A stretch of 64,000 bases of DNA, from contig JAZLGK010000211.1 in assembly GCA_045616265.1 (NCBI GenBank), positions 5,056-69,055 on the forward strand, read 5' to 3'. Under the pieces are notes generated by a model, which was not told the origin of the DNA, made no database searches, and saw nothing but the letters and a program-made list of their open reading frames with translations. Both the position numbers and the translations under genes were made by a program. Below, piece after piece: positions 1 through 64,000 of the stretch. The stretch comes from Candidatus Limivicinus sp. (GTDB taxonomy: Bacteria > Bacillota > Clostridia > Oscillospirales > Oscillospiraceae). How positions within the stretch are numbered: the stretch's first letter is position 1; the number at the start of each line of letters is the position of its first letter.

Positions 1-7
1 CGCTTCC

Positions 8-1861
8 ATGCTGCAGGAAGTCCGAAAGGACCCGAACTTCCGCGCTCTGGGAACGGATGAGATCAACCGCCGGTGTGAGGAAGCGGCCGCTCAGGCGAGA
101 GCCGAAGCGGAGGAAAAGTATTCCAATGTCGGTGATATCGACAGCACCGCGCTGGAAGCAAGGATCGAAGCGCTCGAAGACGCGATCGTCTCCTTTGAAA
201 CGCTCGAAGAAAAAGAGAAAGAAACCTATGCGGAGCTGTGTGCTAAGCTTCAGGATACGGTCGATGACTGGACTTCCCTTACGGCGGATAAGGAAGATGA
301 CGGCATCTGGGAAGCGATGACCGCCGAAGTGGAAGAGCTCGGCGATTATGAATATGCAAAGAAGGGCTTTGTCTCCTTTGCAGCGGCACAGGTAAAAGCG
401 GAAGAGGAAGCAAAAGCCGCAGCGGAAGAGGCGGCGGAGGCTTCCGAAACGGAAACCGTATCCGAAGAGTCCGCACAGGAAGAAACGGTTGATTACAGCT
501 TTTTCACGGCGTCTGAGGAGCTGGATTCTCTGGATGCCGAGGTGCAGAAGGTATATGACGATCTCTATGCGGAGCTTGTCGCGGCGATTCCCGATCTGAA
601 AAGTCTGGACAAGAAGATGCAGAAGTCGGTTCGTGCGGATATAGAAAGCATTATTGCCTCTGTCAATGACAGCTTTCCTGTTCGTTATGCCGCCTATACC
701 AAGGAAGAGGCAGACAGTATTCTGTCCGAAAAAGACGCGAAGAGTCTGAAACTCGCGTCCAATGCTGAAAACTTCCTCCTTTTAGGTATCGCGGCGCTGC
801 TTCTGGCGGTTCTGTATACATTCTGGAAGCCGATCACGGCAAAGATGGGTGTCCCGCGTTCCATCATTCTGCTGTTCTTTATCTATCTGCTGCTTGCCGC
901 ACAGTTCTACAAGCTGAATATCTCCCTGCTTTTAGGCAACGTGCTGGAGCGTGTCGGTATGTACGGCGTTCTGGTATTGGCAATGCTCCCGGGTATTCAG
1001 TGCGGTATCGGTCTCAACATGGGTATGACGATCGGATGCATTTCCGGTCTGCTGGCCACGGTCATCTCCCTGCAGTATAACATGACAGGCGTTCCGGCAC
1101 TGGTATTCTCTGTTGTGCTCGGCGCGCTGATCGCCATTCCCCTCGGATGGCTGTACGCGCTTCTGCTGAACAAGATGAAGGGGAACGAAATGACGATCTC
1201 CACCTATGTCGGCTTCTCTTTCGTTTCACTGATGTGTATCGGCTGGATGGTGCTCCCGTTCAACAACCCCAAGATCATATGGATGCTGGCAGGACACGGT
1301 CTCAGAGTTACGCACTCTCTGCTCGGCTCCTTTGCTCATCTGATGGACAACTTCCTGACCTTCCGGGTGTTCGGCGTCAGTATTCCGACAGGAAGTATTC
1401 TCTTCTTCCTGCTCTGCTGCCTGATCATGTGGCTTTTCAGTCGGTCGAAGACAGGTATCGCGCTCTCTGCGGTCGGCTCCAACCCGCGCTTTGCCGAAGC
1501 GAGCGGCATTAATGTTGACAAAATGCGTATCCTCGGCACGATCCTTTCCACCGTGCTTGCGGCCATCGGAATCGTGATCTATTCTCAGGCCTTCGGCTAC
1601 GCACAGCTTTATACGGCGCCCCGCCAGCTCGGCTTTATTGCAGCCAGTGCGATCCTGATCGGCGGCGCGACGGTTTCCAAAGCAAAAGTAAGCAACGTTA
1701 TAATCGGTGTACTCCTTTTTGAAGGTGTGCTCTCCATGGGACAGCAGATCGCCAATGCCGCTGTCGCCGGAGGCGGACTGAGCGAGGTTATGCGTATCAT
1801 GATATCCAACGGCATAATTCTCTATGCGCTCACACAGTCGGGAGGTGAATCTCGTGGATAA
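8..1861 (+). CDS. ABC transporter permease (BMP/simple-sugar or nucleoside type) with a ~250-aa acidic N-terminal extension; frame is open to the window edge, so it may be 5'-truncated
   Basis: The C-terminal ~350 aa is a multi-TM permease with the GSNPRFAEASGINVDKMRI motif. The N-terminus is E/A/D-rich. There is no stop codon between position 2 and the first ATG. Confidence 0.7.
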   Translation: MLQEVRKDPNFRALGTDEINRRCEEAAAQARAEAEEKYSNVGDIDSTALEARIEALEDAIVSFETLEEKEKETYAELCAKLQDTVDDWTSLTADKEDDGIWEAMTAEVEELGDYEYAKKGFVSFAAAQVKAEEEAKAAAEEAAEASETETVSEESAQEETVDYSFFTASEELDSLDAEVQKVYDDLYAELVAAIPDLKSLDKKMQKSVRADIESIIASVNDSFPVRYAAYTKEEADSILSEKDAKSLKLASNAENFLLLGIAALLLAVLYTFWKPITAKMGVPRSIILLFFIYLLLAAQFYKLNISLLLGNVLERVGMYGVLVLAMLPGIQCGIGLNMGMTIGCISGLLATVISLQYNMTGVPALVFSVVLGALIAIPLGWLYALLLNKMKGNEMTISTYVGFSFVSLMCIGWMVLPFNNPKIIWMLAGHGLRVTHSLLGSFAHLMDNFLTFRVFGVSIPTGSILFFLLCCLIMWLFSRSKTGIALSAVGSNPRFAEASGINVDKMRILGTILSTVLAAIGIVIYSQAFGYAQLYTAPRQLGFIAASAILIGGATVSKAKVSNVIIGVLLFEGVLSMGQQIANAAVAGGGLSEVMRIMISNGIILYALTQSGGESRG

Positions 1862-3140
1862 AAAAAGCATAGGCGCGCATCTCAAAAAATATGCGGTTAC
1901 ATATCTCTTTATTGCTCTGAGCGTGTTCTTTATCATCGTTTCAGGGCTGGATATGAACTATGTATGCAGTCAGCTTCTTCTGCGTCTGAACAGAAACGCC
2001 TTTATCGTTCTTGCTCTGATCATTCCGATCATTGCCGGTATGGGAATCAACTTTGCCATTACGATCGGCGCTATGGCGGCTCAGATCGGACTGCTGCTCA
2101 CCATGAACTGGAGCATCACCGGAATGAAGGGCATCCTGACGGCAGCCGCGATCACACTGCCTCTGGCTCTCCTTTTCGGCTATCTCATCGGAAAACTGCT
2201 CAACAAGATGAAGGGTCAGGAGACGATTGGCTCGATGATCCTCGGATATTTTGCCAACGGCGCATATCAGCTTCTGTTCCTGTTCATCTTCGGAAACATT
2301 ATTCCGCTCAACAGCAACGTTACCATCGTCGGCTCTACCGGTGTTCAGAACACGCTGAATCTGACCGGTGACGTCGGGCTTTATAAGGCCATCGACGGAA
2401 TCTGGCAGATCCCGTTCCTCACAGCGCTCTACATCCTCTGCGCCGTTCTGGCTGTTATGGCTGTGGTACAGTTCATCCGCAAAAAGTTCAGCAAGCAGAA
2501 AATGCTTGTTTATGTGATCGCTTCCGCGGTCATTGCCGGGATTTTCTGCCTGCCCGTGGTCAGAGATGTATTTAACGGTACAAACGGAGGAAGACAGATC
2601 ACGATCCCCATCGTGACATGGATCCTTGTCCTCTTCCTCTGCCTTTTCAACACTACGATCATGCGTACAAGGCTCGGACAGAAATTCCGCGCAGTCGGTC
2701 AGAACCGTGTCGTTGCAAACGCCAGCGGTATCAATGTGGACCGCACGAGACTGATCGCCATTATGATCTCCACCGTTCTGGCGGGCTGGGGGCAGATCAT
2801 CTTCATGCAGAGCGAGGGTATCGGTACCTTCCAGACCTATGCCGCGCATGAGCAGGTCGGTCTGTATGCGGGCGCGGCGATTCTCGTCGGCGGCGCCTCC
2901 ATTGACAGAGCAACCAATATTCAGGCGCTTCTCGGTACCTTCCTGTTCCACTCCCTCTTTATCACAGCGCAGAGCGCGGCGACCAACCTCTTCGGCGACT
3001 CTGCGATCGGCGAGTATTTCCGTGCCTTCCTCAGCTACGGCGTTATTGCAGTGGCTCTGGTCATATACGCATGGCGCGGTGTTAAGAAAGTAAAAAAAGC
3101 GACGGAAGAAAAGAACGGAGAAGATAAACAACAGGCTTGA
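1854..3140 (+). CDS. ABC transporter permease, second membrane subunit of the same system
   Basis: Multi-TM protein with the GQNRVVANASGINVDRTRL motif. GTG at 1854 is preceded by GGAGG (1841-1845) and overlaps the upstream stop. The ORF-track ATG at 1824 has no RBS. Confidence 0.75.
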   Translation: MDKKSIGAHLKKYAVTYLFIALSVFFIIVSGLDMNYVCSQLLLRLNRNAFIVLALIIPIIAGMGINFAITIGAMAAQIGLLLTMNWSITGMKGILTAAAITLPLALLFGYLIGKLLNKMKGQETIGSMILGYFANGAYQLLFLFIFGNIIPLNSNVTIVGSTGVQNTLNLTGDVGLYKAIDGIWQIPFLTALYILCAVLAVMAVVQFIRKKFSKQKMLVYVIASAVIAGIFCLPVVRDVFNGTNGGRQITIPIVTWILVLFLCLFNTTIMRTRLGQKFRAVGQNRVVANASGINVDRTRLIAIMISTVLAGWGQIIFMQSEGIGTFQTYAAHEQVGLYAGAAILVGGASIDRATNIQALLGTFLFHSLFITAQSAATNLFGDSAIGEYFRAFLSYGVIAVALVIYAWRGVKKVKKATEEKNGEDKQQA

Positions 3141-3164
3141 TTTACCCGCATTTCTCAAATAACA

Positions 3165-3207
3165 AACCTCCTGCGGCGGATAATTTATCTGCAGCAGGAG
3201 GTTTTTG
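3165..3207. terminator. Bidirectional intrinsic terminator between convergent genes
   Basis: AACCTCCTGC...GCAGGAGGTT stem followed by TTTTT, between the permease (+) and ridA (-). Confidence 0.7.
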
Positions 3208-3221
3208 TCGTTCTATGGGGC

Positions 3222-3593
3222 TTACAGCTCCGCGATGACCTCGCACTCCACAAGACAGTCCTTGGGGAGTCTTGCGACCTCAACGCAGGAACGGGCGGGG
3301 AAGGGTTCGGTGAAATACTTTGCATAGATCTCATTGACCTTGCCGAAGTCGTTCATGTCCTTGATGAACACGGTAGTTTTCACGACCTTGCTCATGTCGG
3401 AGCCTGCGGCCTTGAGAAGCTCCGTAAGATTTTTGAACACCTGATTGGCCTGTGCCTCCAGTCCTTCGACCAGCGCGCCGGTGGCGGGATCAATACCGAT
3501 CTGTCCGGAGGTGTAGACAAGGCCGTTGACGATCTGCGCCTGAGAATAGGGGCCGATGGCGGCGGGAGCGTTTTTTGTAGCTATGGTTTTCAT
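3222..3593 (-). CDS. ridA: RidA/YjgF family reactive-intermediate (enamine/imine) deaminase
   Basis: MKTIATKNAPAAIGPYSQA...VEVARLPKDCLVECEVIAEL is a classic RidA sequence. The 124-aa start at ATG 3593 fits family length; the upstream in-frame extension lacks support. Confidence 0.85.
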   Translation of the reverse strand: MKTIATKNAPAAIGPYSQAQIVNGLVYTSGQIGIDPATGALVEGLEAQANQVFKNLTELLKAAGSDMSKVVKTTVFIKDMNDFGKVNEIYAKYFTEPFPARSCVEVARLPKDCLVECEVIAEL

Positions 3594-3762
3594 TTGTTTT
3601 AGTTCCTTTCCGAAAAAACTATCGGATAAATTATAACATTTCCGGAGAAAAATACAATCTCTGTTCTGCACTTCAAAGAGAAAATGTTGTTGCTTATTTG
3701 ACGGAAATATGCGATAATTCGGATAGAGGAATTGAATATACTAATGATAAGGAAATAAAAAA

Positions 3763-4665
3763 ATGAAAATTCTGAATTTCGGTTCTCTGAATATCGACAG
3801 AGTTTACGGCGTGTCTCACATGGTCAAGCCCGGGGAGACGATCACGGCGGAAGGTCTTAATACATATGCAGGCGGTAAAGGACTCAATCAGTCCATCGCC
3901 GCAGCCAGAGCGGACGGAAAAGTTCTGCATCTGGGCGCGATCGGCAATGAGGGGGAGTTCCTTGCCGAGCTTCTCCAAAGCTCCGGCGCTGACACGGAGA
4001 ACATTTTAAGACTCGATGCACCCAGCGGCCACGCCATCATTCAGGTGGAGCCGGACGGTCAGAACTCCATCATCGTGTTCGGCGGAGCAAACCGTCTTCT
4101 GACGGAGGATTATGTTCTCTCCTGCCTCGAAAAAGGAGAAAAGGGTGACTTCGTGCTTTTGCAGAACGAGACGAGCGAAACAGCGGCTATTATCTCGGAA
4201 AGTGCCAAGCGCGGCATGACGGTCGTTTTCAATCCCTCGCCTTTCACCGAAAGCATAAAGGCTCTGCCTCTTTCCGATGTTGGAGTTTTTATAGTCAATG
4301 AGATCGAGGCGGCGGAGCTGGCCGGGATGAATGAAAACGACGAGCCGGAAACGATCCTTGCCGCTTTGAGCGAACGCTATCCCAAAGCCGAGATCGTTAT
4401 GACTCTCGGAAAGCGCGGTGCGGTGTGCAAAGCAGAGGGAGAGTGCTTTCACCAGAGTATTTTTGAGGTCAAAGCCGTGGATACTACCGCCGCCGGTGAT
4501 ACCTTCTGCGGGTATTTTCTTGCCCAGCGCTGCAAAGGCGTGGATATACCGGGAGCGCTCCGCATAGCCGCTGCCGCCTCGGCTGTCTCTGTCTCCCGCC
4601 CCGGCGCCGCACCATCTATTCCGACCATAGATGAAGTGCAGGAATTCCTGAAAAACCGGGACTGA
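3763..4665 (+). CDS. rbsK: Ribokinase (PfkB family)
   Basis: Contains GSLNIDRVY, GGKGLNQSIAAAR, VNEIEAAEL and DTTAAGDTFCGYF ribokinase motifs; 300 aa. Confidence 0.8.
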   Translation: MKILNFGSLNIDRVYGVSHMVKPGETITAEGLNTYAGGKGLNQSIAAARADGKVLHLGAIGNEGEFLAELLQSSGADTENILRLDAPSGHAIIQVEPDGQNSIIVFGGANRLLTEDYVLSCLEKGEKGDFVLLQNETSETAAIISESAKRGMTVVFNPSPFTESIKALPLSDVGVFIVNEIEAAELAGMNENDEPETILAALSERYPKAEIVMTLGKRGAVCKAEGECFHQSIFEVKAVDTTAAGDTFCGYFLAQRCKGVDIPGALRIAAAASAVSVSRPGAAPSIPTIDEVQEFLKNRD

Positions 4666-4743
4666 TAATTAATTAACACATATATCGGCAAATTGCACCA
4701 AAACAGGATGGTTTTTTTGGTTAAAAAGCCTTGCAATAAATTC

Positions 4744-4772
4744 TTGACCATTTGCTGATAAAAAAGTAAAAT
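4744..4772 (+). promoter_or_regulatory. Sigma-A-type promoter for the rhamnose-type ABC operon
   Basis: TTGACC, 17-nt spacer, TAAAAT, about 75 nt upstream of the SBP start. Confidence 0.5.
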
Positions 4773-4846
4773 ATTAATTGCTATACTGTGTGATATGCGG
4801 GAAACCGCAAAAAATAGATATCACAGAAAAAGAAAGGATGTCAAAA

Positions 4847-5845
4847 ATGAAAAAGTTTCTGGCAGTAGTTCTGGCAGTTGCAATGGTTCTCACCCTCGGC
4901 GTGACCGCTTTTGCAGCTGACGAGTACGAAATCGTTGTAGTCCCCAAGGATTCCTCCAACCCCTGGTTCGTCCGCATGAATGCCGGCGTAGATGAGTATG
5001 CCGAGCTCAATGAGGATCATGAGATCTACCAGAAGGGCACCGATGTTATCGATGCTACCAAGCAGGCACAGCTCGTTGAAGACCTTGTTGCTCAGGGTGT
5101 TGACGCTATCTGCGTTGTCCCTGTTGACATTGAGTCCATGGACGCTGCTCTCAAGAAGGCAAAGGATGCCGGCATCGTTGTTGTTGCACACGAAGGTGCT
5201 GCACTGACCAACGTCGACTATGATATCGAAGCTTTCTCCAACTCCGCATACGGCGCATTCATTATGGATAACCTCGCTCAGGCAATGGGCGAAGAGGGCG
5301 TTTACACCACCATGGTCGCTGACCTGACCAACGGCTCCCACAATGAGTGGGCAGACGGCGGCGTTGCTCACCAGCTTGAGAAGTACCCCAACATGAAGCT
5401 CCTTGAGGCCAACCCCCGCGTTGAGTCCCACGACAACGGCGACACCGCATACAACGTGGCAAAAGAGCTGTTCAAGACCTATCCCGAACTCAAGGGTATC
5501 ATGGGCACCTCCTCCTTCGATGCTCCGGGCGTTGCACGTGCAATCGAAGAGCTTGGTCTCGTTGACAAAGCATTCACTTCCGGCACCGGTATGCCCGCTG
5601 ACAATGCAGAGCTTCTGAAGTCCGGCGTTGTCAAGTCTCTGACTCTGTGGGATCCCGCACTGGCAGGACAGGCAATGGTCTCCCTGGCAATCAAGCTCCT
5701 CAACGGTGAAGAACTGGGCGATGTCGTTGACCTCGGCGTTGACGGCTACACCGAACTCAAGCTCCGCGAAGGTTCCGAGACTGTTCTCGAAGGACAGGGC
5801 TGGGTCACCATCGATGCAGAGAACGTTGATTCCTTCGGCTTCTGA
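4847..5845 (+). CDS. Sugar ABC transporter substrate-binding protein (RhaS/LsrB-like), secreted or lipid-anchored
   Basis: Signal peptide MKKFLAVVLAVAMVLTLGVTAFA followed by a periplasmic-binding-protein type I fold sequence. ATG 4847 has AAAGG about 9 nt upstream. The gene heads an SBP-ATPase-permease-permease operon next to rhaA. Confidence 0.75.
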   Translation: MKKFLAVVLAVAMVLTLGVTAFAADEYEIVVVPKDSSNPWFVRMNAGVDEYAELNEDHEIYQKGTDVIDATKQAQLVEDLVAQGVDAICVVPVDIESMDAALKKAKDAGIVVVAHEGAALTNVDYDIEAFSNSAYGAFIMDNLAQAMGEEGVYTTMVADLTNGSHNEWADGGVAHQLEKYPNMKLLEANPRVESHDNGDTAYNVAKELFKTYPELKGIMGTSSFDAPGVARAIEELGLVDKAFTSGTGMPADNAELLKSGVVKSLTLWDPALAGQAMVSLAIKLLNGEELGDVVDLGVDGYTELKLREGSETVLEGQGWVTIDAENVDSFGF

Positions 5846-5884
5846 TTCCCGTTCGCAAAACTAATCTAAGAAATAAAAACCTCT

Positions 5885-5918
5885 GGCCGATCTCCCTTTC
5901 GGGGGAGGTCGGCTTTTA
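5885..5918 (+). terminator. Intrinsic terminator or attenuator after the SBP gene
   Basis: GCCGATCTCCC / GGGAGGTCGGC stem (one G-U pair) followed by TTTT. Confidence 0.6.
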
Positions 5919-6007
5919 GGTTGGTGGAGGGATACTGTGATAGATCACAGTATATTCCAAAAGCCGTCAGGCTCGCCGCTGATGCGGCAACCGCCTGACA
6001 TGGCAAA

Positions 6008-6069
6008 AAATCCTCCATGCGGGAGGATTTACAAAACCAATTTGTGCGGTAACTCCGCATGGAGGATTT
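6008..6069 (+). promoter_or_regulatory. Alternative RNA pairing that can sequester the ATPase SD (decoy-SD arrangement)
   Basis: AAATCCTCCATGCGG (6008-6022) is a perfect 15-nt complement of CCGCATGGAGGATTT (6055-6069), which contains the SD. The same 5' arm can instead pair locally with GGAGGATTT at 6022-6030. Confidence 0.4.
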
Positions 6070-6071
6070 AT

Positions 6072-7556
6072 ATGCCACAGTCACTTTTAAAAGCGGTCGG
6101 TATCAGCAAGTCTTTTGCTGCTGTCCACGCACTGAAAAACGTCTCTCTGGAGATCCAGCCCGGTGAGATCCACTGTCTGGCGGGAGAGAACGGATGCGGA
6201 AAGTCCACATTGATAAAAATTATCTCCGGCGTCTATCAGATGGACTCCGGTTATATTGAATTCAACGGAAAGAAACTCACAAAGTTTACTCCCTCCGAGG
6301 CCATTGCCCTCGGAATACAGGTTATCTATCAGGATTTTGCGGTTTTCCCCAACCTCACGGTCATGGAAAACCTCGCGATCAATACCGAGCTTGCGGCGAA
6401 CCGCAAGCTTGTTAACTGGAAAAGAATGCGCAGAATTGCGGAGGAAGCCATAGCCAAGATCGGTTTTCAGGTCGATCTGGACACGCTGGTCGGCTCGCTG
6501 TCCGTTGCGGAAAAGCAGATGGTCGCCATATGCCGTGCGCTCATGTCTGATGCAAAGCTTATCATCATGGATGAGCCTACCACCGCCCTTACCAAGAAAG
6601 AGGTCAAGGCTCTCTTTGACATCATCCTCAAGCTCAAGGCACAGGGCATTGCAATTCTGTTTGTAAGCCATAAATTAAACGAAGTATTTGAAATTTCGGA
6701 GAGATTTACGATCTTCCGCAGCGGCGAACTGGTCGTCACCGGCTCCACCAGGGATCTCGATGATAAAAAGTTTACCTACTACATGACCGGCCGTGAATTT
6801 GAAAGCCGTATCTTTAAACCCGAAAAGCTCTCCGAAAAACCCGTGTTTGAGCTGCAGGGACTGGGCTTGAAGGGCTATTTCAACGACATCAATCTCTCTG
6901 TCCGCGGCGGTGAAATTCTCGGTATCACGGGTCTTCTGGACTCCGGGCGAACCGAGCTTGCCCTCGCCATGTTCGGTCTGAAAAAGACCGACACCGGCAA
7001 GATCCTCCGGGACGGCAAAGAGGTCAGAATCACCTGCCCGCGCGACGCTATCAAGGTCGGGATCGGTTATGTGCCCGAAGACCGGCTATCCGAGGGCCTG
7101 TTTCTGCCGCAGCAGATCGGCGACAACATCATTGTCTCCGAATTGGATAAACTGAGCGGCCCCGCAGGAACCTTTGACAGCAAAAAGGCGGATGAGGAAA
7201 AACAGAACTGGGTCAATGAACTGGAGATCAAGACGCTCGATCACCACAACGCGGCTTCCACGCTCTCCGGCGGCAACCAGCAGAGGATCGTCCTCGCCAA
7301 GTGGATGGCGGTCAAGCCGGATGTGCTGATCCTCAACGGCCCCACAGTGGGTGTTGATATCGGCTCCAAGCATGATATTCACGCTATTTTGCAGAAGCAG
7401 GCCAAAGAAGGCATGGCGGTCATCATCATTTCCGATGACCTGCCTGAAATTCTCCAGAACTGTTCGCGCATTATTGTTATCAAAGAAGGCCGATTTGTTG
7501 CGGAAATGAACGCCGAGGATGCATCCGAGAGCGCGATCCTCGATAAGATGATGTAA
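6072..7556 (+). CDS. Sugar ABC transporter ATP-binding protein (two fused NBDs)
   Basis: Walker A GENGCGKST, signature LSVAEKQ / LSGGNQQR and Walker B IIMDEPT / LILNGPT. ATG 6072 has GGAGGA at 6061-6066; the longer ORF-track start lacks an RBS. Confidence 0.9.
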   Translation: MPQSLLKAVGISKSFAAVHALKNVSLEIQPGEIHCLAGENGCGKSTLIKIISGVYQMDSGYIEFNGKKLTKFTPSEAIALGIQVIYQDFAVFPNLTVMENLAINTELAANRKLVNWKRMRRIAEEAIAKIGFQVDLDTLVGSLSVAEKQMVAICRALMSDAKLIIMDEPTTALTKKEVKALFDIILKLKAQGIAILFVSHKLNEVFEISERFTIFRSGELVVTGSTRDLDDKKFTYYMTGREFESRIFKPEKLSEKPVFELQGLGLKGYFNDINLSVRGGEILGITGLLDSGRTELALAMFGLKKTDTGKILRDGKEVRITCPRDAIKVGIGYVPEDRLSEGLFLPQQIGDNIIVSELDKLSGPAGTFDSKKADEEKQNWVNELEIKTLDHHNAASTLSGGNQQRIVLAKWMAVKPDVLILNGPTVGVDIGSKHDIHAILQKQAKEGMAVIIISDDLPEILQNCSRIIVIKEGRFVAEMNAEDASESAILDKMM

Positions 7557-7568
7557 GGAGGCAAGGGT

Positions 7569-8591
7569 ATGGGAAAAACATTAAAAAAGCTCACCCGCAA
7601 GAGTGAATTCTATACTTTCCTTCTGATCGTAGTGCTCGCCATTGCCATAGAGCTGGCTTCCGGACAGTTCTTTACGGCGAACAACTTTGTGGACATTCTC
7701 TCCGCCATGATCGTCCCGGGACTTTTTGCCATTGCGGAATTCATGGTGCTTGTCTCCGGCGGTATTGACGTCTCTTTCCCCGCCGCCGCATCTCTCACCA
7801 TCTATGCTACCACCAAGATCCTTCTGGACAAGGGCTATGAGGGCGGAATTCTCCTGCCTCTTGTTATGGTCATTGTCATGGGCGCTCTTTTAGGCGCCTT
7901 CAACGGCTTTCTGATCGGTTATATGAACCTCACGCCGATGATCGTCACGCTCGGCGCGTCCTCCGTGTTCAAGGGGCTCATGCAGGGCGCTCTCAACTCC
8001 AAGCAGCTGGCGGTCATCCCGGCAGGTATGAAAAAATTCGGCGTGGACGCGCTGTTTGTCTCCACCAACCCCGTCTCCGGTCTCACATCCAAGATGCCGA
8101 TGACGTTTATTATTTTCGTGGTTGCGCTGATATTGGCATATTTCCTGCTGAAATACACCTTCTTCGGCCGTGCGATCTACGCTATCGGCGGCAATCCCCA
8201 GAGCGCGCGCTGCGCCGGTTATAAGGTCGAACGTACAAAGTTCCTTGTCTATGTCATAAGCGGCGCTGTCGCGGGGATCGGCGGTCTGTGCCGTGTCTGC
8301 GTTATGCAGCAGTGTCACCCCACCAATATGCTCGGCATGGAAATGAATGTTATTGCCGGCGTTGTTCTCGGCGGAACGGCGATTACCGGCGGTTCCGGTT
8401 CTCTGGCGGGCTGCTTCCTCGGTACAGCGCTGATCGTTATGGTTGAGAACTCCATGATCATGCTCGGTATTCCCACCACATGGAAAAATGTCTTCACCGG
8501 TGCGCTGATCGTCATCGGCGTCGGCATCAGCGCCATGCAGGTAAAGAGGGCTGAAAAATCCGCAGAGCTTGCCAGAAAGGAGAGAGCATAA
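7569..8591 (+). CDS. Sugar ABC transporter permease (ribose/rhamnose type)
   Basis: Multi-TM protein with GGIDVS and GGNPQSARCAGYKV permease motifs; RBS AAGGAGG upstream. Confidence 0.85.
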   Translation: MGKTLKKLTRKSEFYTFLLIVVLAIAIELASGQFFTANNFVDILSAMIVPGLFAIAEFMVLVSGGIDVSFPAAASLTIYATTKILLDKGYEGGILLPLVMVIVMGALLGAFNGFLIGYMNLTPMIVTLGASSVFKGLMQGALNSKQLAVIPAGMKKFGVDALFVSTNPVSGLTSKMPMTFIIFVVALILAYFLLKYTFFGRAIYAIGGNPQSARCAGYKVERTKFLVYVISGAVAGIGGLCRVCVMQQCHPTNMLGMEMNVIAGVVLGGTAITGGSGSLAGCFLGTALIVMVENSMIMLGIPTTWKNVFTGALIVIGVGISAMQVKRAEKSAELARKERA

Positions 8592-9583
8592 TGGAAACGA
8601 TCAAGAGAGTGTATAACAAAAACCGTCAGGTTTACCGCATCCTTCTCATTATTGCCCTGTGGCTCATCTTCATGGCTCTCACCAAGCCCAAGAAATTTTA
8701 TTCCTTCAAGAACTTCCAGACCATTGCCAGCCAGTTCCCGGAATACGGGCTGATGGCTCTCGGCTGTATGCTGTGTATGATGACCGGCGGCATTGACCTG
8801 AGCTGTGTCGGTGTTGCAAATCTTACCTCGATCCTTGTTGTCAATATGCTGATCGCCCGTTTCGGGGAAGAAGGCTCCATGCCTTTGAGCTATACCTTCG
8901 TTATGTTCGGTGCGGCGATCCTGATCGGTGCGGCTGCAGGCGCGTTCAACGGCTTTCTGATATCGACCGTTGGTGTTCCGCCGATTCTGGCGACGCTGGG
9001 CGTCAATGAACTTCTCACCGGTATCAGCATCGTTCTCACAGGCGGCAGCCCTGTGTCCTCCTTCCCCAAGGAGTTCTGCGAGCTGTTTTCGGAGAACATC
9101 GGCGGTATTGTCCCCGTGAGACTGGTGCTGTTCATCCTTGTGGCGCTGATTATCTGGTTCATGCTGGAAAAGACGAGCTATGGCCTCAAAATCAAGCTCC
9201 TGGGCACCAATCAGAATGTCTCCCGTTTTTCCGGTCTTAACAATTCCGGTCTTCTCATTCGGACTTATCTTAGCTCCGGCGTCTGCTCCGCACTCGGCGG
9301 GATGCTGATGATGTCCAACTATGCCTCCGTCCGTGCCGATTACGGCTCCCAGTACACCATGCAGGCGATCCTGATCGTCGTTCTCGGCGGCGTAAGCCCT
9401 AACGGCGGTACCGGCCGGATGTCCGGTGTTATTACAGCTATTGTTCTGCTTAAGCTTCTGGAATCCGGAATCAACCGTTTCCACAATATTTCCAGCTATT
9501 ATATCTCCCTGATTTGGGGTGCAGTCCTGATCCTTGCGCTGATTATGGACTATTTCTCCACCGGGCAGAATAAAAAGACTTAA
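8591..9583 (+). CDS. Sugar ABC transporter permease (second subunit)
   Basis: Multi-TM protein with GGIDLS and GTNQNVSRFSGLN motifs; ATG overlaps the upstream stop (TAATG). Confidence 0.85.
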   Translation: METIKRVYNKNRQVYRILLIIALWLIFMALTKPKKFYSFKNFQTIASQFPEYGLMALGCMLCMMTGGIDLSCVGVANLTSILVVNMLIARFGEEGSMPLSYTFVMFGAAILIGAAAGAFNGFLISTVGVPPILATLGVNELLTGISIVLTGGSPVSSFPKEFCELFSENIGGIVPVRLVLFILVALIIWFMLEKTSYGLKIKLLGTNQNVSRFSGLNNSGLLIRTYLSSGVCSALGGMLMMSNYASVRADYGSQYTMQAILIVVLGGVSPNGGTGRMSGVITAIVLLKLLESGINRFHNISSYYISLIWGAVLILALIMDYFSTGQNKKT

Positions 9584-9685
9584 TTTACCGCATCGTATGG
9601 CGGGGGCTCAGCTCCCGCCGATACGTTTTCCATCTGTAAGCAAAATACAAATCAGAATATTTTTATCAGAAAAGGAGAACAAACA

Positions 9686-10966
9686 ATGTATACAGCACCG
9701 AAAGAAACCGCTATTCTCCGCAATTACGAGGATGCAAAAGAGGTTTACGCCTCCCTCGGACTGAATGTCGAGAAGGCTATAGCCGATTTCAAGAAGGTCG
9801 GTATTTCCATAAACAGCTGGGCAGGCGACGATGTTACCGGCTTTGAGGTGCACGAGGGCGCCGTTCACTCCGAGAATACCGTCACCGGCAACTACCCCGG
9901 CAAGGCGCGCAACGGCGATGAGCTGCGGCAGGATATCGAACAGGCCATGAAGTTCATCCCCTGCACCTCCCGTCTCGGGCTGCAGAGTATGCACGCAGAA
10001 CCCAAGGGAAAGAAAGAACGCTGCGACTACGATATTGAGGATTTCAGAAATTACATCGACTTTGCCAAGGAAAAGAAGATCGCTGTTGACTATAACGTAT
10101 CTTACTTCACTCACCCCATGATGAAAGACGGCTGTTCTCTGGCATCTCCCGATGACGCTGTGCGCGAATACTGGGTGAAGGCCGGCATCAACGGCCGCCG
10201 CATCTGCGAAGGCATCGGCAGAGAGCTTAATTGCAGAGTCTTCAACAATACGTGGACTCCCGACGGCGTGAAGGATCTGACTGTTGACCGCATGGGCTAC
10301 AGAGAGCGCCTCAAGGATTCTCTTGACAAAATCTATGCGGAAAAGCTCGATCAGCGCTACATCTGCGACTGCATGGAGGGCAAGGTTTTCTCCATCGCCA
10401 ATGAATGCTTTACCGCCGGTTCTCATGACTTCTACATCGCCTACGCCTCCAAGAACAATCTCGGTCTGACGATTGACACCGGTCATTTCCACCCCACCGA
10501 GAACTTTGCCGACAAAATTTCCGCGCTCAAACCCTTCCTCGGCGGCTTTATGTTCCACCTTTCCCGCGGTGTCCGCTGGGACTCCGACCATACCCTCATC
10601 CAGGAAGACGCTCTTTATCAGGTGTTTCAGGAGCTTGTCCGAGCCGACCTCCTGCTGAGTGAGAATGTCGGCATCGGTCTTGACTTCTTCGATGCACAGA
10701 TCAACCGCGTCACCGCGTGGATACTCGGCTCCCGCGCCGCCGGCAAGGCGATGCTTGCCGCCCTGCTTGAGCCCACTCAGATCATGAAGGAAGCCGAGTA
10801 TTCCGGCAACCTCGGCAAGAGACTGGCTCTTTTAGAGGAGTGCAAGAATCTGCCTCTCAACGCTGTCTGGGATTATCTCTGCCTCACCACCGGTACCGGC
10901 GTCGGCATGAGCTGGATCGAAGAAATGGACAAATACGAAAAGTCCGTTCAGTTCAAGAGAGGATAA
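9686..10966 (+). CDS. rhaA: L-rhamnose isomerase
   Basis: Near-full-length collinearity with E. coli RhaA as I recall it: WAGDDVTGFE, GNYPGKARN, VDRMGYRERL, DTGHFHPTE, VRWDSDH, GLDFFDAQINR and RLALLEE. It is 426 aa versus about 419 aa. Confidence 0.9.
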   Translation: MYTAPKETAILRNYEDAKEVYASLGLNVEKAIADFKKVGISINSWAGDDVTGFEVHEGAVHSENTVTGNYPGKARNGDELRQDIEQAMKFIPCTSRLGLQSMHAEPKGKKERCDYDIEDFRNYIDFAKEKKIAVDYNVSYFTHPMMKDGCSLASPDDAVREYWVKAGINGRRICEGIGRELNCRVFNNTWTPDGVKDLTVDRMGYRERLKDSLDKIYAEKLDQRYICDCMEGKVFSIANECFTAGSHDFYIAYASKNNLGLTIDTGHFHPTENFADKISALKPFLGGFMFHLSRGVRWDSDHTLIQEDALYQVFQELVRADLLLSENVGIGLDFFDAQINRVTAWILGSRAAGKAMLAALLEPTQIMKEAEYSGNLGKRLALLEECKNLPLNAVWDYLCLTTGTGVGMSWIEEMDKYEKSVQFKRG

Positions 10967-10988
10967 AAAATCCTGTAAACAATAACAA

Positions 10989-11028
10989 TACCCCTATATG
11001 CAGTACTTATTTCCTGCATATAGGGGTA
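10989..11028. terminator. Bidirectional terminator between convergent rhaA and the SBP gene
   Basis: Perfect 15-bp stem TACCCCTATATGCAG / CTGCATATAGGGGTA. Confidence 0.65.
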
Positions 11029-11073
11029 TCGCTTTATCTGTCAGTCTTCTTATCTATAGTATTTCAGAATGAA

Positions 11074-12015
11074 TTACTTGAGAAGACCGTTCTCTTCGAT
11101 ATATTCAGCGGTGAGCATGGTAACACCGGTGTCCATATCTTCGAACTCTTCGGTGCCGTTCTTGAGGTACTCAATAGCGGTTTGGATGCCGTAGTAGCCC
11201 ATGTTGTAGGGGTTCTGAGCGGTGGTAGCTACGAGGAAACCGTCTGCAACGAGGTTGAGGATAGCGTCGGACTTATCGAAGCCAACTGCGAGAACCTTGC
11301 AGTCTTCGCCTTCAGCCTTGATTGCGTTGCCGACACCAACGGTGGTGCCTTCGTTTGCACCGAACAGTGCTACGACGCCGTCAGTGATGAAGTTGGTGGC
11401 AGCTTCCTGAGATCTTGCTGCGTCGCCATCGGTGTAGACAGGCTCGAGGACCTCGAACTTGGTGCCTTCGAAAGCCTTGCGGAAGCCGGCTTCACGCTGC
11501 TGGGTGGAAACGGTAGCAGCATTGACGTTTGCAATACCGATCTTGCCTTCGGTAACGCCTGCAGCGGTCAGAGCATCGAGAAGGGTCTTGCCGGCGAGCT
11601 CGCCTGCATTGGTGTTGTTGGTTGCGAGGGTCTGGAGAGCGACATCGGAGTTTGCGGGAGAGTCAACATAGATGAACTTTACGCCATCTGCATTGTACTG
11701 CTCGATAACTGCAACTTCGGTCTCGGGGCCGTTGGAAGCGAGAAGGATAACGTCTGCATTGTCAGCGTATGCATTGTTGATGCACTCGATCTGAGCAGCG
11801 TCATTCTTACCGGTTGTGGGGCCGGTCCACTTGTAGTTGATGGTGAGGTCTTTCTCTTCGGCAACAGCTGCCTGAGCGCCTTCATCGACGGAAACCCAGT
11901 GCATATCCTCAAGGTCCATGGTGATGAGGTATACGGTTTTTTCCTCTGCGAATGCGCCTGCGGAAAGGCTGAGTACCATAACCAGCGCGAGAACGATTGC
12001 GAACAGTTTCTTCAT
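11074..12015 (-). CDS. Sugar ABC transporter substrate-binding protein (RbsB-like)
   Basis: Signal peptide MKKLFAIVLALVMVLSLSAGAFA followed by a PBP type I sequence; strong RBS. Confidence 0.85.
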   Translation of the reverse strand: MKKLFAIVLALVMVLSLSAGAFAEEKTVYLITMDLEDMHWVSVDEGAQAAVAEEKDLTINYKWTGPTTGKNDAAQIECINNAYADNADVILLASNGPETEVAVIEQYNADGVKFIYVDSPANSDVALQTLATNNTNAGELAGKTLLDALTAAGVTEGKIGIANVNAATVSTQQREAGFRKAFEGTKFEVLEPVYTDGDAARSQEAATNFITDGVVALFGANEGTTVGVGNAIKAEGEDCKVLAVGFDKSDAILNLVADGFLVATTAQNPYNMGYYGIQTAIEYLKNGTEEFEDMDTGVTMLTAEYIEENGLLK

Positions 12016-12085
12016 GAAATTGTTCCTCCTTTTAATATTTATTAAAACGCTGTGCGTTTTAATTACGAATTGACCGCCTGAGAAC

Positions 12086-13108
12086 TCAGGACTTCTTGGC
12101 GGGACGCTTGGAGCTTCTGCGGAGAACGTCGATCAGAACGGAGAGAATGACGATGCCGCCGACAACGACATTTTTAAGGCCGACCTGCGTGTTGAGCATC
12201 TGCAGACCGTTGTCCATGACAGCCCATACACTTGAACCGACAATGACCGCCGCGAGAATACCCGTACCGCCCATCGTGGAAATACCGCCTATAACGGAAG
12301 CCGCAACGGCGAAGGTCTCGTAGCCGGTACCTGCGTTCATGGTGCCGGTGCCGGACTGGGCGCAGACGATGATGCCGACAACGCCGGCGCAGAAAGAAGA
12401 AATGAGATAGGCTTTGACGATCGTTCTGGGAACATTGACGCCGGAGAGCTTGGAGGCGTCAATATTGGAGCCGATGGCGTACATATGACGACCCGTGCGG
12501 GTGTAGGAAAGGACAAAGTTGAATATGAGCCAGATGACGATGGCGATCCAGAAGGTGTTGTATATGCCCGCCGTTTTGCCATAGTAGAAGAAATCCTGCA
12601 CGGCCTTGGCCTGCTCACGCCACTGACTGCCGGCGCCGACGATGGAGTCGGTGTTCATGTTGTTGTTGACCATCTGGGCAATGCCGCGGCAGATCGTCTG
12701 CGTACCGAGAGTAGCGACGAAGGGCGGAAGCTTGCAGCGGGCAACCAGTTCACCGTTCAGGACACCCACGGTGAGGCAGCAGACCATGCCGATCATGATG
12801 GCGGCAACAGGATGCATTCCGTTGCAGATGAGGGTGGCGATCGTCATGCAGTTCATACCGATGACGGAGCCGATGGAAAGGTCAATGTTGGCGGTTATCA
12901 GGACATAGCCCTGACCGATGCCGATGATAAGATAGGGAGCGATCTGACGGAGAAGATTGGCGATGTTGCGTTTGCCGAGGAAGTTGGGATTCTTGATCTG
13001 GAACAGGAGGCATAAAAACACAAGACCTATAGCGACCGTTACGACCTGTCCGACGCCTCGGGCGGAGAGAAATTTCTTAATGGGATTCTGTTTTGTTTTA
13101 ATTTCCAT
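12086..13108 (-). CDS. Sugar ABC transporter permease (RbsC-like)
   Basis: Multi-TM protein with NIDLSIGS and GSNIDASKLSGVNV motifs. Confidence 0.85.
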   Translation of the reverse strand: MEIKTKQNPIKKFLSARGVGQVVTVAIGLVFLCLLFQIKNPNFLGKRNIANLLRQIAPYLIIGIGQGYVLITANIDLSIGSVIGMNCMTIATLICNGMHPVAAIMIGMVCCLTVGVLNGELVARCKLPPFVATLGTQTICRGIAQMVNNNMNTDSIVGAGSQWREQAKAVQDFFYYGKTAGIYNTFWIAIVIWLIFNFVLSYTRTGRHMYAIGSNIDASKLSGVNVPRTIVKAYLISSFCAGVVGIIVCAQSGTGTMNAGTGYETFAVAASVIGGISTMGGTGILAAVIVGSSVWAVMDNGLQMLNTQVGLKNVVVGGIVILSVLIDVLRRSSKRPAKKS

Positions 13109-13126
13109 CTGAATATGCTCCTTATC

Positions 13127-14662
13127 TCAAACGTTCACGGCCTGTTCGCCGTCGAATTTATTTTCAAATCTGGTGGCATACTCAAGAATCTTTTCCTGAG
13201 TCGCATCCTCAATATTCAGCTCGCCCGTGATGCGTCCGTCGCACATGACGATGATTCTGTCGGCTATGCCCAGAACCTCCGGCATTTCGGAGGAGACAAA
13301 GATAACGGATATGCCTTTCTGCTTGAGCTCATTCATAATGTGGTATATCTCGACCTTAGCGGCAACGTCGATACCTCTTGTCGGTTCGTCAAAGATCACG
13401 ACTCTCGAATCCCGCGCCAGCCACTTTGCCACGACGACTTTCTGCTGGTTGCCGCCGGAAAGACTGCCCGCGTCCGCGTCGTCGCCCGCCATCTTGATCA
13501 CGAAGTTTTTCTTTGCCTTTTCCACCATCTCGGTGACCAGCTTTTTCTTCACTGCACCGATCTTGCTGCAGGCGATGTCAAGATTCGGAAGCTCGATATT
13601 CGAGCGGATGGAGAGCTTTGTGCAAAGACCGTCCTTTTTCCTGTCCTCGGGGGCAAGGACAAGCCCGTTTTTGATCGAATCGGCGGGAGAATTGATCTTG
13701 ACCTCCTTGCCGTCAATGAATATCTGACCGGATTCCTTCGGATCGACGCCAAAGATGGCTCGTGTGGTTTCGGTCCTTCCCGCGCCCATCAGTCCCGCAA
13801 AGCCGAGGATCTCGCCCTCGTAGGACTCAAAGGAGACGTCACGCACCATGCGCCCGGCGTTGAGATGTTTGACTTCAAGGATCTTTTTCCCCTTTTCGCA
13901 TTTGACGCGGGGGAATTTCTCTTTTATCTCGCGGCCGACCATGTTCGCTATGATATCGTTCATGGAGATATCCGCAAAGTTTGTTTCCAGAATGAACTGA
14001 CCGTCGCGCAGGATCGTAACTCTGTCAACAATGTGCTGGAGCTCTTCGAGACGGTGGGATATGTACACAATGCCTTTGCCCTCGGCGCGAAGCTGGCGGA
14101 TGATACGGAAAAGCTCCTCGATCTCGCGGTTTGTCAACGCGGAGGTAGGCTCGTCCATGATGAGGATCTTTGCATTGGTTGAAAGCGCCTTGGCAATTTC
14201 GACCATCTGCTGTTTGGATACCTGAAGGTCGCCCACGATGGTTGTCGGGTCAATGTCTATGTCGAGGCTTTTCAGGATCGAACGTGCCTCTTCGTTCATC
14301 TCCTTCTGGGAGACGATGACGCCCTTGTGCTTCTCACGCCCGAGGAACATATTCTCGGCAACCGTGAGGTGGCGGCACATATTGAGCTCCTGATGTATGA
14401 TCGCCACACCCAGCTCCTGTGCCTTCTTCGGATTCATTCCGTTGACTTCCTCACCGAAGATCTTCATGGTGCCGCTGTCCAGCGTATAGACGCCGGAGAG
14501 AATCTTCATAAGAGTGCTTTTACCGGCTCCGTTCTCGCCGAGGAGCGCCATGACCTCTCCGGCTTTCAGGCGGAAGTGAACATCGTCCAGCGCCTTGACG
14601 CCCGGAAAAACTTTGCTGACGTGGTCAAGCTCGACTATATATTCACCGGAAAACTGTTCCAT
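13127..14662 (-). CDS. Sugar ABC transporter ATP-binding protein (two NBDs, RbsA-like)
   Basis: Contains GENGAGKSTLMK, LQVSKQQMVEIAKAL, ILIMDEPTSAL, LSGGNQQKVVVAKWL and VIFDEPTRGID. Confidence 0.9.
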   Translation of the reverse strand: MEQFSGEYIVELDHVSKVFPGVKALDDVHFRLKAGEVMALLGENGAGKSTLMKILSGVYTLDSGTMKIFGEEVNGMNPKKAQELGVAIIHQELNMCRHLTVAENMFLGREKHKGVIVSQKEMNEEARSILKSLDIDIDPTTIVGDLQVSKQQMVEIAKALSTNAKILIMDEPTSALTNREIEELFRIIRQLRAEGKGIVYISHRLEELQHIVDRVTILRDGQFILETNFADISMNDIIANMVGREIKEKFPRVKCEKGKKILEVKHLNAGRMVRDVSFESYEGEILGFAGLMGAGRTETTRAIFGVDPKESGQIFIDGKEVKINSPADSIKNGLVLAPEDRKKDGLCTKLSIRSNIELPNLDIACSKIGAVKKKLVTEMVEKAKKNFVIKMAGDDADAGSLSGGNQQKVVVAKWLARDSRVVIFDEPTRGIDVAAKVEIYHIMNELKQKGISVIFVSSEMPEVLGIADRIIVMCDGRITGELNIEDATQEKILEYATRFENKFDGEQAVNV

Positions 14663-14692
14663 TTGTATCCCCTCCGTGCTGTTATCTTTTTA

Positions 14693-14721
14693 ATTTTATA
14701 GGCGGTTAAAAGGTTTGTCAA
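14693..14721 (-). promoter_or_regulatory. Internal promoter in front of the ABC genes
   Basis: Minus strand reads TTGACA, 17-nt spacer, TAAAAT. Confidence 0.5.
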
Positions 14722-14756
14722 TAGGAATTCAATATATCATAGAATATTTCGTGCCG

Positions 14757-15857
14757 TCAGCTGCACAGCAGGGTATACAGGATCTGCAGGATATCACGGT
14801 TGTCGGCGGAAATATAATCCACCTTTCCGCCCATGCGGCTGAAGGTCTTCATGTAGCGGAGATAGTAAGCAGGTTCGTCCATCGGCGGCTCACCCCGGGA
14901 CCAATCCCATGTGGATTTCTGCAAGTCGGCAACATGGATCGAAAAACTGTCAATGTTCCTTCCGCTCTGCAAAGAGACGTTCCTGCTCATGGAGAGGGAT
15001 TTCTCAAAGATCATCGGGGACATCACCGCCGAGCCGATAGAGAGGTAAACCCCGTGCTGTAAATTCGCTATGCTGTCCGCGTAGGAGAGAAAATCCGTTT
15101 CGGCACATCTGCCGACGGCGGCGCCTTTATTTGCATAGTGGGTATAGATAATGTCGTGTCCGAACATCGGATGGCAGGTGAAACGCCCATCCGAGCGGGA
15201 GACATAGGAATGGATGCTGAATCTCTTATAGGGATGGGAAATCTCAAGAAAGCCCTCTTTGAGCCCGCACAGCTCAACAGAATCTTTAAGATCCAACGCG
15301 GCAGCTCTTTTCCATCCGGGAACAGCTTTATCGGAGGCGACACTTTCCAGCTCGTCTGCGGACGGGATCAGAATGCCGTCGTCATTGACAAGCTTACCTA
15401 CGGAGGCGGCATAACCCAAGCCTTCATACGCACCGGCGGCGATGGCTAAATTAATATACTCGCCGGTCTCCTGCCAGGTGCCGAAGCGTCCTTTGGCAAC
15501 ATTGGCGCGGACGTCCTCACTGCTTCGGCCGAGGAAGGCAAACTCCCAGTCGTGGATGATCCCCGCGCCGTTTGTGCAGACGTGGGTAAAGCAGCCCTTT
15601 TCCAGCAGCGCGCCGATGAGTCTGCCGAGACCGTTCTTGATGGAATGAGCGCCGAAAGCGCATACGACCGCCGCTCCGCTTTCCTTGGCGGAACGTATTT
15701 CTTCCGCTATCTCTTCACAGTGAGAGACAAGAGCTCCGTCAAATCCGTCAAGAGAGACTCCCGCCGGTTCAAGGGAAGCCTCGGCGATATCTACTTTGCT
15801 GTATCTGTCTGCAAGAGGAGGATAGATCATTTCCGTCCTGTCAAAAAGACCGTTCAT
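14757..15857 (-). CDS. Uncharacterised protein with deoxyhypusine-synthase-family-like sequence pattern
   Basis: FGAHSIKNGLGRLIGALLEKGCFTHVCTNGAGIIHDWEFAFLG resembles the GA..GL...I..LI..G.....T.GA..HD.E.A.G core of DHS homologues. This is an assignment by eye only. Confidence 0.35.
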   Translation of the reverse strand: MNGLFDRTEMIYPPLADRYSKVDIAEASLEPAGVSLDGFDGALVSHCEEIAEEIRSAKESGAAVVCAFGAHSIKNGLGRLIGALLEKGCFTHVCTNGAGIIHDWEFAFLGRSSEDVRANVAKGRFGTWQETGEYINLAIAAGAYEGLGYAASVGKLVNDDGILIPSADELESVASDKAVPGWKRAAALDLKDSVELCGLKEGFLEISHPYKRFSIHSYVSRSDGRFTCHPMFGHDIIYTHYANKGAAVGRCAETDFLSYADSIANLQHGVYLSIGSAVMSPMIFEKSLSMSRNVSLQSGRNIDSFSIHVADLQKSTWDWSRGEPPMDEPAYYLRYMKTFSRMGGKVDYISADNRDILQILYTLLCS

Positions 15858-15874
15858 TTATGTACTCCCCCTGC

Positions 15875-17725
15875 TCAGAATTTCCATCCGAGATATTTTT
15901 TCAATATGGGCATCCACGAGAAGTCCGGGATGAGGATATCCGCACCAGCCAGCACAAGCCGTTCGCGCTTTTTGAGGTTGAGCCCGAAACGCTGATTTTC
16001 GTCACTAAGTACGCCGACAGTGAGGAAACCGTTTTTTCTGCCCTCGCGGATCTCTACCGGTCCGTCGCCGAAGACAACGGCACGGATGCTTTCTCCGTTT
16101 TCGGCGAAGCTGATACTCTTTATGATATTGCGCATGACAGTTTTTTTCGGGTCACTGGAAATATCTCCGACGGAACCGAATATACCGCCCGTGAACAGCT
16201 CGGATGTGCCGAAAGCGTCCGTTTCTTTCCTCACGTCCACAAGGTCGGTGCCGCTGGCAAGATACACCTTGATCCCCGCCTGTCCGAGACTTTCGATAAA
16301 CTCAAGGGAACCCTTCATGGTGAAATCGGAAGCATCGTTTATGCCTGCCGCTATTCTTGCGTATTTTTTATCGACCGCCCTGTTGAGAGCCGCCGTATAG
16401 ATCTTCTTGTATTCCGCCGCGGTTTTTATCTTATCCGCAGGAACATAGCCGTATCTTTTCACCATGTCCGCAAGCATCTGCATCTGCACGATGGTCTGAA
16501 TGCCCGTGGTCTTTTCGATCATGGCATCAATATCGGCATAGATGGCGGCAATTTTCTCCGCACTGAGGGAGGCATAGTAATCCCCCGTGATCGCTTCGAT
16601 CATGACGGCGCGCATGATTTTTTCCCAGCCGTGGCGGATGGTGGAAACGGTTCCGTCGTGGTCAAAGACAGCCACGTCCGGCTGACCGAAATGCACGGCG
16701 TCAGGATTTATGATCTCAATATCCGTGCCGTCAAGGTAGTTTGCCTGCCTTATATCCCCGGCAAGAGCGGGATTATAACGGTAATCCGGGTCGGAGAGAA
16801 GCTCTTTTGTCTCCTCCATACGGGGATGACCTGTCGCCCGGAGCGTTTTCGTGCTGACGGCGGCGGAGGCGTTGGCGAAGGGAAGCGCCTCTTCAAGCGC
16901 CTTTCCGGCGGCAAGAGAGCAGACAAGACCGGACAGAAAGGCATCTCCCGCTCCGACGGTATCGGTTGCCCAGATAGCGTTGATCCCCGGAACGGAGGAC
17001 AAAGTATGTCCGTCAAAGCCTATTGCACCGTCAGCGCCGAGAGTTATAACAACATTCGCTGATTCCCCGTAAAGCTTCACCAGTGCAGAGGCACATTCTT
17101 CCGGGGTTTCCGCGCCGGTAAGGGCTCTCGCCTCGGAGAGATTCATCTTATAGGAGCCGTTGGGATATAGAAGCTCCCTGCGGCTGTCGATCCACACAGG
17201 GACATTGACCTGTGAAAGAATTGCGGCAAGCCCCTTGCGGAAATACTCCGTATGGAGCGTGTTCGAGAACTGAGAATTGACAACGATCACATCATAGCGG
17301 TTGATCTTCTCCCGGAGTTTAGTAAGGATCGCGTCAAGATGCGCCTTGGAATAGACATTTTCCGCGCCGAGGTCGTATCTCGGAAGCTCACTGTCGGACT
17401 CGTCGTAGATTTTATGATAAACAAAGGTATCAAATCCGTCATATCCCGTGAAGCCATCGGTATTCACGCCGAAGCTGTTGAGAGAGTCTTTGAGAATATC
17501 GGCCCAGATGTCATTTCCGCAGGCGCCGTACAGATCACACTGCGCACCGAGGACGGCAATATTCACCGCCAGATTCCCGGCTCCGCCGGCTCCGCAGGAA
17601 TACCGTTTGATATAGTTGATGGGAAGTCCGGTTTCAACGGATATTTCACCGCTTTGTTCCGAAAAATAGTAGAAATCCAGTGCGGCGTCTCCGATAACGG
17701 CTATGCGGCAATCAGAAAAATTCAT
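15875..17725 (-). CDS. Bifunctional PfkB-family sugar(-phosphate) kinase (HldA/RfaE-domain-I-like) fused to a capped HAD-superfamily phosphatase or mutase domain
   Basis: N-terminal half has RIAVIGDAALDFYY, GGAGNLAVNIAVLGA and DTVGAGDAFLSGL. C-terminal half has HAD motif I VAVFDHDGTVS, motif II YLASGTD and motif IV VFGDGPVE. Confidence 0.7.
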   Translation of the reverse strand: MNFSDCRIAVIGDAALDFYYFSEQSGEISVETGLPINYIKRYSCGAGGAGNLAVNIAVLGAQCDLYGACGNDIWADILKDSLNSFGVNTDGFTGYDGFDTFVYHKIYDESDSELPRYDLGAENVYSKAHLDAILTKLREKINRYDVIVVNSQFSNTLHTEYFRKGLAAILSQVNVPVWIDSRRELLYPNGSYKMNLSEARALTGAETPEECASALVKLYGESANVVITLGADGAIGFDGHTLSSVPGINAIWATDTVGAGDAFLSGLVCSLAAGKALEEALPFANASAAVSTKTLRATGHPRMEETKELLSDPDYRYNPALAGDIRQANYLDGTDIEIINPDAVHFGQPDVAVFDHDGTVSTIRHGWEKIMRAVMIEAITGDYYASLSAEKIAAIYADIDAMIEKTTGIQTIVQMQMLADMVKRYGYVPADKIKTAAEYKKIYTAALNRAVDKKYARIAAGINDASDFTMKGSLEFIESLGQAGIKVYLASGTDLVDVRKETDAFGTSELFTGGIFGSVGDISSDPKKTVMRNIIKSISFAENGESIRAVVFGDGPVEIREGRKNGFLTVGVLSDENQRFGLNLKKRERLVLAGADILIPDFSWMPILKKYLGWKF

Positions 17726-17744
17726 GAAATCTCCAAAAAAATAG

Positions 17745-17772
17745 TTGCTAAATATTTCAAACGTTGTATAAT
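17745..17772 (+). promoter_or_regulatory. Promoter of the ROK-regulator operon
   Basis: TTGCTA, 16-nt spacer, TGTATAAT (extended -10). Confidence 0.5.
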
Positions 17773-17781
17773 AGGGTTATT

Positions 17782-17798
17782 AGTAAAATGATTTTACT
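17782..17798. promoter_or_regulatory. Candidate operator palindrome shared by two face-to-face promoters
   Basis: AGTAAAA-TGA-TTTTACT has perfect 7-bp arms. It lies just downstream of both predicted transcription start sites. Confidence 0.4.
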
Positions 17799-17810
17799 TA
17801 ATCCTCCATA

Positions 17811-17839
17811 ATTATACAGTCATCACCCTTTTTTGTCAA
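17811..17839 (-). promoter_or_regulatory. Consensus promoter of the kinase-HAD / DHS-like operon
   Basis: Minus strand reads TTGACA, 17-nt spacer, TATAAT. Confidence 0.6.
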
Positions 17840-17863
17840 GTATTTTATGAACCGGAGCGGCCT

Positions 17864-19063
17864 ATGAATAACACAAAAGTGAACAATGCGCAGGAAATGA
17901 AGTATTTTAACCGACTTCAGGTTCTGAAAATGATTGCAACGGAACATGTGATCTCCAGAAGCGAGATTACGGAGATTTCCGGGCTTACCAAGATGACCGT
18001 GTCCAACATTACTGCCGATCTGCTTGCGGCGGGGATGATCCGGGAATTTCGCTCCGACTCACACAGCGATACCCACATCGGAAGGACGCCGATGTTTCTG
18101 AAGCTGTCGGATAACTCCCCCTGTGTTTTAGGAGTATGTATTGGAAGAACCTACTGCGCTGTTCAGATCTGCGATCTGTCCGCCCGTGTGATACTCGAAG
18201 ATGTTTTCCACTATCCGGACAGCATCACCGGCGATGAGCTGTCCGAACTCATTCTTGCAAAGAGTCGGGCGCTCATGCACGCTTCCGGAAGGAAGATCAC
18301 GCTTGCGGGGATCACCGCCATCGGTCCGGTGGATTCCACGCGCGGTATGATTCTTGCACCGCCGGGGTTTCACGGCATAACCAACCTCAGCATTGCTCCG
18401 TTTCTGGAAAAGGAGCTTGAACTTCCCTGTATGCTGTTCCACGATGCCGCCGCCGCCGCACTGGCCGAATATCTCTACGGCTTCGGAAAGGGACTCAACG
18501 ATCTTATCTATATTCTGATTCACAACGGCATAGGAGCCGGTATCGTGATCAACGGGAAGATCATAGAAGGTCTCACGGGTCTCGGAGGAGAACTCGGCCA
18601 TACCTCTATCGATCAGAACGGCCCTTTGTGCTCCTGCGGATGCAGAGGCTGCCTTGAACTGTATGCTAACGGCAGGAGAATTCTGCAAGATTATAATGAG
18701 GCCTCCGTCGGGCAGTTGACTGCGGAGCCGGCGCAGGCGCTTCCCATGATGATCGAGCTGGCAGGACGCGGTGATCCGGCGGCAGTCAGAGCCCTTGACA
18801 CTTTTTCGGATTATCTTTCGGTCGCACTCGGGAATCTTCTGAACATGATCAGCAGTGAAAACATATTTCTCGGCTATCAGGGCAGCGACAACGGAATTTT
18901 TGAAAATATGCTGCGGACAAAGCTGCTTTCCAGGATCGTCGCGGGAGAAAACCGCAAACTCAACGTCCGGCACTCCGCGTTCCACAGCAAAGGTCCGATC
19001 GTGGGCGCGACAGCCTATGCCGTTCAGAAAATATTTGACGGCGAGGTAGTGCTTGATATATAA
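17864..19063 (+). CDS. ROK-family transcriptional regulator (N-terminal wHTH plus ROK domain)
   Basis: The N-terminal segment RLQVLKMIATEHVISRSEITEISGLTKMTVSNITADL is an HTH. The ROK zinc motif GHTSIDQNGPLCSCGCRGCLE is present. Confidence 0.85.
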   Translation: MNNTKVNNAQEMKYFNRLQVLKMIATEHVISRSEITEISGLTKMTVSNITADLLAAGMIREFRSDSHSDTHIGRTPMFLKLSDNSPCVLGVCIGRTYCAVQICDLSARVILEDVFHYPDSITGDELSELILAKSRALMHASGRKITLAGITAIGPVDSTRGMILAPPGFHGITNLSIAPFLEKELELPCMLFHDAAAAALAEYLYGFGKGLNDLIYILIHNGIGAGIVINGKIIEGLTGLGGELGHTSIDQNGPLCSCGCRGCLELYANGRRILQDYNEASVGQLTAEPAQALPMMIELAGRGDPAAVRALDTFSDYLSVALGNLLNMISSENIFLGYQGSDNGIFENMLRTKLLSRIVAGENRKLNVRHSAFHSKGPIVGATAYAVQKIFDGEVVLDI

Positions 19064-19097
19064 TTTGCTAAAATTGGTTTACAAGGAGATAAATATC

Positions 19098-19784
19098 ATG
19101 AAACGTTCAGAGATCAACGCATCCATAAAAGAGCTTGAAGCCATGTGCGCAAAGTGCGGTTTTCAGCTTCCGCCCTTCTGCAGCTACACCCCCGAGCAGT
19201 GGCAGACTCTCGGCCATGAGTACGATGAGATCAGGGACTGTATGCTCGGCTGGGACATCACCGACTACGGCTCCGGGGATTTCAACAAGATCGGCTTTTC
19301 CCTTATCACCATCCGCAACGGCAACCGCAAAATGGCTGACAAGTACCCCAAGGTCTATGCCGAAAAGATCCTTTATCTGCGCGAAAGCCAGTATGCGCTC
19401 AACCATTTCCACTGGTATAAGACCGAGGATATCATCAACCGCGGCGGCGGCAACGTTCTGATCCGTGTCTACAACTCTCTCCCCGATGAGTCCATCGACT
19501 ACGAAAGCGACGTGACCGTACATACCGACGGCAGGACCTACACCGTCCCCGCCGGCACGCAGGTTCGTCTGACTCCGGGCGAGAGCATCCATATCCAGCA
19601 GTATATGTACCATGATTTCTCCGTCGAAGCGGGCAGCGGTCCTGTCCTTCTGGGCGAAGTCAGCCAGTGCAACGACGACAATACCGACAACCGTTTCAAT
19701 CCTCCCGCAGGACGCTTCCCCGCCATCGATGAGGATGAGCCTCCCTACCGCCTCCTCTGCAACGAGTATCCTGAGGCAAAGTAA
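19098..19784 (+). CDS. D-lyxose/D-mannose ketol-isomerase (cupin)
   Basis: MKRSEINA...LPPF, LGWDITDYG, HFHWYKTEDIINRGGGNVLI, GESIHI and GEVSQCNDDNTDNRF match the D-lyxose isomerase family. ATG 19098 has AAGGAGA upstream. Confidence 0.85.
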   Translation: MKRSEINASIKELEAMCAKCGFQLPPFCSYTPEQWQTLGHEYDEIRDCMLGWDITDYGSGDFNKIGFSLITIRNGNRKMADKYPKVYAEKILYLRESQYALNHFHWYKTEDIINRGGGNVLIRVYNSLPDESIDYESDVTVHTDGRTYTVPAGTQVRLTPGESIHIQQYMYHDFSVEAGSGPVLLGEVSQCNDDNTDNRFNPPAGRFPAIDEDEPPYRLLCNEYPEAK

Positions 19785-19786
19785 GC

Positions 19787-20440
19787 ATGGTAAGAGAAGA
19801 CAGCATAAAGGATACCGCCAAAGAGCTTTTTACAAGATATGAAGCTCTTCGGCAGTGTGAAAGTGATATATGGGCAGCGTATGAACTGCTTGTCAAATGC
19901 TTTGAAAACGGCGGAAAGCTCCTGATCTGCGGCAGCGGCGGCAGCGCCTCGGACGCTCTGCACATCACGGGCGAGCTTATGAAATCGTTCATAACAAAAA
20001 GAGGCATTGATGCATCTGTCGCGGAGGAACTCAAAAAACGCTTTCCCGAGGATGCGGAATACCTCGTCGGCTCTTTGCAGGGCGCACTTCCGACCGTCGC
20101 GCTTGTGGAAAATTCCGCGCTGGCGACCGCCGTTCAGAACGATATCGCCGGTGATCTTGTCACCGCGCAGCAGGTGATCGGTCTCGGCAAAAGCGGAGAT
20201 GTGCTGCTTGCCATCTCCACCTCCGGCAACTCCCGCAGCGGCTCACTGGCCGTTGAGGTCGCCGCCGCGAAGGGTATGGGCACCATCGGCCTTACCGGGG
20301 CAGACGGCGGAAAATACAAGATGCTTTGCGACTGCACGATCCGCGTTCCGGAAAAGGAGACCTTTAAGGTGCAGGAGCTTCATTTACCCGTATACCATGC
20401 GCTCTGCCGTATGCTGGAAATCCACTTTTTCGGAGAATAA
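19787..20440 (+). CDS. SIS-domain phosphoheptose isomerase homologue (GmhA/DiaA family)
   Basis: Contains GGKLLICGSGGSASDALH, AISTSGNSRS, GLTGADGGK and KVQELHLPVYHALC, which are typical of GmhA. Confidence 0.75.
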   Translation: MVREDSIKDTAKELFTRYEALRQCESDIWAAYELLVKCFENGGKLLICGSGGSASDALHITGELMKSFITKRGIDASVAEELKKRFPEDAEYLVGSLQGALPTVALVENSALATAVQNDIAGDLVTAQQVIGLGKSGDVLLAISTSGNSRSGSLAVEVAAAKGMGTIGLTGADGGKYKMLCDCTIRVPEKETFKVQELHLPVYHALCRMLEIHFFGE

Positions 20441-20442
20441 AC

Positions 20443-21486
20443 ATGATTTATCTCGGACTTGACATCGGCGGAACAAAATGCGCCGTTATCCTCGGAAAAA
20501 GCGCTGACGGAGCGCCCGAAATTCTCGGCAGGCTTTCTTTTGCCACCGGCTCCGCCGCCTCCCCCGAAGAAGCTCTTGAAAAAATGTGCGCTTTGGGTGA
20601 TGAGCTTATCAGCGAACACGGAGTATCAAAGGAGAGCATATCGGCAATAGGCATAAGCTGCGGCGGCCCTCTTGACAGCAGAAAAGGGCTGATCTGTTCG
20701 CCCCCAAACCTCCCCGGCTGGGATAAAATTCCCGCGGCGGAGATCGTCCGCTCTCACTTCGGCGCACCCGTTCTGCTTCAGAACGACGCCAACGCCGGGG
20801 CGCTTGCCGAATGGAAGTTCGGTGCGGGGCGTGGGTGCGAAAGTATGGTCTTTATCACCTTCGGCACGGGCTGCGGTGCGGGACTGATACTTGACGGCAG
20901 ACTGTATTCCGGAACGAACGACAACGCCGGGGAATGCGGACATATCCGTCTTACGGACTTCGGGCCGGTCGGCTACGGAAAGGCAGGCTCCGTCGAGGGC
21001 TACTGCAGCGGCGGCGGCATCGCCCAGTTGGGGCAGACGTACCTCTATGAAATGGTTCAGCAGGGCGCAAAGTCGGAGCTTGCCAATCTGTACCGCTCCG
21101 GCACGGAGATCACGGCAAAGCTTTTAGCGGATTATGCCCGAAAGGGCGACGGGACGGCAAAACGTGTTTTTGATGTTTCCGCCGCAATGCTCGGAAAGTC
21201 GCTTTCCATGATCATTGACCTTCTCAACCCCGAGCGTATCATAATCGGCGGAGTGTTCGCACGCTGTACCGACCTTCTCCTTGAGGGCTGTGAAAAAGTC
21301 ATACACTGCGAAGCGCTTGCGCCTGCCGCAAATGTCTGCCGTGTTCTGCCTGCGGGACTTGGTGAGCGGATCGGTGACTATGCCGCCCTTGCGGTCGCGA
21401 AATATCTTGCCGATTCGGGCGTTGTATCCGGACAAAAAGTATGGGAACAGGGATCCCTTTTGTCTGCATCCTGTTTGAATTTTTGA
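20443..21486 (+). CDS. ROK-family sugar kinase (no HTH; lacks the canonical CxCGxxGCxE zinc motif)
   Basis: Has the ATP-binding N-terminus LGLDIGGTKCAV, then NDANAGALAE and GECGHIRL. Confidence 0.8.
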   Translation: MIYLGLDIGGTKCAVILGKSADGAPEILGRLSFATGSAASPEEALEKMCALGDELISEHGVSKESISAIGISCGGPLDSRKGLICSPPNLPGWDKIPAAEIVRSHFGAPVLLQNDANAGALAEWKFGAGRGCESMVFITFGTGCGAGLILDGRLYSGTNDNAGECGHIRLTDFGPVGYGKAGSVEGYCSGGGIAQLGQTYLYEMVQQGAKSELANLYRSGTEITAKLLADYARKGDGTAKRVFDVSAAMLGKSLSMIIDLLNPERIIIGGVFARCTDLLLEGCEKVIHCEALAPAANVCRVLPAGLGERIGDYAALAVAKYLADSGVVSGQKVWEQGSLLSASCLNF

Positions 21487-21504
21487 AAATGTGAGGAAAT
21501 AAGA

Positions 21505-22539
21505 TTGGCCACCATAGAAGACGTTGCAGAAAAGGCAGGCGTTTCACGCATGACGGTCTCCCGCGTTATCAATAACAGCGGGTATGTGAGTGCCGCAACC
21601 AGAACCCGGGTCGAGGAAGTTATTAAGGCGATGAATTTCAAACCGAATATGCTTGCCAAGGCTCTGGCCACTCAACAGCAGAAGACTCTTGCATATGTTA
21701 TGGTCAATATCTCAGATCCTTTTCACAACCTGGTCAAGCAGGGGTTTGAATCGATCGCCTACCACAGCGGGTATATCGGCATTATGTGTGATGTGCATTC
21801 TGCCGCAAGACAGCAGGACTATATTGACATCTTTCAGGAGAACAGGACCGGCGGTGTGGCATTCCACCATCTGGCGATCACCCGGGATATTATTGATGAG
21901 CTTGAACGGAGCGGCACGAAATGTGTGCTCATTGATAATGAATTTGATATTCCCTCCGTATCGAGCGTAAATACGGACAATTACCTCGGAGCGCAGATGG
22001 CGGTTGACCATCTATTTGAGCGGGGCTACCGCCGGATAGGCTGTATTCACGGAATACTCGAGCCGTATGACGGCGGCGAGAACGTCCCCTACGAGGATAC
22101 CTTTCAGTTTCGCATATGGCAGCAGCGTTCGGACGGCTTTCTGGACGCCATGTCAAAATATTCTCTTGCGCCGGCGGTGTTTTACACCTGCAACGGCAGA
22201 GCGGATATTGCGGAGAAGCAGTCGGAAGATATCGTCGAAAAGCTTCTTGCCATGGAGGAGCCTCCGGATGCGCTCTATTGCGAGAACGATACCATAGCGC
22301 TGGCGATCCTGAAAAGACTGCAGGAACATAACGTGAAAGTCCCCGGGCAGATAGCGCTGATCGGGCATGACGGACTGGACGTGATCCGTCTTCTGCATCC
22401 GGAAATAACGACTATTGCGCAGCCCCGCTATCAGATGGGGTGCCTTGCCGCAAAACTGCTGATCGATGCCATTGAAAGGAAAACGAAGCCGGAACATATT
22501 GTCCTGGGTCCGAGCCTTTCCGTAGGGGAGACTACATAA
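21505..22539 (+). CDS. LacI-family transcriptional regulator (TTG start)
   Basis: MATIEDVAEKAGVSRMTVSRVINNSGYVSAATRTRVEEVIKAMNFKPN is a canonical LacI HTH, followed by a PBP-like effector domain. Confidence 0.9.
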   Translation: MATIEDVAEKAGVSRMTVSRVINNSGYVSAATRTRVEEVIKAMNFKPNMLAKALATQQQKTLAYVMVNISDPFHNLVKQGFESIAYHSGYIGIMCDVHSAARQQDYIDIFQENRTGGVAFHHLAITRDIIDELERSGTKCVLIDNEFDIPSVSSVNTDNYLGAQMAVDHLFERGYRRIGCIHGILEPYDGGENVPYEDTFQFRIWQQRSDGFLDAMSKYSLAPAVFYTCNGRADIAEKQSEDIVEKLLAMEEPPDALYCENDTIALAILKRLQEHNVKVPGQIALIGHDGLDVIRLLHPEITTIAQPRYQMGCLAAKLLIDAIERKTKPEHIVLGPSLSVGETT

Positions 22540-22593
22540 CAGAATAACGGGGCTGACGTATCATGCAGCGATACATCAGCCCCGTTATTCTGT
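22539..22593. terminator. Bidirectional terminator between convergent genes
   Basis: 17-bp perfect inverted repeat ACAGAATAACGGGGCTG / CAGCCCCGTTATTCTGT. Confidence 0.7.
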
Positions 22594-22598
22594 TTCGG

Positions 22599-23837
22599 TT
22601 ACGGATTATCGATCAGAACGACCGATACATCGTTGACGTTCGTTCCGGTGGGACCGGTCACGATCAGTCCGCCGATGGATCGAAGGGCGTGATAGGAGTC
22701 GTTGTTTTCCAGTACGGCGGCATGATCGAGTCCCTTTTCTGCCAGCGCGTCCATGGTATCCCCATCAACGTAGCCTCCCGCGGCATCTGTGGGACCGTCG
22801 GTCCCGTCGCTGCCGACGCTGAATACCGCAGCATTTTTTATCCCTCGAATCTCCGCCGCAGCCGAGAGAGCAAGCTCCTGATTCCGTCCGCCGAGTCCGC
22901 TGCCCTTGAGATGCACGACGGTCTCGCCGCCTGCAATATAAGCCCTCTTAGCTCCGTCTCTTTGATGAGTGACGGCGATCGACGACAGGAAGCGCCCGGC
23001 CTGCGAAGCCTCACACCCGAGAGTGTCGGTCAGAATGATCGGTTCATAACCGAGAGTTTTGCATATATCCGCCGTCGCCCTGCACAGATGTGTGACGTTG
23101 CCCGTGATGCAGGTCGTCACATTTTCCACGGTTTTGGGGGTTTCGGTACGGATGATCTTCTCTGCCTCGGCGGAGAGCTTTATTCCGTATTTTCGGATGA
23201 TCGCTTCCGCATCCGCGCAGGTACTGCTGTCGGGAAACGCGGGACCGCTTGCGATCATATCCAGAGGGTCACCCACAATATCGCTCAGCACGACGCAATA
23301 AACGGAAGCCGGAGCGCAGAGCCGACCGAATCTGCCGCCCTTGACCGCGCTCAGTCTTTTCCTTATGGTATTTATCTCGGTAATGGCCGCACCGCAGGCT
23401 AAAAGCTGAGAAGTGATGTCCCGAAGCTCATCAAGGGGTACAAGGGGCTTTTCAAACAGGGCGCTGCCGCCGCCGGAAAGCAGAAGCAGTACGGTATCCT
23501 CAGCACGGAGACCGCTGACGGTGCGAATAGCTTCGGCGGTACTTTTCACGGAGTTTTCGTCCGGCAGAGGGTGCCCTGCTTCATAACAGGGGATGGAGCC
23601 GATCTCACCTTTCACATGACCGTATTTTGTGATAACGATCCCCCGGTCGATCCGCTCGGAAAGAATCTCATAAGCGGCTTTTGCCATCTGCCAGGCGGCT
23701 TTTCCAACGGAGACCAGTACGATCCTTCCGGGAAAGTCGGCTTTTTCAAGAGCCCGTTTGACCGCCTTGTCCGGCAGAACGGAACGGATCGCGTACTCAA
23801 TGATCTCATCTGCGTCTTCTCTCAGTTTTGTGTTCAT
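22599..23837 (-). CDS. Glycerate 2-kinase (DUF4147 + MOFRL; GckA/TtuD type)
   Basis: Contains VGKAAWQMAKAA and LLLLSGGGSALFE. The C-terminal GSDGTDGPTDAAGGYVD and GPTGTNVND are MOFRL signatures. Confidence 0.8.
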   Translation of the reverse strand: MNTKLREDADEIIEYAIRSVLPDKAVKRALEKADFPGRIVLVSVGKAAWQMAKAAYEILSERIDRGIVITKYGHVKGEIGSIPCYEAGHPLPDENSVKSTAEAIRTVSGLRAEDTVLLLLSGGGSALFEKPLVPLDELRDITSQLLACGAAITEINTIRKRLSAVKGGRFGRLCAPASVYCVVLSDIVGDPLDMIASGPAFPDSSTCADAEAIIRKYGIKLSAEAEKIIRTETPKTVENVTTCITGNVTHLCRATADICKTLGYEPIILTDTLGCEASQAGRFLSSIAVTHQRDGAKRAYIAGGETVVHLKGSGLGGRNQELALSAAAEIRGIKNAAVFSVGSDGTDGPTDAAGGYVDGDTMDALAEKGLDHAAVLENNDSYHALRSIGGLIVTGPTGTNVNDVSVVLIDNP

Positions 23838-23950
23838 ATTCGTCCTCTCTTACTTATGACGGATTTCCGTTTTGTCCAATATAGCATAAACTACGGCAAA
23901 AGAAAATTAAAAAAATATATATAAATCGGTGTTGACAGAATAAAAAACTC

Positions 23951-23979
23951 TTGACTCTTTTTGACAGCTAATTTATAAT
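23951..23979 (+). promoter_or_regulatory. Promoter of the third ABC importer operon
   Basis: TTGACT, 17-nt spacer, TATAAT. Confidence 0.55.
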
Positions 23980-24040
23980 TCTACACAGATAAGCCATGCC
24001 AAAACATGGTGACGAAAAAATTTTATGGAGGAATAACCAA

Positions 24041-24967
24041 ATGAAGAAAGCCATTTCCATTATTCTGGTACTCGTTATGATCCTCGCAATGAGCACCTGT
24101 GCATTCGCAGAAGGCAAAAAGATCGTTTTCCTGCCCCCCGCCATGACCAGCCCCTTCTACGCATCCTGCATTGAGGGTGCAGAGCCTGTAGCAGAAGCTC
24201 TCGGCTATGAGCTCGAAGTTCTCGCTCCCAAATCCGAAGACGACTATGAAGGCTACAAGTCCCTCATGGAAGACGCTATCACCAGCGGCGCTGCAGGTCT
24301 TGCCTGCTGCTGCATCGACCTTGAAGCCGTTACTGCAGGTATCAAGGATGCAAATGCTGCCGGTATCCCTGTTGTCATGTTCAACACCATTACCGAGCTC
24401 GAAGGCGTTGATGTATACGCCTACTCCGGCTACAACCAGTACAACGGCGGCGCCAAGATCGCTGACTGGGTCAATGAGCAGACCGGCGGCAAAGCCAATG
24501 TCGCTATCATCGAAGGTCTCCCCTCTGACTACACCACCCAGCGTATGGGCGGCTTCGTTGACAGATGCAAGGAAGTTTACCCCGACATCGTTCTTGTTGC
24601 TTCTCAGCCCGGTGACTGGGTGCGTGAGACCGGTATGAACGCCGCTATGGATATGATCCAGGCTCACCCCGAAATCAATGTTATCTACGGTCTGTCCGAT
24701 GAGATGGCTCTCGGTGCAGTTCAGGCCTGCAAGCAGCTTGGCCGTGACGACATCATCTGCGTCGGTCTCGACGGCAATCCCAATGCATTTGAGTCCGTTA
24801 AGGCCGGTGAGCTCACCGCTACTCTCGACTGCGGCCCCGTTGCTATCGGTGCAAACGCGATCAAGGCAGTAGCAGAGGCTATTGACGGTGTTGCAAGAGA
24901 AGAGAAGGTCATTGAGGCTGAGACCACTGTTGTTGACCTCACTCTCGTTGACGATTACCTCAAGTAA
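24041..24967 (+). CDS. Sugar ABC transporter substrate-binding protein
   Basis: Signal peptide MKKAISIILVLVMILAMSTCAFA followed by a PBP type I sequence. GGAGGA lies 9 nt upstream of ATG 24041. Confidence 0.85.
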   Translation: MKKAISIILVLVMILAMSTCAFAEGKKIVFLPPAMTSPFYASCIEGAEPVAEALGYELEVLAPKSEDDYEGYKSLMEDAITSGAAGLACCCIDLEAVTAGIKDANAAGIPVVMFNTITELEGVDVYAYSGYNQYNGGAKIADWVNEQTGGKANVAIIEGLPSDYTTQRMGGFVDRCKEVYPDIVLVASQPGDWVRETGMNAAMDMIQAHPEINVIYGLSDEMALGAVQACKQLGRDDIICVGLDGNPNAFESVKAGELTATLDCGPVAIGANAIKAVAEAIDGVAREEKVIEAETTVVDLTLVDDYLK

Positions 24968-24985
24968 TATCATCCGACGTGAATT

Positions 24986-25015
24986 GCGGCGGCGCTTACA
25001 CGCGCCGCCGTTTTT
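24986..25015 (+). terminator. Intrinsic terminator or attenuator after the SBP gene
   Basis: GC-rich stem GCGGCGGCG / CGCCGCCG followed by TTTTT. Confidence 0.65.
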
Positions 25016-25061
25016 AAATCTCAGTTCTTATATGGACCAATAGAAGGAGAAAATATAATAT

Positions 25062-25193
25062 GTTTTTAAGGCAGCTTTGCCGCCTTAAAAACACTCTAAG
25101 GCGAGCATAGCGAGCCCTCACGTCGACCAAGCGACTGAAGGGAGCGCGATAAACGCGAGTTATCGATTATAAAACGAAGTTTTGTAATCGATT
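25062..25193. repeat. Structured intergenic repeat, copy A (~130 nt; inverted copy at 46873-47008)
   Basis: Aligns along its length with the reverse complement of 46873-47008. Both copies have hairpins at each end. Confidence 0.7.
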
Positions 25194-25214
25194 GAAATGA
25201 TAGGAGTTGAAGGC

Positions 25215-26717
25215 ATGGCAGTATTTCTTGAGATGAAGAACATCGTTAAGCAGTTCCCCGGTGTTCTTGCTCTGGATCATGTTAATCTGAAAGTAAATAA
25301 AGGCGAAGTTCATGCTCTCCTCGGTGAAAACGGCGCGGGAAAGTCCACACTGATGAAGGTGCTCTCCGGCGCGTACAGCAAGGACGAGGGCGAGATCCTT
25401 TTTGAAGGAAAACCGGTCGAGATCCATTCCGCGCAGGACGCTCAGGCTCTGAATATCAGCACGATCTATCAGGAACTGAACCTTACGGATCAGCTTACAG
25501 TCGCCGAGAATATTTACATGGGCCGCCAGATCATGAAAAACAGGTTCATGGTTGATTGGAAAACCATGTATAAAGAAGCGCAGAGCATTCTGGACGATCT
25601 GGATGTCGGTATAGATTCCCACACTTTGGTGGGCGATCTCGGTGTTGCACACAAACAGATGGTGGAAGTGGCAAAAGCGCTGTCCATCAATTCAAAGGTT
25701 CTGATTCTGGATGAACCTACCGCTCCTCTGACAAATCATGAAATTGAGATTCTGTTTAACACGATTAGGAAGCTCAAGAGCAGAGGGGTCGCCATTATCT
25801 ATATTTCGCACCGTCTAGAAGAGGTCATGGAGATCTGCGACAGAGCGACCATCATGCGGGACGGGCAGAATGTGACCGAACTTAATGTTGCTGACACGAA
25901 TCTCGATGAGATCATTAAATATATGGTCGGCCGCGAGCTGAAGGAAAAATTCCCCAAGATCCATGTTGAGCCGGGGAAGGAAAGACTCCGGGTCGATAAC
26001 ATCAGTGCCGGCAAGCGCGTAAAGGGTGTTTCTCTTTCCGCCAGAGGCGGCGAAATTCTGGGGATCGCGGGACTTGTGGGCGCCGGTCGGACCGAGACCG
26101 CAAGGGCGATTTTCGGTATGGATCCGAAGGAATCCGGGGATATCTATGTAGACGGCGAGAAGGTCGCGATCACGCAGCCCCTGGATGCCATCAAAGCGGG
26201 GATAGGCTTTGTCACCGAGGACAGAAAGCTGGAAGGACTTGTCCTCACCATGTCGGTCGGGCAGAACATCACGCTGGCGACGCTGGATAAATTCGGTAAC
26301 TCAGTCAAGCTTGATCTGGGCGAGGAAAAGAAGACGGTCCTTGATTATATTGACAAGCTCAATATTAAAACCCCGTCCCATTTGCAGTTGACAAGAAATC
26401 TTTCCGGAGGAAACCAACAGAAGGTCGTTCTTGCTAAATGGCTGCTGAGTAATTCCAAAGTAATTATCTTTGATGAACCTACCCGCGGAATTGACGTCGG
26501 CGCTAAGATCGAAGTTTATAACATTATCAATTCTTTGATCAGAGAAGGTGTTGCGGTTATTATGATCTCTTCGGAGCTTCCGGAGATCCTCGGAATGTCC
26601 GACCGTGTGGCGGTCATGCACCAGGGAGAAATAACGGGCGTGTTCAACAATGACGGTACTCTTACGCAGGAAAAGATCCTTTATTATGCCACCGGCGGCG
26701 ATAAGCATACCGCATGA
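25215..26717 (+). CDS. Sugar ABC transporter ATP-binding protein (two NBDs)
   Basis: Contains GENGAGKSTLMK, LILDEPTAPL, LSGGNQQKVVLAKWL and IIFDEPTRGID; RBS TAGGAG lies upstream of ATG 25215. Confidence 0.9.
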   Translation: MAVFLEMKNIVKQFPGVLALDHVNLKVNKGEVHALLGENGAGKSTLMKVLSGAYSKDEGEILFEGKPVEIHSAQDAQALNISTIYQELNLTDQLTVAENIYMGRQIMKNRFMVDWKTMYKEAQSILDDLDVGIDSHTLVGDLGVAHKQMVEVAKALSINSKVLILDEPTAPLTNHEIEILFNTIRKLKSRGVAIIYISHRLEEVMEICDRATIMRDGQNVTELNVADTNLDEIIKYMVGRELKEKFPKIHVEPGKERLRVDNISAGKRVKGVSLSARGGEILGIAGLVGAGRTETARAIFGMDPKESGDIYVDGEKVAITQPLDAIKAGIGFVTEDRKLEGLVLTMSVGQNITLATLDKFGNSVKLDLGEEKKTVLDYIDKLNIKTPSHLQLTRNLSGGNQQKVVLAKWLLSNSKVIIFDEPTRGIDVGAKIEVYNIINSLIREGVAVIMISSELPEILGMSDRVAVMHQGEITGVFNNDGTLTQEKILYYATGGDKHTA

Positions 26718-26747
26718 TCACCGAAAGAAAGGTTTGGAAACAGAGTT

Positions 26748-28049
26748 ATGAAGAAAAGTCTGAAAACTGTATTTGTTATCTGCATTGCACTGGCTGTACT
26801 GCTGGGTGCACTTGCACTCTATGCATCGGCACAGGAAAGCCGTCTGCTGGAAATTCAGGATCAGCAGGCTGCGAGAAAACAGGCGCTTGCCAAGATCAAG
26901 GCGGCGGATGTCCTCGGCATCGACCCGGCTACGGTCGTTGTGCCCGATGAGGTCGAGCTGACGTCGTTCGATGAATTTATTCTGAAGGTTTATGACAGCA
27001 GCCGTCTGCTTTGGGTTCTTGTAATAGACCTTCTCATCATCGGCGTGGGCGGACTTATTTACGGCATAATAAAGCAGAAAAAAGCCGCTTCCGGTGCGGC
27101 AAAGAAGCTGGGTTCCTCCAATAATGTCATCGGTATCGTTATCGCGCTGGCGGCGCTGTGTCTTGACCTTACCATCGCTTCGCCCGTGTTCCTTACGGCG
27201 AGCAACTTCCTGAATGTTTTCCAGCAGATATCCATCAACTTCGTCATTGCCGTCGGTATGACTTTTGTTATCATTTCCGGTGGTATCGACCTTTCGGTTG
27301 GCTCCAACATCGCTCTGTCCGGCCTGCTGATGGGTATTCTGATGAAGAATTACAATGTTCCTGTTCCTGTGACCATTTTTGCCTGCATTGCCTTCTCCGG
27401 TCTGGTCGGTCTTGTCAACGGCGTGCTGATCTCTTTCCTTGACCTGCCCCCGTTCATCGCCACCCTCGGCACCATGTCCATCGTCCGCGGCGCGGCATAC
27501 ACTGTTACCGGCGGACAGCCGATCTACACTTTCCCGAAGGGCTTCACCGGCATTGCCGGCCGTGTCGGCGGTATTCCTCTCTGGTCTACGCTCATCATGA
27601 TCGCGGTTATGATCATAGGCTGGTATATCCTTAAGTACACCCGTGTCGGACGCTTTACATACGCCATCGGCGGCAACGAGAACTGCGCGAAGCTCTCCGG
27701 CATCAACCTCAAAAAGGTAAAGTGCTTTGTCTATATGTTCAGCGGACTGTGCTGCGGCGTGGCGGCGCTGCTGCTCAGCGCAAGACTTGACTCTGCCGTT
27801 CCCACCAATGCAGACGGTCAGGAGATGGACGCCATTGCAGCCGTTGTTATCGGCGGAACCTCCATGTCCGGCGGCGAAGGCTCCATGATCGGAACGCTCA
27901 TCGGTATTCTCATTATCGGCATCATTTCCAACGGTCTTAACCTTCTGGGCGTCGCACAGGGACCGCAGAAGATGGTCAAGGGTTTTATCATTGTCGTGGC
28001 TGTCGTCATCGACGTGATCCGCCGCAAGGCCTCCGAGTCCGTCAAGTAA
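26748..28049 (+). CDS. Sugar ABC transporter permease with a ~110-aa N-terminal extension (two extra TM segments)
   Basis: The core has GGIDLSVGS and GGNENCAKLSGINL motifs. The N-terminal extension has a signal-anchor and a second TM helix. Confidence 0.8.
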   Translation: MKKSLKTVFVICIALAVLLGALALYASAQESRLLEIQDQQAARKQALAKIKAADVLGIDPATVVVPDEVELTSFDEFILKVYDSSRLLWVLVIDLLIIGVGGLIYGIIKQKKAASGAAKKLGSSNNVIGIVIALAALCLDLTIASPVFLTASNFLNVFQQISINFVIAVGMTFVIISGGIDLSVGSNIALSGLLMGILMKNYNVPVPVTIFACIAFSGLVGLVNGVLISFLDLPPFIATLGTMSIVRGAAYTVTGGQPIYTFPKGFTGIAGRVGGIPLWSTLIMIAVMIIGWYILKYTRVGRFTYAIGGNENCAKLSGINLKKVKCFVYMFSGLCCGVAALLLSARLDSAVPTNADGQEMDAIAAVVIGGTSMSGGEGSMIGTLIGILIIGIISNGLNLLGVAQGPQKMVKGFIIVVAVVIDVIRRKASESVK

Positions 28050-28075
28050 TACAAACTTTCAGTGAGAACCTGATT

Positions 28076-28122
28076 AATCCGAACGTTTTCTTTATTTGGA
28101 AAGTGTTCGGATTTGTTTTTTT
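28076..28122 (+). terminator. Intrinsic terminator of the third ABC operon
   Basis: AATCCGAAC / GTTCGGATT stem followed by TGTTTTTTT. Confidence 0.7.
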
Positions 28123-28213
28123 AATCATCTTGTCATTCCTTTGCTTCGCGTGATAAGATGCAGCAATTTCATTACTATCTGTGCCGACGCGAAGCGGCGG
28201 AATGGATGATTAA
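28121..28213. repeat. ~93-bp palindromic intergenic element
   Basis: TTAATCATC..GTCATTCC..GCTTCGCG pairs with CGCGAAGC..GGAATGG..GATGATTAA. Confidence 0.5.
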
Positions 28214-28279
28214 TATGTCATAAGGATAAAACCCGTTTTTCCCGGAAAAAATAGAATACGGATTTTTGGAGGGGAAACG

Positions 28280-29116
28280 GTGAATATACTGGCACTGGAT
28301 AACGATGAGCTTTCGCTGAGACAATTGGAACGCGAACTTGAAAAGGTTTTTCCAAACGATACGATACTGTGCTTTGAAAACATCTCGGCCTGTCTTGCTT
28401 ATCTTGACAGGGCAGCAGCATCCGGGGAAAGCGCTGCGTATGCCTTCCTTGAAATAGAGCTTCCCGACGGCAGCGGATTTGAGCTTGCAAAAAGACTCAG
28501 AGAGAGCTTCAAGGGGATAAAAATAGTCTTCTGCACGGCTTTTCCCGGGTACTCCATGGAAGCCTTCCGTCTCTATGCCAACGGTTATCTGCTGAAACCC
28601 GTCAAAGCCGGGGAAATACGCGAGCTTCTCAGCACGCTGGAACCGGTTGTCGGCGACGGTGTTCCCCATGTTGCGATACAGACCTTCGGAAATTTTGATG
28701 TGTTCATTGACGGAAAGCTGGCGCTCTTCACCAGAAGCAAAGCAAAAGAGCTTCTGGCGTATCTCGTTGACAGAAACGGAGCCAGCGTCTCCTCCGCCGA
28801 GATCGGAGCCGTCCTCTGGGAAGACCGGGTCAACGCGGAGACGGCAAAAGACAGAGTACAGCATACGAAAAAAGATCTCCGGGACACGCTGTCCGGGTAC
28901 GGTGTAGAGAACATTCTCCTGTCCGGCTGGAACTCCATGGCCATTGACAAAAGCAAGGTGTCCTGTGATTACTACAATTTTCTGAAAGGGGAAGCAAAAG
29001 CCGTCCAAAGCTATCTCGGAGAATACATGACGAATTACAGCTGGGCGGAAGATACCGCCGGTGCGCTCCGCTTCTCACAGAAAAAATATAATTCTCCCAA
29101 AACTGCACCGCAATAG
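28280..29116 (+). CDS. Orphan response-regulator-like transcription factor (REC + SARP/BTAD-type wHTH, COG3947-like) with Glu at the phospho-acceptor position
   Basis: The REC pattern is LALDNDE ... AFLEIELPDGSG ... GYLLKPV. The C-terminal part is FGNFDVFIDGKLALFTRSKAKELLAYLV. GTG start. Confidence 0.7.
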   Translation: MNILALDNDELSLRQLERELEKVFPNDTILCFENISACLAYLDRAAASGESAAYAFLEIELPDGSGFELAKRLRESFKGIKIVFCTAFPGYSMEAFRLYANGYLLKPVKAGEIRELLSTLEPVVGDGVPHVAIQTFGNFDVFIDGKLALFTRSKAKELLAYLVDRNGASVSSAEIGAVLWEDRVNAETAKDRVQHTKKDLRDTLSGYGVENILLSGWNSMAIDKSKVSCDYYNFLKGEAKAVQSYLGEYMTNYSWAEDTAGALRFSQKKYNSPKTAPQ

Positions 29117-29225
29117 TCGGTGCAATTTTTGCCTTTCATACTCTTTTCATACGTAAAACATCTTTTTTTCATCCTGCCCCTCTTAAAATCCAACTTGAAA
29201 TATGATGGCAGGAGGATGGCAGTCT

Positions 29226-30749
29226 ATGAAAAACAAAAGCTATCAAAGAGAAAAGAAATCCAAGCGAATGATAAACCTTTTACCGGCGATGTTTCTGCTT
29301 ATCAGCCTCGTTTTGCCGGGGGCCGCGTCAGCGATTGATGATGAGATCTCCGCTGCACCGAATTACAACGCCGAAACGGATGTAAGCTCCGTCCTTTCCG
29401 AAACGGAAGCTCCTGAGCAGGTCGAAGAAACGGAAAACGGTGTTGACTCCGGGGAAACGACCGAAGAGACAGAAACGGGCAGTGAATCCGAGGAAATAAT
29501 CGAAGAAACAGAGCCTTCGGAGGAATCCGGGGAACCGGAAGCCGAACCCGAAGAAATGCTGTTGCAAGCAAATGACACCCCTGCGGTATTCTCCGACAGC
29601 GCGGAAGATATCAACTATATCATCGTTGAAAAAAGGTTCGTCGGTTTGCCCGAAGATAAGATTCCCGCTTCTTTTCAAATCAGCGTTTCTTCCGACCGTG
29701 ATGTCTACATATTAAATAAAGACAATACGACCGGCAAGAGAGAAGTGGACGGAACTGTGATATGGACGTGGAAGATCATCGGCGCGGGCATAGGGACATA
29801 CAGTGTGAGCGAATCGAATGAAAGCTCGGACGGTTACAGCGTGACGAAAAGCGGCGAAGGGACGGTGGAGGTCAAAGCGGCAAATATGGCGGTGGCTGTT
29901 CCGGTGCATGAAACCACGTGCAGTCATACCAACTGGCCCGTCAGAGTAGATGGGGACAGCAATGTCCTCTTTGCGGCAACGCTTACGCAGGGCGGAATTG
30001 CGGTCATTTCGAAGGAACCGCTCTCCGCTTCCCAAAGAGCCGCCGTTTCCTCGGCCGTTCTCAGAATAAACGGGCCGTGGAAGACTCCGGTATATTTTTA
30101 CAGTCTCCGGGAGCAGCTTCAAAACGGTAAAGGCTTTGAGCTGAACGGCGCGACCATTATCTACGATGCTTCCGCGGAGGAGATCGTTATCGGACAGACC
30201 AGAAACTGGCAGCACGTAGCGACGCTGAAATATTCTCTTTCCGACGCAAGCAATCCGGAGATCGCACTTATCAATACCTATGAGCGTGATCGGACAAATG
30301 TGACCGTTTCCAAATCGGTTTCGGGAGCTTTGGGCGACCGCAATAAAAGCTTTGATTTTACGGTTTCCGTAAAGCTTGGCGAGGATGATGCAATTTTTAA
30401 AATAAACGGCACACAATATACAGGAAAAGCACAATTTTCACTGAAGCACAGCGAAAGTGTTATTCTGGAAGATGTTCCGGTCGGAGCTGCGGTAACGGTG
30501 AGCGAGAACGATTACAGCAGAATGAATTACGCCGCATCCTATTCGATCGACGGTCAGAGCTCTGTCGGAGGAAGAACAGCCGTTCTTGAAAGCGTCGGTG
30601 CAAACGGAAATACCGCAGCTTTCACGAATACAAAAGACTTTGCCCCCGATACGGGCGTCATGCAGGATGTTCTGCCGTATGCTCTGCTCCTCGGCATGAC
30701 GGCGGCAGGTACTTTTGTGGCTGTTTTTCGCCGGAGAAAAGCGGGGTGA
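29226..30749 (+). CDS. Sortase-anchored surface protein / ancillary (tip?) pilin with an acidic E/T-rich linker
   Basis: It has a signal peptide and a C-terminal sorting signal (FAPDTG, then a hydrophobic helix, then RRRKAG). Its C-terminal domain is paralogous to that of 31330-32307 (KSVSGALGDRNKSFDFTVSV versus KSVTGSLGDTGKYFSFTVTL). Confidence 0.75.
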   Translation: MKNKSYQREKKSKRMINLLPAMFLLISLVLPGAASAIDDEISAAPNYNAETDVSSVLSETEAPEQVEETENGVDSGETTEETETGSESEEIIEETEPSEESGEPEAEPEEMLLQANDTPAVFSDSAEDINYIIVEKRFVGLPEDKIPASFQISVSSDRDVYILNKDNTTGKREVDGTVIWTWKIIGAGIGTYSVSESNESSDGYSVTKSGEGTVEVKAANMAVAVPVHETTCSHTNWPVRVDGDSNVLFAATLTQGGIAVISKEPLSASQRAAVSSAVLRINGPWKTPVYFYSLREQLQNGKGFELNGATIIYDASAEEIVIGQTRNWQHVATLKYSLSDASNPEIALINTYERDRTNVTVSKSVSGALGDRNKSFDFTVSVKLGEDDAIFKINGTQYTGKAQFSLKHSESVILEDVPVGAAVTVSENDYSRMNYAASYSIDGQSSVGGRTAVLESVGANGNTAAFTNTKDFAPDTGVMQDVLPYALLLGMTAAGTFVAVFRRRKAG

Positions 30750-30753
30750 AGAT

Positions 30754-31287
30754 ATGACAGGTATCCTCATCGAAAAGATCGGCAAACGGCGCGGTCTGTC
30801 GGAAACGGCTGTCGGATATATTGCGCTTGTTCTGCGCATCCTCTTTATAGCCGCTGTCGGCGCAGCTCTCTTCACAAAGGTATTTCTGGTAACGCAGGTG
30901 ACAGGCAATGAGATGTTCCCGGCTCTGAAGGACGGAGACCTTATCCTTGCTTTCCGGCTTCAGCGAAACTATGCAAAAAACGATGTCGTCGCTTACACAT
31001 ACGGAGGGAAAACGTATGCAGGGCGCATCGCCGCACTGGAGGACGATGTGGTAACCGTTGATGAAAGCGGCGTCCTGCTGGTAAACGGGACAGAGCAGAG
31101 AGGGGAGATCCTGTATCCTACCTATGCCGAAGACGGTCTTCTCTATCCGTATAGAGTTTCCGAAGGATGCGTTTTTGTACTGGGCGATTACCGCACAGCA
31201 GCACATGACAGTCGTGAAAGGGGTGAGATAGCCTTGGAGGATGTTGGAGGAAAGGTCATCAGCCTCCTCCGCAGGAGAGGTTTATAG
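30754..31287 (+). CDS. Signal-peptidase-I-like protein lacking the Ser/Lys dyad (SipA/LepA-type pilus assembly factor)
   Basis: This is an S26 fold: box B reads GNEMFPAL (Ser to Glu), box D reads AGRIAALEDD (Lys to Gly), and box E GDYRTAAHDSR is retained. It sits between pilin genes. Confidence 0.7.
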   Translation: MTGILIEKIGKRRGLSETAVGYIALVLRILFIAAVGAALFTKVFLVTQVTGNEMFPALKDGDLILAFRLQRNYAKNDVVAYTYGGKTYAGRIAALEDDVVTVDESGVLLVNGTEQRGEILYPTYAEDGLLYPYRVSEGCVFVLGDYRTAAHDSRERGEIALEDVGGKVISLLRRRGL

Positions 31288-31329
31288 ACTTGTTCCTGCA
31301 CATTATCAAAAAACAAAAGGAGAATTTGA

Positions 31330-32307
31330 ATGAAAGCTGAAAAAACAGTATCCGCGGCTCTGGTTTTCTGCCTGATCCTTTGCCTCGGAATAAGCGCGTT
31401 TGCGGTCGATGAGCCGGTACCCGTACAGTATACGGATGATACGAGCGTGACCGTGACCAAGGTGTATAAGCTCGTCGGCGACGGCAGCAGCCCCGCGGAA
31501 ACCTTCACTCTCCGTCAGATCGGAGAGGGCGGCGTAAAAGACGGAGAAGCGGACTCCGCGCCCGATCTTGTCGGCATCACGGATGTAAGCTTTGCGGAGG
31601 GCGCGGCGACCGCCGAAGGCGCGGAGGCCGAATTCACCATAACTCTGCCGACCTACGAAAGAGTCGGCATATACGAGTACACTCTGGCGGAGACGAAGGG
31701 ATCGACTGCCGGTGTGACCTACTACGGAAACGAGATCCGGCTCGTGGTGACCGTTATAAACGACGAGGAGACCGGCCGACTTCGTATTGCCGCCGTGCAT
31801 ACCGAGAGCGTCGGCGATGAAAAGTCAGACCGTTTTTCCAACATCTACTCTGCCGGAAAACTGAACATCACCAAGTCCGTTACGGGCAGTCTGGGCGATA
31901 CGGGCAAATACTTCTCCTTTACCGTGACACTGACCGGTGAAAGCGACAAAACCTACAATGAATCGTATGCCGTTTCCGGCGGCTCTTCGGATAAAAATCC
32001 AACGAGCATCAAAATCGGCGAAGCGACGGCATTTTATCTTAAATCTGACGACACTCTGAGCATTTCAAACCTGCCCTACGGCGTCAGCTATACGGTAACG
32101 GAGGATACCCCATCCGATTATACCCTGACGAAGTCGGGTGATACCGGCACCGTTGATTCCGCCTTGCAGACGGCTGAGTTCACCAACAACAAGGGAGGCG
32201 ATCCCGACACCGGCGTTTCCCTTGACAGCCTTCCCTTTATCATTGTCCTTGTTCTTGCCGGACTCGGAGCGATCATCCTTTCCCTGAGAAAGCGTTTTTC
32301 CAAGTAA
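31330..32307 (+). CDS. Pilin subunit (likely backbone pilin; FctA/Spy0128-like two-domain)
   Basis: It has a signal peptide, the segment GIYEYTLAETKGSTAGVTY, and the sorting signal GDPDTG followed by a TM helix and RKRFSK. Confidence 0.7.
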   Translation: MKAEKTVSAALVFCLILCLGISAFAVDEPVPVQYTDDTSVTVTKVYKLVGDGSSPAETFTLRQIGEGGVKDGEADSAPDLVGITDVSFAEGAATAEGAEAEFTITLPTYERVGIYEYTLAETKGSTAGVTYYGNEIRLVVTVINDEETGRLRIAAVHTESVGDEKSDRFSNIYSAGKLNITKSVTGSLGDTGKYFSFTVTLTGESDKTYNESYAVSGGSSDKNPTSIKIGEATAFYLKSDDTLSISNLPYGVSYTVTEDTPSDYTLTKSGDTGTVDSALQTAEFTNNKGGDPDTGVSLDSLPFIIVLVLAGLGAIILSLRKRFSK

Positions 32308-32375
32308 ACGCTGAAAATCTTTTTCAAAATTCCCGGGGACAGACGGCTTTGTCTGTCCCCGGGTAAGGTGAAAAA

Positions 32376-33146
32376 ATGGCAAAAAGAATCCTGAAATTTT
32401 TGAATACCCTCGTTGATCTTGCGGTTTTTCTTGCCCTGCTGATATCGGGATCATATTCCGCTTTTGCGCTCTGGGACAATAACCGAGTATATGCCCAAGC
32501 CGAAAACGTTCGGGAGGAGCTGCTTGCATTCAAGCCCAAAACAGACCCGCTTGCCGATAACGGCGCTTCCTTTGAAGAACTCCGGGCGATCAATCCCGAT
32601 GTCTGTGCATGGCTGAGTCTTGCCGATACCAAAATAGATTATCCTGTTCTGCAGGGGGACAGCAACCTGAGCTATATCAATACCGATGTGTACGGAAATT
32701 TCGCTTTAGCCGGGAGTATTTTTCTGGACTCCCGCTGTAATACCGCCTTCCGGGACAGCTTCAGCCTCCTTTACGGGCATCATATGGATAGCAGCAAAAT
32801 GTTCGGCGATTTGGATTTATACAAAGACGAACCGTTTTTCAGCGAGAATCCCGGCGGTCTGCTTATCCTGCCGGATCGCACATATAAGCTGGAGATCCTT
32901 GCCTGTCTGCTGGTACCGTCCTCTGAAAGGTACGTTTTTGAGCCGCAGCAATGGAGAGATGGCGCCGGGGGACTTGTCGATTTTGCGGAAAGAAACGCCA
33001 TACTTCTAAGCGAGCCGCTGCTTGAAAGAATACGCTCCTGTGAAGAATGTCCGCCGATCCTCGGGATGAGTACATGCGCATCCGAATTCACGGATGCAAG
33101 AACAGTCGTTCTGGCAGTTATGGAAGAAATAAATGGAGGATCATAA
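32376..33146 (+). CDS. Class B sortase (pilin polymerase type)
   Basis: It has an N-terminal TM helix, then NPDVCAWLSLADTKIDYPVLQGDSN, GSIFLD, LLYGHHMDSSKMFGDL and MSTC...R. Confidence 0.8.
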   Translation: MAKRILKFLNTLVDLAVFLALLISGSYSAFALWDNNRVYAQAENVREELLAFKPKTDPLADNGASFEELRAINPDVCAWLSLADTKIDYPVLQGDSNLSYINTDVYGNFALAGSIFLDSRCNTAFRDSFSLLYGHHMDSSKMFGDLDLYKDEPFFSENPGGLLILPDRTYKLEILACLLVPSSERYVFEPQQWRDGAGGLVDFAERNAILLSEPLLERIRSCEECPPILGMSTCASEFTDARTVVLAVMEEINGGS

Positions 33147-33998
33147 ATGAACAAAAAATCATACACAATACCCATGCTTTTGCTGATATTGCTTCTGAGT
33201 CTGACGCTTCTTCCGCTATCCGCGTTTGCGCTGACTCCCGCTTCGGCGACTCTGCCGGTGAGCGTTCGTGTAAGCGGAAGTGCACCCATGGAGAACTACC
33301 GTTTCCGACTGACGCCCCGGGACAAGGCCCCCATGCCGGCAGAAGGGCAGGAGTACTGCGAAATATCCTGCACCGGCGCGGGATATGTGAGTTTCCCGAC
33401 CGTTATTTATCCGACGGTGGGCATATATCATTATACGGTTTCACAGATCCCCGGAAGCTATCCGGGAGCGCAGTATGATGACCGGGTATACGATGTCACG
33501 GTAACGGTATCCAATTCGGAAGACAGAAGCGGTCTGAGAGCGGCAATATCCGTAAGAAACGACGGCAAAAAATATGAAGCCGCCGAATTTACGAACGCTT
33601 ACACACCGGAAGTCACCTATCAGCCTGTTTATGTCCGCAAGCTCTGGGTCGATCCCGGTCAGAACCGCCCCACATCGGTTACCGTGAAGCTCATATCGGA
33701 GGGCAGAGTTCTGGCGACTGCTGTTCTCAATGCCGAAAACGGCTGGTCTTATGCATGGAAAGGACTTGTTGAGAGCGGTAAAGAATGGCATATTGTGGAA
33801 GATCCCGTCCCGGGAAGATATGTTGTTTCGTACAGCCACACGGGTAATGTGGCAACGATCACCAATACCCTGACGACCGGGCTCATTCAGACCGGACAGC
33901 TTGTATGGCCGATCTGGGTGCTGGGCGGCGCGGGTATTCTGCTCGGCGCTGTGGGCATTGCGGGTCTTTGGAAAAGGCGAAAGAAAAACCATGAGTAA
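33147..33998 (+). CDS. Pilin/ancillary pilin with a pilin isopeptide-linkage-type domain plus a CnaB-type domain
   Basis: It has a signal peptide, GIYHYTVSQIPGSYPGAQYDDRVYDVTVTV, and the CnaB-like YVRKLWVD...RPTSVTVKL...WSYAWKGL. The sorting signal is LIQTG followed by a TM helix and KRRKKNHE. Confidence 0.7.
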   Translation: MNKKSYTIPMLLLILLLSLTLLPLSAFALTPASATLPVSVRVSGSAPMENYRFRLTPRDKAPMPAEGQEYCEISCTGAGYVSFPTVIYPTVGIYHYTVSQIPGSYPGAQYDDRVYDVTVTVSNSEDRSGLRAAISVRNDGKKYEAAEFTNAYTPEVTYQPVYVRKLWVDPGQNRPTSVTVKLISEGRVLATAVLNAENGWSYAWKGLVESGKEWHIVEDPVPGRYVVSYSHTGNVATITNTLTTGLIQTGQLVWPIWVLGGAGILLGAVGIAGLWKRRKKNHE

Positions 33999-34578
33999 AA
34001 CGACAGGTTTATTTTTGACGTTTACAGGAGCAGTGCTGATCGTTTTCGCACTGCTCCTGACTGTAAATAATCAATATGAAGATGACCTCGCCGGACAGCG
34101 ATCCGAGGATATTCTGACAGTTATCAAATCCCATATAAAGCCGTCAGGCGCAGAGGAAAGTCCCCGGGAGCCGCTCCCGGCGGAGCTGCCTGTCAAAGAG
34201 CTTGACGGAAATGAATATGTGGGATATCTGGAAATACCGGCTCTTGATCTGAAGCTGCCGGTGATGAACGAATGGGATTACGCGAGACTGAAAACAGCGC
34301 CCTGCCGTCAGTCCGGTTCATCGCGCACGGACGATCTTGTGATTGCGGCGCATAATTACACAAGTCACTTCGGACGTTTAAAAGAGCTGAACGGCGGCGA
34401 AAGCGTCCTTTTCACGGACATGGACGGGATCGTCAGCACGTATACCGTTGAAGCTCTTGAAACGCTGGACCCGGACGATACGGAAACCGTCCTCGGCGGC
34501 GGGTCTGACCTTGTGCTGTATACCTGCACCGTCGGAGGCGGCGCAAGAGTTGCCGCGTTCTGTAATAGAGCGGAGTAA
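33991..34578 (+). CDS. Sortase (small, class undetermined; possibly the anchoring sortase)
   Basis: It has an N-terminal TM helix, YLEIPALDLKLPV, AAHNY and LVLYTCT...R. ATG 33991 overlaps the upstream stop by 8 nt. Confidence 0.75.
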   Translation: MSKTTGLFLTFTGAVLIVFALLLTVNNQYEDDLAGQRSEDILTVIKSHIKPSGAEESPREPLPAELPVKELDGNEYVGYLEIPALDLKLPVMNEWDYARLKTAPCRQSGSSRTDDLVIAAHNYTSHFGRLKELNGGESVLFTDMDGIVSTYTVEALETLDPDDTETVLGGGSDLVLYTCTVGGGARVAAFCNRAE

Positions 34579-34589
34579 ACTCTGGCTGT

Positions 34590-36146
34590 TCACAGCAGCT
34601 CTGCGAACAGGCGCAGAATAAGCTGCAGCAGACTCAGACCGGATTTTCCGTCGCGGTAAACCTCGGTCACCTCACGGGATTGCGCGAAGGTACGCTCAAA
34701 GTCGGCCTTCATATCGCCGACGGCCGTGCTGCCATAGAAGAAACAGCCGTTTTCAAAGTGGTGGTAAAGACTGCGGTAATCCAGATTGATCGTGCCGCAG
34801 GTAGCCATTTTATCGTCGGCAAGACTCATTTTGGCGTGGACAAAGCCGGGAGACCATTCGTATATTCTCACGTAGTTTTTGACAAGCGGAGGATAGAAGG
34901 AGCGCGTCACCCGGTATACCAGCTTTTTATCGGGTATGCCGGGCGTGACGATGCGCACGTCAACACCCCGGCGCGCCGCAAGACTCATCGCTTTGAGCAT
35001 TTCATCGGACAGGATAAGATAGGGCGTGCAGAACCAGCAGTAATCCGTCGCCTTGTCCAGCATACTGATATATACGTCCTCCCCAACGTGCTTGCCGTAG
35101 AGCGGGTTGACAGAGTAAGGCATGACATAACCCTCGGCGTTCTCCGCCGGGGAGAGCTCGGGCAGATATTTGTCCACATCATAATCATCCGCTTTTCCGT
35201 TATTTACCGCCGTCCACATCTCAAGGAAGGTAACGGTCATGCTTCTTACGGCAGGGCCGGTGATCTTGATGCCGGTGTCCTTCCATCTCCCGTAGGGGCT
35301 GGAAATGTTAAAATATTCGTTTGCCAGATTGTACCCGCCGGTAAAGCCCACTTTGCCGTCAATAACGGTTATTTTGCGGTGATCGCGATTGTTGAGGAAT
35401 ATATTCAGACCGAACTTAAACGGGTTGAACACATGACAGCGTATGCCTTTACTCTCCAGCAGCTTTGCAAAATCCGTGTTGACAAAGCCGATGGAACCCA
35501 TGTCGTCATAGAATACCCTTACTTCGACTCCGGCGGCATGGCGTTCCTCCAGAACTTTCTGTATTCTCCCCCAGCTTTCGGCGTTTTCTATGGCGTGGTA
35601 TTCCATGAAAATGAACTTCTCGGCTTTCGCAAGCTCTTTAAGCTGAGCTTCCAATCCTTCGGAGGCGTCGGAGAAATACTCGACGGCGGAGTCGGCGTAT
35701 AGGGGATAACGGTTGTTTCTCGCGATATAGCAGGCAATATTGCCCGCCGCCGGATCAAGGCGGCGGAGCGAATCAAGCTCTTCCGCATTTTTGGGGAGCT
35801 TCGGCAGCAGAAGGGCATTTGCCTCCGCAAAATTCATTTTCATTTTCTTTGTATGGGCGCTGCTGCCGACGAGAAGATAGAGAAAAAGTCCGAAAAGCGG
35901 GAAAGCCAGGATCAGGAATATCCACGGCATTTTCATAGAGGATGTCTTGTTCTGTCCGTAAATTCTCAGCGACACAAACAGCGCCAGAGAATTGATGACA
36001 ATTCCGATCCATGCGAAATGCGAGCTGAGTCGAGACAAAAGAAAAAACCACAGTCCGATACTCAACAGCAGCGACAGCAGAGAAAATACCATTCGTTTGA
36101 CGCCGTTTTTTGCGGCGGCCTTTTTTTCAACGGTAAGAGAACTCAT
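34590..36146 (-). CDS. cls: Cardiolipin synthase (PLD superfamily, two HKD motifs)
   Basis: It has N-terminal TM helices and the HKD motifs HRKITVIDGKVGFTGGYNL and HAKMSLADDKMATCGTINLD. Confidence 0.85.
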   Translation of the reverse strand: MSSLTVEKKAAAKNGVKRMVFSLLSLLLSIGLWFFLLSRLSSHFAWIGIVINSLALFVSLRIYGQNKTSSMKMPWIFLILAFPLFGLFLYLLVGSSAHTKKMKMNFAEANALLLPKLPKNAEELDSLRRLDPAAGNIACYIARNNRYPLYADSAVEYFSDASEGLEAQLKELAKAEKFIFMEYHAIENAESWGRIQKVLEERHAAGVEVRVFYDDMGSIGFVNTDFAKLLESKGIRCHVFNPFKFGLNIFLNNRDHRKITVIDGKVGFTGGYNLANEYFNISSPYGRWKDTGIKITGPAVRSMTVTFLEMWTAVNNGKADDYDVDKYLPELSPAENAEGYVMPYSVNPLYGKHVGEDVYISMLDKATDYCWFCTPYLILSDEMLKAMSLAARRGVDVRIVTPGIPDKKLVYRVTRSFYPPLVKNYVRIYEWSPGFVHAKMSLADDKMATCGTINLDYRSLYHHFENGCFFYGSTAVGDMKADFERTFAQSREVTEVYRDGKSGLSLLQLILRLFAELL

Positions 36147-36392
36147 CTCGGACTCCTTGCATTGCAGAATTTCTATTGATACTGATTCTCATTAAAAAGT
36201 AGACAAAGTCTGCTTTTTATAGTGCCGTCAGGTGCGTTGAGAATCGTATCAGACGGCATTTGCGTTTAGCAAATGGATGATGCCATAGGCAGCATCTCTC
36301 CAATAAAAAGTTTAAGCTTTTTATTGGAGAATGGTATGAGATAAGTATAGCGTCAAAAGACGGAAAAGTCCATTGATTTTTCGGAAATTGCA

Positions 36393-36429
36393 AAAATCCC
36401 GACACTGCCTGAAACAGTGTCGGGATTTT
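36393..36429 (-). terminator. Intrinsic terminator of the oxidoreductase operon
   Basis: 15-bp perfect stem AAAATCCCGACACTG / CAGTGTCGGGATTTT flanked by A and T runs. Confidence 0.75.
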
Positions 36430-36442
36430 ACTGACGGTAGAA

Positions 36443-37654
36443 TCAGAGTCTTGAGTCTACTTTGACGGTGATATCGCTCATGGGATAGGCAGAGCAGGGG
36501 TGGAAATAGCCGTGATCCTTGTCGGAGGCTCTTACACCGTCAGACTGAGGACGCTGCCATACCTCGCCTTCCAGAAGAAGGCTTCTGCACCAGCCGCAGG
36601 CGCCGCTTCTGCAATGGGTATCGGGTGCAAGGCCGGCCTTTTCGAGAGAGACGACGACCGTATCGGTAGCCTTTGCATCGATGACCTGTTCATCGGTGCC
36701 GAAAATGACCTTGATTTTGAAGGTCTCGTTCTCGTGTCCCTTGGGATAGAAGGGAGATTTCGTGATGTCGGCAGTCTCGCCGTACTCCGCCTTGCGGATG
36801 AATTTTTCCCGTATGCCCATCTTTTTGAACTCACCGTCCAGAAAATCATACATGGGCTGGGGGCCGCTGACAAAGTAGCTGACCTTATCCCAGTCGGGAA
36901 CGAGCTTCTTTATAAGCTCTGCGCTGATGAAGCCCTTTTCACCCTGCCAGCCCTCGCCCGGCTCGGAGAGAATGTTGAAAACCTCGATCGCGCCGTCGGA
37001 CTCTTTTGCGAGCGCGTTGAGCTCATCGAAGAAGATGATGTCGTTTTCGCTGCGTGAGCCGTAGAGGATCGTGAACTTCTCGGGACGCTTGGAGACAAGC
37101 ATCTCTCTTGCAATGGAGCGGAACGCCGTGATGCCGGAGCCGCCTGCGATACCGACAAGATGTTTGGTGTCGCGGATAGAGGACCAGTAGCCTTCGCCGA
37201 AAGCGCCGTCAAATACGACCTCGGTGCCTTCCTTCCAGTTATCCCAGACCCAGGAGGTCACATAGCCGTTCGGCATTTTGCGCAGAGTGATCTGCAAAAT
37301 GCCCTCGTCGGTATCATGGGGAGCGGAGGAGACGGAGAAGGGACGTGTGACCCATTTGCCGTCAATGCAGAATTTTACGGAAATGTGCTGACCGGCATAG
37401 AAATACGGAAGTTTATAGCCATCCAAAGCTTTGAAAGTGAACGTTTTTGCGGAAGGAGTCTCATCCTTGACGGAGGAAATGACAGCCTTTGTGAGAACAG
37501 GGTGCAGCTCGTTTGCAAGGTCGGCTGCATGGTCGGACATATCAAAGTCGGTGCTGCCGGAAGCTATCCATGCTTCACGTGCCTTGGTCAGACCGAAAAA
37601 TCCCATGAGGTCTTTAAAATATCCTCTGACGGAAACCTTTGCTTTATTAGCCAT
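36443..37654 (-). CDS. FNR-type flavin reductase fused to a C-terminal plant-type 2Fe-2S ferredoxin domain
   Basis: Contains the FAD motif RPFSVSS, the NAD(P) motif GIAGGSGITAF, and CRSGACGWC...C. Confidence 0.75.
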   Translation of the reverse strand: MANKAKVSVRGYFKDLMGFFGLTKAREAWIASGSTDFDMSDHAADLANELHPVLTKAVISSVKDETPSAKTFTFKALDGYKLPYFYAGQHISVKFCIDGKWVTRPFSVSSAPHDTDEGILQITLRKMPNGYVTSWVWDNWKEGTEVVFDGAFGEGYWSSIRDTKHLVGIAGGSGITAFRSIAREMLVSKRPEKFTILYGSRSENDIIFFDELNALAKESDGAIEVFNILSEPGEGWQGEKGFISAELIKKLVPDWDKVSYFVSGPQPMYDFLDGEFKKMGIREKFIRKAEYGETADITKSPFYPKGHENETFKIKVIFGTDEQVIDAKATDTVVVSLEKAGLAPDTHCRSGACGWCRSLLLEGEVWQRPQSDGVRASDKDHGYFHPCSAYPMSDITVKVDSRL

Positions 37655-39213
37655 TACTTCTTACCTCCCAGTTTTGCAAGTACAACGTTGGCAACCTGGT
37701 AGCCGTTGGTGATAACGCTGGAGTAGCCGTGTGCGCGGTAGCCGGCGCTTCCGATGAAGTCGAGACCGGGGATAAATCTTTCCGCCTCCTGATTCATCGT
37801 GCGGGTGACGGCGCCGTCGATGGCGGTGCAGGCGTAGCCGTAGATATTGCCGCGGAAGGCCTCGGTGTAGCGCGTGAAGGTCGCGGGAGTTGCGATGGCG
37901 ATCTCCTCAATATGGTCGCGGATGCGGGCACCGGTGATCTCCTCAAATGTATCGATCATGCAGTTGGCAAATCTCTCGTTCTCGGGCAGGTATTCGTACT
38001 TGGTGAGAGAGGACTTGTTCATGGCGTCGGGGCTGTACATACTGGTGAGGTTGATCTGGCAGCGACCTTCGCCGGAGAAGCCGGGGATAGCCACATCGGG
38101 ACAGGTGGCGGAAACTCTGTGGTGGGAGACCCAGTTGTTGGTGGTGTTGTAAATACGCTCGGTGTCCATATTCTCGCCGACAAAGTATTCATAGCTCTCG
38201 ATACCCATCTCCTGAGGTGCTGCGTCCAGTCCGAGATAGACCACAAAGGGAGAGGCGAGCTGTTTTCTCGCGCCCGCAAGCTTATAAGCCTTTTCGGGAA
38301 CCTGAGAGCGATCCATCATATCCACCATGGCTTTGGTGGGGTTGCCGTTGGAGATGACGAAATCCGCTTTGATAACGGAACCGTCCTCGGTCTTTACGCC
38401 GACACAGCGGCCGTCTTCGAGAATGTACTCCGCGACCTTCACGTTGGTCTCGACCTGTCCGCCGAAGCCGCGGAAGGCTTTTTCCAGCTCGTTTGCGATC
38501 TCATGGGAGGTCTTGGTGGGAATATGAGCGCCGTCGCGCAGGTAAAGGTAGATCATCTGCGCCCAGACGGTGAAGCTCGCCTCGCTCAGGTGGCGGCTGA
38601 TGTAGCCGTAGTAGGCGTTGAGGACTTCCTGCGTCTTGGGACCGAATTTGAAGGATCTGTTGACCTCGTCGGTCTCGTAGGCGGCAGTGCGCATGAAGGA
38701 GGAATACTTCGTCGCCATGACTTTCGGCTCGGGACCCTTTGCGCCGCAGGAGCCGATATACTCGAGAGCGTCATTGATCTCCTTGAAAAGTCTGAAATAA
38801 TTGCGGACCTTTTTGCCGTTGCCCGGTTCAAGCTCTTCAATGGCCTGAATGCAGTTTTCAATACCGAAGGGCATGGTGAAGTCAATCTTCTGATCGGTGA
38901 GGATGACGCGGTAAGCATCGGGAACTTTGACCCAATCCATTTTGATCCCCAGATCGTCAAACATGGCTCTGCAGGCGCCGTAGCCGGTACCGTCCAGTCC
39001 GTCGCCGAATTCGCAGGCCTCGTGAAGGCTGACTTCAAATTCGTAGCGGCCTCTGACAAAGCTGGTGGCATAGCCGCCGGTGAGGTTGTGCTTTTCGAGC
39101 AGAAGAACCTTTTTTCCCGCCTTGGCAAGCTTTGCGGCGGCAGTGAGACCGCCCATGCCGGAGCCTACAACGATCACGTCATAGGCGGGGAGAAATCTTT
39201 TTTCTGTGGACAT
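37654..39213 (-). CDS. CrtI/phytoene-desaturase-family FAD-dependent oxidoreductase
   Basis: Contains the dinucleotide fold DVIVVGSGMGGLTAAAKLAKAGKKVLLLEKHNLTGG; about 519 aa. ATG 39213 has GGAGGA upstream. The stop overlaps the downstream start (TAATG). Confidence 0.7.
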   Translation of the reverse strand: MSTEKRFLPAYDVIVVGSGMGGLTAAAKLAKAGKKVLLLEKHNLTGGYATSFVRGRYEFEVSLHEACEFGDGLDGTGYGACRAMFDDLGIKMDWVKVPDAYRVILTDQKIDFTMPFGIENCIQAIEELEPGNGKKVRNYFRLFKEINDALEYIGSCGAKGPEPKVMATKYSSFMRTAAYETDEVNRSFKFGPKTQEVLNAYYGYISRHLSEASFTVWAQMIYLYLRDGAHIPTKTSHEIANELEKAFRGFGGQVETNVKVAEYILEDGRCVGVKTEDGSVIKADFVISNGNPTKAMVDMMDRSQVPEKAYKLAGARKQLASPFVVYLGLDAAPQEMGIESYEYFVGENMDTERIYNTTNNWVSHHRVSATCPDVAIPGFSGEGRCQINLTSMYSPDAMNKSSLTKYEYLPENERFANCMIDTFEEITGARIRDHIEEIAIATPATFTRYTEAFRGNIYGYACTAIDGAVTRTMNQEAERFIPGLDFIGSAGYRAHGYSSVITNGYQVANVVLAKLGGKK

Positions 39214-39259
39214 TGTTTTCCTCCGTATTCTTTTTTTAGACAAAAAATTAACAATTTAT

Positions 39260-39287
39260 ATTATACCCTATTCGCCGGAATAGTCAA
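39260..39287 (-). promoter_or_regulatory. Promoter of the oxidoreductase operon with an embedded palindrome
   Basis: Minus strand reads TTGACT, 16-nt spacer, TATAAT. The spacer contains CTATTC-CGGC-GAATAG. Confidence 0.5.
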
Positions 39288-39362
39288 GGGAAATACTTTC
39301 CGGGCTATAGCATAACATACGGACGCTCCCGGGCTTCCCCTTTGGGGAAGCCTCCGGGAAAA

Positions 39363-40277
39363 TCACTCTTTCGCCAGCTCTGCCGCGGTGAGGGCGGCGA
39401 CCCTGGCATTGTTGAGAACGAGCTTTATGTTGCTTTCCAGACTGTCGCCGCCGGTGAGCTCCACGACCTTTGCCAGCAGGAAGGGAGTTGTGTCCTTGCC
39501 GTGAACGCCCTGTTCTGCGCACTGTCTGAGCGCTTCCTCTATCGCCGCGTCAATGATTCTCTTGTCCATGGAGTATTCCTCGGGTATGGGATTTGTGACA
39601 AGCATACCGCCGCGATACTCAAGCTCTCTCTGAGCTTTGAACATTGCCGCCAGCTCTGTGGGGCTGTCCACGCGGTAGTCCACGCCGAAGCCGCTTTTAC
39701 GGGTGTAGAATGCGGGCAGCTCGTCCGTACCGTAGCCGATGACAGGTACGCCGTGTGTTTCAAGATATTCAAGGGTTAACCCGAGATCAAGGATGGATTT
39801 TGCCCCGGCGCAGACGACCATAACGGGAGTCTGTGCGAGCTCTTCGAGGTCTGCGGAGATGTCCATGGTGGTCTCCGCGCCGCGGTGAACGCCGCCGATA
39901 CCGCCGGTGGCGAAAATTTTGATTCCCGCCATGTGGGCGATGATCATGGTGGTGGTGACGGTCGTTGCACCGTCCGCCCCTCTTGCGCAGAGAGCGGGCA
40001 GGTCGCGGCGGCTGGCTTTGGTCACGCCGCGTCCGGTTTTGCCGAGGTATTCTATTTCTTCATGGCTGAGACCGGCCTTAAGTCTGCCGCCGATGACGGC
40101 GATCGTTGCGGGAACGGCGCCGTTGTCGCGGACAGCCTGTTCTACCAAAAGCGCCGTCTCCACATTCTTGGGATAAGGCATACCGTGGGAAATGATGGTG
40201 CTTTCCAGCGCCACAACGGGTTTCCCGGCATCAAGCGCTTCTTTTACTTCGGGGGAAATATCAAGATATTTGTTCAT
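39363..40277 (-). CDS. psuG: Pseudouridine-5'-phosphate glycosidase
   Basis: GKPVVALESTIISHGMPYP and the overall 304-aa sequence are typical of PsuG/YeiN. Confidence 0.85.
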   Translation of the reverse strand: MNKYLDISPEVKEALDAGKPVVALESTIISHGMPYPKNVETALLVEQAVRDNGAVPATIAVIGGRLKAGLSHEEIEYLGKTGRGVTKASRRDLPALCARGADGATTVTTTMIIAHMAGIKIFATGGIGGVHRGAETTMDISADLEELAQTPVMVVCAGAKSILDLGLTLEYLETHGVPVIGYGTDELPAFYTRKSGFGVDYRVDSPTELAAMFKAQRELEYRGGMLVTNPIPEEYSMDKRIIDAAIEEALRQCAEQGVHGKDTTPFLLAKVVELTGGDSLESNIKLVLNNARVAALTAAELAKE

Positions 40278-40294
40278 GTTTCACTCCTGAAAAA

Positions 40295-41731
40295 TTATTT
40301 TTTCCATGTAGACGGTGCAAAAAGTACGAGCAGGGGGAAGATTTCGAGTCTGCCTAAGAGCATGGCAAAGGTCATGGTGATCTTGGAAAGGTCGGAGAAG
40401 ATCGAATAGTTTCCGGCGGGGCCGACCAGTCCCATACCGGGGCCCATGTTGGAAAGGCAGGAGAGAATGGCGGTGAAATTGGTGGCGATGTCGTGCCCGT
40501 CAAAGGAAACAATAAAAGTGAACAGCAGCAGAAGTCCGAAATACAAAAGAGAAAAGCTCAGTGTTGCGGACAGAACATCTCTGTCAACGCTTTTGCCGTC
40601 GATCTGCACGCGGTAGACACTGCGGGGACGGGTGATGTGCCGGACATCCACGGCGGCGCTTTTTATAAGCATCATGACGCGCGAAACCTTCATACCGCCG
40701 CCGGTACTGCCCGCGCTTGCGCCGCAGAACATGATCATTACCAGTATCCATTTGCAGTATTCCGGCCACTGCGTAAAGTCCGTCGTACCGAAGCCCGTGG
40801 AGCTCATCAGCGTATTGACGTTGAAAAATGCGTATCGAAGTCCCTGCAGGATCCCGCCATAGGTGTTGGCGATACCGACTGTAATAGCGGCCGTCGCAAC
40901 GGCAATGATCAGCAGATACCAGTGCAGCTCCTCACTTTTCAGCGCATCCTTTATACGGCCTATGAGGATCAGATAATACAGGTTGAAATTAATGCCGAAC
41001 AGCATCATGAACACGGCAATGACCGTATCGATATACGCGCTGTTCCAGTAGCCGATGCTGGAAGCCTTTGTTGAGAAGCCGCCTGTACCGGCGGTCGCCA
41101 TGGCGTGAAGTACGGCGTCATAGAGACTCATCCCGCCGAAGAGCAGGAAGATCACCTCGATGAAGGTCATGACGATGTAAATAACGTAGAGTATCTTCGC
41201 CGTCTCACGCACCCTCGGCACCAGCTTGCCGACGGTCGGTCCCGGAACCTCGGCGCGCATGATGTGCATGGAGTGGTTGCCGCTCATCGGCATGACCGCC
41301 ATGATGAACACCAACACGCCCATACCGCCGATCCAGTGGGTGAAAAGCCGCCAGAACATACAGCCGCGGGAGAGGGTCTCCACATTGGGCATGATAGATG
41401 CGCCGGTGGTGGTGAGACCGGAGGCGGTCTCAAAAACGGCGTCCACATAGTGCGGGATATCGCCGCTGAGAACGAAGGGAAGAGCGCCGAAAAGGGACAG
41501 GAGGATCCAGCCCATAGCCACGATCACAAAGCCCTCTTTGGCGTAGATAACTTCATTTTCCGGCTTGAATCTTGTGAAAATAAAGCCGATAAGAGCGGAG
41601 ATCACGATCGTAACGGTGAAATGCCGGATACCTTCGCCGTATATAAGTCCGACGATCATGGGAATAACAAGCAGACCGCAGAGACAGAACATGATCATTC
41701 CCAGGACGCGGAATATCATTTTCCGGTTCAT
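40295..41731 (-). CDS. trkH: TrkH/KtrB-family potassium uptake membrane subunit
   Basis: About 10-12 TM helices with repeated selectivity-filter-like TTTG/TGGF/STGFGT/MGPG segments. The gene overlaps trkA by 4 nt. Confidence 0.85.
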   Translation of the reverse strand: MNRKMIFRVLGMIMFCLCGLLVIPMIVGLIYGEGIRHFTVTIVISALIGFIFTRFKPENEVIYAKEGFVIVAMGWILLSLFGALPFVLSGDIPHYVDAVFETASGLTTTGASIMPNVETLSRGCMFWRLFTHWIGGMGVLVFIMAVMPMSGNHSMHIMRAEVPGPTVGKLVPRVRETAKILYVIYIVMTFIEVIFLLFGGMSLYDAVLHAMATAGTGGFSTKASSIGYWNSAYIDTVIAVFMMLFGINFNLYYLILIGRIKDALKSEELHWYLLIIAVATAAITVGIANTYGGILQGLRYAFFNVNTLMSSTGFGTTDFTQWPEYCKWILVMIMFCGASAGSTGGGMKVSRVMMLIKSAAVDVRHITRPRSVYRVQIDGKSVDRDVLSATLSFSLLYFGLLLLFTFIVSFDGHDIATNFTAILSCLSNMGPGMGLVGPAGNYSIFSDLSKITMTFAMLLGRLEIFPLLVLFAPSTWKK

Positions 41732-43092
41732 TTATCCACCTCTATCATATCGTCAAGCTGTTTGAGCATACCCGCCTTGGAAACAACGACCGCATGGTCT
41801 CCCGGCTGAAGCATGGATTCGCCGTCCGGAATAAGGGTTTTGTTTCCTCGCACCAGCGCACTCAGCAGGACATTTTCCTTGAGCTTCATGGTTTTGAGCG
41901 GAATACCGATGCACTTTGCGTCCTCACCGACGATGAATTCAAGCGCCTCGGCCTTACCGTCCGCGAGACGGTAGAGCGTCTCCATGCTGCTGCCGACGGA
42001 ATTGTCCATGGCGCGGACATAACGGGCGAGCTGCTGGGCAACCAGCGCCTTGGGCGTAACCACGCTGTCCAGTCCCGAGGCGGTCATGATGTTGCTGTAG
42101 TATTCGCGGTTGGCTTTCACAACGACCTTGCCGACACCGCAGGTCTTTACGTACATAGAGGTAATGATATTGTCGCCGTCATCACCGGTGAGGGCGACAA
42201 AAGCGTCGTATCTCTTTATGCCTTCTTCCAGCAGTACATCGCTGCTGGTGGCATCGGCGCAGATGATCCTGGCGTCGGGTATGAGATCGCACAGCTCGTC
42301 ACAGCGGGCTCTGTCCACCTCCATGATCGTCACGGCGATGCTGCTGTCGATCAAAAGCTTTGCAAGGTGTGCCGCTATTCTGCCGCCGCCCATGATCAGG
42401 ACGCTTCTGACCGGTTTTTTATACAGCCCGAGAGCGGCAAAAAAACGGCGGAGTTCTCTGGAAGCGCCGGTAACATTGAGTCTGTCTCCTGCTTTCAGGG
42501 TAAAAAACCCGTTGGGGATAATGACCTCGCCGTCACGCTCTACAACACTTACAAGCACAGTCGCACCGAAAAGGGAACCCAGATCCTTGAGCATTACGCC
42601 GTCGAGCTTGCTGCCGGCCTCGACCCGGTGCTCCATGATCTCAACACTGCCCTTGGAGAAGGAGTCCACGCGCACGGCCCCGGGGAAGCGGAGAATACGG
42701 GAAATCTCCTTGGCGCACTCATACTCCGGGTTGACGATCACGGATAATCCGAGAGTTTCCCGCAGAAATTCCGTCTGCGAGAGGTATTCGGAATCTCTTA
42801 TACGGGCAATGACATGCTTTGTACCGAGTTTTCTGGACGCGATGCCGCATACCATGTTCGCCTCATCGCTTCTGGCGGCCGCCAGAAGGAGGTCGGCTTC
42901 CTCCGCCCCGGCTTCGATGAGCGTTCCGGGATTTGTGATGCTTCCCTCCACACAGATCACATCGAGCGCGTTTGAAATGCTGTAAATAACGGAACTGTCT
43001 TTATCGATGACAGTTACGTCATGTCCCTCCGCCGCAAGCGTCTGGGCAACGGAATATCCGCTCTTTCCGGCTCCCGCAATGATTACTTTCAT
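41728..43092 (-). CDS. trkA: TrkA potassium uptake regulatory subunit (tandem RCK/NAD-binding)
   Basis: Contains MKVIIAGAGKSGYSVA and a second Rossmann fold VLIMGGGRIAAHLA; ATG at 43092. Confidence 0.85.
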   Translation of the reverse strand: MKVIIAGAGKSGYSVAQTLAAEGHDVTVIDKDSSVIYSISNALDVICVEGSITNPGTLIEAGAEEADLLLAAARSDEANMVCGIASRKLGTKHVIARIRDSEYLSQTEFLRETLGLSVIVNPEYECAKEISRILRFPGAVRVDSFSKGSVEIMEHRVEAGSKLDGVMLKDLGSLFGATVLVSVVERDGEVIIPNGFFTLKAGDRLNVTGASRELRRFFAALGLYKKPVRSVLIMGGGRIAAHLAKLLIDSSIAVTIMEVDRARCDELCDLIPDARIICADATSSDVLLEEGIKRYDAFVALTGDDGDNIITSMYVKTCGVGKVVVKANREYYSNIMTASGLDSVVTPKALVAQQLARYVRAMDNSVGSSMETLYRLADGKAEALEFIVGEDAKCIGIPLKTMKLKENVLLSALVRGNKTLIPDGESMLQPGDHAVVVSKAGMLKQLDDMIEVDK

Positions 43093-43235
43093 AGCTTCAC
43101 TCCCTTTATAAAGGTCACAACTATCCATTTTCTCTATCTTTTAATAATACCACAAATGGTTTTATTTGTACAGCTTGAAACTGCCCCCTTTGATGTGGTA
43201 GAATAAACAAAAAACACAGAAAGAGTATTTCTGCC

Positions 43236-43892
43236 ATGTTTAACGGATTTTCAAAAGCCACATCGGATTTTTTCTGGGAGCTGAATTTCAACAATGAGCG
43301 CCCCTGGTTTTCAGAACACAAGGAAGAATTTGAGCGGGTATTGAATACGCCCTTCAAAGCGTTGGCCGCTGAGACAAATGAGCTGATGGGGCAGCGTTTT
43401 CCCGATATGACCTGCAAGCTCCATGTGGCGAGAATTTACCGCGACGCCCGCCGTCTTTTCGGCAGAGGTCCCTATAAGGATCATCTGTGGTTTTCCATCA
43501 AGGACGATGACGGTCTGCTGGAAGGGCCGATGTTCTGGTTTGAGATCGGCGCGGCGGAGTTCTCCTACGGCATGGGCTTTTACAGCGCTACTGCCGCGCA
43601 GATGCAGAGCTTTCGGAACATTGTGGACGCCAACCCCGCCGCCTTTGAAAGACTCATTGAGAAAACCGAGAAATGCCCCGAATTTGTTCTCACCGGCGAA
43701 TTCTACAGCCGGCCGAAGGGAACGCATAACGGGAAGATCGACAACTGGTATAACCGCAGACGCTTAGGGCTGGAACACTGCGAGGATTTCGGCGGAGACC
43801 TCTTTTCTCCGGAGCTTCCGAAAATCTTAGTCGATGAATTTGAAAAGCTTATGCCTATGTACAGATTTTTCCTGAAATTCTATACTGAGTGA
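43236..43892 (+). CDS. DUF2461 (TIGR02453) family protein
   Basis: FSKATSDFFWELNFNNERPWFSEHKEEFE and the 218-aa length are typical of the family. Confidence 0.7.
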   Translation: MFNGFSKATSDFFWELNFNNERPWFSEHKEEFERVLNTPFKALAAETNELMGQRFPDMTCKLHVARIYRDARRLFGRGPYKDHLWFSIKDDDGLLEGPMFWFEIGAAEFSYGMGFYSATAAQMQSFRNIVDANPAAFERLIEKTEKCPEFVLTGEFYSRPKGTHNGKIDNWYNRRRLGLEHCEDFGGDLFSPELPKILVDEFEKLMPMYRFFLKFYTE

Positions 43893-43902
43893 GAAGAATG
43901 CT

Positions 43903-44928
43903 ATGATTTCAGTTATCATGCCGGCCTATAACGCCGCGAAGTTTATAGAAAAATCCGCCCGGAGCGTACTTGAACAGACAGTTTCCGATCTGGAGCTTAT
44001 CATCGTCAACGACGGTTCAAAGGATGATACCGCCGCTGTGGCAGCCGCCATTTCCGACAGAGACGGCCGCGTTCGGGTGCTGAACATTGAGAATTCCGGT
44101 CCCGCCATGGCAAGGAACTACGGCCTTGCGCATATTTCGGACAAAGCGGAATACGTTACGTTTATCGACTCCGACGACCTGATGCAGAAGGATGCACTGG
44201 AGTACGCCATGACCGCCGCAGAAAAGGGCGCGGAGTTTGTGATGCTGGGCTTTACGATCAAAAATCCCGACGCGACGGAGAGAGATTACTTTGAGCCGGA
44301 GCAGATGCTCGACAGCTCGAATTTAGGCGATGCTCTGCCGCACCTCTACATGGCGAATATGCTCAATCAGGTCTGGGCAAAGCTGTACAGCGCAAAGCTT
44401 ATCCGGGAAAACAAGCTCCGTTTCCCCGACTACCGCTGGGGCGAGGACAGATTATTCAACTTCGATGTGCTGGAAAAAGCGAAGCTCTGCGCGGTACTGC
44501 CCGAGTGCAAGTATGATTATATCATGCAGCCCGGGGAAAGTCTCATAACGAAATACTATGATAAAAAGCCGCAGGTCTGCTGTGAGGCGGATGAGCGTAT
44601 GAGCGCTCTTTGCCGTAAAATCGGCACAAAAGACGATTCCGGCTGCCGCTATATGTTCGTCAAGAGTATTTTTTCCTGCATGACCAATCTCTACACACCG
44701 AGCTGTACTCTTTCCTACGCCCAAAAGCGGGAGTATGTGCGCAATATCCTTGAAAATGAGCAGGTAAAAAGCCGCAGTCACGGCGTTTTCGGCGGGACGG
44801 TGGAAAAGCTGATGTGTGCTGTGCTGCGAAGCGGGATCGTATGGCTCAATATGCTGATGTTCCGCATTGTCTACGCCGCCGGCCGCCTCGCCCCGCAGCT
44901 CTTTTTGAAGCTCAAGCATAAAAAATAA
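43903..44928 (+). CDS. Family 2 glycosyltransferase
   Basis: The N-terminal ISVIMPAYNAAKFIEKSARSVLEQT...IIVNDGSKDDT and DSDD motif match GT2. Confidence 0.8.
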   Translation: MISVIMPAYNAAKFIEKSARSVLEQTVSDLELIIVNDGSKDDTAAVAAAISDRDGRVRVLNIENSGPAMARNYGLAHISDKAEYVTFIDSDDLMQKDALEYAMTAAEKGAEFVMLGFTIKNPDATERDYFEPEQMLDSSNLGDALPHLYMANMLNQVWAKLYSAKLIRENKLRFPDYRWGEDRLFNFDVLEKAKLCAVLPECKYDYIMQPGESLITKYYDKKPQVCCEADERMSALCRKIGTKDDSGCRYMFVKSIFSCMTNLYTPSCTLSYAQKREYVRNILENEQVKSRSHGVFGGTVEKLMCAVLRSGIVWLNMLMFRIVYAAGRLAPQLFLKLKHKK

Positions 44929-44954
44929 CCGGGAATACCTCCCGGTTTCAGACT

Positions 44955-45118
44955 GTAGACAAACCCCAAAGTCTGTCATTCCGAACCAGTGACCGATGTC
45001 ACTGGTGTGGGAATCCGTATCTCCAAAACGTTGAAATTACAGCAATGTCAAGGAGAACGGATTGCCACAACCAGTCTGAGGACTGGTTTCGCAATGACAA
45101 GAATGGCACTTTGTCTAC
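44955..45118. mobile_element. MITE-like non-coding element with ~64-bp imperfect terminal inverted repeats
   Basis: 44955-45018 aligns with the reverse complement of 45057-45118 (GTAGACAAA...GTCATT.CGAA.CCAGT...ACTGGT.GTGG.AATCCGT). It is flanked by two copies of the hairpin AACCGGGAAT(A/G)CCTCCCGGTT at 44927-44947 and 45126-45146. Confidence 0.6.
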
Positions 45119-45150
45119 ACCTTGTAACCGGGAATGCCTCCCGGTTTTTA

Positions 45151-45963
45151 TTATTCCTTCTTGCTTTTTGACATGATACGCAGAAGGCGGATAAAGAGGT
45201 TTGCAATGTCCATGTAGATATCCAGCGCACAGTCCACCGCGTTGTCAAGTGTGGGAGTGAACTGCTGGGAGCGGTGGATATCATAGGCTATATAGAGGCT
45301 GAAAAGTCCCGCCGCGATCCAGTCCGTGACTATCTGATCGACACGGAAGAGCAGCAGCACCACTTCGCAGACGATCAGTCCGATCAGACAGCCGAGCAGC
45401 GCTCCGCCGAGGTTTTTGAACAGCTCCGGGAAAGCGATACTCGTGCCCAGCATTCCGACCGAGATCAGCGTGGTGTAGATAAAAGCATCACGCACGACCT
45501 GAGAGTTGATACCGCCGTAAGCCTCCACCAGCGTGGACACCGTAAGGCCGAAGGGTATAACGATCATATTGTAACCCAGAAAGCTGACAAGCGGATTCCG
45601 GGAACGTCCGGCGATGTAGATTCCCGCAAAGCAGCACACAAAATACAATATGAGGAACAGAGCGGGATTCATCAGCCGGTAAACATTGCCGACCGTGGCA
45701 CACAGTACCGCGTTGACGATCAGTCCCCACAGCAGCACGGCGATGATCGCACAGTTATAGCCCCGGCGGGACAGCTGCTCAACACCGCTGTAATCCGCTG
45801 TGAGCCTTGCTTCCCTCGCTGCGGCGCCGATGGCGAAAACAGCCTCGGAGCTTTTCACCAGCGTATCCGCTTTATAATTATTGTTCTGCGGCAGCTTTCT
45901 TCCGCACTCCTCGCAGAATTTGCTGCCGTCATGGGTTTCTCCTCCGCAATACGGACAAATCAT
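45151..45963 (-). CDS. Bax-inhibitor-1/YccA family membrane protein with an N-terminal zinc ribbon
   Basis: Contains the zinc ribbon CPYCGGETHDGSKFCEECG, seven TM helices and the C-terminal DIYMDIANLFIRLLRIM. Confidence 0.75.
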   Translation of the reverse strand: MICPYCGGETHDGSKFCEECGRKLPQNNNYKADTLVKSSEAVFAIGAAAREARLTADYSGVEQLSRRGYNCAIIAVLLWGLIVNAVLCATVGNVYRLMNPALFLILYFVCCFAGIYIAGRSRNPLVSFLGYNMIVIPFGLTVSTLVEAYGGINSQVVRDAFIYTTLISVGMLGTSIAFPELFKNLGGALLGCLIGLIVCEVVLLLFRVDQIVTDWIAAGLFSLYIAYDIHRSQQFTPTLDNAVDCALDIYMDIANLFIRLLRIMSKSKKE

Positions 45964-46075
45964 AAGTTCACCCTCCGTTTTTTTCGATTTGCCCTATTTT
46001 ACTATATCGGAGATAATATTTCAATGGCGGTTTTCCGAGATACTTCAAAGCCCGCCCAAATATAAAAAGCCGCCC

Positions 46076-46104
46076 TTGACAATAAGAGCGGGTAAGAATA
46101 TAAT
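46076..46104 (+). promoter_or_regulatory. Perfect consensus promoter with no ORF behind it (drives the candidate antisense RNA)
   Basis: TTGACA, 17-nt spacer, TATAAT. Confidence 0.6.
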
Positions 46105-46110
46105 ACAAAA

Positions 46111-46203
46111 AAGGGACTGCGACAAGCGGTTGGCCCTTACAGAGATTTAGTTTTGCTTAAAGCACAAAACCGTCACCGTGCCGGGTGGCGGTTTGCTTTT
46201 ATC
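46111..46203 (+). ncRNA. Candidate ~90-nt antisense sRNA (putative type I antitoxin)
   Basis: It starts downstream of the consensus promoter, forms three hairpins and ends in AAACCGTCACC/GGTGGCGGTTT plus GCTTTTAT. It has no start codon and overlaps the 3' end of the minus-strand mini-ORF. Confidence 0.4.
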
Positions 46204-46253
46204 TGAATCGTAATGGTAAAATAACCAATATGAAAAGTCAGCGCCAAAGGCAT
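46173..46253 (-). CDS. 26-aa hydrophobic peptide MPLALTFHIGYFTITIQIKANRHPAR (candidate type I toxin)
   Basis: AAGGAGG lies 7 nt upstream of the ATG, and the SD is sequestered in a GAAA-capped hairpin (46258-46278). Translated by hand; it is below the ORF-track length cutoff. Confidence 0.4.
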   Translation of the reverse strand: MPLALTFHIGYFTITIQIKANRHPAR

Positions 46254-46327
46254 TTCAACACCTCCTTTCGGAGATGTGACCAACCGCCTGCCGTTGTGCA
46301 GTCCCCTGGTACGTATGTACCACACGC

Positions 46328-46356
46328 ATAATACCATATTTTTTTATTATAAACAA
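46328..46356 (-). promoter_or_regulatory. Promoter of the mini-ORF transcript
   Basis: Minus strand reads TTGTTT, 17-nt spacer (ending in the extended -10 TG), TATTAT. Confidence 0.45.
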
Positions 46357-46394
46357 CACTAAAAGCATCTTTTTCAGTTGCTTTTATTTTGCTC

Positions 46395-46423
46395 TTGATT
46401 TCCTACCAATCTTATGGTATATT
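46395..46423 (+). promoter_or_regulatory. Promoter of the Rrf2-iscS-iscU operon
   Basis: TTGATT, 17-nt spacer (ending in the extended -10 TG), TATATT. Confidence 0.5.
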
Positions 46424-46454
46424 AAATTCATAGGAATAGGAGATAATATCGATT

Positions 46455-46883
46455 ATGAATATAACAAGCAAAGGGCGGTATGCCCTTCGGGTGATGCTCG
46501 ATCTGGCGGAGAACAGTCAGGACAAGCCGATCTCTTTGAAAACCGTTGCCGACAGGCAGAATATTTCCATGAAATACCTTGAGGGTATCGTGGGAGAGAT
46601 GAAAAAGAATAATCTGCTGGAAAGTGTCCGCGGCAAGGAGGGCGGCTATCGGCTGACCTTGAGTCCGGATAAAATGACGGTGGGCCGTATTCTTCGCTGC
46701 GTGGAGGACAATCTTGCCCCGGTCTCCTGCATAAAACAGGGGAGCGTTTCGTGCGAAAAAGCCGATTTCTGCCGTACTCTTCCGATGTGGATGGAGCTGG
46801 ACGAGATCACCAACAATTATCTTGATACGATCACTCTCAACGATCTTCTGACCGGCGAGAAATGGAAAGATAATCGATTGTAA
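46455..46883 (+). CDS. Rrf2-family transcriptional regulator (IscR/CymR-like)
   Basis: The N-terminal ITSKGRYALRVMLDLAENSQDKPISLKTVADRQNISMKYLEGIV is a canonical Rrf2 wHTH. A Cys cluster (C..C.....C) is present. Confidence 0.85.
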   Translation: MNITSKGRYALRVMLDLAENSQDKPISLKTVADRQNISMKYLEGIVGEMKKNNLLESVRGKEGGYRLTLSPDKMTVGRILRCVEDNLAPVSCIKQGSVSCEKADFCRTLPMWMELDEITNNYLDTITLNDLLTGEKWKDNRL

Positions 46884-47008
46884 AACTAAAGCTTTACAAT
46901 CGAGAACTCGCGCTTATCGCATCGGGCTAAAGCCCTCTTTGGTCGGCGCGAGAGACTCGCATCGCTCGCCTCAGTGAGTTTTTGAGACGGCAGAGCTGTC
47001 TCAAAAAC
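46873..47008. repeat. Structured intergenic repeat, copy B (inverted relative to 25062-25193)
   Basis: Its reverse complement aligns with copy A. The terminal hairpin overlaps the last codons and stop of the Rrf2 gene. Confidence 0.7.
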
Positions 47009-47076
47009 ATAAAAAGATTATAAACAAGTTTTGCGTTATACGAATGATTGGAAACAAGGAAAGAAAGGAAAAAGAA

Positions 47077-48264
47077 ATGTTTGTTTACGCCGACAATGCC
47101 GCGACTACCAGCGTCAGCAAAACCGCGCTGGACGCGATGATACCGTATCTGACCGAGAAATACGGCAACCCCTCAAGCCTTTATGCTTTCGCGCAGGACG
47201 TGAAGGAAGGTCTGGAAGCCGCCCGCGAGACGGTCGCCAAATGCATAAACGCAAGCCCCAGGGAGATATACTTCACCTCCGGCGGAAGCGAGGCCGATAA
47301 TCAGGCGATCGTTTCAGCCGCCAAGGTGGGCGCAAGGAAGGGCAAAAAGCACATCGTCTCCACAAAGTTTGAGCACCACGCGGTTCTCCACACCCTGAAA
47401 AAGCTGGAAAAAGAGGGCTTTGAGGTAACGCTTCTTGATGTCCACGCGGATGGCGTTGTGACGGTCGAGGACGTGAAAAACGCGCTTCGTGAAGATACCT
47501 GCCTTGTGACGGTCATGTTTGCCAATAACGAGATCGGCACTGTGCAGCCCATCGCCGAGATCGGCGCTCTCTGCCGCGAGAAGAAGGTCCCCTTCCACAC
47601 GGACGCCGTGCAGGCCGCGGGACATATGCCCATTGACGTGGAGGCCATGAACATCGATATGCTCGCCATGTCCGGACACAAATTTCACGCTCCCAAGGGC
47701 GTCGGCGTCCTGTATGCCAAAAAGAATATGCCGCTTTTCAACATCATCGAGGGCGGCGCACAGGAAAAGGGCAAACGCGCCGGTACAGAGAATGTTGCGG
47801 GCATCGTCGCCATGGCGGCAGCACTGAAAGAATCCTGCGATAACATGGAGGAAAACACCGCAAAGATCATCCCCATGCGTGACAGGCTTTTTGCCGAGCT
47901 TTCCAAAATACCCCACAGCAAGATCAACGGCAGTCTGGAGCACCATGTCCCCGGCACGGTCAATATGTGCTTTGAGGGCATTGAGGGCGAATCCCTGCTG
48001 CTCATGCTCGATATGAACGGTATCTGTGCCTCTTCCGGCTCTGCCTGCACCTCCGGCTCCCTTGACCCCAGCCATGTGCTTCTGAGTCTCGGTTTGCCCC
48101 ATGAGGTCGCCCACGGTTCACTGCGGCTTTCCATCGGCGAGTACAACACCATGGAAGAGATCGACCACATTATCGAATGCGTTCCGAAGATCGTCGCAAG
48201 ACTGCGCGATATGTCACCGGTGTGGGATGAGCTTGAAAAAGGCGAGAGAAAACATCTTATTTAA
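47077..48264 (+). CDS. iscS: Cysteine desulfurase (NifS/IscS, class V aminotransferase)
   Basis: Contains the PLP-Lys motif [12 protein letters not shown] and the active-site loop [10 protein letters not shown]; ATG at 47077. Confidence 0.9.
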
Positions 48265-48296
48265 TCATAATAAAAAAACAACAGGAGGTCATTATT

Positions 48297-48728
48297 ATGG
48301 CACTTTACAGCGATAAGGTCATGGATCATTTTCAGAATCCCCGCAATGTCGGCAAGCTTGAGGATGCAAGCGGCGTCGGCGAAGTCGGCAACGCCAAGTG
48401 CGGCGACATCATGCGTATGTATATCAAGGTCGAGGACGGTATCATCGTTGACTGCAAGTTCAACACCTTCGGCTGCGGCAGCGCGATTGCCACCAGCTCC
48501 ATGGCGACCGAGCTTATCAAAGGCAAGCCGGTAGAAGAAGCCTTGAAGCTTTCCAATCAGGCGGTCGTTGAGGCGCTGGACGGTCTGCCCCCTCAGAAGA
48601 TCCACTGCTCCGTTCTGGCGGAAGAGGCAGTCCAGGCGGCAGTCAGAGACTACTACGACAAAAACGGCATAGAGTACGACCCCAACATCTTCCGCCCCGT
48701 ACACAACTGCGAAGCCTGTGAGGGATAA
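48297..48728 (+). CDS. iscU: Fe-S cluster assembly scaffold (IscU/NifU N-terminal type)
   Basis: Contains GNAKCGDIMRMYIKV, FGCGSAIATSS and KIHCSVLAEEA, giving the three conserved Cys. Confidence 0.9.
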   Translation: MALYSDKVMDHFQNPRNVGKLEDASGVGEVGNAKCGDIMRMYIKVEDGIIVDCKFNTFGCGSAIATSSMATELIKGKPVEEALKLSNQAVVEALDGLPPQKIHCSVLAEEAVQAAVRDYYDKNGIEYDPNIFRPVHNCEACEG

Positions 48729-48887
48729 TACTAATCTCTGATAGAAAGTGCAAATCTGAAGCGGTTTGATTTCCGTCATATTTCGTTAAAGCCCTTGGAA
48801 ATACGAAAGTATTCCCTGCGGGCTTTGCCTCATCTGACGAAAATCATCTTCGCTTCATTTTTTGCACTTCTTATCAGAGATTAGTAT
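48727..48887. repeat. ~160-nt rod-like imperfect palindrome capped by a GAAA tetraloop, starting at the iscU stop codon
   Basis: Outer arms are ACTAATCTCTGATAGAAAGTGCAAA / TTTGCACTTCTTATCAGAGATTAGT. Nested arms are TGAAGCG/CGCTTCA, TGATTTCCGTCA/TGACGAAAATCA and AAAGCCC/GGGCTTT. The tip is ATAC-GAAA-GTAT. Confidence 0.6.
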
Positions 48888-48903
48888 AAAAAAGCATAAA
48901 AAG

Positions 48904-48945
48904 AAAAAGTCTTGAAACTGAAAAACAGCTTCAAGGCTTTTTTTA
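48904..48945. terminator. Bidirectional terminator between iscU and the convergent TA operon
   Basis: 13-bp stem AGTCTTGAAACTG / CAGCTTCAAGGCT flanked by AAAA and TTTTTTT. Confidence 0.7.
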
Positions 48946-48952
48946 GTATTGA

Positions 48953-49255
48953 TTACAACAAGCGCGAATAGTCCCGTCTTGCATATAAAATGCGGTGTAT
49001 CTGTACGGTATTGCCGGAAACGATGTAGAACACAAGGTAATTTTTGACTCTTATATAGCGGTAGCCCTTTGCGGCCAGAGACAGATCACGCGGATGCGGA
49101 TAGCGCAGCGGCATAGAGGACAAAGACGCGATCTCCGACACGATCAAATCGTAATATCGAAGGGCGGCATCTTTTGAAAGTGTATTGAGATAATCCACGA
49201 TCTCCTGCAGGTCGCGCTGTGCAGAGGGAAAAATTTTTATCTCATAGGCTTCCAT
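48953..49255 (-). CDS. ParE/RelE-family type II toxin
   Basis: This is a 100-aa protein: IKIFPSAQRDLQEIVDYL...YRYIRVKNYLVFYIVSGNTVQIHRILYARRDY. It overlaps the upstream antitoxin gene by 14 nt. Confidence 0.8.
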   Translation of the reverse strand: MEAYEIKIFPSAQRDLQEIVDYLNTLSKDAALRYYDLIVSEIASLSSMPLRYPHPRDLSLAAKGYRYIRVKNYLVFYIVSGNTVQIHRILYARRDYSRLL

Positions 49256-49514
49256 GTACACTCTCCCGGAGCTTTGCCGCAAAAGAAAGAAAATCCTCTC
49301 CCCCGACTCCGTCAGTGATCTCCCGCTCCGCAACGGCTAATTTCCCATACAGATCAATAAGCGACATGCGCCTTTCGTATTCTTCAATATTGAGCAATAC
49401 CATGTCTCCGGTGCCGTTGCGGGTGATATAGACCGGCTCACGTGTCTGCCGACAGAAGTCGGAAATTTCGTTTGCATTATTCCTCAACTCTGAAATAGGC
49501 CGGATGTTTGGCAT
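49242..49514 (-). CDS. Phd/YefM-family type II antitoxin
   Basis: IRPISELRNNANEISDFCRQTREPVYITRNGTGDMVLLNIEEYE is a typical Phd/YefM N-terminal domain. Confidence 0.8.
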   Translation of the reverse strand: MPNIRPISELRNNANEISDFCRQTREPVYITRNGTGDMVLLNIEEYERRMSLIDLYGKLAVAEREITDGVGGEDFLSFAAKLRESVHGSL

Positions 49515-49610
49515 AGAATCATCTCCTTACAAATAGTATAGCAAAATATTGAGCAAATATCAATGCTTATTTTGCTTTAACCGTTTGCGAAGAAAACAGC
49601 TGTCAGGACT

Positions 49611-52600
49611 TTATTTTACCACCACATTCTCTTCGCCCAGCATTTCTTTCAGCTCGTCTATAAGCGCGGGATGGATGATGCAGCGGGCGGAGAGTTTTTT
49701 CTTTTCGTCCGCGAGATAGAGGATCATCTGCTGACTGCCGGGGAACATTGTCATGATAAGCTCAATTCTTTTAAACTCCCTGCAGCTCCGATTCGGGAGC
49801 TTTACCCACAGCGTCGCGTTTTCCGGTATTTTCTGCGCCTTCTTTGCGGACGGCTCAACGCTTCCGATGTCTTCGATCGGACGGACGCTTTCAACCATCA
49901 GCTGCGGCTCCTTCTCATCGCGCACGGAAATGCGCCCTTTGACGATGATGGCGGAATTGGCTGTCAGATACATGGAGCTGACGTCGAGCACCTTCTGAAA
50001 AGCAATCATTTCCATACTGCCCGTGTCGTCTTCCAGCGTGACATAGGACATGAGAGAATTATTCTTTGTCGTGCGGGTCTTGGCGGCGCTGACGACTCCG
50101 GCCACGGTGACGATCTGTCCGTCTTCAAACCTCATCGGCCCGCCTTCGGCAGCAAAGTCACCCATGACCGCGCCGATCGGCGTCACACCGGCTCTGCGCA
50201 CAGCCTCGCGGTACTCGTCCATCGGGTGCCCGGTGAGGTACATACCGGTAATTTCTTTTTCCAGCATCATCATCTCGCGGGGAGTATACTCGGGAATATC
50301 CGGTAAAGGAATGCTCTCACGCCGTGCCTCAGTCTGCTCGGAAAAATCGCCGAACAGGTCAAGCTGACCGGATACGTTGTCCTTGTTGGCTCTGGCGATG
50401 CTTTCCAGCACTGCGCCGACAATGCCGGAAAGAGGCTTGCGTTTATAGCCGAGAGAGTCAAACGCTCCGGCCTTTACAAGACTTTCTACGGCGCGGCGGT
50501 TCATTTCCTTGCCGCTCATGCGTCTGCAGAAATCCTCAAAGCTCGTGAAAAGACCGTTTTCGCTGCGCTCCGCGACCATGCTGTCGATCGCGCCCCAACC
50601 GATACCTTTGATGGCTACCAGCCCGAAACGAAGGTCGTTTCCCGAAACCGTGAAGTTGGAATCCGATTCGTTCACGTCCGGCGGCAAAAGCCGGATACCC
50701 ATTTCGCGGCACTCGGCGATGTATATGGCGACTTTGTCGGTGTTTTCAAGCACGGAAGTGATCAGCGCCGCCATATATTCCTGCGGATAATAGTGCTTCA
50801 TATAGGCAGTGCGGTAGGCGACGATCGCGTAACAGACCGCGTGCGCCTTATTGAAGGCGTAGCTTGCAAAGTCGATGATTTCGTCATAAATGCTGTTGGC
50901 GATATCCTCCGGTACACCGTTTCTGACCGCGCCGGGGATGGAACGGCTCTCGTCTCCGTGGACAAAAGCCACACGTTCCGCATCGATGACCTTGTGCTTT
51001 TTCTTGGACATGGCGCGGCGGATCATATCTGCCTGACCGAGGGAAAAGCCCGCTAAACGGCGGAAAATTTCAATGACCTGCTCCTGATAGACGATACAGC
51101 CGTAGGTGACTTCCAGAATCGGTCTTAATAACTCGTGCTTATAGCGTATGCGCTCCGGGTGTGCCGAACACTCGATAAACCGCGGTATGCTGTCCATCGG
51201 TCCGGGGCGGTAGAGGGAAATGATAGCGGTGATATCTTCAATACTCTTGGGACGCAGGCGGGTACAGACACTCGTCATGCCGACGCTTTCAAGCTGGAAA
51301 ACACCGCTTGTGTGTCCGGCGGAGATCATTTCAAATACGCCCTTATCGTCATCGGGAACGTTTTCTATCCGAAAATCCGGCACTTTCCTGCGTACAAGCT
51401 GCACGGCTTCTTCCAGAACCGTGAGGTTGCGAAGCCCTAAAAAGTCCATTTTCAGAAGTCCCAGCTCTTCGAGCGTGGTCATCGGATACTGACAGACAAC
51501 GGAATCGTCGTTTTTGGCGAGTGGAACGTACTCATATACCGGCTTTTCGGTGATAACGACGCCGGCGGCATGAGTGGAAGCGTGGCGCGGCATTCCCTCA
51601 AGTGCCTGTGCCACATCGATGAGCTGCTTATACTTGGGGTTTTCCGGGGATTCATACATATCCTTGAGAGGCTTGGAAAGTCCGAGAGCCTCTTTGATAG
51701 TCATATTAAGCGCACCCGGGCCGCCGGGGATCTGCTTGGCAACGGCGTCGGTCTCGGCATAGCTGACCGAAAGAGCCCTGCCTGTATCCCGCACCGCAAG
51801 CCGTGCCGCCATCGTACCGAAGGTGACGATCTGCGCGACGTGGTCGCTGCCATACAGGCGGTTTACATAATCTATAACCTCGCCGCGGCGGTTAACGCAG
51901 AAGTCAACGTCTATATCCGGCATGGAAACACGTTCAGGGTTTAAGAAGCGTTCAAAAAAGAGACTGTATTTAATGGGGTCAACATCGGTTATGTTGAGGC
52001 AATAGGAGACCATGCTGCCTGCCGCGCTGCCTCTGCCGGGACCGACGGGGATACCGCTTTTCTTGGCAAAGCCGATGAAGTCGGAAACTATGAGGAAATA
52101 ATCCACAAAGCCCATGCGGTGGATCATGTCGAGCTCATATTCAAGCTGTTTGTGAAGCTCCGGACGGTTGGGATAGCGCTTTGCAAAGCCCTCGTCGCAG
52201 AGCTTTTTCAGATACTCCCAGCTATCCGTCTCACCCTCCGGCAATTTAAAGCGCGGCAGATGATAGTGACCGAAAACAAAATCAAAATTGCATTTTTCGG
52301 CAATTTTTACGGTGTTGTCGGCGGCCTCGGGCTGCTCCGGGAAAAGAGAGCGCATCTCATCCTCGGTTTTGAGATACAGCTCATTTGTCTCAAAGCGCAT
52401 ACGGTTTGGCTCGTCCACGGTCTTGCCCGTTTGGATGCACATCAGTACATCCTGATAGTAGGCGTCATCCTTCTCGGCGTAGTGGGCGTCGTTGGTGAGG
52501 GCAAGCGGGATGCCGGTCTCGCGACTCAGCTTTATAAGTCCGTTGGCGGCAAGCTTTTCCTCGCGGATGCCGTGATCCTGAATTTCCAGATAAAAATCCT

Positions 52601-53099
52601 CACCGAAAAGCTCTTTCAGCTCCAGCGCTTTCGCTTTTGCACCCTCATAATCGCCTTTAACAAGCTTCTGCGGGATCTCCCCTGCGAGACAGCCGGACAG
52701 ACACACAAGCCCCTCGGCGTGTCCGTGCAGAAGCTCCCAGTCAATGCGCGGCTTGACGTAAAAGCCCTCGGTGAACGCCATGGAGACAAGATAGCAGAGG
52801 TTTTTATAGCCGGTCTCGTTTTTGCACAGGAGTATGAGATGGGAGTAATCGTTGTCAAGCCCGTGCTCTTTGTCCGTCATCCTTCGGGGTGCAACATACA
52901 CCTCGCAGCCTATGATGGGCTTTATCCCCGCGCTCTGACAGGCTTTATAAAACGCCACCGCGCCGTACATCACGCCGTGGTCGGTGATCGCAAGGGCGCT
53001 TTGACCCATGGCCTTTGCCTGCTCAGCGATCTTATCGATCCGACAAGCTCCGTCAAGGAGAGAGTATTCGGTATGAACATGTAAGTGTACAAAGCTCAT
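49611..53099 (-). CDS. dnaE: DNA polymerase III alpha subunit
   Basis: The PHP domain FVHLHVHTEYSLLDG is present and the sequence is collinear with DnaE over about 1160 aa. ATG 53099 has GGAG 6 nt upstream; the ORF-track TTG at 53111 is less likely. Confidence 0.95.
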   Translation of the reverse strand: MSFVHLHVHTEYSLLDGACRIDKIAEQAKAMGQSALAITDHGVMYGAVAFYKACQSAGIKPIIGCEVYVAPRRMTDKEHGLDNDYSHLILLCKNETGYKNLCYLVSMAFTEGFYVKPRIDWELLHGHAEGLVCLSGCLAGEIPQKLVKGDYEGAKAKALELKELFGEDFYLEIQDHGIREEKLAANGLIKLSRETGIPLALTNDAHYAEKDDAYYQDVLMCIQTGKTVDEPNRMRFETNELYLKTEDEMRSLFPEQPEAADNTVKIAEKCNFDFVFGHYHLPRFKLPEGETDSWEYLKKLCDEGFAKRYPNRPELHKQLEYELDMIHRMGFVDYFLIVSDFIGFAKKSGIPVGPGRGSAAGSMVSYCLNITDVDPIKYSLFFERFLNPERVSMPDIDVDFCVNRRGEVIDYVNRLYGSDHVAQIVTFGTMAARLAVRDTGRALSVSYAETDAVAKQIPGGPGALNMTIKEALGLSKPLKDMYESPENPKYKQLIDVAQALEGMPRHASTHAAGVVITEKPVYEYVPLAKNDDSVVCQYPMTTLEELGLLKMDFLGLRNLTVLEEAVQLVRRKVPDFRIENVPDDDKGVFEMISAGHTSGVFQLESVGMTSVCTRLRPKSIEDITAIISLYRPGPMDSIPRFIECSAHPERIRYKHELLRPILEVTYGCIVYQEQVIEIFRRLAGFSLGQADMIRRAMSKKKHKVIDAERVAFVHGDESRSIPGAVRNGVPEDIANSIYDEIIDFASYAFNKAHAVCYAIVAYRTAYMKHYYPQEYMAALITSVLENTDKVAIYIAECREMGIRLLPPDVNESDSNFTVSGNDLRFGLVAIKGIGWGAIDSMVAERSENGLFTSFEDFCRRMSGKEMNRRAVESLVKAGAFDSLGYKRKPLSGIVGAVLESIARANKDNVSGQLDLFGDFSEQTEARRESIPLPDIPEYTPREMMMLEKEITGMYLTGHPMDEYREAVRRAGVTPIGAVMGDFAAEGGPMRFEDGQIVTVAGVVSAAKTRTTKNNSLMSYVTLEDDTGSMEMIAFQKVLDVSSMYLTANSAIIVKGRISVRDEKEPQLMVESVRPIEDIGSVEPSAKKAQKIPENATLWVKLPNRSCREFKRIELIMTMFPGSQQMILYLADEKKKLSARCIIHPALIDELKEMLGEENVVVK

Positions 53100-53134
53100 A
53101 GTTTGCTCCAAATATATATCAAAGTGGAAAGTTG

Positions 53135-53184
53135 AAAGTGAAAAGTGGAATTATCCCGCAATTTCACTTTCCACTTTTCACTTT
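53135..53184. repeat. Inverted repeat built from GTGAAAA/GTGGAAA heptamers, spanning the stop codon of the AAA gene
   Basis: AAAGTGAAAAGTGGAA (53135-53150) pairs with TTCCACTTTTCACTTT (53169-53184). It could be a weak terminator or processing hairpin upstream of dnaE. Confidence 0.45.
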
Positions 53185-54626
53185 TCACTTTCGTTGTCTT
53201 CCTCGTCTTCAAGGTCTTCCGCCGTGATCGCCATCAGATCATCCCTTGTCGGCGCTTCCATGGCGGCAAGGCGGTTGGCCTGATTGACGATCGTATATTC
53301 AAAGCAGTTTCTTACATCGCGTCCGTTGCCGAAGTTGTCGCCGCGGTTTTCGTAAAGCTCCGTGAACATCTCACGCGCTTTCTTCTCCGCATCCTCGGTG
53401 AGAACATAGCTGTTCTTTTTGCACTGACTCTTGAATATCTCCAAAAGCTGGTCGCCGTTATAGTCCTCAAAGAAGAAATACTTGTTGAAAGGGGAGGCAA
53501 GCCCCGGGTTGGAATCGAGAAAACCGTTCATCGGCTCGGTGTAGCCGGCGACTATAACGATAAGGTCGTCTCTGTGATCCTCCATCGCCTTTAAAATAGT
53601 CTCTATCGCCTCGCGTCCGAAGTCGTTCTCTCCGCCGGAGGAGAGGGAGTATGCCTCGTCGATGAACAGTACGCCGCCGAGTGCGGATTTGATGGCCCCC
53701 TGCGTTTTAAGCGCGGTCTGCCCCACGTAGCCCGCGACAAGTCCCGAGCGGTCGACTTCCACAAGCTGTCCCTTGCTCAGAACGCCGATGGCGGCATAGA
53801 GACCGCTCACCAGTCTTGCGACGGTGGTCTTGCCGGTGCCGGGGTTGCCCATGAACACCATGTGCAGACTCATGGGAGCAACAGGCAGGTCGTTGTCCTG
53901 ACGGAGCTTGCGCACCTTTACGAGATTGATGAGGTTTTTGACGTCCTTTTTGATGTTCTCAAGTCCGACAAGCTCATCAAGCTGTGCCATAAGCTCGTCA
54001 AAATCCGGCTTTTCCTGTTCGGTTTCTTCTTTTGGCGTACTTTCCGAAACCGTCGGGGCTCCGCCCGTCTGCGGCTGTAATCTGTCTTTGTTTTTCTCCA
54101 CAAAGCTCGGCTCACCGCTGGTCACATAGTCCATGGGATTGAGCGCCTCGCGGGATTTGCCCACGCCGTTCGTATCGCACACCGCGTTGAGCCTGTCGGC
54201 ACATTCGGTAATGTACTCCGCCTCCGAATAGGTCACATCATCGTCAACTGCCGCCATGTACAGCAGAATATTGGTGAGCATACGGATAAAGGTGCGGGAA
54301 TTCTGTGTGCCGTGCTTTGCGTCATATTCCGCAAGATTCCAGTAGAATACCGGCGGCATGAAAACCTCGCTTTCGCATACGGCGCTCGTGAGGCTCCACA
54401 ACATCCACTTCGGCGGCTGCTGAGAGCGGGAATAGATCTGATTGGCGATGTCCACATGGCTTTGCGTCACGCTTCCCGCATGGCTCCAGAGCTGCAGGGC
54501 GCAGTTGGTCATAAACTGATCCAGCTCCTTGGCCAGCGAGCTTGTACCGAGGCGATAAAAAGCGTCGGTATTGGCAAGATATATTTTGTGAAATTCCTCT
54601 GCGGAACGGTTCCAGGTGGTAGGCAT
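53178..54626 (-). CDS. AAA+ ATPase of the SpoVK/CbbX type with a ~200-aa N-terminal TerB-like domain
   Basis: Contains Walker A GNPGTGKTTVARL and Walker B LFIDEAYSL. The acidic C-terminus is EDLEDEEDNESEK. The start is ATG 54626 (RBS spacing) or 54635. Confidence 0.75.
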   Translation of the reverse strand: MPTTWNRSAEEFHKIYLANTDAFYRLGTSSLAKELDQFMTNCALQLWSHAGSVTQSHVDIANQIYSRSQQPPKWMLWSLTSAVCESEVFMPPVFYWNLAEYDAKHGTQNSRTFIRMLTNILLYMAAVDDDVTYSEAEYITECADRLNAVCDTNGVGKSREALNPMDYVTSGEPSFVEKNKDRLQPQTGGAPTVSESTPKEETEQEKPDFDELMAQLDELVGLENIKKDVKNLINLVKVRKLRQDNDLPVAPMSLHMVFMGNPGTGKTTVARLVSGLYAAIGVLSKGQLVEVDRSGLVAGYVGQTALKTQGAIKSALGGVLFIDEAYSLSSGGENDFGREAIETILKAMEDHRDDLIVIVAGYTEPMNGFLDSNPGLASPFNKYFFFEDYNGDQLLEIFKSQCKKNSYVLTEDAEKKAREMFTELYENRGDNFGNGRDVRNCFEYTIVNQANRLAAMEAPTRDDLMAITAEDLEDEEDNESEK

Positions 54627-54827
54627 AATGAACATCTCCCGTATCTTTTTATAATATACCTATTATATAACAAATCCGATTTTTATCAAGAGAAAACAAA
54701 ACAGAGAGCATCAGAACGTGTGGAGGAGCGATTTTTTGTGACTTTATCATTGATTCCTCCGGAAAAAAGGAGTACCATACAGGTTATGCAAAAAATGATT
54801 TTCTGCATGGCAAAAGGAGAAGAGAAG

Positions 54828-55310
54828 ATGTTGTTTGTGTTTCTGCTGCTGTTTTTCGTTGTCCTGAACGGCAGGATAACCTGGGAAATCATGCTGGTCG
54901 GCGTCATCCTCTGTACGCTTACGGATGTTCTCGCCTGCAGAGTGCTGGGATGGAACAGAGAAAAATCGAAAAAGCTCCTGCGCCTTATCCCGGCGGGCGT
55001 CGGCTATATGCTTCTTGTCTTCCGGGAAATCATCAAAGCAAATTTTGCTGTCATAAGAATCATCCTCAGTCCCGAACTCCAAGGGATGGAACCGGCGCTG
55101 TTCACCTTTGACAGCCATTTGAAGTCCGATTTTGCCCGCACGGTTCTCGCCGACAGCATCACCATCACTCCGGGCACCTACACGGTGAAGACCGAAGGGG
55201 AAAAGCTCACCGTCCACCGGCTGGGAGACGCTTTTAATTTTGAGGACAATGACCTTTGCTTTAATGTAAGACTTTGCGGTATCGAGAAAAAGGAGAGTGA
55301 GCGGCGATGA
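54828..55310 (+). CDS. mnhE: Mrp/Mnh antiporter subunit E (MbhA-like)
   Basis: 160 aa, with N-terminal TM helices followed by ITITPGTYTV. The RBS GGAG lies 8 nt upstream of ATG 54828. Confidence 0.7.
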   Translation: MLFVFLLLFFVVLNGRITWEIMLVGVILCTLTDVLACRVLGWNREKSKKLLRLIPAGVGYMLLVFREIIKANFAVIRIILSPELQGMEPALFTFDSHLKSDFARTVLADSITITPGTYTVKTEGEKLTVHRLGDAFNFEDNDLCFNVRLCGIEKKESERR

Positions 55311-55603
55311 ATGTACAGGAGATCGAATTTCTCAAGACCGTGTTTCTGATCGTTCTCGGCATCATCGGTCTGGGCTGTATTGCCGTGCTTGTCTACGGCG
55401 TCGTGTCCGGGCGATTTACGGACAAGCTGGTTGCGGTAAACCTTGTGACGACCCTTTCCCTTAATGCGATTTGTATGCTGGCAGTTTATTTTAAGCAGGA
55501 CTATGTGCTGGACATCGCCCTTATTTACGCGCTTCTGAGCTTTACCGCCGTTGTGGTGCTGGCAAAGCTTTTAGGGGAGAAGAACGGAGGAGGAAAAAAA
55601 TGA
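55307..55603 (+). CDS. mnhF: Mrp/Mnh antiporter subunit F
   Basis: 98 aa with three TM helices; DKLVAVNLVTT and DIALIYALLSF are typical. ATGA overlap with mnhE. Confidence 0.75.
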   Translation: MNVQEIEFLKTVFLIVLGIIGLGCIAVLVYGVVSGRFTDKLVAVNLVTTLSLNAICMLAVYFKQDYVLDIALIYALLSFTAVVVLAKLLGEKNGGGKK

Positions 55604-55920
55604 TACGTGCCTGTTTCGGCGCTGTCTTTCTGATTCTCGGTGCAGCTGCCTTTGTGCTTTCTCTCGTGGGCGTGTTTCGTTTCAAATACATCCTCAACCG
55701 TCTGCACGCCTCCGCCGTCGCGGACACTCTCGGGACACTGTGCATCTGCATCGGACTTTTTATCATCCGCGGCTTTTGCCTTGCCTCGCTCAAGCTTGTT
55801 CTTATCGTTCTCGCCATGTGGATCACCGGCCCTGTCTGTACCAACCGTATCGCCGCCGCAGAGCTGACCACCTCCGACGAATATAAAAAGCATCTTAAGG
55901 AGGAAGGATCATGCAAATAG
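55600..55920 (+). CDS. mnhG: Mrp/Mnh antiporter subunit G
   Basis: 106 aa; RFKYILNRLHASAVADTLG is a typical MnhG motif. It overlaps mnhF. Confidence 0.75.
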   Translation: MIRACFGAVFLILGAAAFVLSLVGVFRFKYILNRLHASAVADTLGTLCICIGLFIIRGFCLASLKLVLIVLAMWITGPVCTNRIAAAELTTSDEYKKHLKEEGSCK

Positions 55921-56174
55921 TATCTCTGGTGCTTATGTGCTTCCTCATTGTCTGCGCCGTCTGTGCGTCGTTAAGTAAAAGTTTATTCAACACCGTGCTG
56001 ATCTTCATGGGCTTCGGCATTGTGATGAGCGTGATATGGCTCATTCTGCAGGCTCCCGATCTGAGCATCACCGAGGCCGCCGTCGGCGTGGGAGTCGATT
56101 CGGTGCTGTACTTCCTGACGCTCAAAAAGCTGAAGGCTTTGAAAGGAGGAGAGAAGAGCGATGACATGGAATAA
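55911..56174 (+). CDS. Small membrane protein, DUF4040 / MbhD-like (N-terminal MnhB-related module)
   Basis: 87 aa with three TM helices; APDLSITEAAVGVG is typical of the family. Confidence 0.6.
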   Translation: MQIVSLVLMCFLIVCAVCASLSKSLFNTVLIFMGFGIVMSVIWLILQAPDLSITEAAVGVGVDSVLYFLTLKKLKALKGGEKSDDME

Positions 56175-57003
56175 TTTTAAAAAATGGGTCGAGGGCGAAA
56201 AAGAAGCCTTTGATTTTTCCGTTTCTCCGACTTCCGCTCCGACTCCTGCGGCAAAAAAGAAAAAAGATTTCAGCCTGAAAAGTGACAGGCTTATTACAAC
56301 AGTTTCCGTTGTTACCGCCGCTGTGCTGCTCCTTGTCATGCTCTCCGTCGTCTATACGCTCCCCCCCTTCGGAAGCGGTAACGCGACGGATAATGAGCTG
56401 ACCGAACGCTATGTTGAGCAGGGAATGAACGAGGTCGGCGCGCAGAATCTGGTAGCGAACATGATCCTTGTCTACCGGGGCTTTGATACCTTCGGTGAAT
56501 CTACGGTACTTTTCACGGCGGCCGTCTGCGTTATCATGCTGCTGATGGGCACGGCGGAAAAGCCGAAAAAGATCCTTCCCGAGCAGAATACCACGATTCT
56601 CAAAACCGTTGTGCGCGGTATTTTTCCCTTTATTCTGATTTTCGGTGTGTATATTCTTCTGAACGGTCATCTCTCTCCCGGCGGCGGCTTCTCCGGCGGT
56701 TCGATATTGGGAGCGGGGATCATATTGCTGGATGTCTCTCTCGGAACCGAGACCGTGCAGCGCTTTTTCAGCGGGAAGGTTTTCAATGCCGTGCGCGTGG
56801 GGGCGCTCTGCTTTTACGGCGCGGCAATCACGTGGCTTTCCGTCTGCGGTGCGAACGGGCTGGATAACCGCATCGGCACGGGTCTGCCCGGTCATCTTTT
56901 CTCCGCGGGACTGATCCTCCCCATCAACCTCGCTGTCGGCTGTGTCGTGGCCTGCACCATGTACGCATTTTTTACTTACTTTTACAGAGGCGAATTGAAG
57001 TGA
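56161..57003 (+). CDS. MnhB-domain membrane protein (MbhE/F-like)
   Basis: Contains the motif NLVANMILVYRGFDTFGESTVLF and multiple TM helices. Confidence 0.7.
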   Translation: MTWNNFKKWVEGEKEAFDFSVSPTSAPTPAAKKKKDFSLKSDRLITTVSVVTAAVLLLVMLSVVYTLPPFGSGNATDNELTERYVEQGMNEVGAQNLVANMILVYRGFDTFGESTVLFTAAVCVIMLLMGTAEKPKKILPEQNTTILKTVVRGIFPFILIFGVYILLNGHLSPGGGFSGGSILGAGIILLDVSLGTETVQRFFSGKVFNAVRVGALCFYGAAITWLSVCGANGLDNRIGTGLPGHLFSAGLILPINLAVGCVVACTMYAFFTYFYRGELK

Positions 57004-57386
57004 CTTTACTGAGTACCTGTTTTAACGATCTTTTTGAGACCGGCGCGGCGATCCTCTTTGTGATCGGCTTTCTCACACTGCTGCTGCATAAAAATCTCAT
57101 CAAAAAAATCATCGGCCTCGGCATTATGGACTCGGCGGTCTATCTCATGCTCACGTCCACCGGCTATGTATACGGCAAGGTCGATCCCATTGTGGAGGAT
57201 GTGACCGAACCGGCGTCTGCCCTTGTCTACGGAAATCCCGTACCCACCGGGCTTGTCCTTACGGGCATTGTGGTCTCCGTCAGCGTGACGGCATTTCTGC
57301 TCGCGCTCACGGTGCGCCTTTATAAAATTTACGGCACTTTGAATCTCGACGAGATTCTGGCTGCGGCAAAAAAGGGGGATAACTGA
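57000..57386 (+). CDS. mnhC: Mrp/Mnh antiporter subunit C (NuoK-like), GTG start
   Basis: 128 aa with three TM helices (IIGLGIMDSAVYLML). It overlaps its neighbours. Confidence 0.75.
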   Translation: MTLLSTCFNDLFETGAAILFVIGFLTLLLHKNLIKKIIGLGIMDSAVYLMLTSTGYVYGKVDPIVEDVTEPASALVYGNPVPTGLVLTGIVVSVSVTAFLLALTVRLYKIYGTLNLDEILAAAKKGDN

Positions 57387-58873
57387 TGCGCCCGATCGTT
57401 GAAAATGTCCCGGCGCTCAGTATCCTTTTCATGATGCTGACCGGGATCATCAGCGTTGTCCCGAAAAACAGAAATACTGCTTACCGATTGACGCTACTTT
57501 CTCTGCTCGTACTGTTCGCGGTCAATCTCTGTCTCTGCGTCTCCCTGTCCGACGGCCGCTCCTTTACCTATTCCATGGGAAACTGGGGCGCTCCCTGGGG
57601 CAATGAGCTTCGCGCCGGCCCTTTGGAGGCGCTGATGGCGTCGGTATTCGCGTTCACCATGCTCCTGTCCGTCCTCGGCGGGAGATACGATGCGGAGCAT
57701 GACATCCTTGAGAAAAAGCAGGGACTTTACTACATAATGCTTGACCTTCTCATGGCAAGCCTGTTAGCCCTTATCTATACCAACGACCTTTTCACCGGCT
57801 ATGTGTTTATCGAGATCAACACCATCACCGCCTGCGCCCTCGTCATGGCAAAGGAAGAAGGGCGAACCATCGCCGCAACGGTGCGCTATCTCATTATGAG
57901 TCTTGTGGGATCTTCCCTGTTTCTGATGAGTGTGGCTCTTCTCTACGGCATCACCGGGCATCTTCTGATGGAGAGCCTCGCCCCCGCCATTGCAAAAATC
58001 GCGGAGAGCGGGAATTATCTCTTCCCCTTGGCGGCGCTCAGCTGTATGATGGTCTGCGGTCTTTCCATCAAGAGTGCGCTGTACCCCTTCTCCTCATGGC
58101 TGCCCGATGCCCACGGAACGGCAACGACAACTTCCTCCGCCGTGCTCTCCGGACTTGTCATCAAGGGCTATATCATTCTGATGGTGAAAGTTTTCGTCCG
58201 CTGCTTCTCCTTAGAGCTTGTAAATAAGCTTGGTCTGACCGACATTCTCTTTGTCCTCGGCGTACTCGCCATGATCATGGGCTCTGTCAAAGCCATAAAA
58301 GAAACGCACCTCAAGCGCATGATCGCGTATTCCTCCGTTGCGCAGGTCGGTTATATCTTTATCGCTGTCGGTATGGGTACGCTCGGCGGAATTGCGGCGG
58401 CGCTCTTCCAGATCATCGCTCACGCGGTCACAAAGTCCCTCCTGTTCATCTGCGCCGGCGGCATGATCGACGCTTCCGATCACTGTAAGCAGTTAAACGA
58501 GCTGGACGGCGCCGCCCGCCGCGCACCGCTTTCCGGTGTAGGCTTCACGATCGGCGGTCTTGCCATGGTCGGTATTCCGCTTCTGGGATCGTTTGCCGCG
58601 AAAATTCTCATAGCGGAGGAAGCTGTTGGTCTCGGCTGGCGTATGACGGCGGCGTTAGCCGCGCTCGGCGTAAGCGCCGTGCTCAACGCCCTTTATTATC
58701 TGCCTGCCATCATCCGGCTGTGGCTGCCCGAAAAAAACAAGACCGAAAAGAGAGAAAACGGCGATCGGCGTATGGCTTTTGCCGTTGTTGTCCTGTCGCT
58801 GACGGCCATAGCCCTCGGCATATTCTATGAGCCGGTCGTGGAGCTTATCCGCCTCGGTACGGAACTGCTGTAA
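57386..58873 (+). CDS. Antiporter-like subunit (MrpD/NuoN family), paralogue 1
   Basis: About 14 TM helices with the PF00361-type core FSSWLPDAHGTATTTSSAVLSG...KRMIAYSSVAQVGY. Confidence 0.8.
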   Translation: MRPIVENVPALSILFMMLTGIISVVPKNRNTAYRLTLLSLLVLFAVNLCLCVSLSDGRSFTYSMGNWGAPWGNELRAGPLEALMASVFAFTMLLSVLGGRYDAEHDILEKKQGLYYIMLDLLMASLLALIYTNDLFTGYVFIEINTITACALVMAKEEGRTIAATVRYLIMSLVGSSLFLMSVALLYGITGHLLMESLAPAIAKIAESGNYLFPLAALSCMMVCGLSIKSALYPFSSWLPDAHGTATTTSSAVLSGLVIKGYIILMVKVFVRCFSLELVNKLGLTDILFVLGVLAMIMGSVKAIKETHLKRMIAYSSVAQVGYIFIAVGMGTLGGIAAALFQIIAHAVTKSLLFICAGGMIDASDHCKQLNELDGAARRAPLSGVGFTIGGLAMVGIPLLGSFAAKILIAEEAVGLGWRMTAALAALGVSAVLNALYYLPAIIRLWLPEKNKTEKRENGDRRMAFAVVVLSLTAIALGIFYEPVVELIRLGTELL

Positions 58874-58885
58874 GGAGGTAAGAAA

Positions 58886-60340
58886 ATGAAATTTGTTTAT
58901 CTTTCCGTTCTTCTTCTGCCGATCCTGTCGGCTGTCATTTTGAAAGCATTCAAAAAAAGAAAGCCGCTTGAAATCTTCTGCACGGCTTCGTTTTCTGCGG
59001 AAGTGCTGCTGTGCCTGCCGGTTTTTTTGAATCCTCCGGCACTGCTCCGGCTGTTTACCGTCGGCGGCCTTACATTTTCTCTGCGCCCCGACCGGCTGGG
59101 CACGACTTTTGCGCTGCTGTTTTCGGTGCTGTTTCTGCTGTCCGACATTTTTGCCGGAGAGTACCTCGCCCATGACAGCAAACCGACCGGGTTTTATGCC
59201 GCGTTTTTCCTGACGCTTGCCTCTCTTGTCGGACTGAGTCTTGCGGACAATATGCAGACCTATTATATGTTTTTTGAGTGCCTCACGCTCACAAGCTTCT
59301 CCCTGATATTGCACGACGGGCGGGAGGAGTCGAGAAAGGCCGCGATAAAATACCTTTGCTATTCGCTTTTAGGCGCGGCGCTGGTGCTGTTTGGAATGCT
59401 CGGGATCAGCGGGCTTTTCGGTAATCTCGATTTTGTAAGAGGCGGGCAGGCAGTGCCTGAGGGGAAGGAAAAGCTTGCCCTGACTCTGAGCTTTGTCACC
59501 GTTTTAGGCTTTGGCTGTAAGGCGGGCATGATGCCGGTACACGACTGGCTGCCCACCGCTCACCCGCAGGCGCCCGCTCCGGCCTCGGCAGTGCTGTCGG
59601 GCTGTGTCACCAAGGCGGGTGCGATCGGTATTCTCCGCGTGATCTACTATATTTTCGGCGAGGAACTGCTATCCGGCACATGGGTGCAGACAACGCTCAT
59701 TATCATGGCAGCGGTAACCATTTTCTGCGGCAGTATGCTGGCGTTTACGGAGAAAAACCTCAAAAAGCGTCTTGCCTATTCTACTGTTTCGCAGGTCAGC
59801 TATGCCCTGTTTGCCATGTTCCTCATGAGCGGCGCGGGAATGCGCTCGGGACTTGCCCAGCTCGTCTTCCACGCCGTCACCAAGGTCTGCCTCTTCCTCT
59901 GCTCGGGCGCTATGCTTACCGCCTTCGGGCACGAGAGAAAGCTTGTCTCCGACTATCAGGGCATGGGGAAAAAAGAGCCGATCCTGTTTGCTGTGTTTGC
60001 AATCGCCTCTCTCTCCCTCATTGGTATTCCGCCTTTCGCGGGCTTCACCGGGAAATGGGCGATCCTCTCCGCCGCCACAGAGCTGTCCTCTCCGGCGGTT
60101 ATGGCAGGAATTGCCGCTATGTGCGCCAGTGCACTTCTCACGGGATTGTATCTTTTAGATGTTATTATCTACGCCTTCTGGCCGTCGAAGGATGCCGTGC
60201 TGATCCCGGACGGCGAGATCGGCAAAAACGGCAGGGCGATAAATATATCCCTGATCGCGTTGGCGGTGCTCATCATCCTGTTGAGCGTATTTGCGGATAA
60301 AATACTTGCCCTTTTTGCAGCGGCGGCAGGGCTTATGTGA
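58886..60340 (+). CDS. Antiporter-like subunit (MrpD/NuoN family), paralogue 2
   Basis: Contains VHDWLPTAHPQAPAPASAVLSG and KRLAYSTVSQVSY. Confidence 0.8.
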   Translation: MKFVYLSVLLLPILSAVILKAFKKRKPLEIFCTASFSAEVLLCLPVFLNPPALLRLFTVGGLTFSLRPDRLGTTFALLFSVLFLLSDIFAGEYLAHDSKPTGFYAAFFLTLASLVGLSLADNMQTYYMFFECLTLTSFSLILHDGREESRKAAIKYLCYSLLGAALVLFGMLGISGLFGNLDFVRGGQAVPEGKEKLALTLSFVTVLGFGCKAGMMPVHDWLPTAHPQAPAPASAVLSGCVTKAGAIGILRVIYYIFGEELLSGTWVQTTLIIMAAVTIFCGSMLAFTEKNLKKRLAYSTVSQVSYALFAMFLMSGAGMRSGLAQLVFHAVTKVCLFLCSGAMLTAFGHERKLVSDYQGMGKKEPILFAVFAIASLSLIGIPPFAGFTGKWAILSAATELSSPAVMAGIAAMCASALLTGLYLLDVIIYAFWPSKDAVLIPDGEIGKNGRAINISLIALAVLIILLSVFADKILALFAAAAGLM

Positions 60341-60353
60341 GAGAGGCAAAGCT

Positions 60354-61814
60354 ATGAAATTCCTGTATCTTTCGGCGCTTATCCTTCCCATAATAAGTGC
60401 GGCGCTCTTTTTCACGGCTTTCGGAAGAAAGCACTGGAAAGTGCTCGGCTGCACAGCATCCGGTATGGAGCTGGTCTTGAGCATTGCAGCTGCCGTTCTG
60501 CCCAAAGAAGAGCTCGTGATCTTCTCCTTCGCGGGACTTCCCTTCACGATTGCCCCCGATACTCTGGGCTGTATTTTCTCCTGCGTTGTCGCGGCGATGT
60601 TCTTTTTCTCGGCGGTGTTTTCAACGGAATATCTTGCCCATGACGAAAACCCCACCGAATTTTCCGCGGTGTTTATACTGACTCTCGGTGCAATGCTCGG
60701 TCTGAGCTGGGCGAAGGATCTCCAGTGCTACTATATGTTCTTTGAGTTTCTGACCCTTGTGAGCTTTCCGCTGATATTGCACGAAAGACGCCCCGCCTCT
60801 ATTGCCGCGGCGAGGAAGTATCTGGGGTATTCCCTTATGGGCGCGGCGCTGGTACTCTTTTCCTTTGCTTATATCTTCAAGCTTTTCGGCACGACATCCT
60901 TTACGGAGGGCGGTCATGTTCTCCCGGAGGAGATGAAGAGTCTGGGCCTGATCACCGCGTTTATCGGCATCTTCGGCTTCGGCTGTAAGGCGGGTATGAT
61001 GCCTCTGCATGACTGGCTTCCCACCGCTCACCCGCAGGCTCCCGCCTCCGCGTCGGCTGTTCTGTCCGGCTGTGTCACAAAGGCCGGTGTATTGGGTATT
61101 CTCCGAATTCTTTACTACGTTTTCGGTGCATCCTCTCTGCGCGGCACATGGGTGCAGACGGCGCTGATCGCCGTTGCGCTCATTACCGTGTTCTGCGGCA
61201 GTATGCTCGCGTACAAAGAAAAAATACTCAAAAAGCGCCTTGCCTACTCTACCGTTTCGCAGGTCAGCTATGCGCTTTTCGGTCTGTTTCTTATGACGGA
61301 GGCGGGTTTTATCGGCGCGATACTGCAGGTCGTCTTCCACGCCGCGACCAAGACCTGTCTCTTCCTCTGCTCCGGCTCCGTCATTCACGGCACGGGCATA
61401 GAGCGTATTTATGCCGAGGACGGAAAATTCAACTACACGGGACTCGGCAAACGCATGGGATTGACGATGCTGGGTTTTACGCTTGCTTCTCTCTCCCTCG
61501 TGGGTCTGCCCCCCTTCGGCGGACTCGTGAGCAAATGGTATCTTGCCGTGGGCAGCTTTGACGCTTTGGGTTTTTCCGGCTGGATCGGCGCGGCGGTGCT
61601 GCTCGCAAGCGCTTTGATGACCGCCGGATATCTGCTTTCCGTAAGCTCCAAGGCGTTTTTCCCCACGCAGGAGGATCGCATCGTTGAAGCCCATGAAAGC
61701 GGTCCTGCCATGACCGTCCCGATCCTTGTGCTGGCTGTCATGATGGCGGTGCTGGGCATTTATAACTTCGGCCTCGGAGAGCTTCTTGCTTCCGTCGCCG
61801 CGAGACTTATGTGA
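60354..61814 (+). CDS. Antiporter-like subunit (MrpD/NuoN family), paralogue 3
   Basis: Contains LHDWLPTAHPQAPASASAVLSG and KRLAYSTVSQVSY. By eye it is roughly half identical to paralogue 2. ATG at 60354. Confidence 0.8.
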   Translation: MKFLYLSALILPIISAALFFTAFGRKHWKVLGCTASGMELVLSIAAAVLPKEELVIFSFAGLPFTIAPDTLGCIFSCVVAAMFFFSAVFSTEYLAHDENPTEFSAVFILTLGAMLGLSWAKDLQCYYMFFEFLTLVSFPLILHERRPASIAAARKYLGYSLMGAALVLFSFAYIFKLFGTTSFTEGGHVLPEEMKSLGLITAFIGIFGFGCKAGMMPLHDWLPTAHPQAPASASAVLSGCVTKAGVLGILRILYYVFGASSLRGTWVQTALIAVALITVFCGSMLAYKEKILKKRLAYSTVSQVSYALFGLFLMTEAGFIGAILQVVFHAATKTCLFLCSGSVIHGTGIERIYAEDGKFNYTGLGKRMGLTMLGFTLASLSLVGLPPFGGLVSKWYLAVGSFDALGFSGWIGAAVLLASALMTAGYLLSVSSKAFFPTQEDRIVEAHESGPAMTVPILVLAVMMAVLGIYNFGLGELLASVAARLM

Positions 61815-61828
61815 GGGGAGAAATAAAA

Positions 61829-63286
61829 ATGGAAAAAATTCTGTTTCTTCCGGTGCTTCTGCCCTTCCTCTGCGGTCTTTTCATGTTCATACGTCCGTTT
61901 GAACAGCGCAGAGCGCGCAATATCTACGTTTTCTCTGTCACCGCGCTCACCAGCATCCTTGTGTTTGCCCTTGTACTCAGCGGCGGAGATGGGACACAGC
62001 GGCTTCTGTGGCTGGACAGCGAGCTTTCTTTTGCTTTCCGCATGGACGGACTTTCCCGCGTCTTTGCGCTGATCGTGTCCATCCTCTGGCCGATAGCGGT
62101 GCTCTACTCCTTTGAATATATGTCTCTGGAAAAAGACGAAAACCGCTTTTTCGCCTTTTATACAATAACCTACGGCGTGGTCATGGGGATCGCCGAGGCG
62201 GAAAACTACTTTACACTTTACCTTTTCTATGAGCTTCTGACGCTTGCAACGCTCCCGCTCGTGATGCACGAGATGGACGGCAAAGCGCGCTTTGCCGGGA
62301 AACGTTATATACTCTACTCCATGTCCGGTGCGGCACTTTCGTTTATCGCCATGGTCATAGCCGCGAAAAACGGCTCATTAAGCTATACTCTCGGTGGAAC
62401 CGGAGATTTAAGCGGCAGACTTGCGCAGACGGTTTTCCTGCTGGGCTTCTTCGGCTTCGGCGTCAAGGCGGCGATTGTGCCTGGGCACGCATGGCTTCCG
62501 ACTGCCGGTGTCGCGCCCACCCCGGTCACGGCGCTTCTGCACGCGGTAGCGGTGGTCAATTCCGGTGTTTTCGCCGTACTGCGGCTTATTTATTACTTTG
62601 TCGGTGCTGACGTACTTTCCGGCACAGCCGCGCAGAAGATCGCCATGGGATTTGCCTGTGTTACCATTGTCTATGGCAGTTTGATGGCGCTTCGCAACCG
62701 CAATCTCAAGCGTCGTCTTGCCTATTCCACTGTCAGCAATCTGAGCTATATCCTCTTCGCCGCGACGCTCATGTGTCCCGCAGGGCTGGCCTCCGCGCTG
62801 ATGCACATGGCGGTGCACAGCGCGACGAAAATAATCCTCTTCTTCTGCGCGGGCGCTCTGCTCTGCGCTGCGCACCGCCAAAAGCGCAATATCGAGGATT
62901 ATGAGGGATGGGGGAAAAAGCTGCCGCTTCTGTTCGGCGTATTTGCCCTTGCTTCTCTCTCCCTGATCGGCATCCCCCCGATGGGCGGCTTTACCAGCAA
63001 ATGGATGATCGCCAAGGCGGCGGCGGAAATAGGAACGCCGATGGCATGGGTCGGCATTGCGACGCTGTGCGTCAGCGCGTTTCTCACGGGGCTATATCTT
63101 ATCGGCGTACTGATCCGCGCATTCTGGCCTACGGAAAAGACTGTTGTCACCCCCGACGGCGAGGTGCATAAAAACGGCTGGCAGATCAATGTAAGTCTTA
63201 TAATTCTGACCGTTTTGCTTATTTTAGTAAGTGCTTTCAATGAAGAAATATACGCCGCTTTCTGCGCCGTGGCAGGATTTGTTTGA
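61829..63286 (+). CDS. Antiporter-like subunit (MrpD/NuoN family), paralogue 4
   Basis: Contains GHAWLPTAGVAPTPVTALLHA and RRLAYSTVSNLSY. ATG at 61829. Confidence 0.8.
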   Translation: MEKILFLPVLLPFLCGLFMFIRPFEQRRARNIYVFSVTALTSILVFALVLSGGDGTQRLLWLDSELSFAFRMDGLSRVFALIVSILWPIAVLYSFEYMSLEKDENRFFAFYTITYGVVMGIAEAENYFTLYLFYELLTLATLPLVMHEMDGKARFAGKRYILYSMSGAALSFIAMVIAAKNGSLSYTLGGTGDLSGRLAQTVFLLGFFGFGVKAAIVPGHAWLPTAGVAPTPVTALLHAVAVVNSGVFAVLRLIYYFVGADVLSGTAAQKIAMGFACVTIVYGSLMALRNRNLKRRLAYSTVSNLSYILFAATLMCPAGLASALMHMAVHSATKIILFFCAGALLCAAHRQKRNIEDYEGWGKKLPLLFGVFALASLSLIGIPPMGGFTSKWMIAKAAAEIGTPMAWVGIATLCVSAFLTGLYLIGVLIRAFWPTEKTVVTPDGEVHKNGWQINVSLIILTVLLILVSAFNEEIYAAFCAVAGFV

Positions 63287-63302
63287 GAGGAGGGGAGAAG
63301 AA

Positions 63303-64000
63303 ATGGCATTATCCGGTATCATCATCACAATGCTCCTTCTGCCTATGCTCTCGGGGCTTGGGCTGTACTTTGCCGAGAAAACCGGAGGCGTAAAAGCCGT
63401 CAATGTCTTTGCGGTACTCCTTGCCGCTATCGAATGTGTTTTCTGTATTTTTCTCTGGCGGTACTCCGGGGAAAAAACGGAAATCCCTCTGCTTTTTGCC
63501 CTCGGACTGAATTTTCAGATCACGGGTTTCCAGCTCGTACTGATTTCTCTTGCCTCGTTCCTGTGGCTGATGACGACAGCTTTTTGCCCCTACTATTTCC
63601 ACGGTCACAGCGGGATCGGGCGTTATCAGCTATTCAGCTTCATCACCTGGGGCGCGATGGTGGGCGTTTTTCTGTCGGCGGACTTCGTGACGCTGCTGAT
63701 CTTCTTTGAGATCATGTCCGTTGCAAGCTGGGTCATGGTCATTCACGAGCAGACCCCCGGTGCGATCCGTGCGGCGGACAGTTATCTGGCGTTTGCCGTC
63801 ATCGGTGGTCTGGGCACGATGCTGGGGCTTTTCATACTCAACAATCTCACCGGGACGCTGAAATTTTCCGAGCTTGCGGAAATTGCTCCGAACATTGAGC
63901 ATAACGCAAAATACTATACCGCCGGGGTGTTTGTCCTGATCGGCTTTGCCACCAAGTGCGGTATGTGGCCGCTTCACACATGGCTCCCGGCGGCGCACCC
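63303..64000 (+). CDS. Antiporter-like subunit (MrpA/MrpD/NuoL family), paralogue 5, 3'-truncated by the window edge
   Basis: Hand translation from ATG 63303 gives MALSGIIITMLLLPMLSG...ATKCGMWPLHTWLPAAHP with no stop up to 64000. It is absent from the ORF track because it is open-ended. Confidence 0.7.
   Translation, partial: MALSGIIITMLLLPMLSGLGLYFAEKTGGVKAVNVFAVLLAAIECVFCIFLWRYSGEKTEIPLLFALGLNFQITGFQLVLISLASFLWLMTTAFCPYYFHGHSGIGRYQLFSFITWGAMVGVFLSADFVTLLIFFEIMSVASWVMVIHEQTPGAIRAADSYLAFAVIGGLGTMLGLFILNNLTGTLKFSELAEIAPNIEHNAKYYTAGVFVLIGFATKCGMWPLHTWLPAAH

What the first reader, a model, noticed from the sequence alone, without database searches (positions are those of the whole stretch)
11074..22539. 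Sugar island combining heptose-biosynthesis-type enzymes with an importer and catabolic regulators
The two divergent operons encode a ribose-type ABC importer, a DHS-like protein and an HldA/RfaE-domain-I-like PfkB kinase fused to a HAD domain. They also encode a ROK repressor, D-lyxose/D-mannose isomerase, a GmhA-like SIS phosphoheptose isomerase, a ROK kinase and a LacI repressor. GmhA, a PfkB heptose-7-P kinase and a HAD phosphatase are the first three steps of the nucleotide-heptose pathway (GmhA, HldA/HddA, GmhB). No nucleotidyltransferase (HldC/HddC) or glycosyltransferase is present in this island. Instead the genes are wired to an uptake system, an aldose-ketose isomerase specific for manno-configured sugars and two sugar-responsive repressors. 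This suggests a catabolic or salvage route for a heptose or another rare manno-configured sugar. The route would be import, isomerisation or phosphorylation, then entry as sedoheptulose-7-P. Alternatively the island produces heptose phosphates without nucleotide activation. I do not know of a characterised pathway with this gene set.
Basis: partly seen in the sequence, partly recalled or inferred. Interest (0 to 1): 0.7.

Follow-up and report, generated by a model that had tools for sequence, protein, structure and literature searches.

The report
Importer-linked heptose-phosphate module with unknown enzyme
This sugar-uptake island carries a widespread, uncharacterised relative of the bacterial heptose-sugar pathway, built around an enzyme family of unknown function, and may be the first known route for consuming seven-carbon cell-wall sugars.

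Summary
They are a ribose-type ABC importer, a deoxyhypusine-synthase-fold protein (NCBIfam "GSU2086 family"), a PfkB kinase fused to a HAD domain, a ROK regulator, a D-lyxose/D-mannose isomerase, a GmhA-like SIS isomerase, a ROK kinase and a LacI repressor. No nucleotidyltransferase lies in the 64 kb window.

The core is a conserved module of PfkB, HAD and the DHS-like protein, often with GmhA-like SIS and ROK kinase. It occurs in Spirochaetota, Bacteroidota, the PVC group, Hydrogenedentota and some Clostridia, next to importers, repressors and mannosidase-type hydrolases. The lyxose isomerase is a rare add-on.

The DHS-like family (more than 2,000 clusters at 50% identity) is tied to heptose chemistry. 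A shorter form sits in GmhA/HldA/GmhB/HldC/heptosyltransferase clusters. It is found fused to each of the four enzyme types of that pathway.

Best reading (about 0.45): an inducible catabolic or salvage route that turns manno-heptoses into sedoheptulose-7-P, with the DHS-like protein as an NAD-type epimerase acting on the bisphosphate. A mannose (hexose) version and a biosynthetic reading remain open. No description was found in the literature.

The parts
11074..12015 (-). Substrate-binding protein of a CUT2 (ribose-type) ABC importer. It has an SPase-I type signal peptide (MKKLFAIVLALVMVLSLSAGAFA/EEK).
   Evidence: Pfam Peripla_BP_4 E 3.5e-42. RbsB/AlsB are the best NCBIfam models, far below cutoff. 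Best PDB sequence match is 4wut, a 'ribose' SBP, E 1.7e-33. Translation.
12086..13108 (-). Single ABC permease (BPD_transp_2, RbsC/AlsC type).
   Evidence: AlsC model 188.8 bits, below cutoff.
13127..14662 (-). ABC ATPase with two fused nucleotide-binding domains (RbsA type).
   Evidence: RbsA model 589 bits; cutoff 745.
14757..15857 (-). DHS-fold protein of the GSU2086 family, long form (366 aa). This is the key unknown enzyme.
   Evidence: NF052581 scores 285.6 bits against a cutoff of 250. AF2 model has pLDDT 92. Foldseek best hits are deoxyhypusine synthase 7cmc (E 2e-6, TM 0.43-0.51), LOR/SDH 3c2q and the NAD-binding C-terminal domain of AgrE/ArgZ. A family profile against PDB hits AgrE at E 2.6e-4. 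There are more than 4,410 homologues, 50-60% identical across phyla.
15875..17725 (-). Bifunctional protein. The N-terminal PfkB kinase domain (about 16844-17704) is related to HldA. The C-terminal C1-capped HAD domain (about 15878-16738) has motif I FDHDGT and motif IV GDGPVE.
   Evidence: 473 homologues with the same architecture. One search shows clade relations. HAD model has pLDDT 93; nearest structures are beta-phosphoglucomutases, TM 0.58/0.74. No GmhB/HAD-IIIA match.
17726..17863 (.). Divergent control region. A perfect TTGACA-17-TATAAT lies on the minus strand (17839..17811) and TTGCTA-16-TATAAT on the plus strand (17745..17772). The palindrome AGTAAAAT-G-ATTTTACT (17782-17798) is a candidate operator.
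   Evidence: These are consensus matches only; function is inferred.
17864..19063 (+). ROK-family transcriptional regulator (N-terminal HTH region plus ROK domain; Mlc/NagC-like).
   Evidence: ROK domain covers residues 89-388, E 2.1e-48. Mlc and NagC are the best NCBIfam models, over the full length.
19098..19784 (+). D-lyxose/D-mannose-type aldose-ketose isomerase (cupin).
   Evidence: Lyx_isomer scores 324.8 bits. It is 46% identical over the full length to E. coli O157 ECs_5070/z5688. A promoter-like site lies at 19035-19064.
19787..20440 (+). GmhA-like SIS isomerase with a 26-residue insertion.
   Evidence: gmhA TIGR00441 scores 138 bits, below the 209 cutoff. PDB GmhA matches reach E 1.7e-30. 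H59, E63, Q196, H204 and STSGNS are conserved.
20443..21486 (+). ROK-family sugar kinase with no DNA-binding domain.
   Evidence: ROK E 5e-50. ROK glucokinase subfamily scores 164 bits. Glucokinases are the best PDB sequence matches.
21505..22539 (+). LacI-family repressor.
   Evidence: LacI HTH E 2.5e-21 and Peripla_BP_3 E 1.2e-31.
22543..22589 (.). Strong hairpin (20-pair stem). It is a terminator shared with the convergent glycerate kinase gene and marks the right border of the island.

Best explanation
The island is a repressor-controlled locus for uptake and conversion of a manno-configured seven-carbon sugar. The most likely substrates are D-glycero- and/or L-glycero-D-manno-heptose. The locus is built on a conserved paralogue of the NDP-heptose pathway that lacks the nucleotide-activation step.

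Proposed flow (all steps inferred):
1. The CUT2 ABC system imports the free sugar.
2. The ROK kinase phosphorylates the terminal primary hydroxyl, giving heptose-7-P.
3. The HldA-related PfkB domain adds the anomeric (beta-1) phosphate.
4. The DHS-fold GSU2086-family protein uses a tightly bound NAD-type cofactor, as deoxyhypusine synthase and AgrE do. It interconverts stereoisomers of the 1-phosphorylated heptose. The best guess is C6 epimerisation, L,D to D,D.
5. The beta-phosphoglucomutase-like HAD domain removes one phosphate.
6. The GmhA-like isomerase converts D-glycero-D-manno-heptose-7-P to sedoheptulose-7-P, which enters the pentose phosphate pathway.
7. The lyxose/mannose-type isomerase is an accessory shortcut. 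It turns a free manno-aldose into its ketose (heptose into sedoheptulose, or mannose into fructose) for the ROK kinase.
8. The ROK regulator and the LacI repressor keep both operons off without substrate.

Shown: gene content, family relationships, conservation of the module, and the genetic link of the DHS-like family to heptose enzymes. Inferred: substrate, direction, and the reaction of the DHS-like protein.
For: 1. SIS is GmhA-like. The zinc/catalytic residues H59, E63, Q196 and H204 and the STSGNS phosphate loop are conserved in 35-39 of 39 SIS proteins next to the DHS-like gene. Some of these SIS proteins reach the gmhA equivalog cutoff (L049 211 bits; L064 204; L048 198; cutoff 209.45).
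2. The PfkB domain scores best with rfaE_dom_I (122.5 bits, against ribokinase at 77). It scores 52-108 bits against HldA/HldE kinases, compared with 18-60 against other PfkBs.
3. The DHS-like family is linked to heptose genes in several ways.
   - GSU2086 lies between hldE and gmhA in Geobacter (PMC5585712).
   - In Parabacteroides goldsteinii it lies in a GmhA-GmhB-HldE-GT9 cluster.
   - Fusion proteins join it to HldC-type NT, GmhA-like SIS, GmhB-like HAD, module-type HAD and PfkB, including a PfkB-HAD-DHS triple fusion.
   - In 22 short-form loci, NT is adjacent or fused in 13, HldA is present in 10 and GT9 in 6.
4. Module conservation (genome scan). Of 85 loci, 62 have PfkB, 60 have HAD (fused in 50), 40 have SIS, 30 have ROK kinase and 25 have LacI. 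ABC, SSF or MFS importers and glycoside hydrolases occur in the same operons.
5. None of 64 long-form metagenome loci has an NT or GT9, and the window has none either. The product is therefore not nucleotide-activated locally.
6. The heptose clusters that carry the DHS-like gene plus GT9 show no clear HldD. That leaves the epimerase role vacant.
7. The fold relatives (DHS, AgrE C-terminal domain) are NAD-dependent hydride-borrowing enzymes (the mechanism is from established knowledge).
8. The HAD domain resembles beta-phosphoglucomutase, an enzyme that handles a beta-1,6-bisphosphate.
Against: - No biochemical or expression data exist, so substrate and direction are guesses.
- The kinase, SIS and HAD proteins are all below the equivalog cutoffs of HldE, GmhA and GmhB. 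They form separate clades, which could mean a different substrate such as hexose phosphates.
- Recurrent neighbours in other genomes are families known for mannose and mannosides: GH38 in 9 loci, GH92, GH2 and GH130, and AGE/cellobiose-2-epimerase-like proteins in 20 of 85. No heptosidase is known.
- The proposed route costs two ATP per sugar.
- NT-DHS fusions suggest that the short form acts on ADP-heptose, a substrate the window cannot make locally.
- NAD binding by the DHS-like protein is inferred only from a distant fold match (TM about 0.45) and a weak profile match.
- HldD may be encoded elsewhere in genomes whose clusters lack it.
Confidence: 0.45

Rival explanations
1. Hexose version. 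The module is a paralogue of the heptose pathway that has shifted to mannose. The ROK kinase makes mannose-6-P. The GmhA-like SIS acts as a phosphomannose isomerase (fructose-6-P to mannose-6-P). The PfkB-HAD pair and the DHS-like protein process beta-mannose-1,6-bisphosphate or beta-mannose-1-P. The island is then a mannose/mannoside (or lyxose) utilisation locus.
For: Neighbours in related loci are GH38, GH92, GH2 (beta-mannosidase-like architecture), GH130 and AGE-family (cellobiose/mannose 2-epimerase-like) proteins. The window carries a D-lyxose/D-mannose isomerase 46% identical to the characterised z5688. The ROK kinase is most like glucokinases. The kinase, SIS and HAD all fall outside the HldE, GmhA and GmhB equivalogs. 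The HAD fold is nearest to a hexose mutase.
Against: ROK kinase plus a phosphomannose isomerase would suffice for mannose, which leaves the most conserved trio (PfkB-HAD-DHS-like) without a purpose. Canonical-length SIS proteins that reach or approach the gmhA equivalog cutoff sit directly beside long-form DHS-like genes. The DHS-like protein of the true heptose cluster in P. goldsteinii is 60-64% identical to module copies, which argues for the same chemistry. All fusion partners are heptose-pathway enzymes.
Confidence: 0.2
2. Biosynthetic reading. The module makes a beta-heptose phosphate (HBP or heptose-1-P, possibly epimerised) from sedoheptulose-7-P or from salvaged heptose. The product serves a surface glycan or acts as a signalling metabolite. 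The nucleotidyltransferase and glycosyltransferase are encoded elsewhere, and the importer and repressors merely provide salvage control.
For: The order GmhA, HldA-like kinase, HAD phosphatase is the biosynthetic order. Module-type HAD also occurs fused to short-form DHS-like proteins (P0313, P0380). The trio occurs alone, without transporters, in some genomes (L093, L005). The short form is clearly biosynthetic.
Against: In many phyla the module lies in the same operon as importers, LacI or ROK repressors and glycoside hydrolases. NT and GT9 are absent from all 64 long-form metagenome loci and from 84 of the 85 loci of the genome scan (L043 is the exception). A ROK kinase for a free sugar is not needed for biosynthesis from sedoheptulose-7-P. 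Hosts include Treponema and Clostridia. That these lack LPS heptose is from general knowledge, not tested here.
Confidence: 0.15
3. Ordinary pentose/hexose island. This would be a ribose-, allose- or lyxose-type utilisation locus whose heptose-like annotations are only family-level resemblances, with the DHS-like gene an unrelated passenger.
For: The transporter is ribose/allose-like. The E. coli O157 lyxose isomerase cluster also combines a CUT2 ABC system, an isomerase and a PfkB kinase. The island sits among other sugar loci (RhaA, two more CUT2 systems).
Against: The PfkB-HAD/DHS-like/SIS/ROK combination recurs across at least eight phyla, with the DHS-like protein 50-60% identical. That is incompatible with a passenger gene. 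The E. coli cluster has an aldolase and no SIS, HAD or DHS-like gene. The window SBP is only 27% identical to the E. coli one.
Confidence: 0.05

Closest known systems
ADP-L-glycero-beta-D-manno-heptose biosynthesis (GmhA, HldA/HldE kinase, GmhB, HldC/HldE transferase, HldD)
   Same: It has a GmhA-type SIS isomerase with the same catalytic residues. It has a PfkB kinase nearest to HldA. A HAD phosphatase activity follows the kinase. The accessory DHS-like family occurs inside true heptose clusters next to GT9 heptosyltransferases.
   Different: There is no nucleotidyltransferase, heptosyltransferase or HldD. The HAD is C1-capped and beta-PGM-like, not HAD-IIIA GmhB. The kinase and SIS are distinct clades below equivalog cutoffs. 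The genes are wired to an ABC importer, a ROK sugar kinase, an aldose-ketose isomerase and two repressors.
E. coli O157:H7 z5688 (ECs_5070) D-lyxose/D-mannose isomerase cluster
   Same: It has a CUT2 ABC importer, a Lyx_isomer cupin (46% identical) and a PfkB kinase under a local regulator.
   Different: The E. coli cluster has a class II aldolase and a plain PfkB kinase. It has no SIS, HAD, ROK kinase or DHS-like gene. The SBPs are only 27% identical.
Deoxyhypusine synthase and the AgrE/ArgZ C-terminal (LOR/SDH-like) NAD domain
   Same: The overall Rossmann-type DHS fold is shared. Conserved N-terminal motifs align with the NAD-binding part of AgrE and DHS: GAHxIKNG, and TNGAGxIHDWE aligned with HDIE/DHD.
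   Different: Sequence identity is 10-13% and TM only 0.4-0.5. Pfam DS is not significant (E 0.0067). The context is sugar phosphate metabolism, not polyamine or amino-acid metabolism. No lysine or ornithine chemistry is implied.
Maltose phosphorylase / beta-phosphoglucomutase logic (beta-sugar-1-P and beta-1,6-bisphosphate handling)
   Same: The HAD domain is structurally closest to beta-PGM. Its fused kinase is related to an enzyme that makes a beta-1,7-bisphosphate.
   Different: No GH65-type phosphorylase is present. Whether the domain acts as a mutase or a phosphatase is unknown.

Membership tests
GmhA (sedoheptulose-7-P isomerase, TIGR00441) | Score at or above the curated equivalog cutoff (209.45 bits) | tested here: not met
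   The window SIS scores 138.4 bits in two stretches because of a 26-residue insertion. Canonical-length SIS proteins beside DHS-like genes in L049, L064 and L048 score 211, 204 and 198.
GmhA (sedoheptulose-7-P isomerase, TIGR00441) | Zinc/catalytic residues (B. pseudomallei H64, E68, Q175, H183) and the Ser/Thr phosphate loop | tested here: met
   H59, E63, Q196, H204 and STSGNS are present. They are conserved in 35-39 of 39 module SIS proteins. The residue roles come from the literature on 2x3y, recalled rather than checked here.
GmhA (sedoheptulose-7-P isomerase, TIGR00441) | Isomerase activity on sedoheptulose-7-P | not testable with these tools
   An enzyme assay is needed.
HldA / HldE domain I (heptose-7-P 1-kinase, TIGR02198) | Score at or above the cutoff (345 bits), or clustering inside the HldA clade | tested here: not met
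   It scores 122.5 bits. This is the best of all PfkB models but far below cutoff. It scores 52-81 bits against four HldA/HldE kinases, which score 108-229 among themselves. It is a sister clade, not a member.
GmhB (HAD-IIIA heptose-1,7-bisphosphate 7-phosphatase) | Capless HAD-IIIA fold and a match to the GmhB/HisB-N models | tested here: not met
   There is no GmhB or HAD-IIIA hit at E 0.01. The model shows a large helical C1 cap, and the nearest structures are beta-phosphoglucomutases. HAD motifs I-IV are present in the sequence.
GSU2086 family (NCBIfam NF052581) | Score at or above the curated cutoff (250 bits) | tested here: met
   It scores 285.6 bits over profile positions 2-299 of 301. 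The window protein is the long form, with an insertion of about 45 residues relative to the short form.
Deoxyhypusine synthase (Pfam DS, PF01916) | Significant match to the family profile; catalytic lysine and spermidine site | tested here: not met
   DS gives E 0.0067 and 16 bits against a cutoff of 27. The similarity is at the fold level only.
D-lyxose/D-mannose isomerase (Pfam Lyx_isomer; NF051472) | Full-length match to the family and similarity to a characterised member | tested here: met
   PF07385 scores 324.8 bits over 222 of 222 positions. It is 46% identical to z5688. The Gram-negative equivalog NF051472 scores 255 bits, below its 350 cutoff. This makes it a family member, with substrate range untested.
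Complete NDP-heptose biosynthesis locus | Presence of an HldC/HddC-type nucleotidyltransferase | tested here: not met
   tblastn with three HldC-type domains finds nothing in the 64 kb window (best E 0.012, 53 residues, inside the ABC ATPase gene).
CUT2 (ribose-type) ABC sugar importer | Peripla_BP_4 SBP, BPD_transp_2 permease and a fused double ATPase | tested here: met
   The substrate is not assignable, because all equivalog scores are below cutoff.

The most novel reading that the evidence does not exclude
The island would be the first catabolic pathway for LPS-type heptoses (L-glycero- and D-glycero-D-manno-heptose). In this reading a new NAD-dependent, deoxyhypusine-synthase-fold epimerase acts on heptose carrying a 1-phosphate. 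The short form of the same family would be a non-orthologous replacement of HldD (ADP-heptose 6-epimerase) in heptoglycan clusters of Bacteroidota, Geobacter, candidate-phyla bacteria and DPANN archaea.
Probability: 0.25. Interest if true: 0.85.

Novelty: new variant of a known kind. Interest (0 to 1): 0.72.

Why it matters
Heptoses are universal parts of Gram-negative envelopes, and their activated forms are innate-immune agonists. Yet the searches run here found no route for degrading or salvaging them.

The analysis defines a widespread module. The central protein has more than 4,400 clusters at 90% identity and about 2,100 at 50%. The module re-uses heptose-pathway chemistry in an uptake context. 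It also ties a large 'hypothetical protein' family to heptose metabolism through fusions and gene order.

If the family is an epimerase, it fills the apparent HldD gap in many heptoglycan clusters. It would also give a direct experimental handle, by complementation of an E. coli hldD mutant. If the module is catabolic, it shows how gut and sediment bacteria recycle envelope sugars, and possibly how they lower the ADP-heptose/HBP precursors available to the host.

Tried and rejected
1. 'The DHS-like protein is the missing GmhB.' Rejected: it co-occurs with GmhB (L043, L087, L097) and with the HAD domain.
2. 'It is a second nucleotidyltransferase.' Unlikely: it is fused to functional-looking HldC domains (rfaE_dom_II 168.7 bits).
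3. 'The SDR near it in P. goldsteinii is HldD.' Rejected: the best model is GDP-fucose synthase, and heptose_epim scores 61 bits against a cutoff of 274.6.
4. The mannosylglycerate idea (GH38/MngB plus the adjacent glycerate kinase). Not pursued. The glycerate kinase is convergent and separated by a terminator. The window has no GH38.
5. The sialic-acid-like reading of AGE + DHDPS + SSF neighbours. Only 3 loci fit, and it is not general.
6. A Pfam census of 105 remaining neighbours found no further recurrent partner.
7. Organism identification failed. The exact-sequence look-ups carried no names, and the window has no tRNA.
8. Literature searches for GSU2086, DHS-like plus heptose, heptose catabolism/salvage/heptosidase, and alternative HldD gave no description of the family or pathway.

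Full report
**1. The observation**

The region 11074-22539 holds ten ORFs in two divergent operons.

Minus strand:
- A Peripla_BP_4 substrate-binding protein.
- One BPD_transp_2 permease.
- A double-domain ABC ATPase. Together these form a ribose-type (CUT2) importer.
- A 366-aa protein with no significant Pfam match. It passes the NCBIfam 'GSU2086 family' model (285.6 bits; cutoff 250).
- A 616-aa fusion of a PfkB kinase and a HAD domain.

Plus strand:
- A ROK regulator with an N-terminal HTH region.
- A Lyx_isomer cupin. Its real start is 19098, and it is 46% identical to the characterised E. coli O157 z5688.
- A GmhA-like SIS protein.
- A ROK kinase.
- A LacI repressor.

The 138-bp divergent region has consensus promoters on both strands and an 8+8 palindrome. 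A 20-bp-stem hairpin at 22543-22589 ends the island.

The flanks are other sugar loci: a PfkB kinase, a CUT2 ABC system and RhaA upstream; a convergent glycerate kinase and a third CUT2 system downstream. No HldC-type nucleotidyltransferase is detectable anywhere in the 64 kb window.

**2. What the individual proteins are**

*SIS protein.* It aligns with solved GmhA structures at E 1e-30. It keeps the residues that correspond to the B. pseudomallei GmhA zinc ligands (H59, E63, Q196, H204) and the STSGNS phosphate loop. A 26-residue insertion splits the match, so it scores below the gmhA equivalog cutoff (138 against 209 bits).

*PfkB domain.* It scores best with the HldE kinase-domain model (122.5 bits, against ribokinase at 77) but far below its cutoff. 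In an all-against-all comparison it falls in a clade of its own. That clade is nearer to HldA/HldE kinases than to other PfkB kinases.

*HAD domain.* It has all four HAD motifs but is not GmhB-like. It shows no HAD-IIIA hit. Its confident model (pLDDT 93) has a large helical C1 cap, and beta-phosphoglucomutases are its nearest structures.

*GSU2086-family protein.* It gives a confident model (pLDDT 92). The best structural matches are deoxyhypusine synthase, an LOR/SDH-like archaeal protein and the NAD-binding C-terminal domain of AgrE/ArgZ, all at low TM (0.4-0.5). A family profile reaches AgrE at E 2.6e-4, over the first Rossmann beta-alpha-beta unit. 'DHS-like' is therefore correct at the fold level only.

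**3. The island is one instance of a conserved module**

The kinase-HAD architecture has 473 detectable homologues. The DHS-like protein has more than 4,410 homologues at 90% clustering and 2,147 clusters at 50%. It is 50-60% identical between Clostridia, Spirochaetota, Bacteroidota, Planctomycetota, Verrucomicrobiota/Kiritimatiellia, Lentisphaerota, Hydrogenedentota, Calditrichota and others.

In 85 genomic loci the DHS-like gene is accompanied as follows:

| Partner | Loci (of 85) |
|---|---|
| PfkB | 62 |
| HAD of the same type | 60 (fused to PfkB in 50) |
| GmhA-like SIS | 40 |
| ROK kinase | 30 |
| LacI | 25 |
| AGE-family epimerase/isomerase | 20 |
| CUT1 ABC genes | about 19 |
| GH38 | 9 |
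| GFO/IDH/MocA oxidoreductase | 9 |
| Metallo-beta-lactamase-fold protein | 9 |
| SSF transporter | 7 |
| FGGY kinase | 6 |
| GH92 / GH2 / sulfatase | 3 each |

A typical Sphaerochaeta operon is LacI< kinase-HAD, DHS-like, AGE, SBP, permease, permease, ROK kinase, SIS, MBL. A Pfam census of 105 other neighbours found no further recurrent partner. The lyxose isomerase is found with the module in only one other locus (L127), so it is an accessory of this genome. The trio also occurs alone, or as separate genes (L005, L093).

**4. The DHS-like family belongs to heptose metabolism**

Four independent lines support this.

(a) The name-giving gene GSU2086 lies between hldE and gmhA in Geobacter sulfurreducens. 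Its transposon-insertion phenotype is similar to theirs, though polarity cannot be excluded (PMC5585712).

(b) In Parabacteroides goldsteinii a copy lies in a glycan cluster with GmhA, GmhB, HldE and a GT9 heptosyltransferase-like gene. This copy is 52% identical to the window protein and 60-64% identical to other module copies.

(c) Fusion proteins join the family to:
- an HldC-type nucleotidyltransferase (P0258, P0262, P0267, P0336; rfaE_dom_II 168.7 bits);
- a GmhA-like SIS domain (P0311, P0349);
- a GmhB-like HAD (P0328);
- the module-type HAD (P0313, P0380);
- a PfkB kinase (P0340);
- PfkB and HAD together (P0242).

(d) A shorter form (about 300-335 aa) lacks roughly residues 160-205 of the window protein. 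It is embedded in heptose-nucleotide clusters of uncultured bacteria and a Pacearchaeota archaeon. In 22 such loci the nucleotidyltransferase is fused or close upstream in 13, an HldA-type kinase is present in 10, GT9 in 6, GmhB in 4 and an ARMT1-type phosphatase in 2. The common order is kinase, phosphatase, NT, DHS-like, GT9.

By contrast, none of 64 long-form metagenome loci has an NT or GT9. They have PfkB (33), module HAD (31), SIS (17), AGE (15) and ROK (8).

None of these heptose clusters shows a convincing HldD:
- The P. goldsteinii SDR is GDP-fucose-synthase-like.
- I searched all loci with the E. coli HldD sequence. That sequence was recalled from memory, so this is a soft test. It found only a 28%-identical SDR in one cluster.

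**5. Mechanism proposed**

The parts fit a route in which:
1. a free manno-configured heptose is imported;
2. the ROK kinase phosphorylates it at C7;
3. the HldA-related domain phosphorylates it at the anomeric position;
4. the DHS-like enzyme isomerises it stereochemically;
5. the HAD domain trims it back to a monophosphate;
6. the GmhA-like enzyme isomerises it to sedoheptulose-7-P.

The DHS-like step is the least certain. Its fold relatives use tightly bound NAD+ for transient oxidation. The one reaction of the classical pathway with that mechanism, the HldD 6-epimerisation, has no visible enzyme in the clusters that carry the family. The gene order DHS-like then GT9 also recalls hldD-waaF-waaC of E. 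coli (recalled, not tested here). I therefore favour a 6-epimerase acting on heptose that bears a phosphate (long form) or ADP (short form) at O1.

That would let the module use L-glycero-D-manno-heptose, the abundant LPS form. It would also explain why a kinase/phosphatase pair brackets the enzyme. The lyxose/mannose isomerase would convert free D,D-heptose to sedoheptulose, or mannose to fructose, as a side entry.

Confidence by claim:
- Heptose-pathway relationship of the module: about 0.85.
- Catabolic or salvage direction into sedoheptulose-7-P: about 0.5.
- Epimerase assignment: about 0.3.

**6. Rivals**

*Mannose version (about 0.2).* The strongest rival is that the long-form module has shifted to mannose phosphates. 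Its recurrent neighbours are families known for mannosides. All three 'heptose' enzymes are divergent clades, and the HAD fold is that of a hexose mutase. Against it, ROK kinase plus an isomerase would already suffice for mannose. SIS proteins at or near the gmhA equivalog cutoff sit beside long-form genes. Every fusion partner is a heptose-pathway enzyme.

*Biosynthetic reading (about 0.15).* The module would make heptose-1-P or HBP for a glycan or signal, with the NT encoded elsewhere. This fits the enzyme order. It fits poorly with importers, repressors and hydrolases in the same operons, and with hosts such as Treponema and Clostridia.

*Ordinary ribose/lyxose island with a passenger gene.* This is excluded by the cross-phylum conservation of the gene set.

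**7. Comparison with known systems and novelty**

The island works like a truncated, re-wired NDP-heptose pathway, but it is not a member of that pathway. It has no nucleotidyltransferase. The GmhB feature is not met. The HldA and GmhA equivalog thresholds are not met, although the GmhA catalytic residues are present.

It shares only the importer type, the cupin isomerase and a PfkB kinase with the E. coli O157 z5688 cluster, which uses an aldolase instead.

Searches of open literature and preprints found no description of the GSU2086/DHS-like family, of the kinase-HAD fusion, or of heptose catabolism or salvage. A commentary on the recent survey of NDP-heptose enzymes across kingdoms lists isomerase, kinase, phosphatase and transferase classes only (PMC11461863).

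I rate the finding a new variant of a known kind. It contains an enzyme family of unknown reaction that could turn out to be categorically new chemistry for its fold.

**8. Limits**

Everything about substrate, direction and the DHS-like reaction is inference from gene context, fusions and fold. The organism could not be identified: the nearest DHS-like homologues are from Eubacteriales/Clostridiales MAGs (65-70%). The locus sets are the best-scoring 80 per scan and include many short contigs, so the frequencies are descriptive rather than unbiased.

Noticed in passing
window 3763-10966: A separate sugar locus lies just upstream: a PfkB kinase (3763-4665), a CUT2 ABC system (SBP 4778-5845, ATPase 5937-7556, two permeases 7569-9583) and L-rhamnose isomerase RhaA (9686-10966). 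It is convergent with the island's SBP gene.
   Followed up: partly
window 22599-23837 (-) and 23996-28049 (+): A glycerate 2-kinase (DUF4147/MOFRL) is convergent with the LacI gene and shares the big hairpin at 22543-22589. A third CUT2 ABC system (SBP, ATPase, permease) follows it. A link to mannosylglycerate-type substrates was considered but not supported.
   Followed up: partly
window 11074-12015, 4778-5845, 23996-24967: All three sugar-binding proteins carry signal peptides ending in ...AFA. That is the signal-peptidase-I type rather than a clear lipobox. This is unusual for a monoderm Firmicute and hints at a diderm host or a non-lipid anchoring mode.
   Followed up: no
window 17782-17798: A perfect palindrome, AGTAAAAT-G-ATTTTACT, sits between the two divergent promoters. 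It is a candidate operator for the ROK or LacI regulator.
   Followed up: no
P0241, P0269 (proteins): Tandem duplications of the DHS-like domain occur within one polypeptide (693 and 679 aa). This is consistent with the family working as a dimer, like deoxyhypusine synthase.
   Followed up: no
L092 (Candidatus Pacearchaeota contig), L091: The short-form DHS-like gene occurs in DPANN-type archaea. In L092 it is fused to an HldC-type transferase beside GmhA, HldA, a GT9-NUDIX fusion and a PMT_2 glycosyltransferase. In L091 it stands alone among archaeal housekeeping genes.
   Followed up: partly
L089/L090 5796-6704; L088 11099-13699; P0262: ARMT1/DUF89 'damage-control phosphatase' domains take the place of GmhB in some heptose clusters. 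In some cases they are fused to the transferase and the DHS-like domain. This suggests a non-orthologous heptose-bisphosphate phosphatase.
   Followed up: no
L018, L021, L023, L026 (termite-gut Treponema): Here the kinase-HAD and DHS-like genes follow 6-phosphogluconate dehydrogenase directly. They are followed by a conserved 341-aa protein with no Pfam or NCBIfam match. This is a link to the pentose phosphate pathway.
   Followed up: partly
L040, L046, L006: AbiEi/AbiEii type IV toxin-antitoxin pairs are inserted right next to the kinase-HAD/DHS-like genes in Victivallales and Eubacteriales loci.
   Followed up: no
window 15860-17062 (+), 18128-18985 (-) and others: Long antisense ORFs of up to 400 aa overlap the real genes. 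They have no family support and look like by-products of the composition.
   Followed up: no

What the first reader, a model, noticed from the sequence alone, without database searches (positions are those of the whole stretch)
46076..46356. Convergent mini-peptide / antisense-RNA module: candidate undescribed type I toxin-antitoxin
This module sits in the otherwise empty 490-bp gap between the BI-1 gene and the Rrf2 gene. On the minus strand there is a promoter TTGTTT-17-TATTAT, with an extended -10 TG at the end of the spacer (46328-46356). It is followed by a 5' UTR in which the AAGGAGG SD (46261-46267) sits in an 8-bp hairpin capped by a GAAA tetraloop (46258-46278). A 26-codon ORF then runs from 46253 to 46173 and encodes MPLALTFHIGYFTITIQIKANRHPAR, a hydrophobic helix with a basic tail. 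On the plus strand a perfect TTGACA-17-TATAAT promoter (46076-46104) has no ORF behind it. The transcript would run about 90 nt into a hairpin and U-run (46165-46203) that lies inside the 3' end of the peptide ORF, so the two transcripts converge and overlap. An imperfect inverted repeat of about 20 bp (46113-46133 versus 46280-46305) is followed on the minus strand by a T-run at about 46105. This would let a longer peptide mRNA pair its own 5' and 3' ends. A small hydrophobic peptide, SD occlusion, 5'-3' fold-back and a 3'-overlapping antisense RNA are the hallmarks of type I TA loci such as hok/sok, txpA/ratA and bsrG/SR4. I do not recognise the peptide as a member of any named family.
Basis: partly seen in the sequence, partly recalled or inferred. 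Interest (0 to 1): 0.7.

Follow-up and report, generated by a model that had tools for sequence, protein, structure and literature searches.

The report
Unannotated small-peptide/antisense-RNA toxin-antitoxin-like module
This 300-bp gap holds a real pair of convergent mini-genes, a 26-codon peptide gene and an antisense small RNA. [quoted passage not shown]

Summary
I collected 64 distinct homologous modules from gut phage/prophage contigs, from Vescimonas fastidiosa (5-6 copies) and from an orthologous locus.

- **sRNA promoter:** the plus-strand promoter is 12/12 consensus in 55 of 64 modules.
- **ORF:** the minus-strand ORF is intact in 50/50 aligned members. Its indels are only 3 or 6 nt, and substitutions sit mainly at third codon positions.
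- **RNA structure:** the SD hairpin, the shared hairpin and a 22-bp 5'-3' helix all show compensatory changes. G-U pairs place the long helix on the peptide mRNA.
- **mRNA extent:** the mRNA's own terminator lies beyond the sRNA gene and encloses the sRNA -35 box. The ~93-nt sRNA is therefore fully antisense to the mRNA 3' end.
- **Cassette swap:** in two phage contigs with identical flanks, the inner cassette instead encodes a Hol_Tox (TxpA/BsrG-type) type I toxin.

No model in Rfam, Pfam, NCBIfam or PADLOC matches, and PHROGs gives only one weak hit for a relative.

Two caveats remain. Toxicity and transcription are untested. The peptide is not a plausible transmembrane helix.

Verdict: a new family of a known kind, type I TA-like.

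The parts
46062..46091 (-). Predicted intrinsic terminator of the peptide (toxin) mRNA: hairpin 46091-46070 plus U-run. The hairpin loop and stem contain the sRNA -35 box.
   Evidence: The terminator scan lists it and it folds in the 260-nt mRNA. An equivalent hairpin plus U-run lies 20-50 nt past the 3' arm in 49 of 64 family members, usually enclosing TTGACA.
46076..46104 (+). Promoter of the antisense sRNA: TTGACA, 17-nt spacer, TATAAT. Predicted start is near 46111.
   Evidence: It scores 12/12, against 0.01 expected per window. Both hexamers are kept while the spacer varies. The promoter is 12/12 in 55 of 64 members and 11/12 in the other 9.
46111..46203 (+). Predicted ~93-nt antisense sRNA (putative antitoxin): 5' hairpin (arm), variable middle region, terminator hairpin and U-run.
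   Evidence: MFE is -35 kcal/mol with z -3.6. The promoter-to-terminator unit is conserved in all members, and it is retained alone in MT838975.
46111..46136 (-). 3' arm of the long-range 5'-3' helix of the peptide mRNA. It is the complement of the sRNA 5' end.
   Evidence: RNAalifold places a 22-bp helix here and 9 of its pairs show compensatory changes. On the minus strand 96.4% of cells pair, against 87.7% on the plus strand.
46137..46166 (.). Variable region. It forms a hairpin whose sequence and length differ between family members.
   Evidence: These alignment columns are unconserved and carry indels of any length.
46167..46194 (.). Shared hairpin. On the plus strand it is the sRNA terminator, followed by GCUUUUAU. 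On the minus strand it holds the last ORF codons and the TGA stop (46175-46173).
   Evidence: The terminator scan lists it. It has 11 pairs, 99.6% of cells pair, and 3 pairs show compensatory changes in 7-19 sequences.
46173..46253 (-). 26-codon ORF encoding MPLALTFHIGYFTITIQIKANRHPAR (putative toxin slot).
   Evidence: The ORF is intact in 50/50 members at 25-29 aa, and all 131 gap runs inside it are 3 or 6 nt. Variable sites by codon position are 5/1/11. Synonymous versus non-synonymous differences are 2644:1308 in frame, against 693:3285 and 135:3887 in the other two frames.
46258..46277 (-). Hairpin that sequesters the SD. It has 8 bp and a GAAA loop, with AAGGAGG at 46267-46261. The ATG lies 7 nt downstream.
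   Evidence: The hairpin forms in both folds. In the family, 94.7% of cells pair. One pair changes CG to UA in 7 sequences, and the U-G wobbles work only on the minus strand.
46278..46307 (-). 5' arm of the long-range helix of the peptide mRNA, with a 5-nt bulge (ACAAC).
   Evidence: Supported by the folds and covariation counts. One G-U pair is conserved in 45/50 sequences and would be an A-C mismatch on the plus strand.
46308..46321 (-). 5'-terminal hairpin of the peptide mRNA (GGUACAUACGUACC).
   Evidence: The hairpin forms in both folds. Many but not all relatives have an unrelated hairpin at the same place.
46328..46356 (-). Promoter of the peptide mRNA: TTGTTT, 17-nt spacer, TATTAT, with TGG just upstream of the -10.
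   Evidence: Read from the sequence. Relatives have TTGACA with TAAGAT, TATTCT or TATGAT at the same place. The family mean is 8.9/12 and 39 of 64 have a TG extension.

Best explanation
The gap holds a type I toxin-antitoxin-like module from a previously unannotated family. The family is common in gut Oscillospiraceae and related Clostridia and in their temperate phages.

**Peptide mRNA (minus strand).** A moderate promoter with an extended -10 (46356-46328) makes an mRNA of about 260 nt, from about 46321 to about 46062. This mRNA folds so that translation is held off. Its 5' and 3' regions form a helix of about 24 bp. Directly after that helix, the Shine-Dalgarno sequence is locked in an 8-bp GNRA-capped hairpin, 7 nt before the ATG of a 26-codon ORF.

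**Antisense sRNA (plus strand).** A consensus promoter (46076-46104) makes an sRNA of about 93 nt that ends at the hairpin at 46167-46194. The mRNA runs through the whole sRNA gene to a terminator that encloses the sRNA -35 box. The sRNA is therefore perfectly complementary to the last 9-10 codons and the whole 3' UTR of the mRNA.

**Inferred action.** By analogy with txpA/RatA and bsrG/SR4, the abundant sRNA would pair with the mRNA 3' region, probably starting at the complementary hairpin loops. The long duplex would be cut (by RNase III) and the mRNA degraded. Convergent transcription through each other's promoter and terminator would add interference. If the sRNA is lost, the stable folded mRNA would be processed or opened and the peptide made.

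**Shown here in silico:** both promoters, the coding status of the ORF, the three helices and their strand, the geometry of the overlap, and the family distribution.

**Inferred only:** transcription itself, duplex-triggered decay, and toxicity of the peptide.
For: **Homologues.** blastn found copies in three human-gut 'Bacteriophage sp.' contigs and 5-6 copies in Vescimonas fastidiosa pMM35_01. Two viral-contig pattern scans gave more than 100 loci, of which 64 are distinct full modules.

**sRNA promoter.** It is TTGACA/TATAAT at 12/12 in 55 of 64 modules and 11/12 in the rest, with free spacers. The peptide promoter averages 8.9/12.

**Coding signal.**
- The ORF is intact in 50/50 aligned members.
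- Gap runs inside the ORF are all 3 or 6 nt (131 runs), whereas outside it they are mostly 1-2 nt.
- Variable sites fall 5/1/11 by codon position.
- Synonymous versus non-synonymous differences are 2644:1308 in frame, against 693:3285 and 135:3887 off frame.

**Structure.** The consensus has 39 pairs. 97% of cells are paired and 13 pairs carry compensatory changes. No shuffle out of 500 reaches the observed value on four of the five measures. Structures slid by 1-3 columns pair only 34-48%.

**Strand of the long helix.** It pairs in 96.4% of cells on the mRNA strand and 87.7% on the sRNA strand, with 106 G-U cells against 11 A-C cells. The peptide mRNA must therefore include the 3' arm.

**mRNA terminator.** A minus-strand terminator lies beyond the arm in 49 of 64 members and in the window.

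**Cassette swap.** L102 and L085 have 100% identical flanks (sRNA promoter with 5' arm, and 3' arm with peptide promoter) but unrelated inner cassettes. One encodes the MRITLHIG-type peptide. The other encodes MVTYSDLIQIGILIVGILGLILQITKRK, which passes the Pfam Hol_Tox (PF16935) threshold at 24.5 bits against a cut-off of 23.3. TxpA-family type I toxins are the proteins annotated as 'holin-like toxins' (PMC2887945).

**Architecture.** The layout matches that of Gram-positive type I TAs, where the asRNA lies on the 3' side and overlaps the ORF end (PMC8594479).

**Context.** In phage contigs the module sits next to endolysin and integrase genes. In V. fastidiosa it is multicopy and lies between core genes. 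One degenerate copy keeps only the sRNA. The orthologous locus L147 keeps the module at 97.3% identity with one conservative peptide change.
Against: - **No experimental data:** neither transcript nor any toxicity has been observed.
- **Atypical peptide:** its best 19-residue hydropathy is 0.5-1.0, against 2.1-2.4 for the Hol_Tox cargo. The longest run free of charged, His or Pro residues is 7-10 residues. Many members have R or P in the middle. It is unlikely to be the usual single-pass membrane toxin.
- **C-terminal NRH motif:** this invariant motif may be conserved only because it lies in the hairpin stem. One relative stops before it.
- **Biased sampling:** the family was collected with patterns that fix part of the 5' arm or the hairpin stem. 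Invariance of those segments is therefore partly by construction. Covariation in the arms comes mainly from the second scan.
- **Weak promoter in the window:** the peptide promoter has a poor -35 (3/6).
- **No defence-system match:** PADLOC gave no hit.
Confidence: 0.65

Rival explanations
1. It is a real small-protein gene controlled by a cis-antisense RNA, but the peptide is not a toxin. It could be a prophage-type accessory peptide, such as a lysis-timing or antiholin-like factor, a superinfection-exclusion factor, or a small regulator that binds a protein or nucleic acid through its basic tail. In that case the sRNA only tunes its expression.
For: The peptide lacks a TM-length hydrophobic segment. 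Its alternating I/T/L/H/I and F/T/V/T/I/I/V pattern with a basic tail looks like an amphipathic beta-hairpin rather than a pore-forming helix. In phage contigs the modules sit beside endolysin and integrase genes, where accessory 'moron' genes of many kinds are found. No toxicity data exist.
Against: The same scaffold, with identical flanks, carries a Hol_Tox/TxpA-type toxin in the same slot. The layered repression is the signature of genes whose product is dangerous: a consensus antisense promoter against a weaker sense promoter, SD sequestration and 5'-3' fold-back. Multicopy chromosomal spread and an orphan sRNA copy also fit TA behaviour.
Confidence: 0.25
2. It is a structured non-coding RNA on the minus strand (about 200-260 nt, closed by the long helix), and the small ORF is incidental.
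For: The fold is very stable, with z of -7.0 and -7.3. The helices show covariation.
Against: The ORF shows clear protein-level selection. It is intact in 50/50 members, its indels are only multiples of 3, and third-position variation dominates with a syn:nonsyn ratio that reverses in the other frames. The SD and ATG are conserved at the right spacing. No Rfam family matches.
Confidence: 0.04
3. It is a miniature inverted-repeat mobile element (MITE-like repeat). Its terminal inverted repeats are the two arms, and the promoters and ORF are chance features.
For: It has an imperfect inverted repeat of about 25 bp. It is multicopy and intergenic in V. fastidiosa and in many unrelated contexts. 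It was not detected by sequence search in the 80 Rrf2-anchored loci, where upstream synteny is mostly not kept.
Against: Homology between copies extends beyond the arms to both promoters and to the outer terminators. The arms show RNA-type compensatory changes, and their G-U pairs work on one strand only. The interior is under coding selection. No transposase-related feature or target duplication was seen in the window sequence.
Confidence: 0.03
4. It is a cis-regulatory leader (riboswitch or attenuator) of the downstream BI-1-like gene, or of the divergent iscR operon.
For: On the minus strand, promoter, structured RNA and terminator precede the BI-1-like gene.
Against: The same module occurs next to unrelated genes: pnp, nadE, endolysins and integrases. 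The BI-1 homologue in L146 has different sequence where the module would begin, though only about 120 nt of that contig are available upstream. BI-1 has its own promoter-like site after the terminator.
Confidence: 0.02

Closest known systems
txpA/RatA (B. subtilis skin element) and bsrG/SR4 (SPbeta prophage) type I TA systems
   Same: - The genes are convergent.
- The antisense RNA lies on the 3' side and overlaps the end of the ORF and the 3' UTR (PMC8594479).
- Relatives are carried on prophages.
- The SD sits in a helix.
- Sister copies of this very scaffold encode a Hol_Tox/TxpA-BsrG-type peptide.
   Different: - The window's peptide has no Hol_Tox match and no TM-length hydrophobic stretch.
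- No Rfam antitoxin family matches.
- The mRNA has a long 5'-3' closing helix.
- The mRNA terminator encloses the antitoxin -35 box, so the sRNA lies entirely inside the mRNA.
hok/Sok (plasmid R1) and aapA1/IsoA1 (Helicobacter pylori)
   Same: The full-length toxin mRNA is closed by a 5'-3' long-distance interaction and has a sequestered SD, which implies a translationally inert primary transcript (own knowledge; listed as family descriptors in PMC8594479). That helix is shown here with covariation.
   Different: - In those systems the antisense RNA targets the 5' leader or translation start region. Here it covers the 3' arm and 3' UTR.
- There is no mok-like overlapping frame.
- Peptides and RNAs are unrelated.
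- The hosts here are Gram-positive Clostridia.
Clostridioides difficile prophage and CRISPR-adjacent type I TAs (for example CD2517.1/RCd8; PMC5961336)
   Same: They are Clostridia type I modules with small ORFs and antisense RNAs, enriched in prophages and present in multiple copies (own knowledge; the paper was listed but not read).
   Different: By my recollection the C. difficile toxins are about 50-aa hydrophobic peptides. No sequence or RNA-model similarity was detected here.

Membership tests
Type I toxin-antitoxin system (general definition) | Small (<60 aa) ORF that really is protein-coding | tested here: met
   The ORF is intact in 50/50 members, its indels are only 3 or 6 nt, and it shows third-position bias with a frame-specific syn:nonsyn ratio.
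Type I toxin-antitoxin system (general definition) | Cis-encoded antisense RNA gene with its own promoter and terminator, complementary to the toxin mRNA | tested here: met
   A consensus promoter is conserved in 64/64 members at 11 or 12 of 12, followed by a terminator hairpin with covariation. Overlap follows from the geometry. Transcription itself was not observed.
Type I toxin-antitoxin system (general definition) | The peptide is toxic when expressed, and the RNA neutralises it | not testable with these tools
   This needs inducible expression with and without the sRNA.
Type I toxin-antitoxin system (general definition) | Toxin mRNA structure that blocks translation (SD sequestration and/or a 5'-3' interaction) | tested here: met
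   The SD hairpin and a 22-bp long-range helix are conserved with compensatory changes.
Type I toxin-antitoxin system (general definition) | Typical, though not universal: a hydrophobic single-pass membrane peptide | tested here: not met
   The best 19-residue hydropathy is 0.99 in the window peptide and 0.5-0.8 in relatives, against 2.1-2.4 for the Hol_Tox cargo.
TxpA/RatA - BsrG/SR4 family (Pfam PF16935 Hol_Tox) | The toxin matches Hol_Tox | tested here: not met
   The window peptide and the other MRITLHIG-type peptides tested gave no Pfam hit at the thresholds used: E<=0.01 for the window peptide and E<=10 for three of them including the window peptide. Only the alternative cargo of sister copies matches, at 24.5 bits against a cut-off of 23.3.
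TxpA/RatA - BsrG/SR4 family (Pfam PF16935 Hol_Tox) | The antisense RNA is convergent, lies on the 3' side and overlaps the ORF end | tested here: met
   The sRNA terminator hairpin contains the last ORF codons and the stop codon.
TxpA/RatA - BsrG/SR4 family (Pfam PF16935 Hol_Tox) | The antitoxin RNA is homologous to RatA, SR4 or another Rfam type I antitoxin family | tested here: not met
   No Rfam match at E<=1 over the region, and none at E<=0.1 over six family loci.
hok/Sok and AapA/IsoA-type systems | 5'-3' long-distance interaction in the full-length toxin mRNA | tested here: met
   The helix is supported by covariation and by the strand test.
hok/Sok and AapA/IsoA-type systems | The antisense RNA targets the 5' leader or start region, and the peptide is of the Hok or AapA family | tested here: not met
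   The sRNA covers the 3' end. No Pfam or NCBIfam match was found.
Known structured ncRNA (any Rfam family) | A match to a covariance model | tested here: not met
   No match was found over the module.
MITE-like repeat | Terminal inverted repeats at the element ends and a non-coding interior | tested here: not met
   Homology extends outside the repeats to the promoters and terminators. The interior is under coding selection.

The most novel reading that the evidence does not exclude
The MRITLHIG/MPITLTFHIG peptides would be a new class of type I toxin that is not a transmembrane helix. They are 25-29 residues long, with an alternating hydrophobic/polar pattern, a central turn and a basic tail, which suggests an amphipathic beta-hairpin. 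They may act by oligomerising or by binding a non-membrane target. They are housed in a recombination-swappable 'cassette' scaffold, whose conserved arms and promoters accept unrelated toxins, and this scaffold spreads through gut Clostridia and their temperate phages.
Probability: 0.3. Interest if true: 0.75.

Novelty: new member of a known kind. Interest (0 to 1): 0.6.

Why it matters
Type I TA systems are poorly charted outside Enterobacteria, Bacilli, Helicobacter and C. difficile. Their toxins are too short to be called by gene finders and their RNAs evolve quickly.

This family appears abundant in human and animal gut Clostridia and their prophages, yet it is essentially absent from public annotation. 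Only 2 of 10 exact peptides are in a 15-billion-protein collection, and both are unnamed. No Rfam, Pfam or NCBIfam model matches.

The family offers three things:
- a well-defined RNA architecture to test, with a 3'-overlapping antisense RNA, a 5'-3' closure, and a toxin terminator that encloses the antitoxin -35 box;
- a natural cassette swap that links an unknown peptide to a known toxin family;
- a cultured host with several copies, Vescimonas fastidiosa MM35.

If the peptide is toxic without being a membrane helix, that would widen the known range of type I toxin mechanisms. The family would also supply annotation models for prophage maintenance or defence modules in gut metagenomes.

Tried and rejected
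- **Rfam:** searched at E<=1 on 45000-47500, at gathering threshold on the whole window, and at E<=0.1 on six family loci. Nothing matched over the module.
- **Exact look-up of the window's Rrf2 protein:** not on record.
- **Rrf2-anchored genome-contig scan:** it returned 80 loci of Oscillospiraceae, Lachnospiraceae and similar MAGs. blastn and nhmmer found no copy of the module, and upstream synteny is mostly not kept.
- **First viral pattern:** arm plus hairpin half with a 20-50 nt gap was too strict and gave 0 hits.
- **Peptide searches:**
  - Pfam, NCBIfam and PADLOC gave no family for the window-type peptides.
  - PHROGs gave one weak hit to phrog_4193 (unknown function, E=0.0033) for a 27-aa relative.
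  - The peptides are below the 30-aa minimum stated for structure prediction, so no job was submitted.
- **Literature:** full-text searches for peptide motifs found nothing. Searches pairing 'type I toxin-antitoxin' with Oscillospiraceae or Faecalibacterium returned no paper whose title or abstract concerns such a module.
- **Rejected readings:** riboswitch or leader of BI-1 or iscR (no gene association), 6S, SRP or other housekeeping ncRNA (no Rfam hit, coding signal), and MITE.
- **The 54-aa upstream extension of the ORF** (46337 start) was rejected. It begins inside the promoter, and 1-2-nt indels in the 5' UTR of relatives break it.
- **The second perfect promoter in the window** (17811-17839) simply drives a 616-aa gene.
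Full report
**1. The observation**

The 490-bp gap lies between a zinc-ribbon/Bax-inhibitor-1 family gene (45151-45963, minus) and an Rrf2 regulator followed by iscS and iscU.
- A 12/12 plus-strand promoter lies at 46076-46104. Two such sites occur in the window against 0.01 expected, and the other one drives an ordinary gene.
- A plus-strand terminator hairpin lies at 46167-46194.
- A 26-codon minus-strand ORF runs from 46253 to 46173.
- An AAGGAGG sits inside an 8-bp hairpin with a GAAA loop.
- A minus-strand promoter TTGTTT-17-TATTAT has a TG extension.
- A long imperfect inverted repeat is present.
- Both strands fold far better than shuffles, with z of -5.6 and -7.0.
- No Rfam family matches at E<=1, and none matches anywhere in the window at gathering threshold.

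**2. Finding relatives**

Synteny through the Rrf2 gene led nowhere. The scan returned 80 MAG loci, with a best hit at 73% identity to an Oscillospiraceae/Ruminococcaceae-like MAG. The upstream neighbourhoods differ and none holds a copy of the element.

Direct blastn found the element elsewhere.
- Three human-faecal 'Bacteriophage sp.' contigs carry it.
- Vescimonas fastidiosa pMM35_01 carries 5-6 copies, which lie between core genes such as HTH|pnp and LysR|nadE.

The first five-way alignment already showed the key pattern.
- The plus-strand -35 and -10 hexamers are invariant while the spacer varies freely.
- The two arms and the terminator hairpin are conserved.
- One copy (MT838975) keeps only the promoter, sRNA and terminator.

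Two pattern scans of IMG/VR viral contigs then gave more than 100 loci, of which 64 are distinct complete modules.

A contig whose BI-1 protein is 79% identical (L147) has the same BI-1/iscR synteny. It keeps the module at 97.3% identity, with one peptide change, A4T.

**3. The ORF is a gene**

The peptides form one family.
- The commonest form is MRITLHIG[PRA]FTVTIIVK[SR]RNRH[PS][AG][RK].
- The window type is MPIT[IL]T[LF]HI....
- Rarer forms include MRFTLTFHIGHKTVTLSLVVKSKNRHPGR.

The coding signal is clear.
- All 50 aligned members have an intact 25-29-codon frame.
- All 131 gap runs inside the ORF are 3 or 6 nt long. In the UTRs the gap runs are mostly 1 or 2 nt.
- Among 31 distinct 25-codon alleles, variable sites fall 5/1/11 on codon positions 1/2/3 for codons 2-17.
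- Pairwise codon differences are 2644 synonymous against 1308 non-synonymous in frame. In the other two frames the counts are 693:3285 and 135:3887.

This excludes a purely non-coding RNA.

**4. RNA structure and strand**

I aligned 50 members as the minus-strand RNA (A3). RNAalifold predicts three elements:
- a 22-bp helix joining the 5' end to a segment about 170 nt downstream;
- a 6-8-bp hairpin that holds the SD;
- an 11-bp hairpin that holds the last codons and the stop codon.

Counting pairs gives strong support.
- 97.0% of cells are paired.
- 13 pairs show compensatory changes, spread over 72 cells.
- No shuffle out of 500 reaches the observed value on four of the five measures.
- Structures slid by 1-3 columns pair only 34-48%.

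The long helix belongs to the peptide mRNA. It pairs in 96.4% of cells on that strand against 87.7% on the sRNA strand, with 106 G-U cells against 11 A-C cells. One G-U pair is conserved in 45/50 sequences. The mRNA must therefore read through the shared hairpin, which has no U-tract on that strand, to include the 3' arm.

A proper minus-strand terminator (hairpin plus U-run) follows 20-50 nt later in 49 of 64 members, usually with the sRNA's TTGACA inside its stem or loop. In the window it lies at 46091-46062.

The predicted mRNA of about 260 nt folds at -102 kcal/mol with z -7.3. The 93-nt sRNA folds into a 5' hairpin, a small middle hairpin and the terminator, with z -3.6.

**5. Promoters**

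The sRNA promoter is 12/12 consensus in 55 of 64 members and 11/12 in the other 9. The peptide promoter averages 8.9/12 and often has a TG extension, in 39 of 64. A strong antisense promoter set against a weaker sense promoter is what I expect of type I TA loci, from my own knowledge.

**6. Link to a known toxin family**

Six distinct copies carry a different ORF in the same scaffold. Phage contigs L102 and L085 show this most clearly. Their flanks are 100% identical: the sRNA promoter with the 5' arm on one side, and the 3' arm, 5' hairpin and peptide promoter on the other. The inner cassette of about 160 nt is unrelated.

One cassette encodes the MRITLHIG peptide. The other encodes MVTYSDLIQIGILIVGILGLILQITKRK, which passes the Pfam threshold for Hol_Tox (PF16935), at 24.5 bits against 23.3. 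TxpA-family type I toxins are the proteins that had been annotated as 'holin-like toxins' (PMC2887945). The unknown peptide therefore occupies the slot that a recognised type I toxin occupies in sister elements.

The geometry matches that of the Gram-positive families TxpA/RatA, BsrE/G/H, YonT and SprG/SprF, where the asRNA lies on the 3' side and overlaps the ORF end. A 5'-3' long-distance interaction and SD sequestration are used as descriptors of type I toxin mRNAs (PMC8594479).

**7. Context**

In viral contigs the modules sit in temperate-phage accessory regions beside endolysin (Amidase_2 or Amidase_3) and integrase genes. One contig also has a terminase. One contig (L132) has two modules about 1 kb apart, and their arms differ by compensatory changes.

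In the window and in V. fastidiosa the copies are solitary and lie between housekeeping genes.

**8. What does not fit**

The window-type peptides are not plausible transmembrane helices.
- Their best 19-residue hydropathy is 0.5-1.0, against 2.1-2.4 for the Hol_Tox cargo. BsrG and Fst sequences recalled from memory score 2.2.
- The hydrophobic stretch is interrupted by H, R or P.
- The pattern of alternating hydrophobic and polar residues on either side of a G-x-F turn, with a basic tail, suggests a beta-hairpin. This is inference only. The peptides are below the 30-aa minimum for structure prediction.

The invariant NRH motif lies in the hairpin stem, and one relative lacks it, so it may reflect RNA rather than protein constraint.

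The sampling was biased by the search patterns. Transcription and toxicity are untested.

**9. Known or new**

No database model matches.
- Rfam, Pfam, NCBIfam and PADLOC gave nothing.
- PHROGs gave one weak hit to a family of unknown function.
- Only 2 of 10 exact peptides exist in a 15-billion-protein collection, and neither has a name.

Full-text searches for the peptide motifs found nothing. Searches for type I TAs in Oscillospiraceae or Faecalibacterium returned no paper whose title or abstract concerns such a module.

I therefore file it as a new family of a known kind. It is built like a type I TA system. It is closest in layout to txpA/RatA and bsrG/SR4, with a hok/aapA-like 5'-3' closure. 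It is not a member of those families by sequence.

**10. Verdict**

- Confidence is about 0.9 that this is a real convergent peptide-gene/antisense-RNA pair.
- Confidence is about 0.65 that it works as a toxin-antitoxin.
- Interest is 0.6.

Noticed in passing
L102 1234-1580 versus L085 7505-7851: Two phage contigs have 100% identical module flanks but unrelated inner cassettes of about 160 nt (MRITLHIG-type against a Hol_Tox-type peptide). This implies cassette exchange by recombination at the conserved arms.
   Followed up: yes
window 46062-46454 versus L147: The module is 97.3% identical between the two genomes, and the 98 nt up to the Rrf2 start codon are 100% identical. The flanking genes are only 82-90% identical (BI-1 81.6%, Rrf2 87.4%, iscS 89.6%). 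A non-coding stretch that is better conserved than its neighbouring genes suggests recent exchange or very strong constraint.
   Followed up: partly
L084 (MT838975) about 2500-2700: This degenerate copy keeps only the consensus promoter, the sRNA and its terminator. Homology is lost about 20 nt after the terminator, so there is no peptide ORF. It may be an orphan antitoxin.
   Followed up: partly
L132, two modules about 1 kb apart (one at 928-1125): Two modules lie in tandem in one viral contig. Their long-range arms differ by compensatory changes: CTGCGACAAG/CTGCC against CTGCCGATAAG/CTACC...GGCAG.
   Followed up: partly
L085 8964-9016 (+) and L102 71-124 (-): RAGATH-31 RNA (RF03101) matches at 73.7 and 71.6 bits against a gathering score of 71.8. 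The sites are about 1.2 kb from the module in these phage contigs.
   Followed up: no
L145 94-975: This contig's BI-1 gene is 99.4% identical to the window's. It has an HNH-endonuclease gene directly upstream instead of the module and the iscR operon. This is either a structural variant or a mis-assembly.
   Followed up: no
L081 and L240 (Vescimonas fastidiosa NZ_AP023416, 347020-347237 and 308856-309066): A cultured human-gut isolate carries 5-6 copies on its 861-kb second replicon. They lie in unannotated gaps between core genes (HTH|pnp and LysR|nadE). This makes it a convenient organism for experiments.
   Followed up: partly
window 17811-17839 (-): This is the only other perfect TTGACA-17-TATAAT site in the window. 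It lies about 85 nt upstream of a 616-aa ORF (start at 17725), so it is an ordinary strong promoter.
   Followed up: yes
Many family loci, for example L088, L094, L118 and L127, just outside the peptide promoter: Plus-strand hairpin plus T-run terminators lie immediately beyond the peptide promoter (for example GCCGC...GCGGCTTTT). The module is therefore insulated by terminators on both sides. The window copy lacks an obvious one.
   Followed up: no
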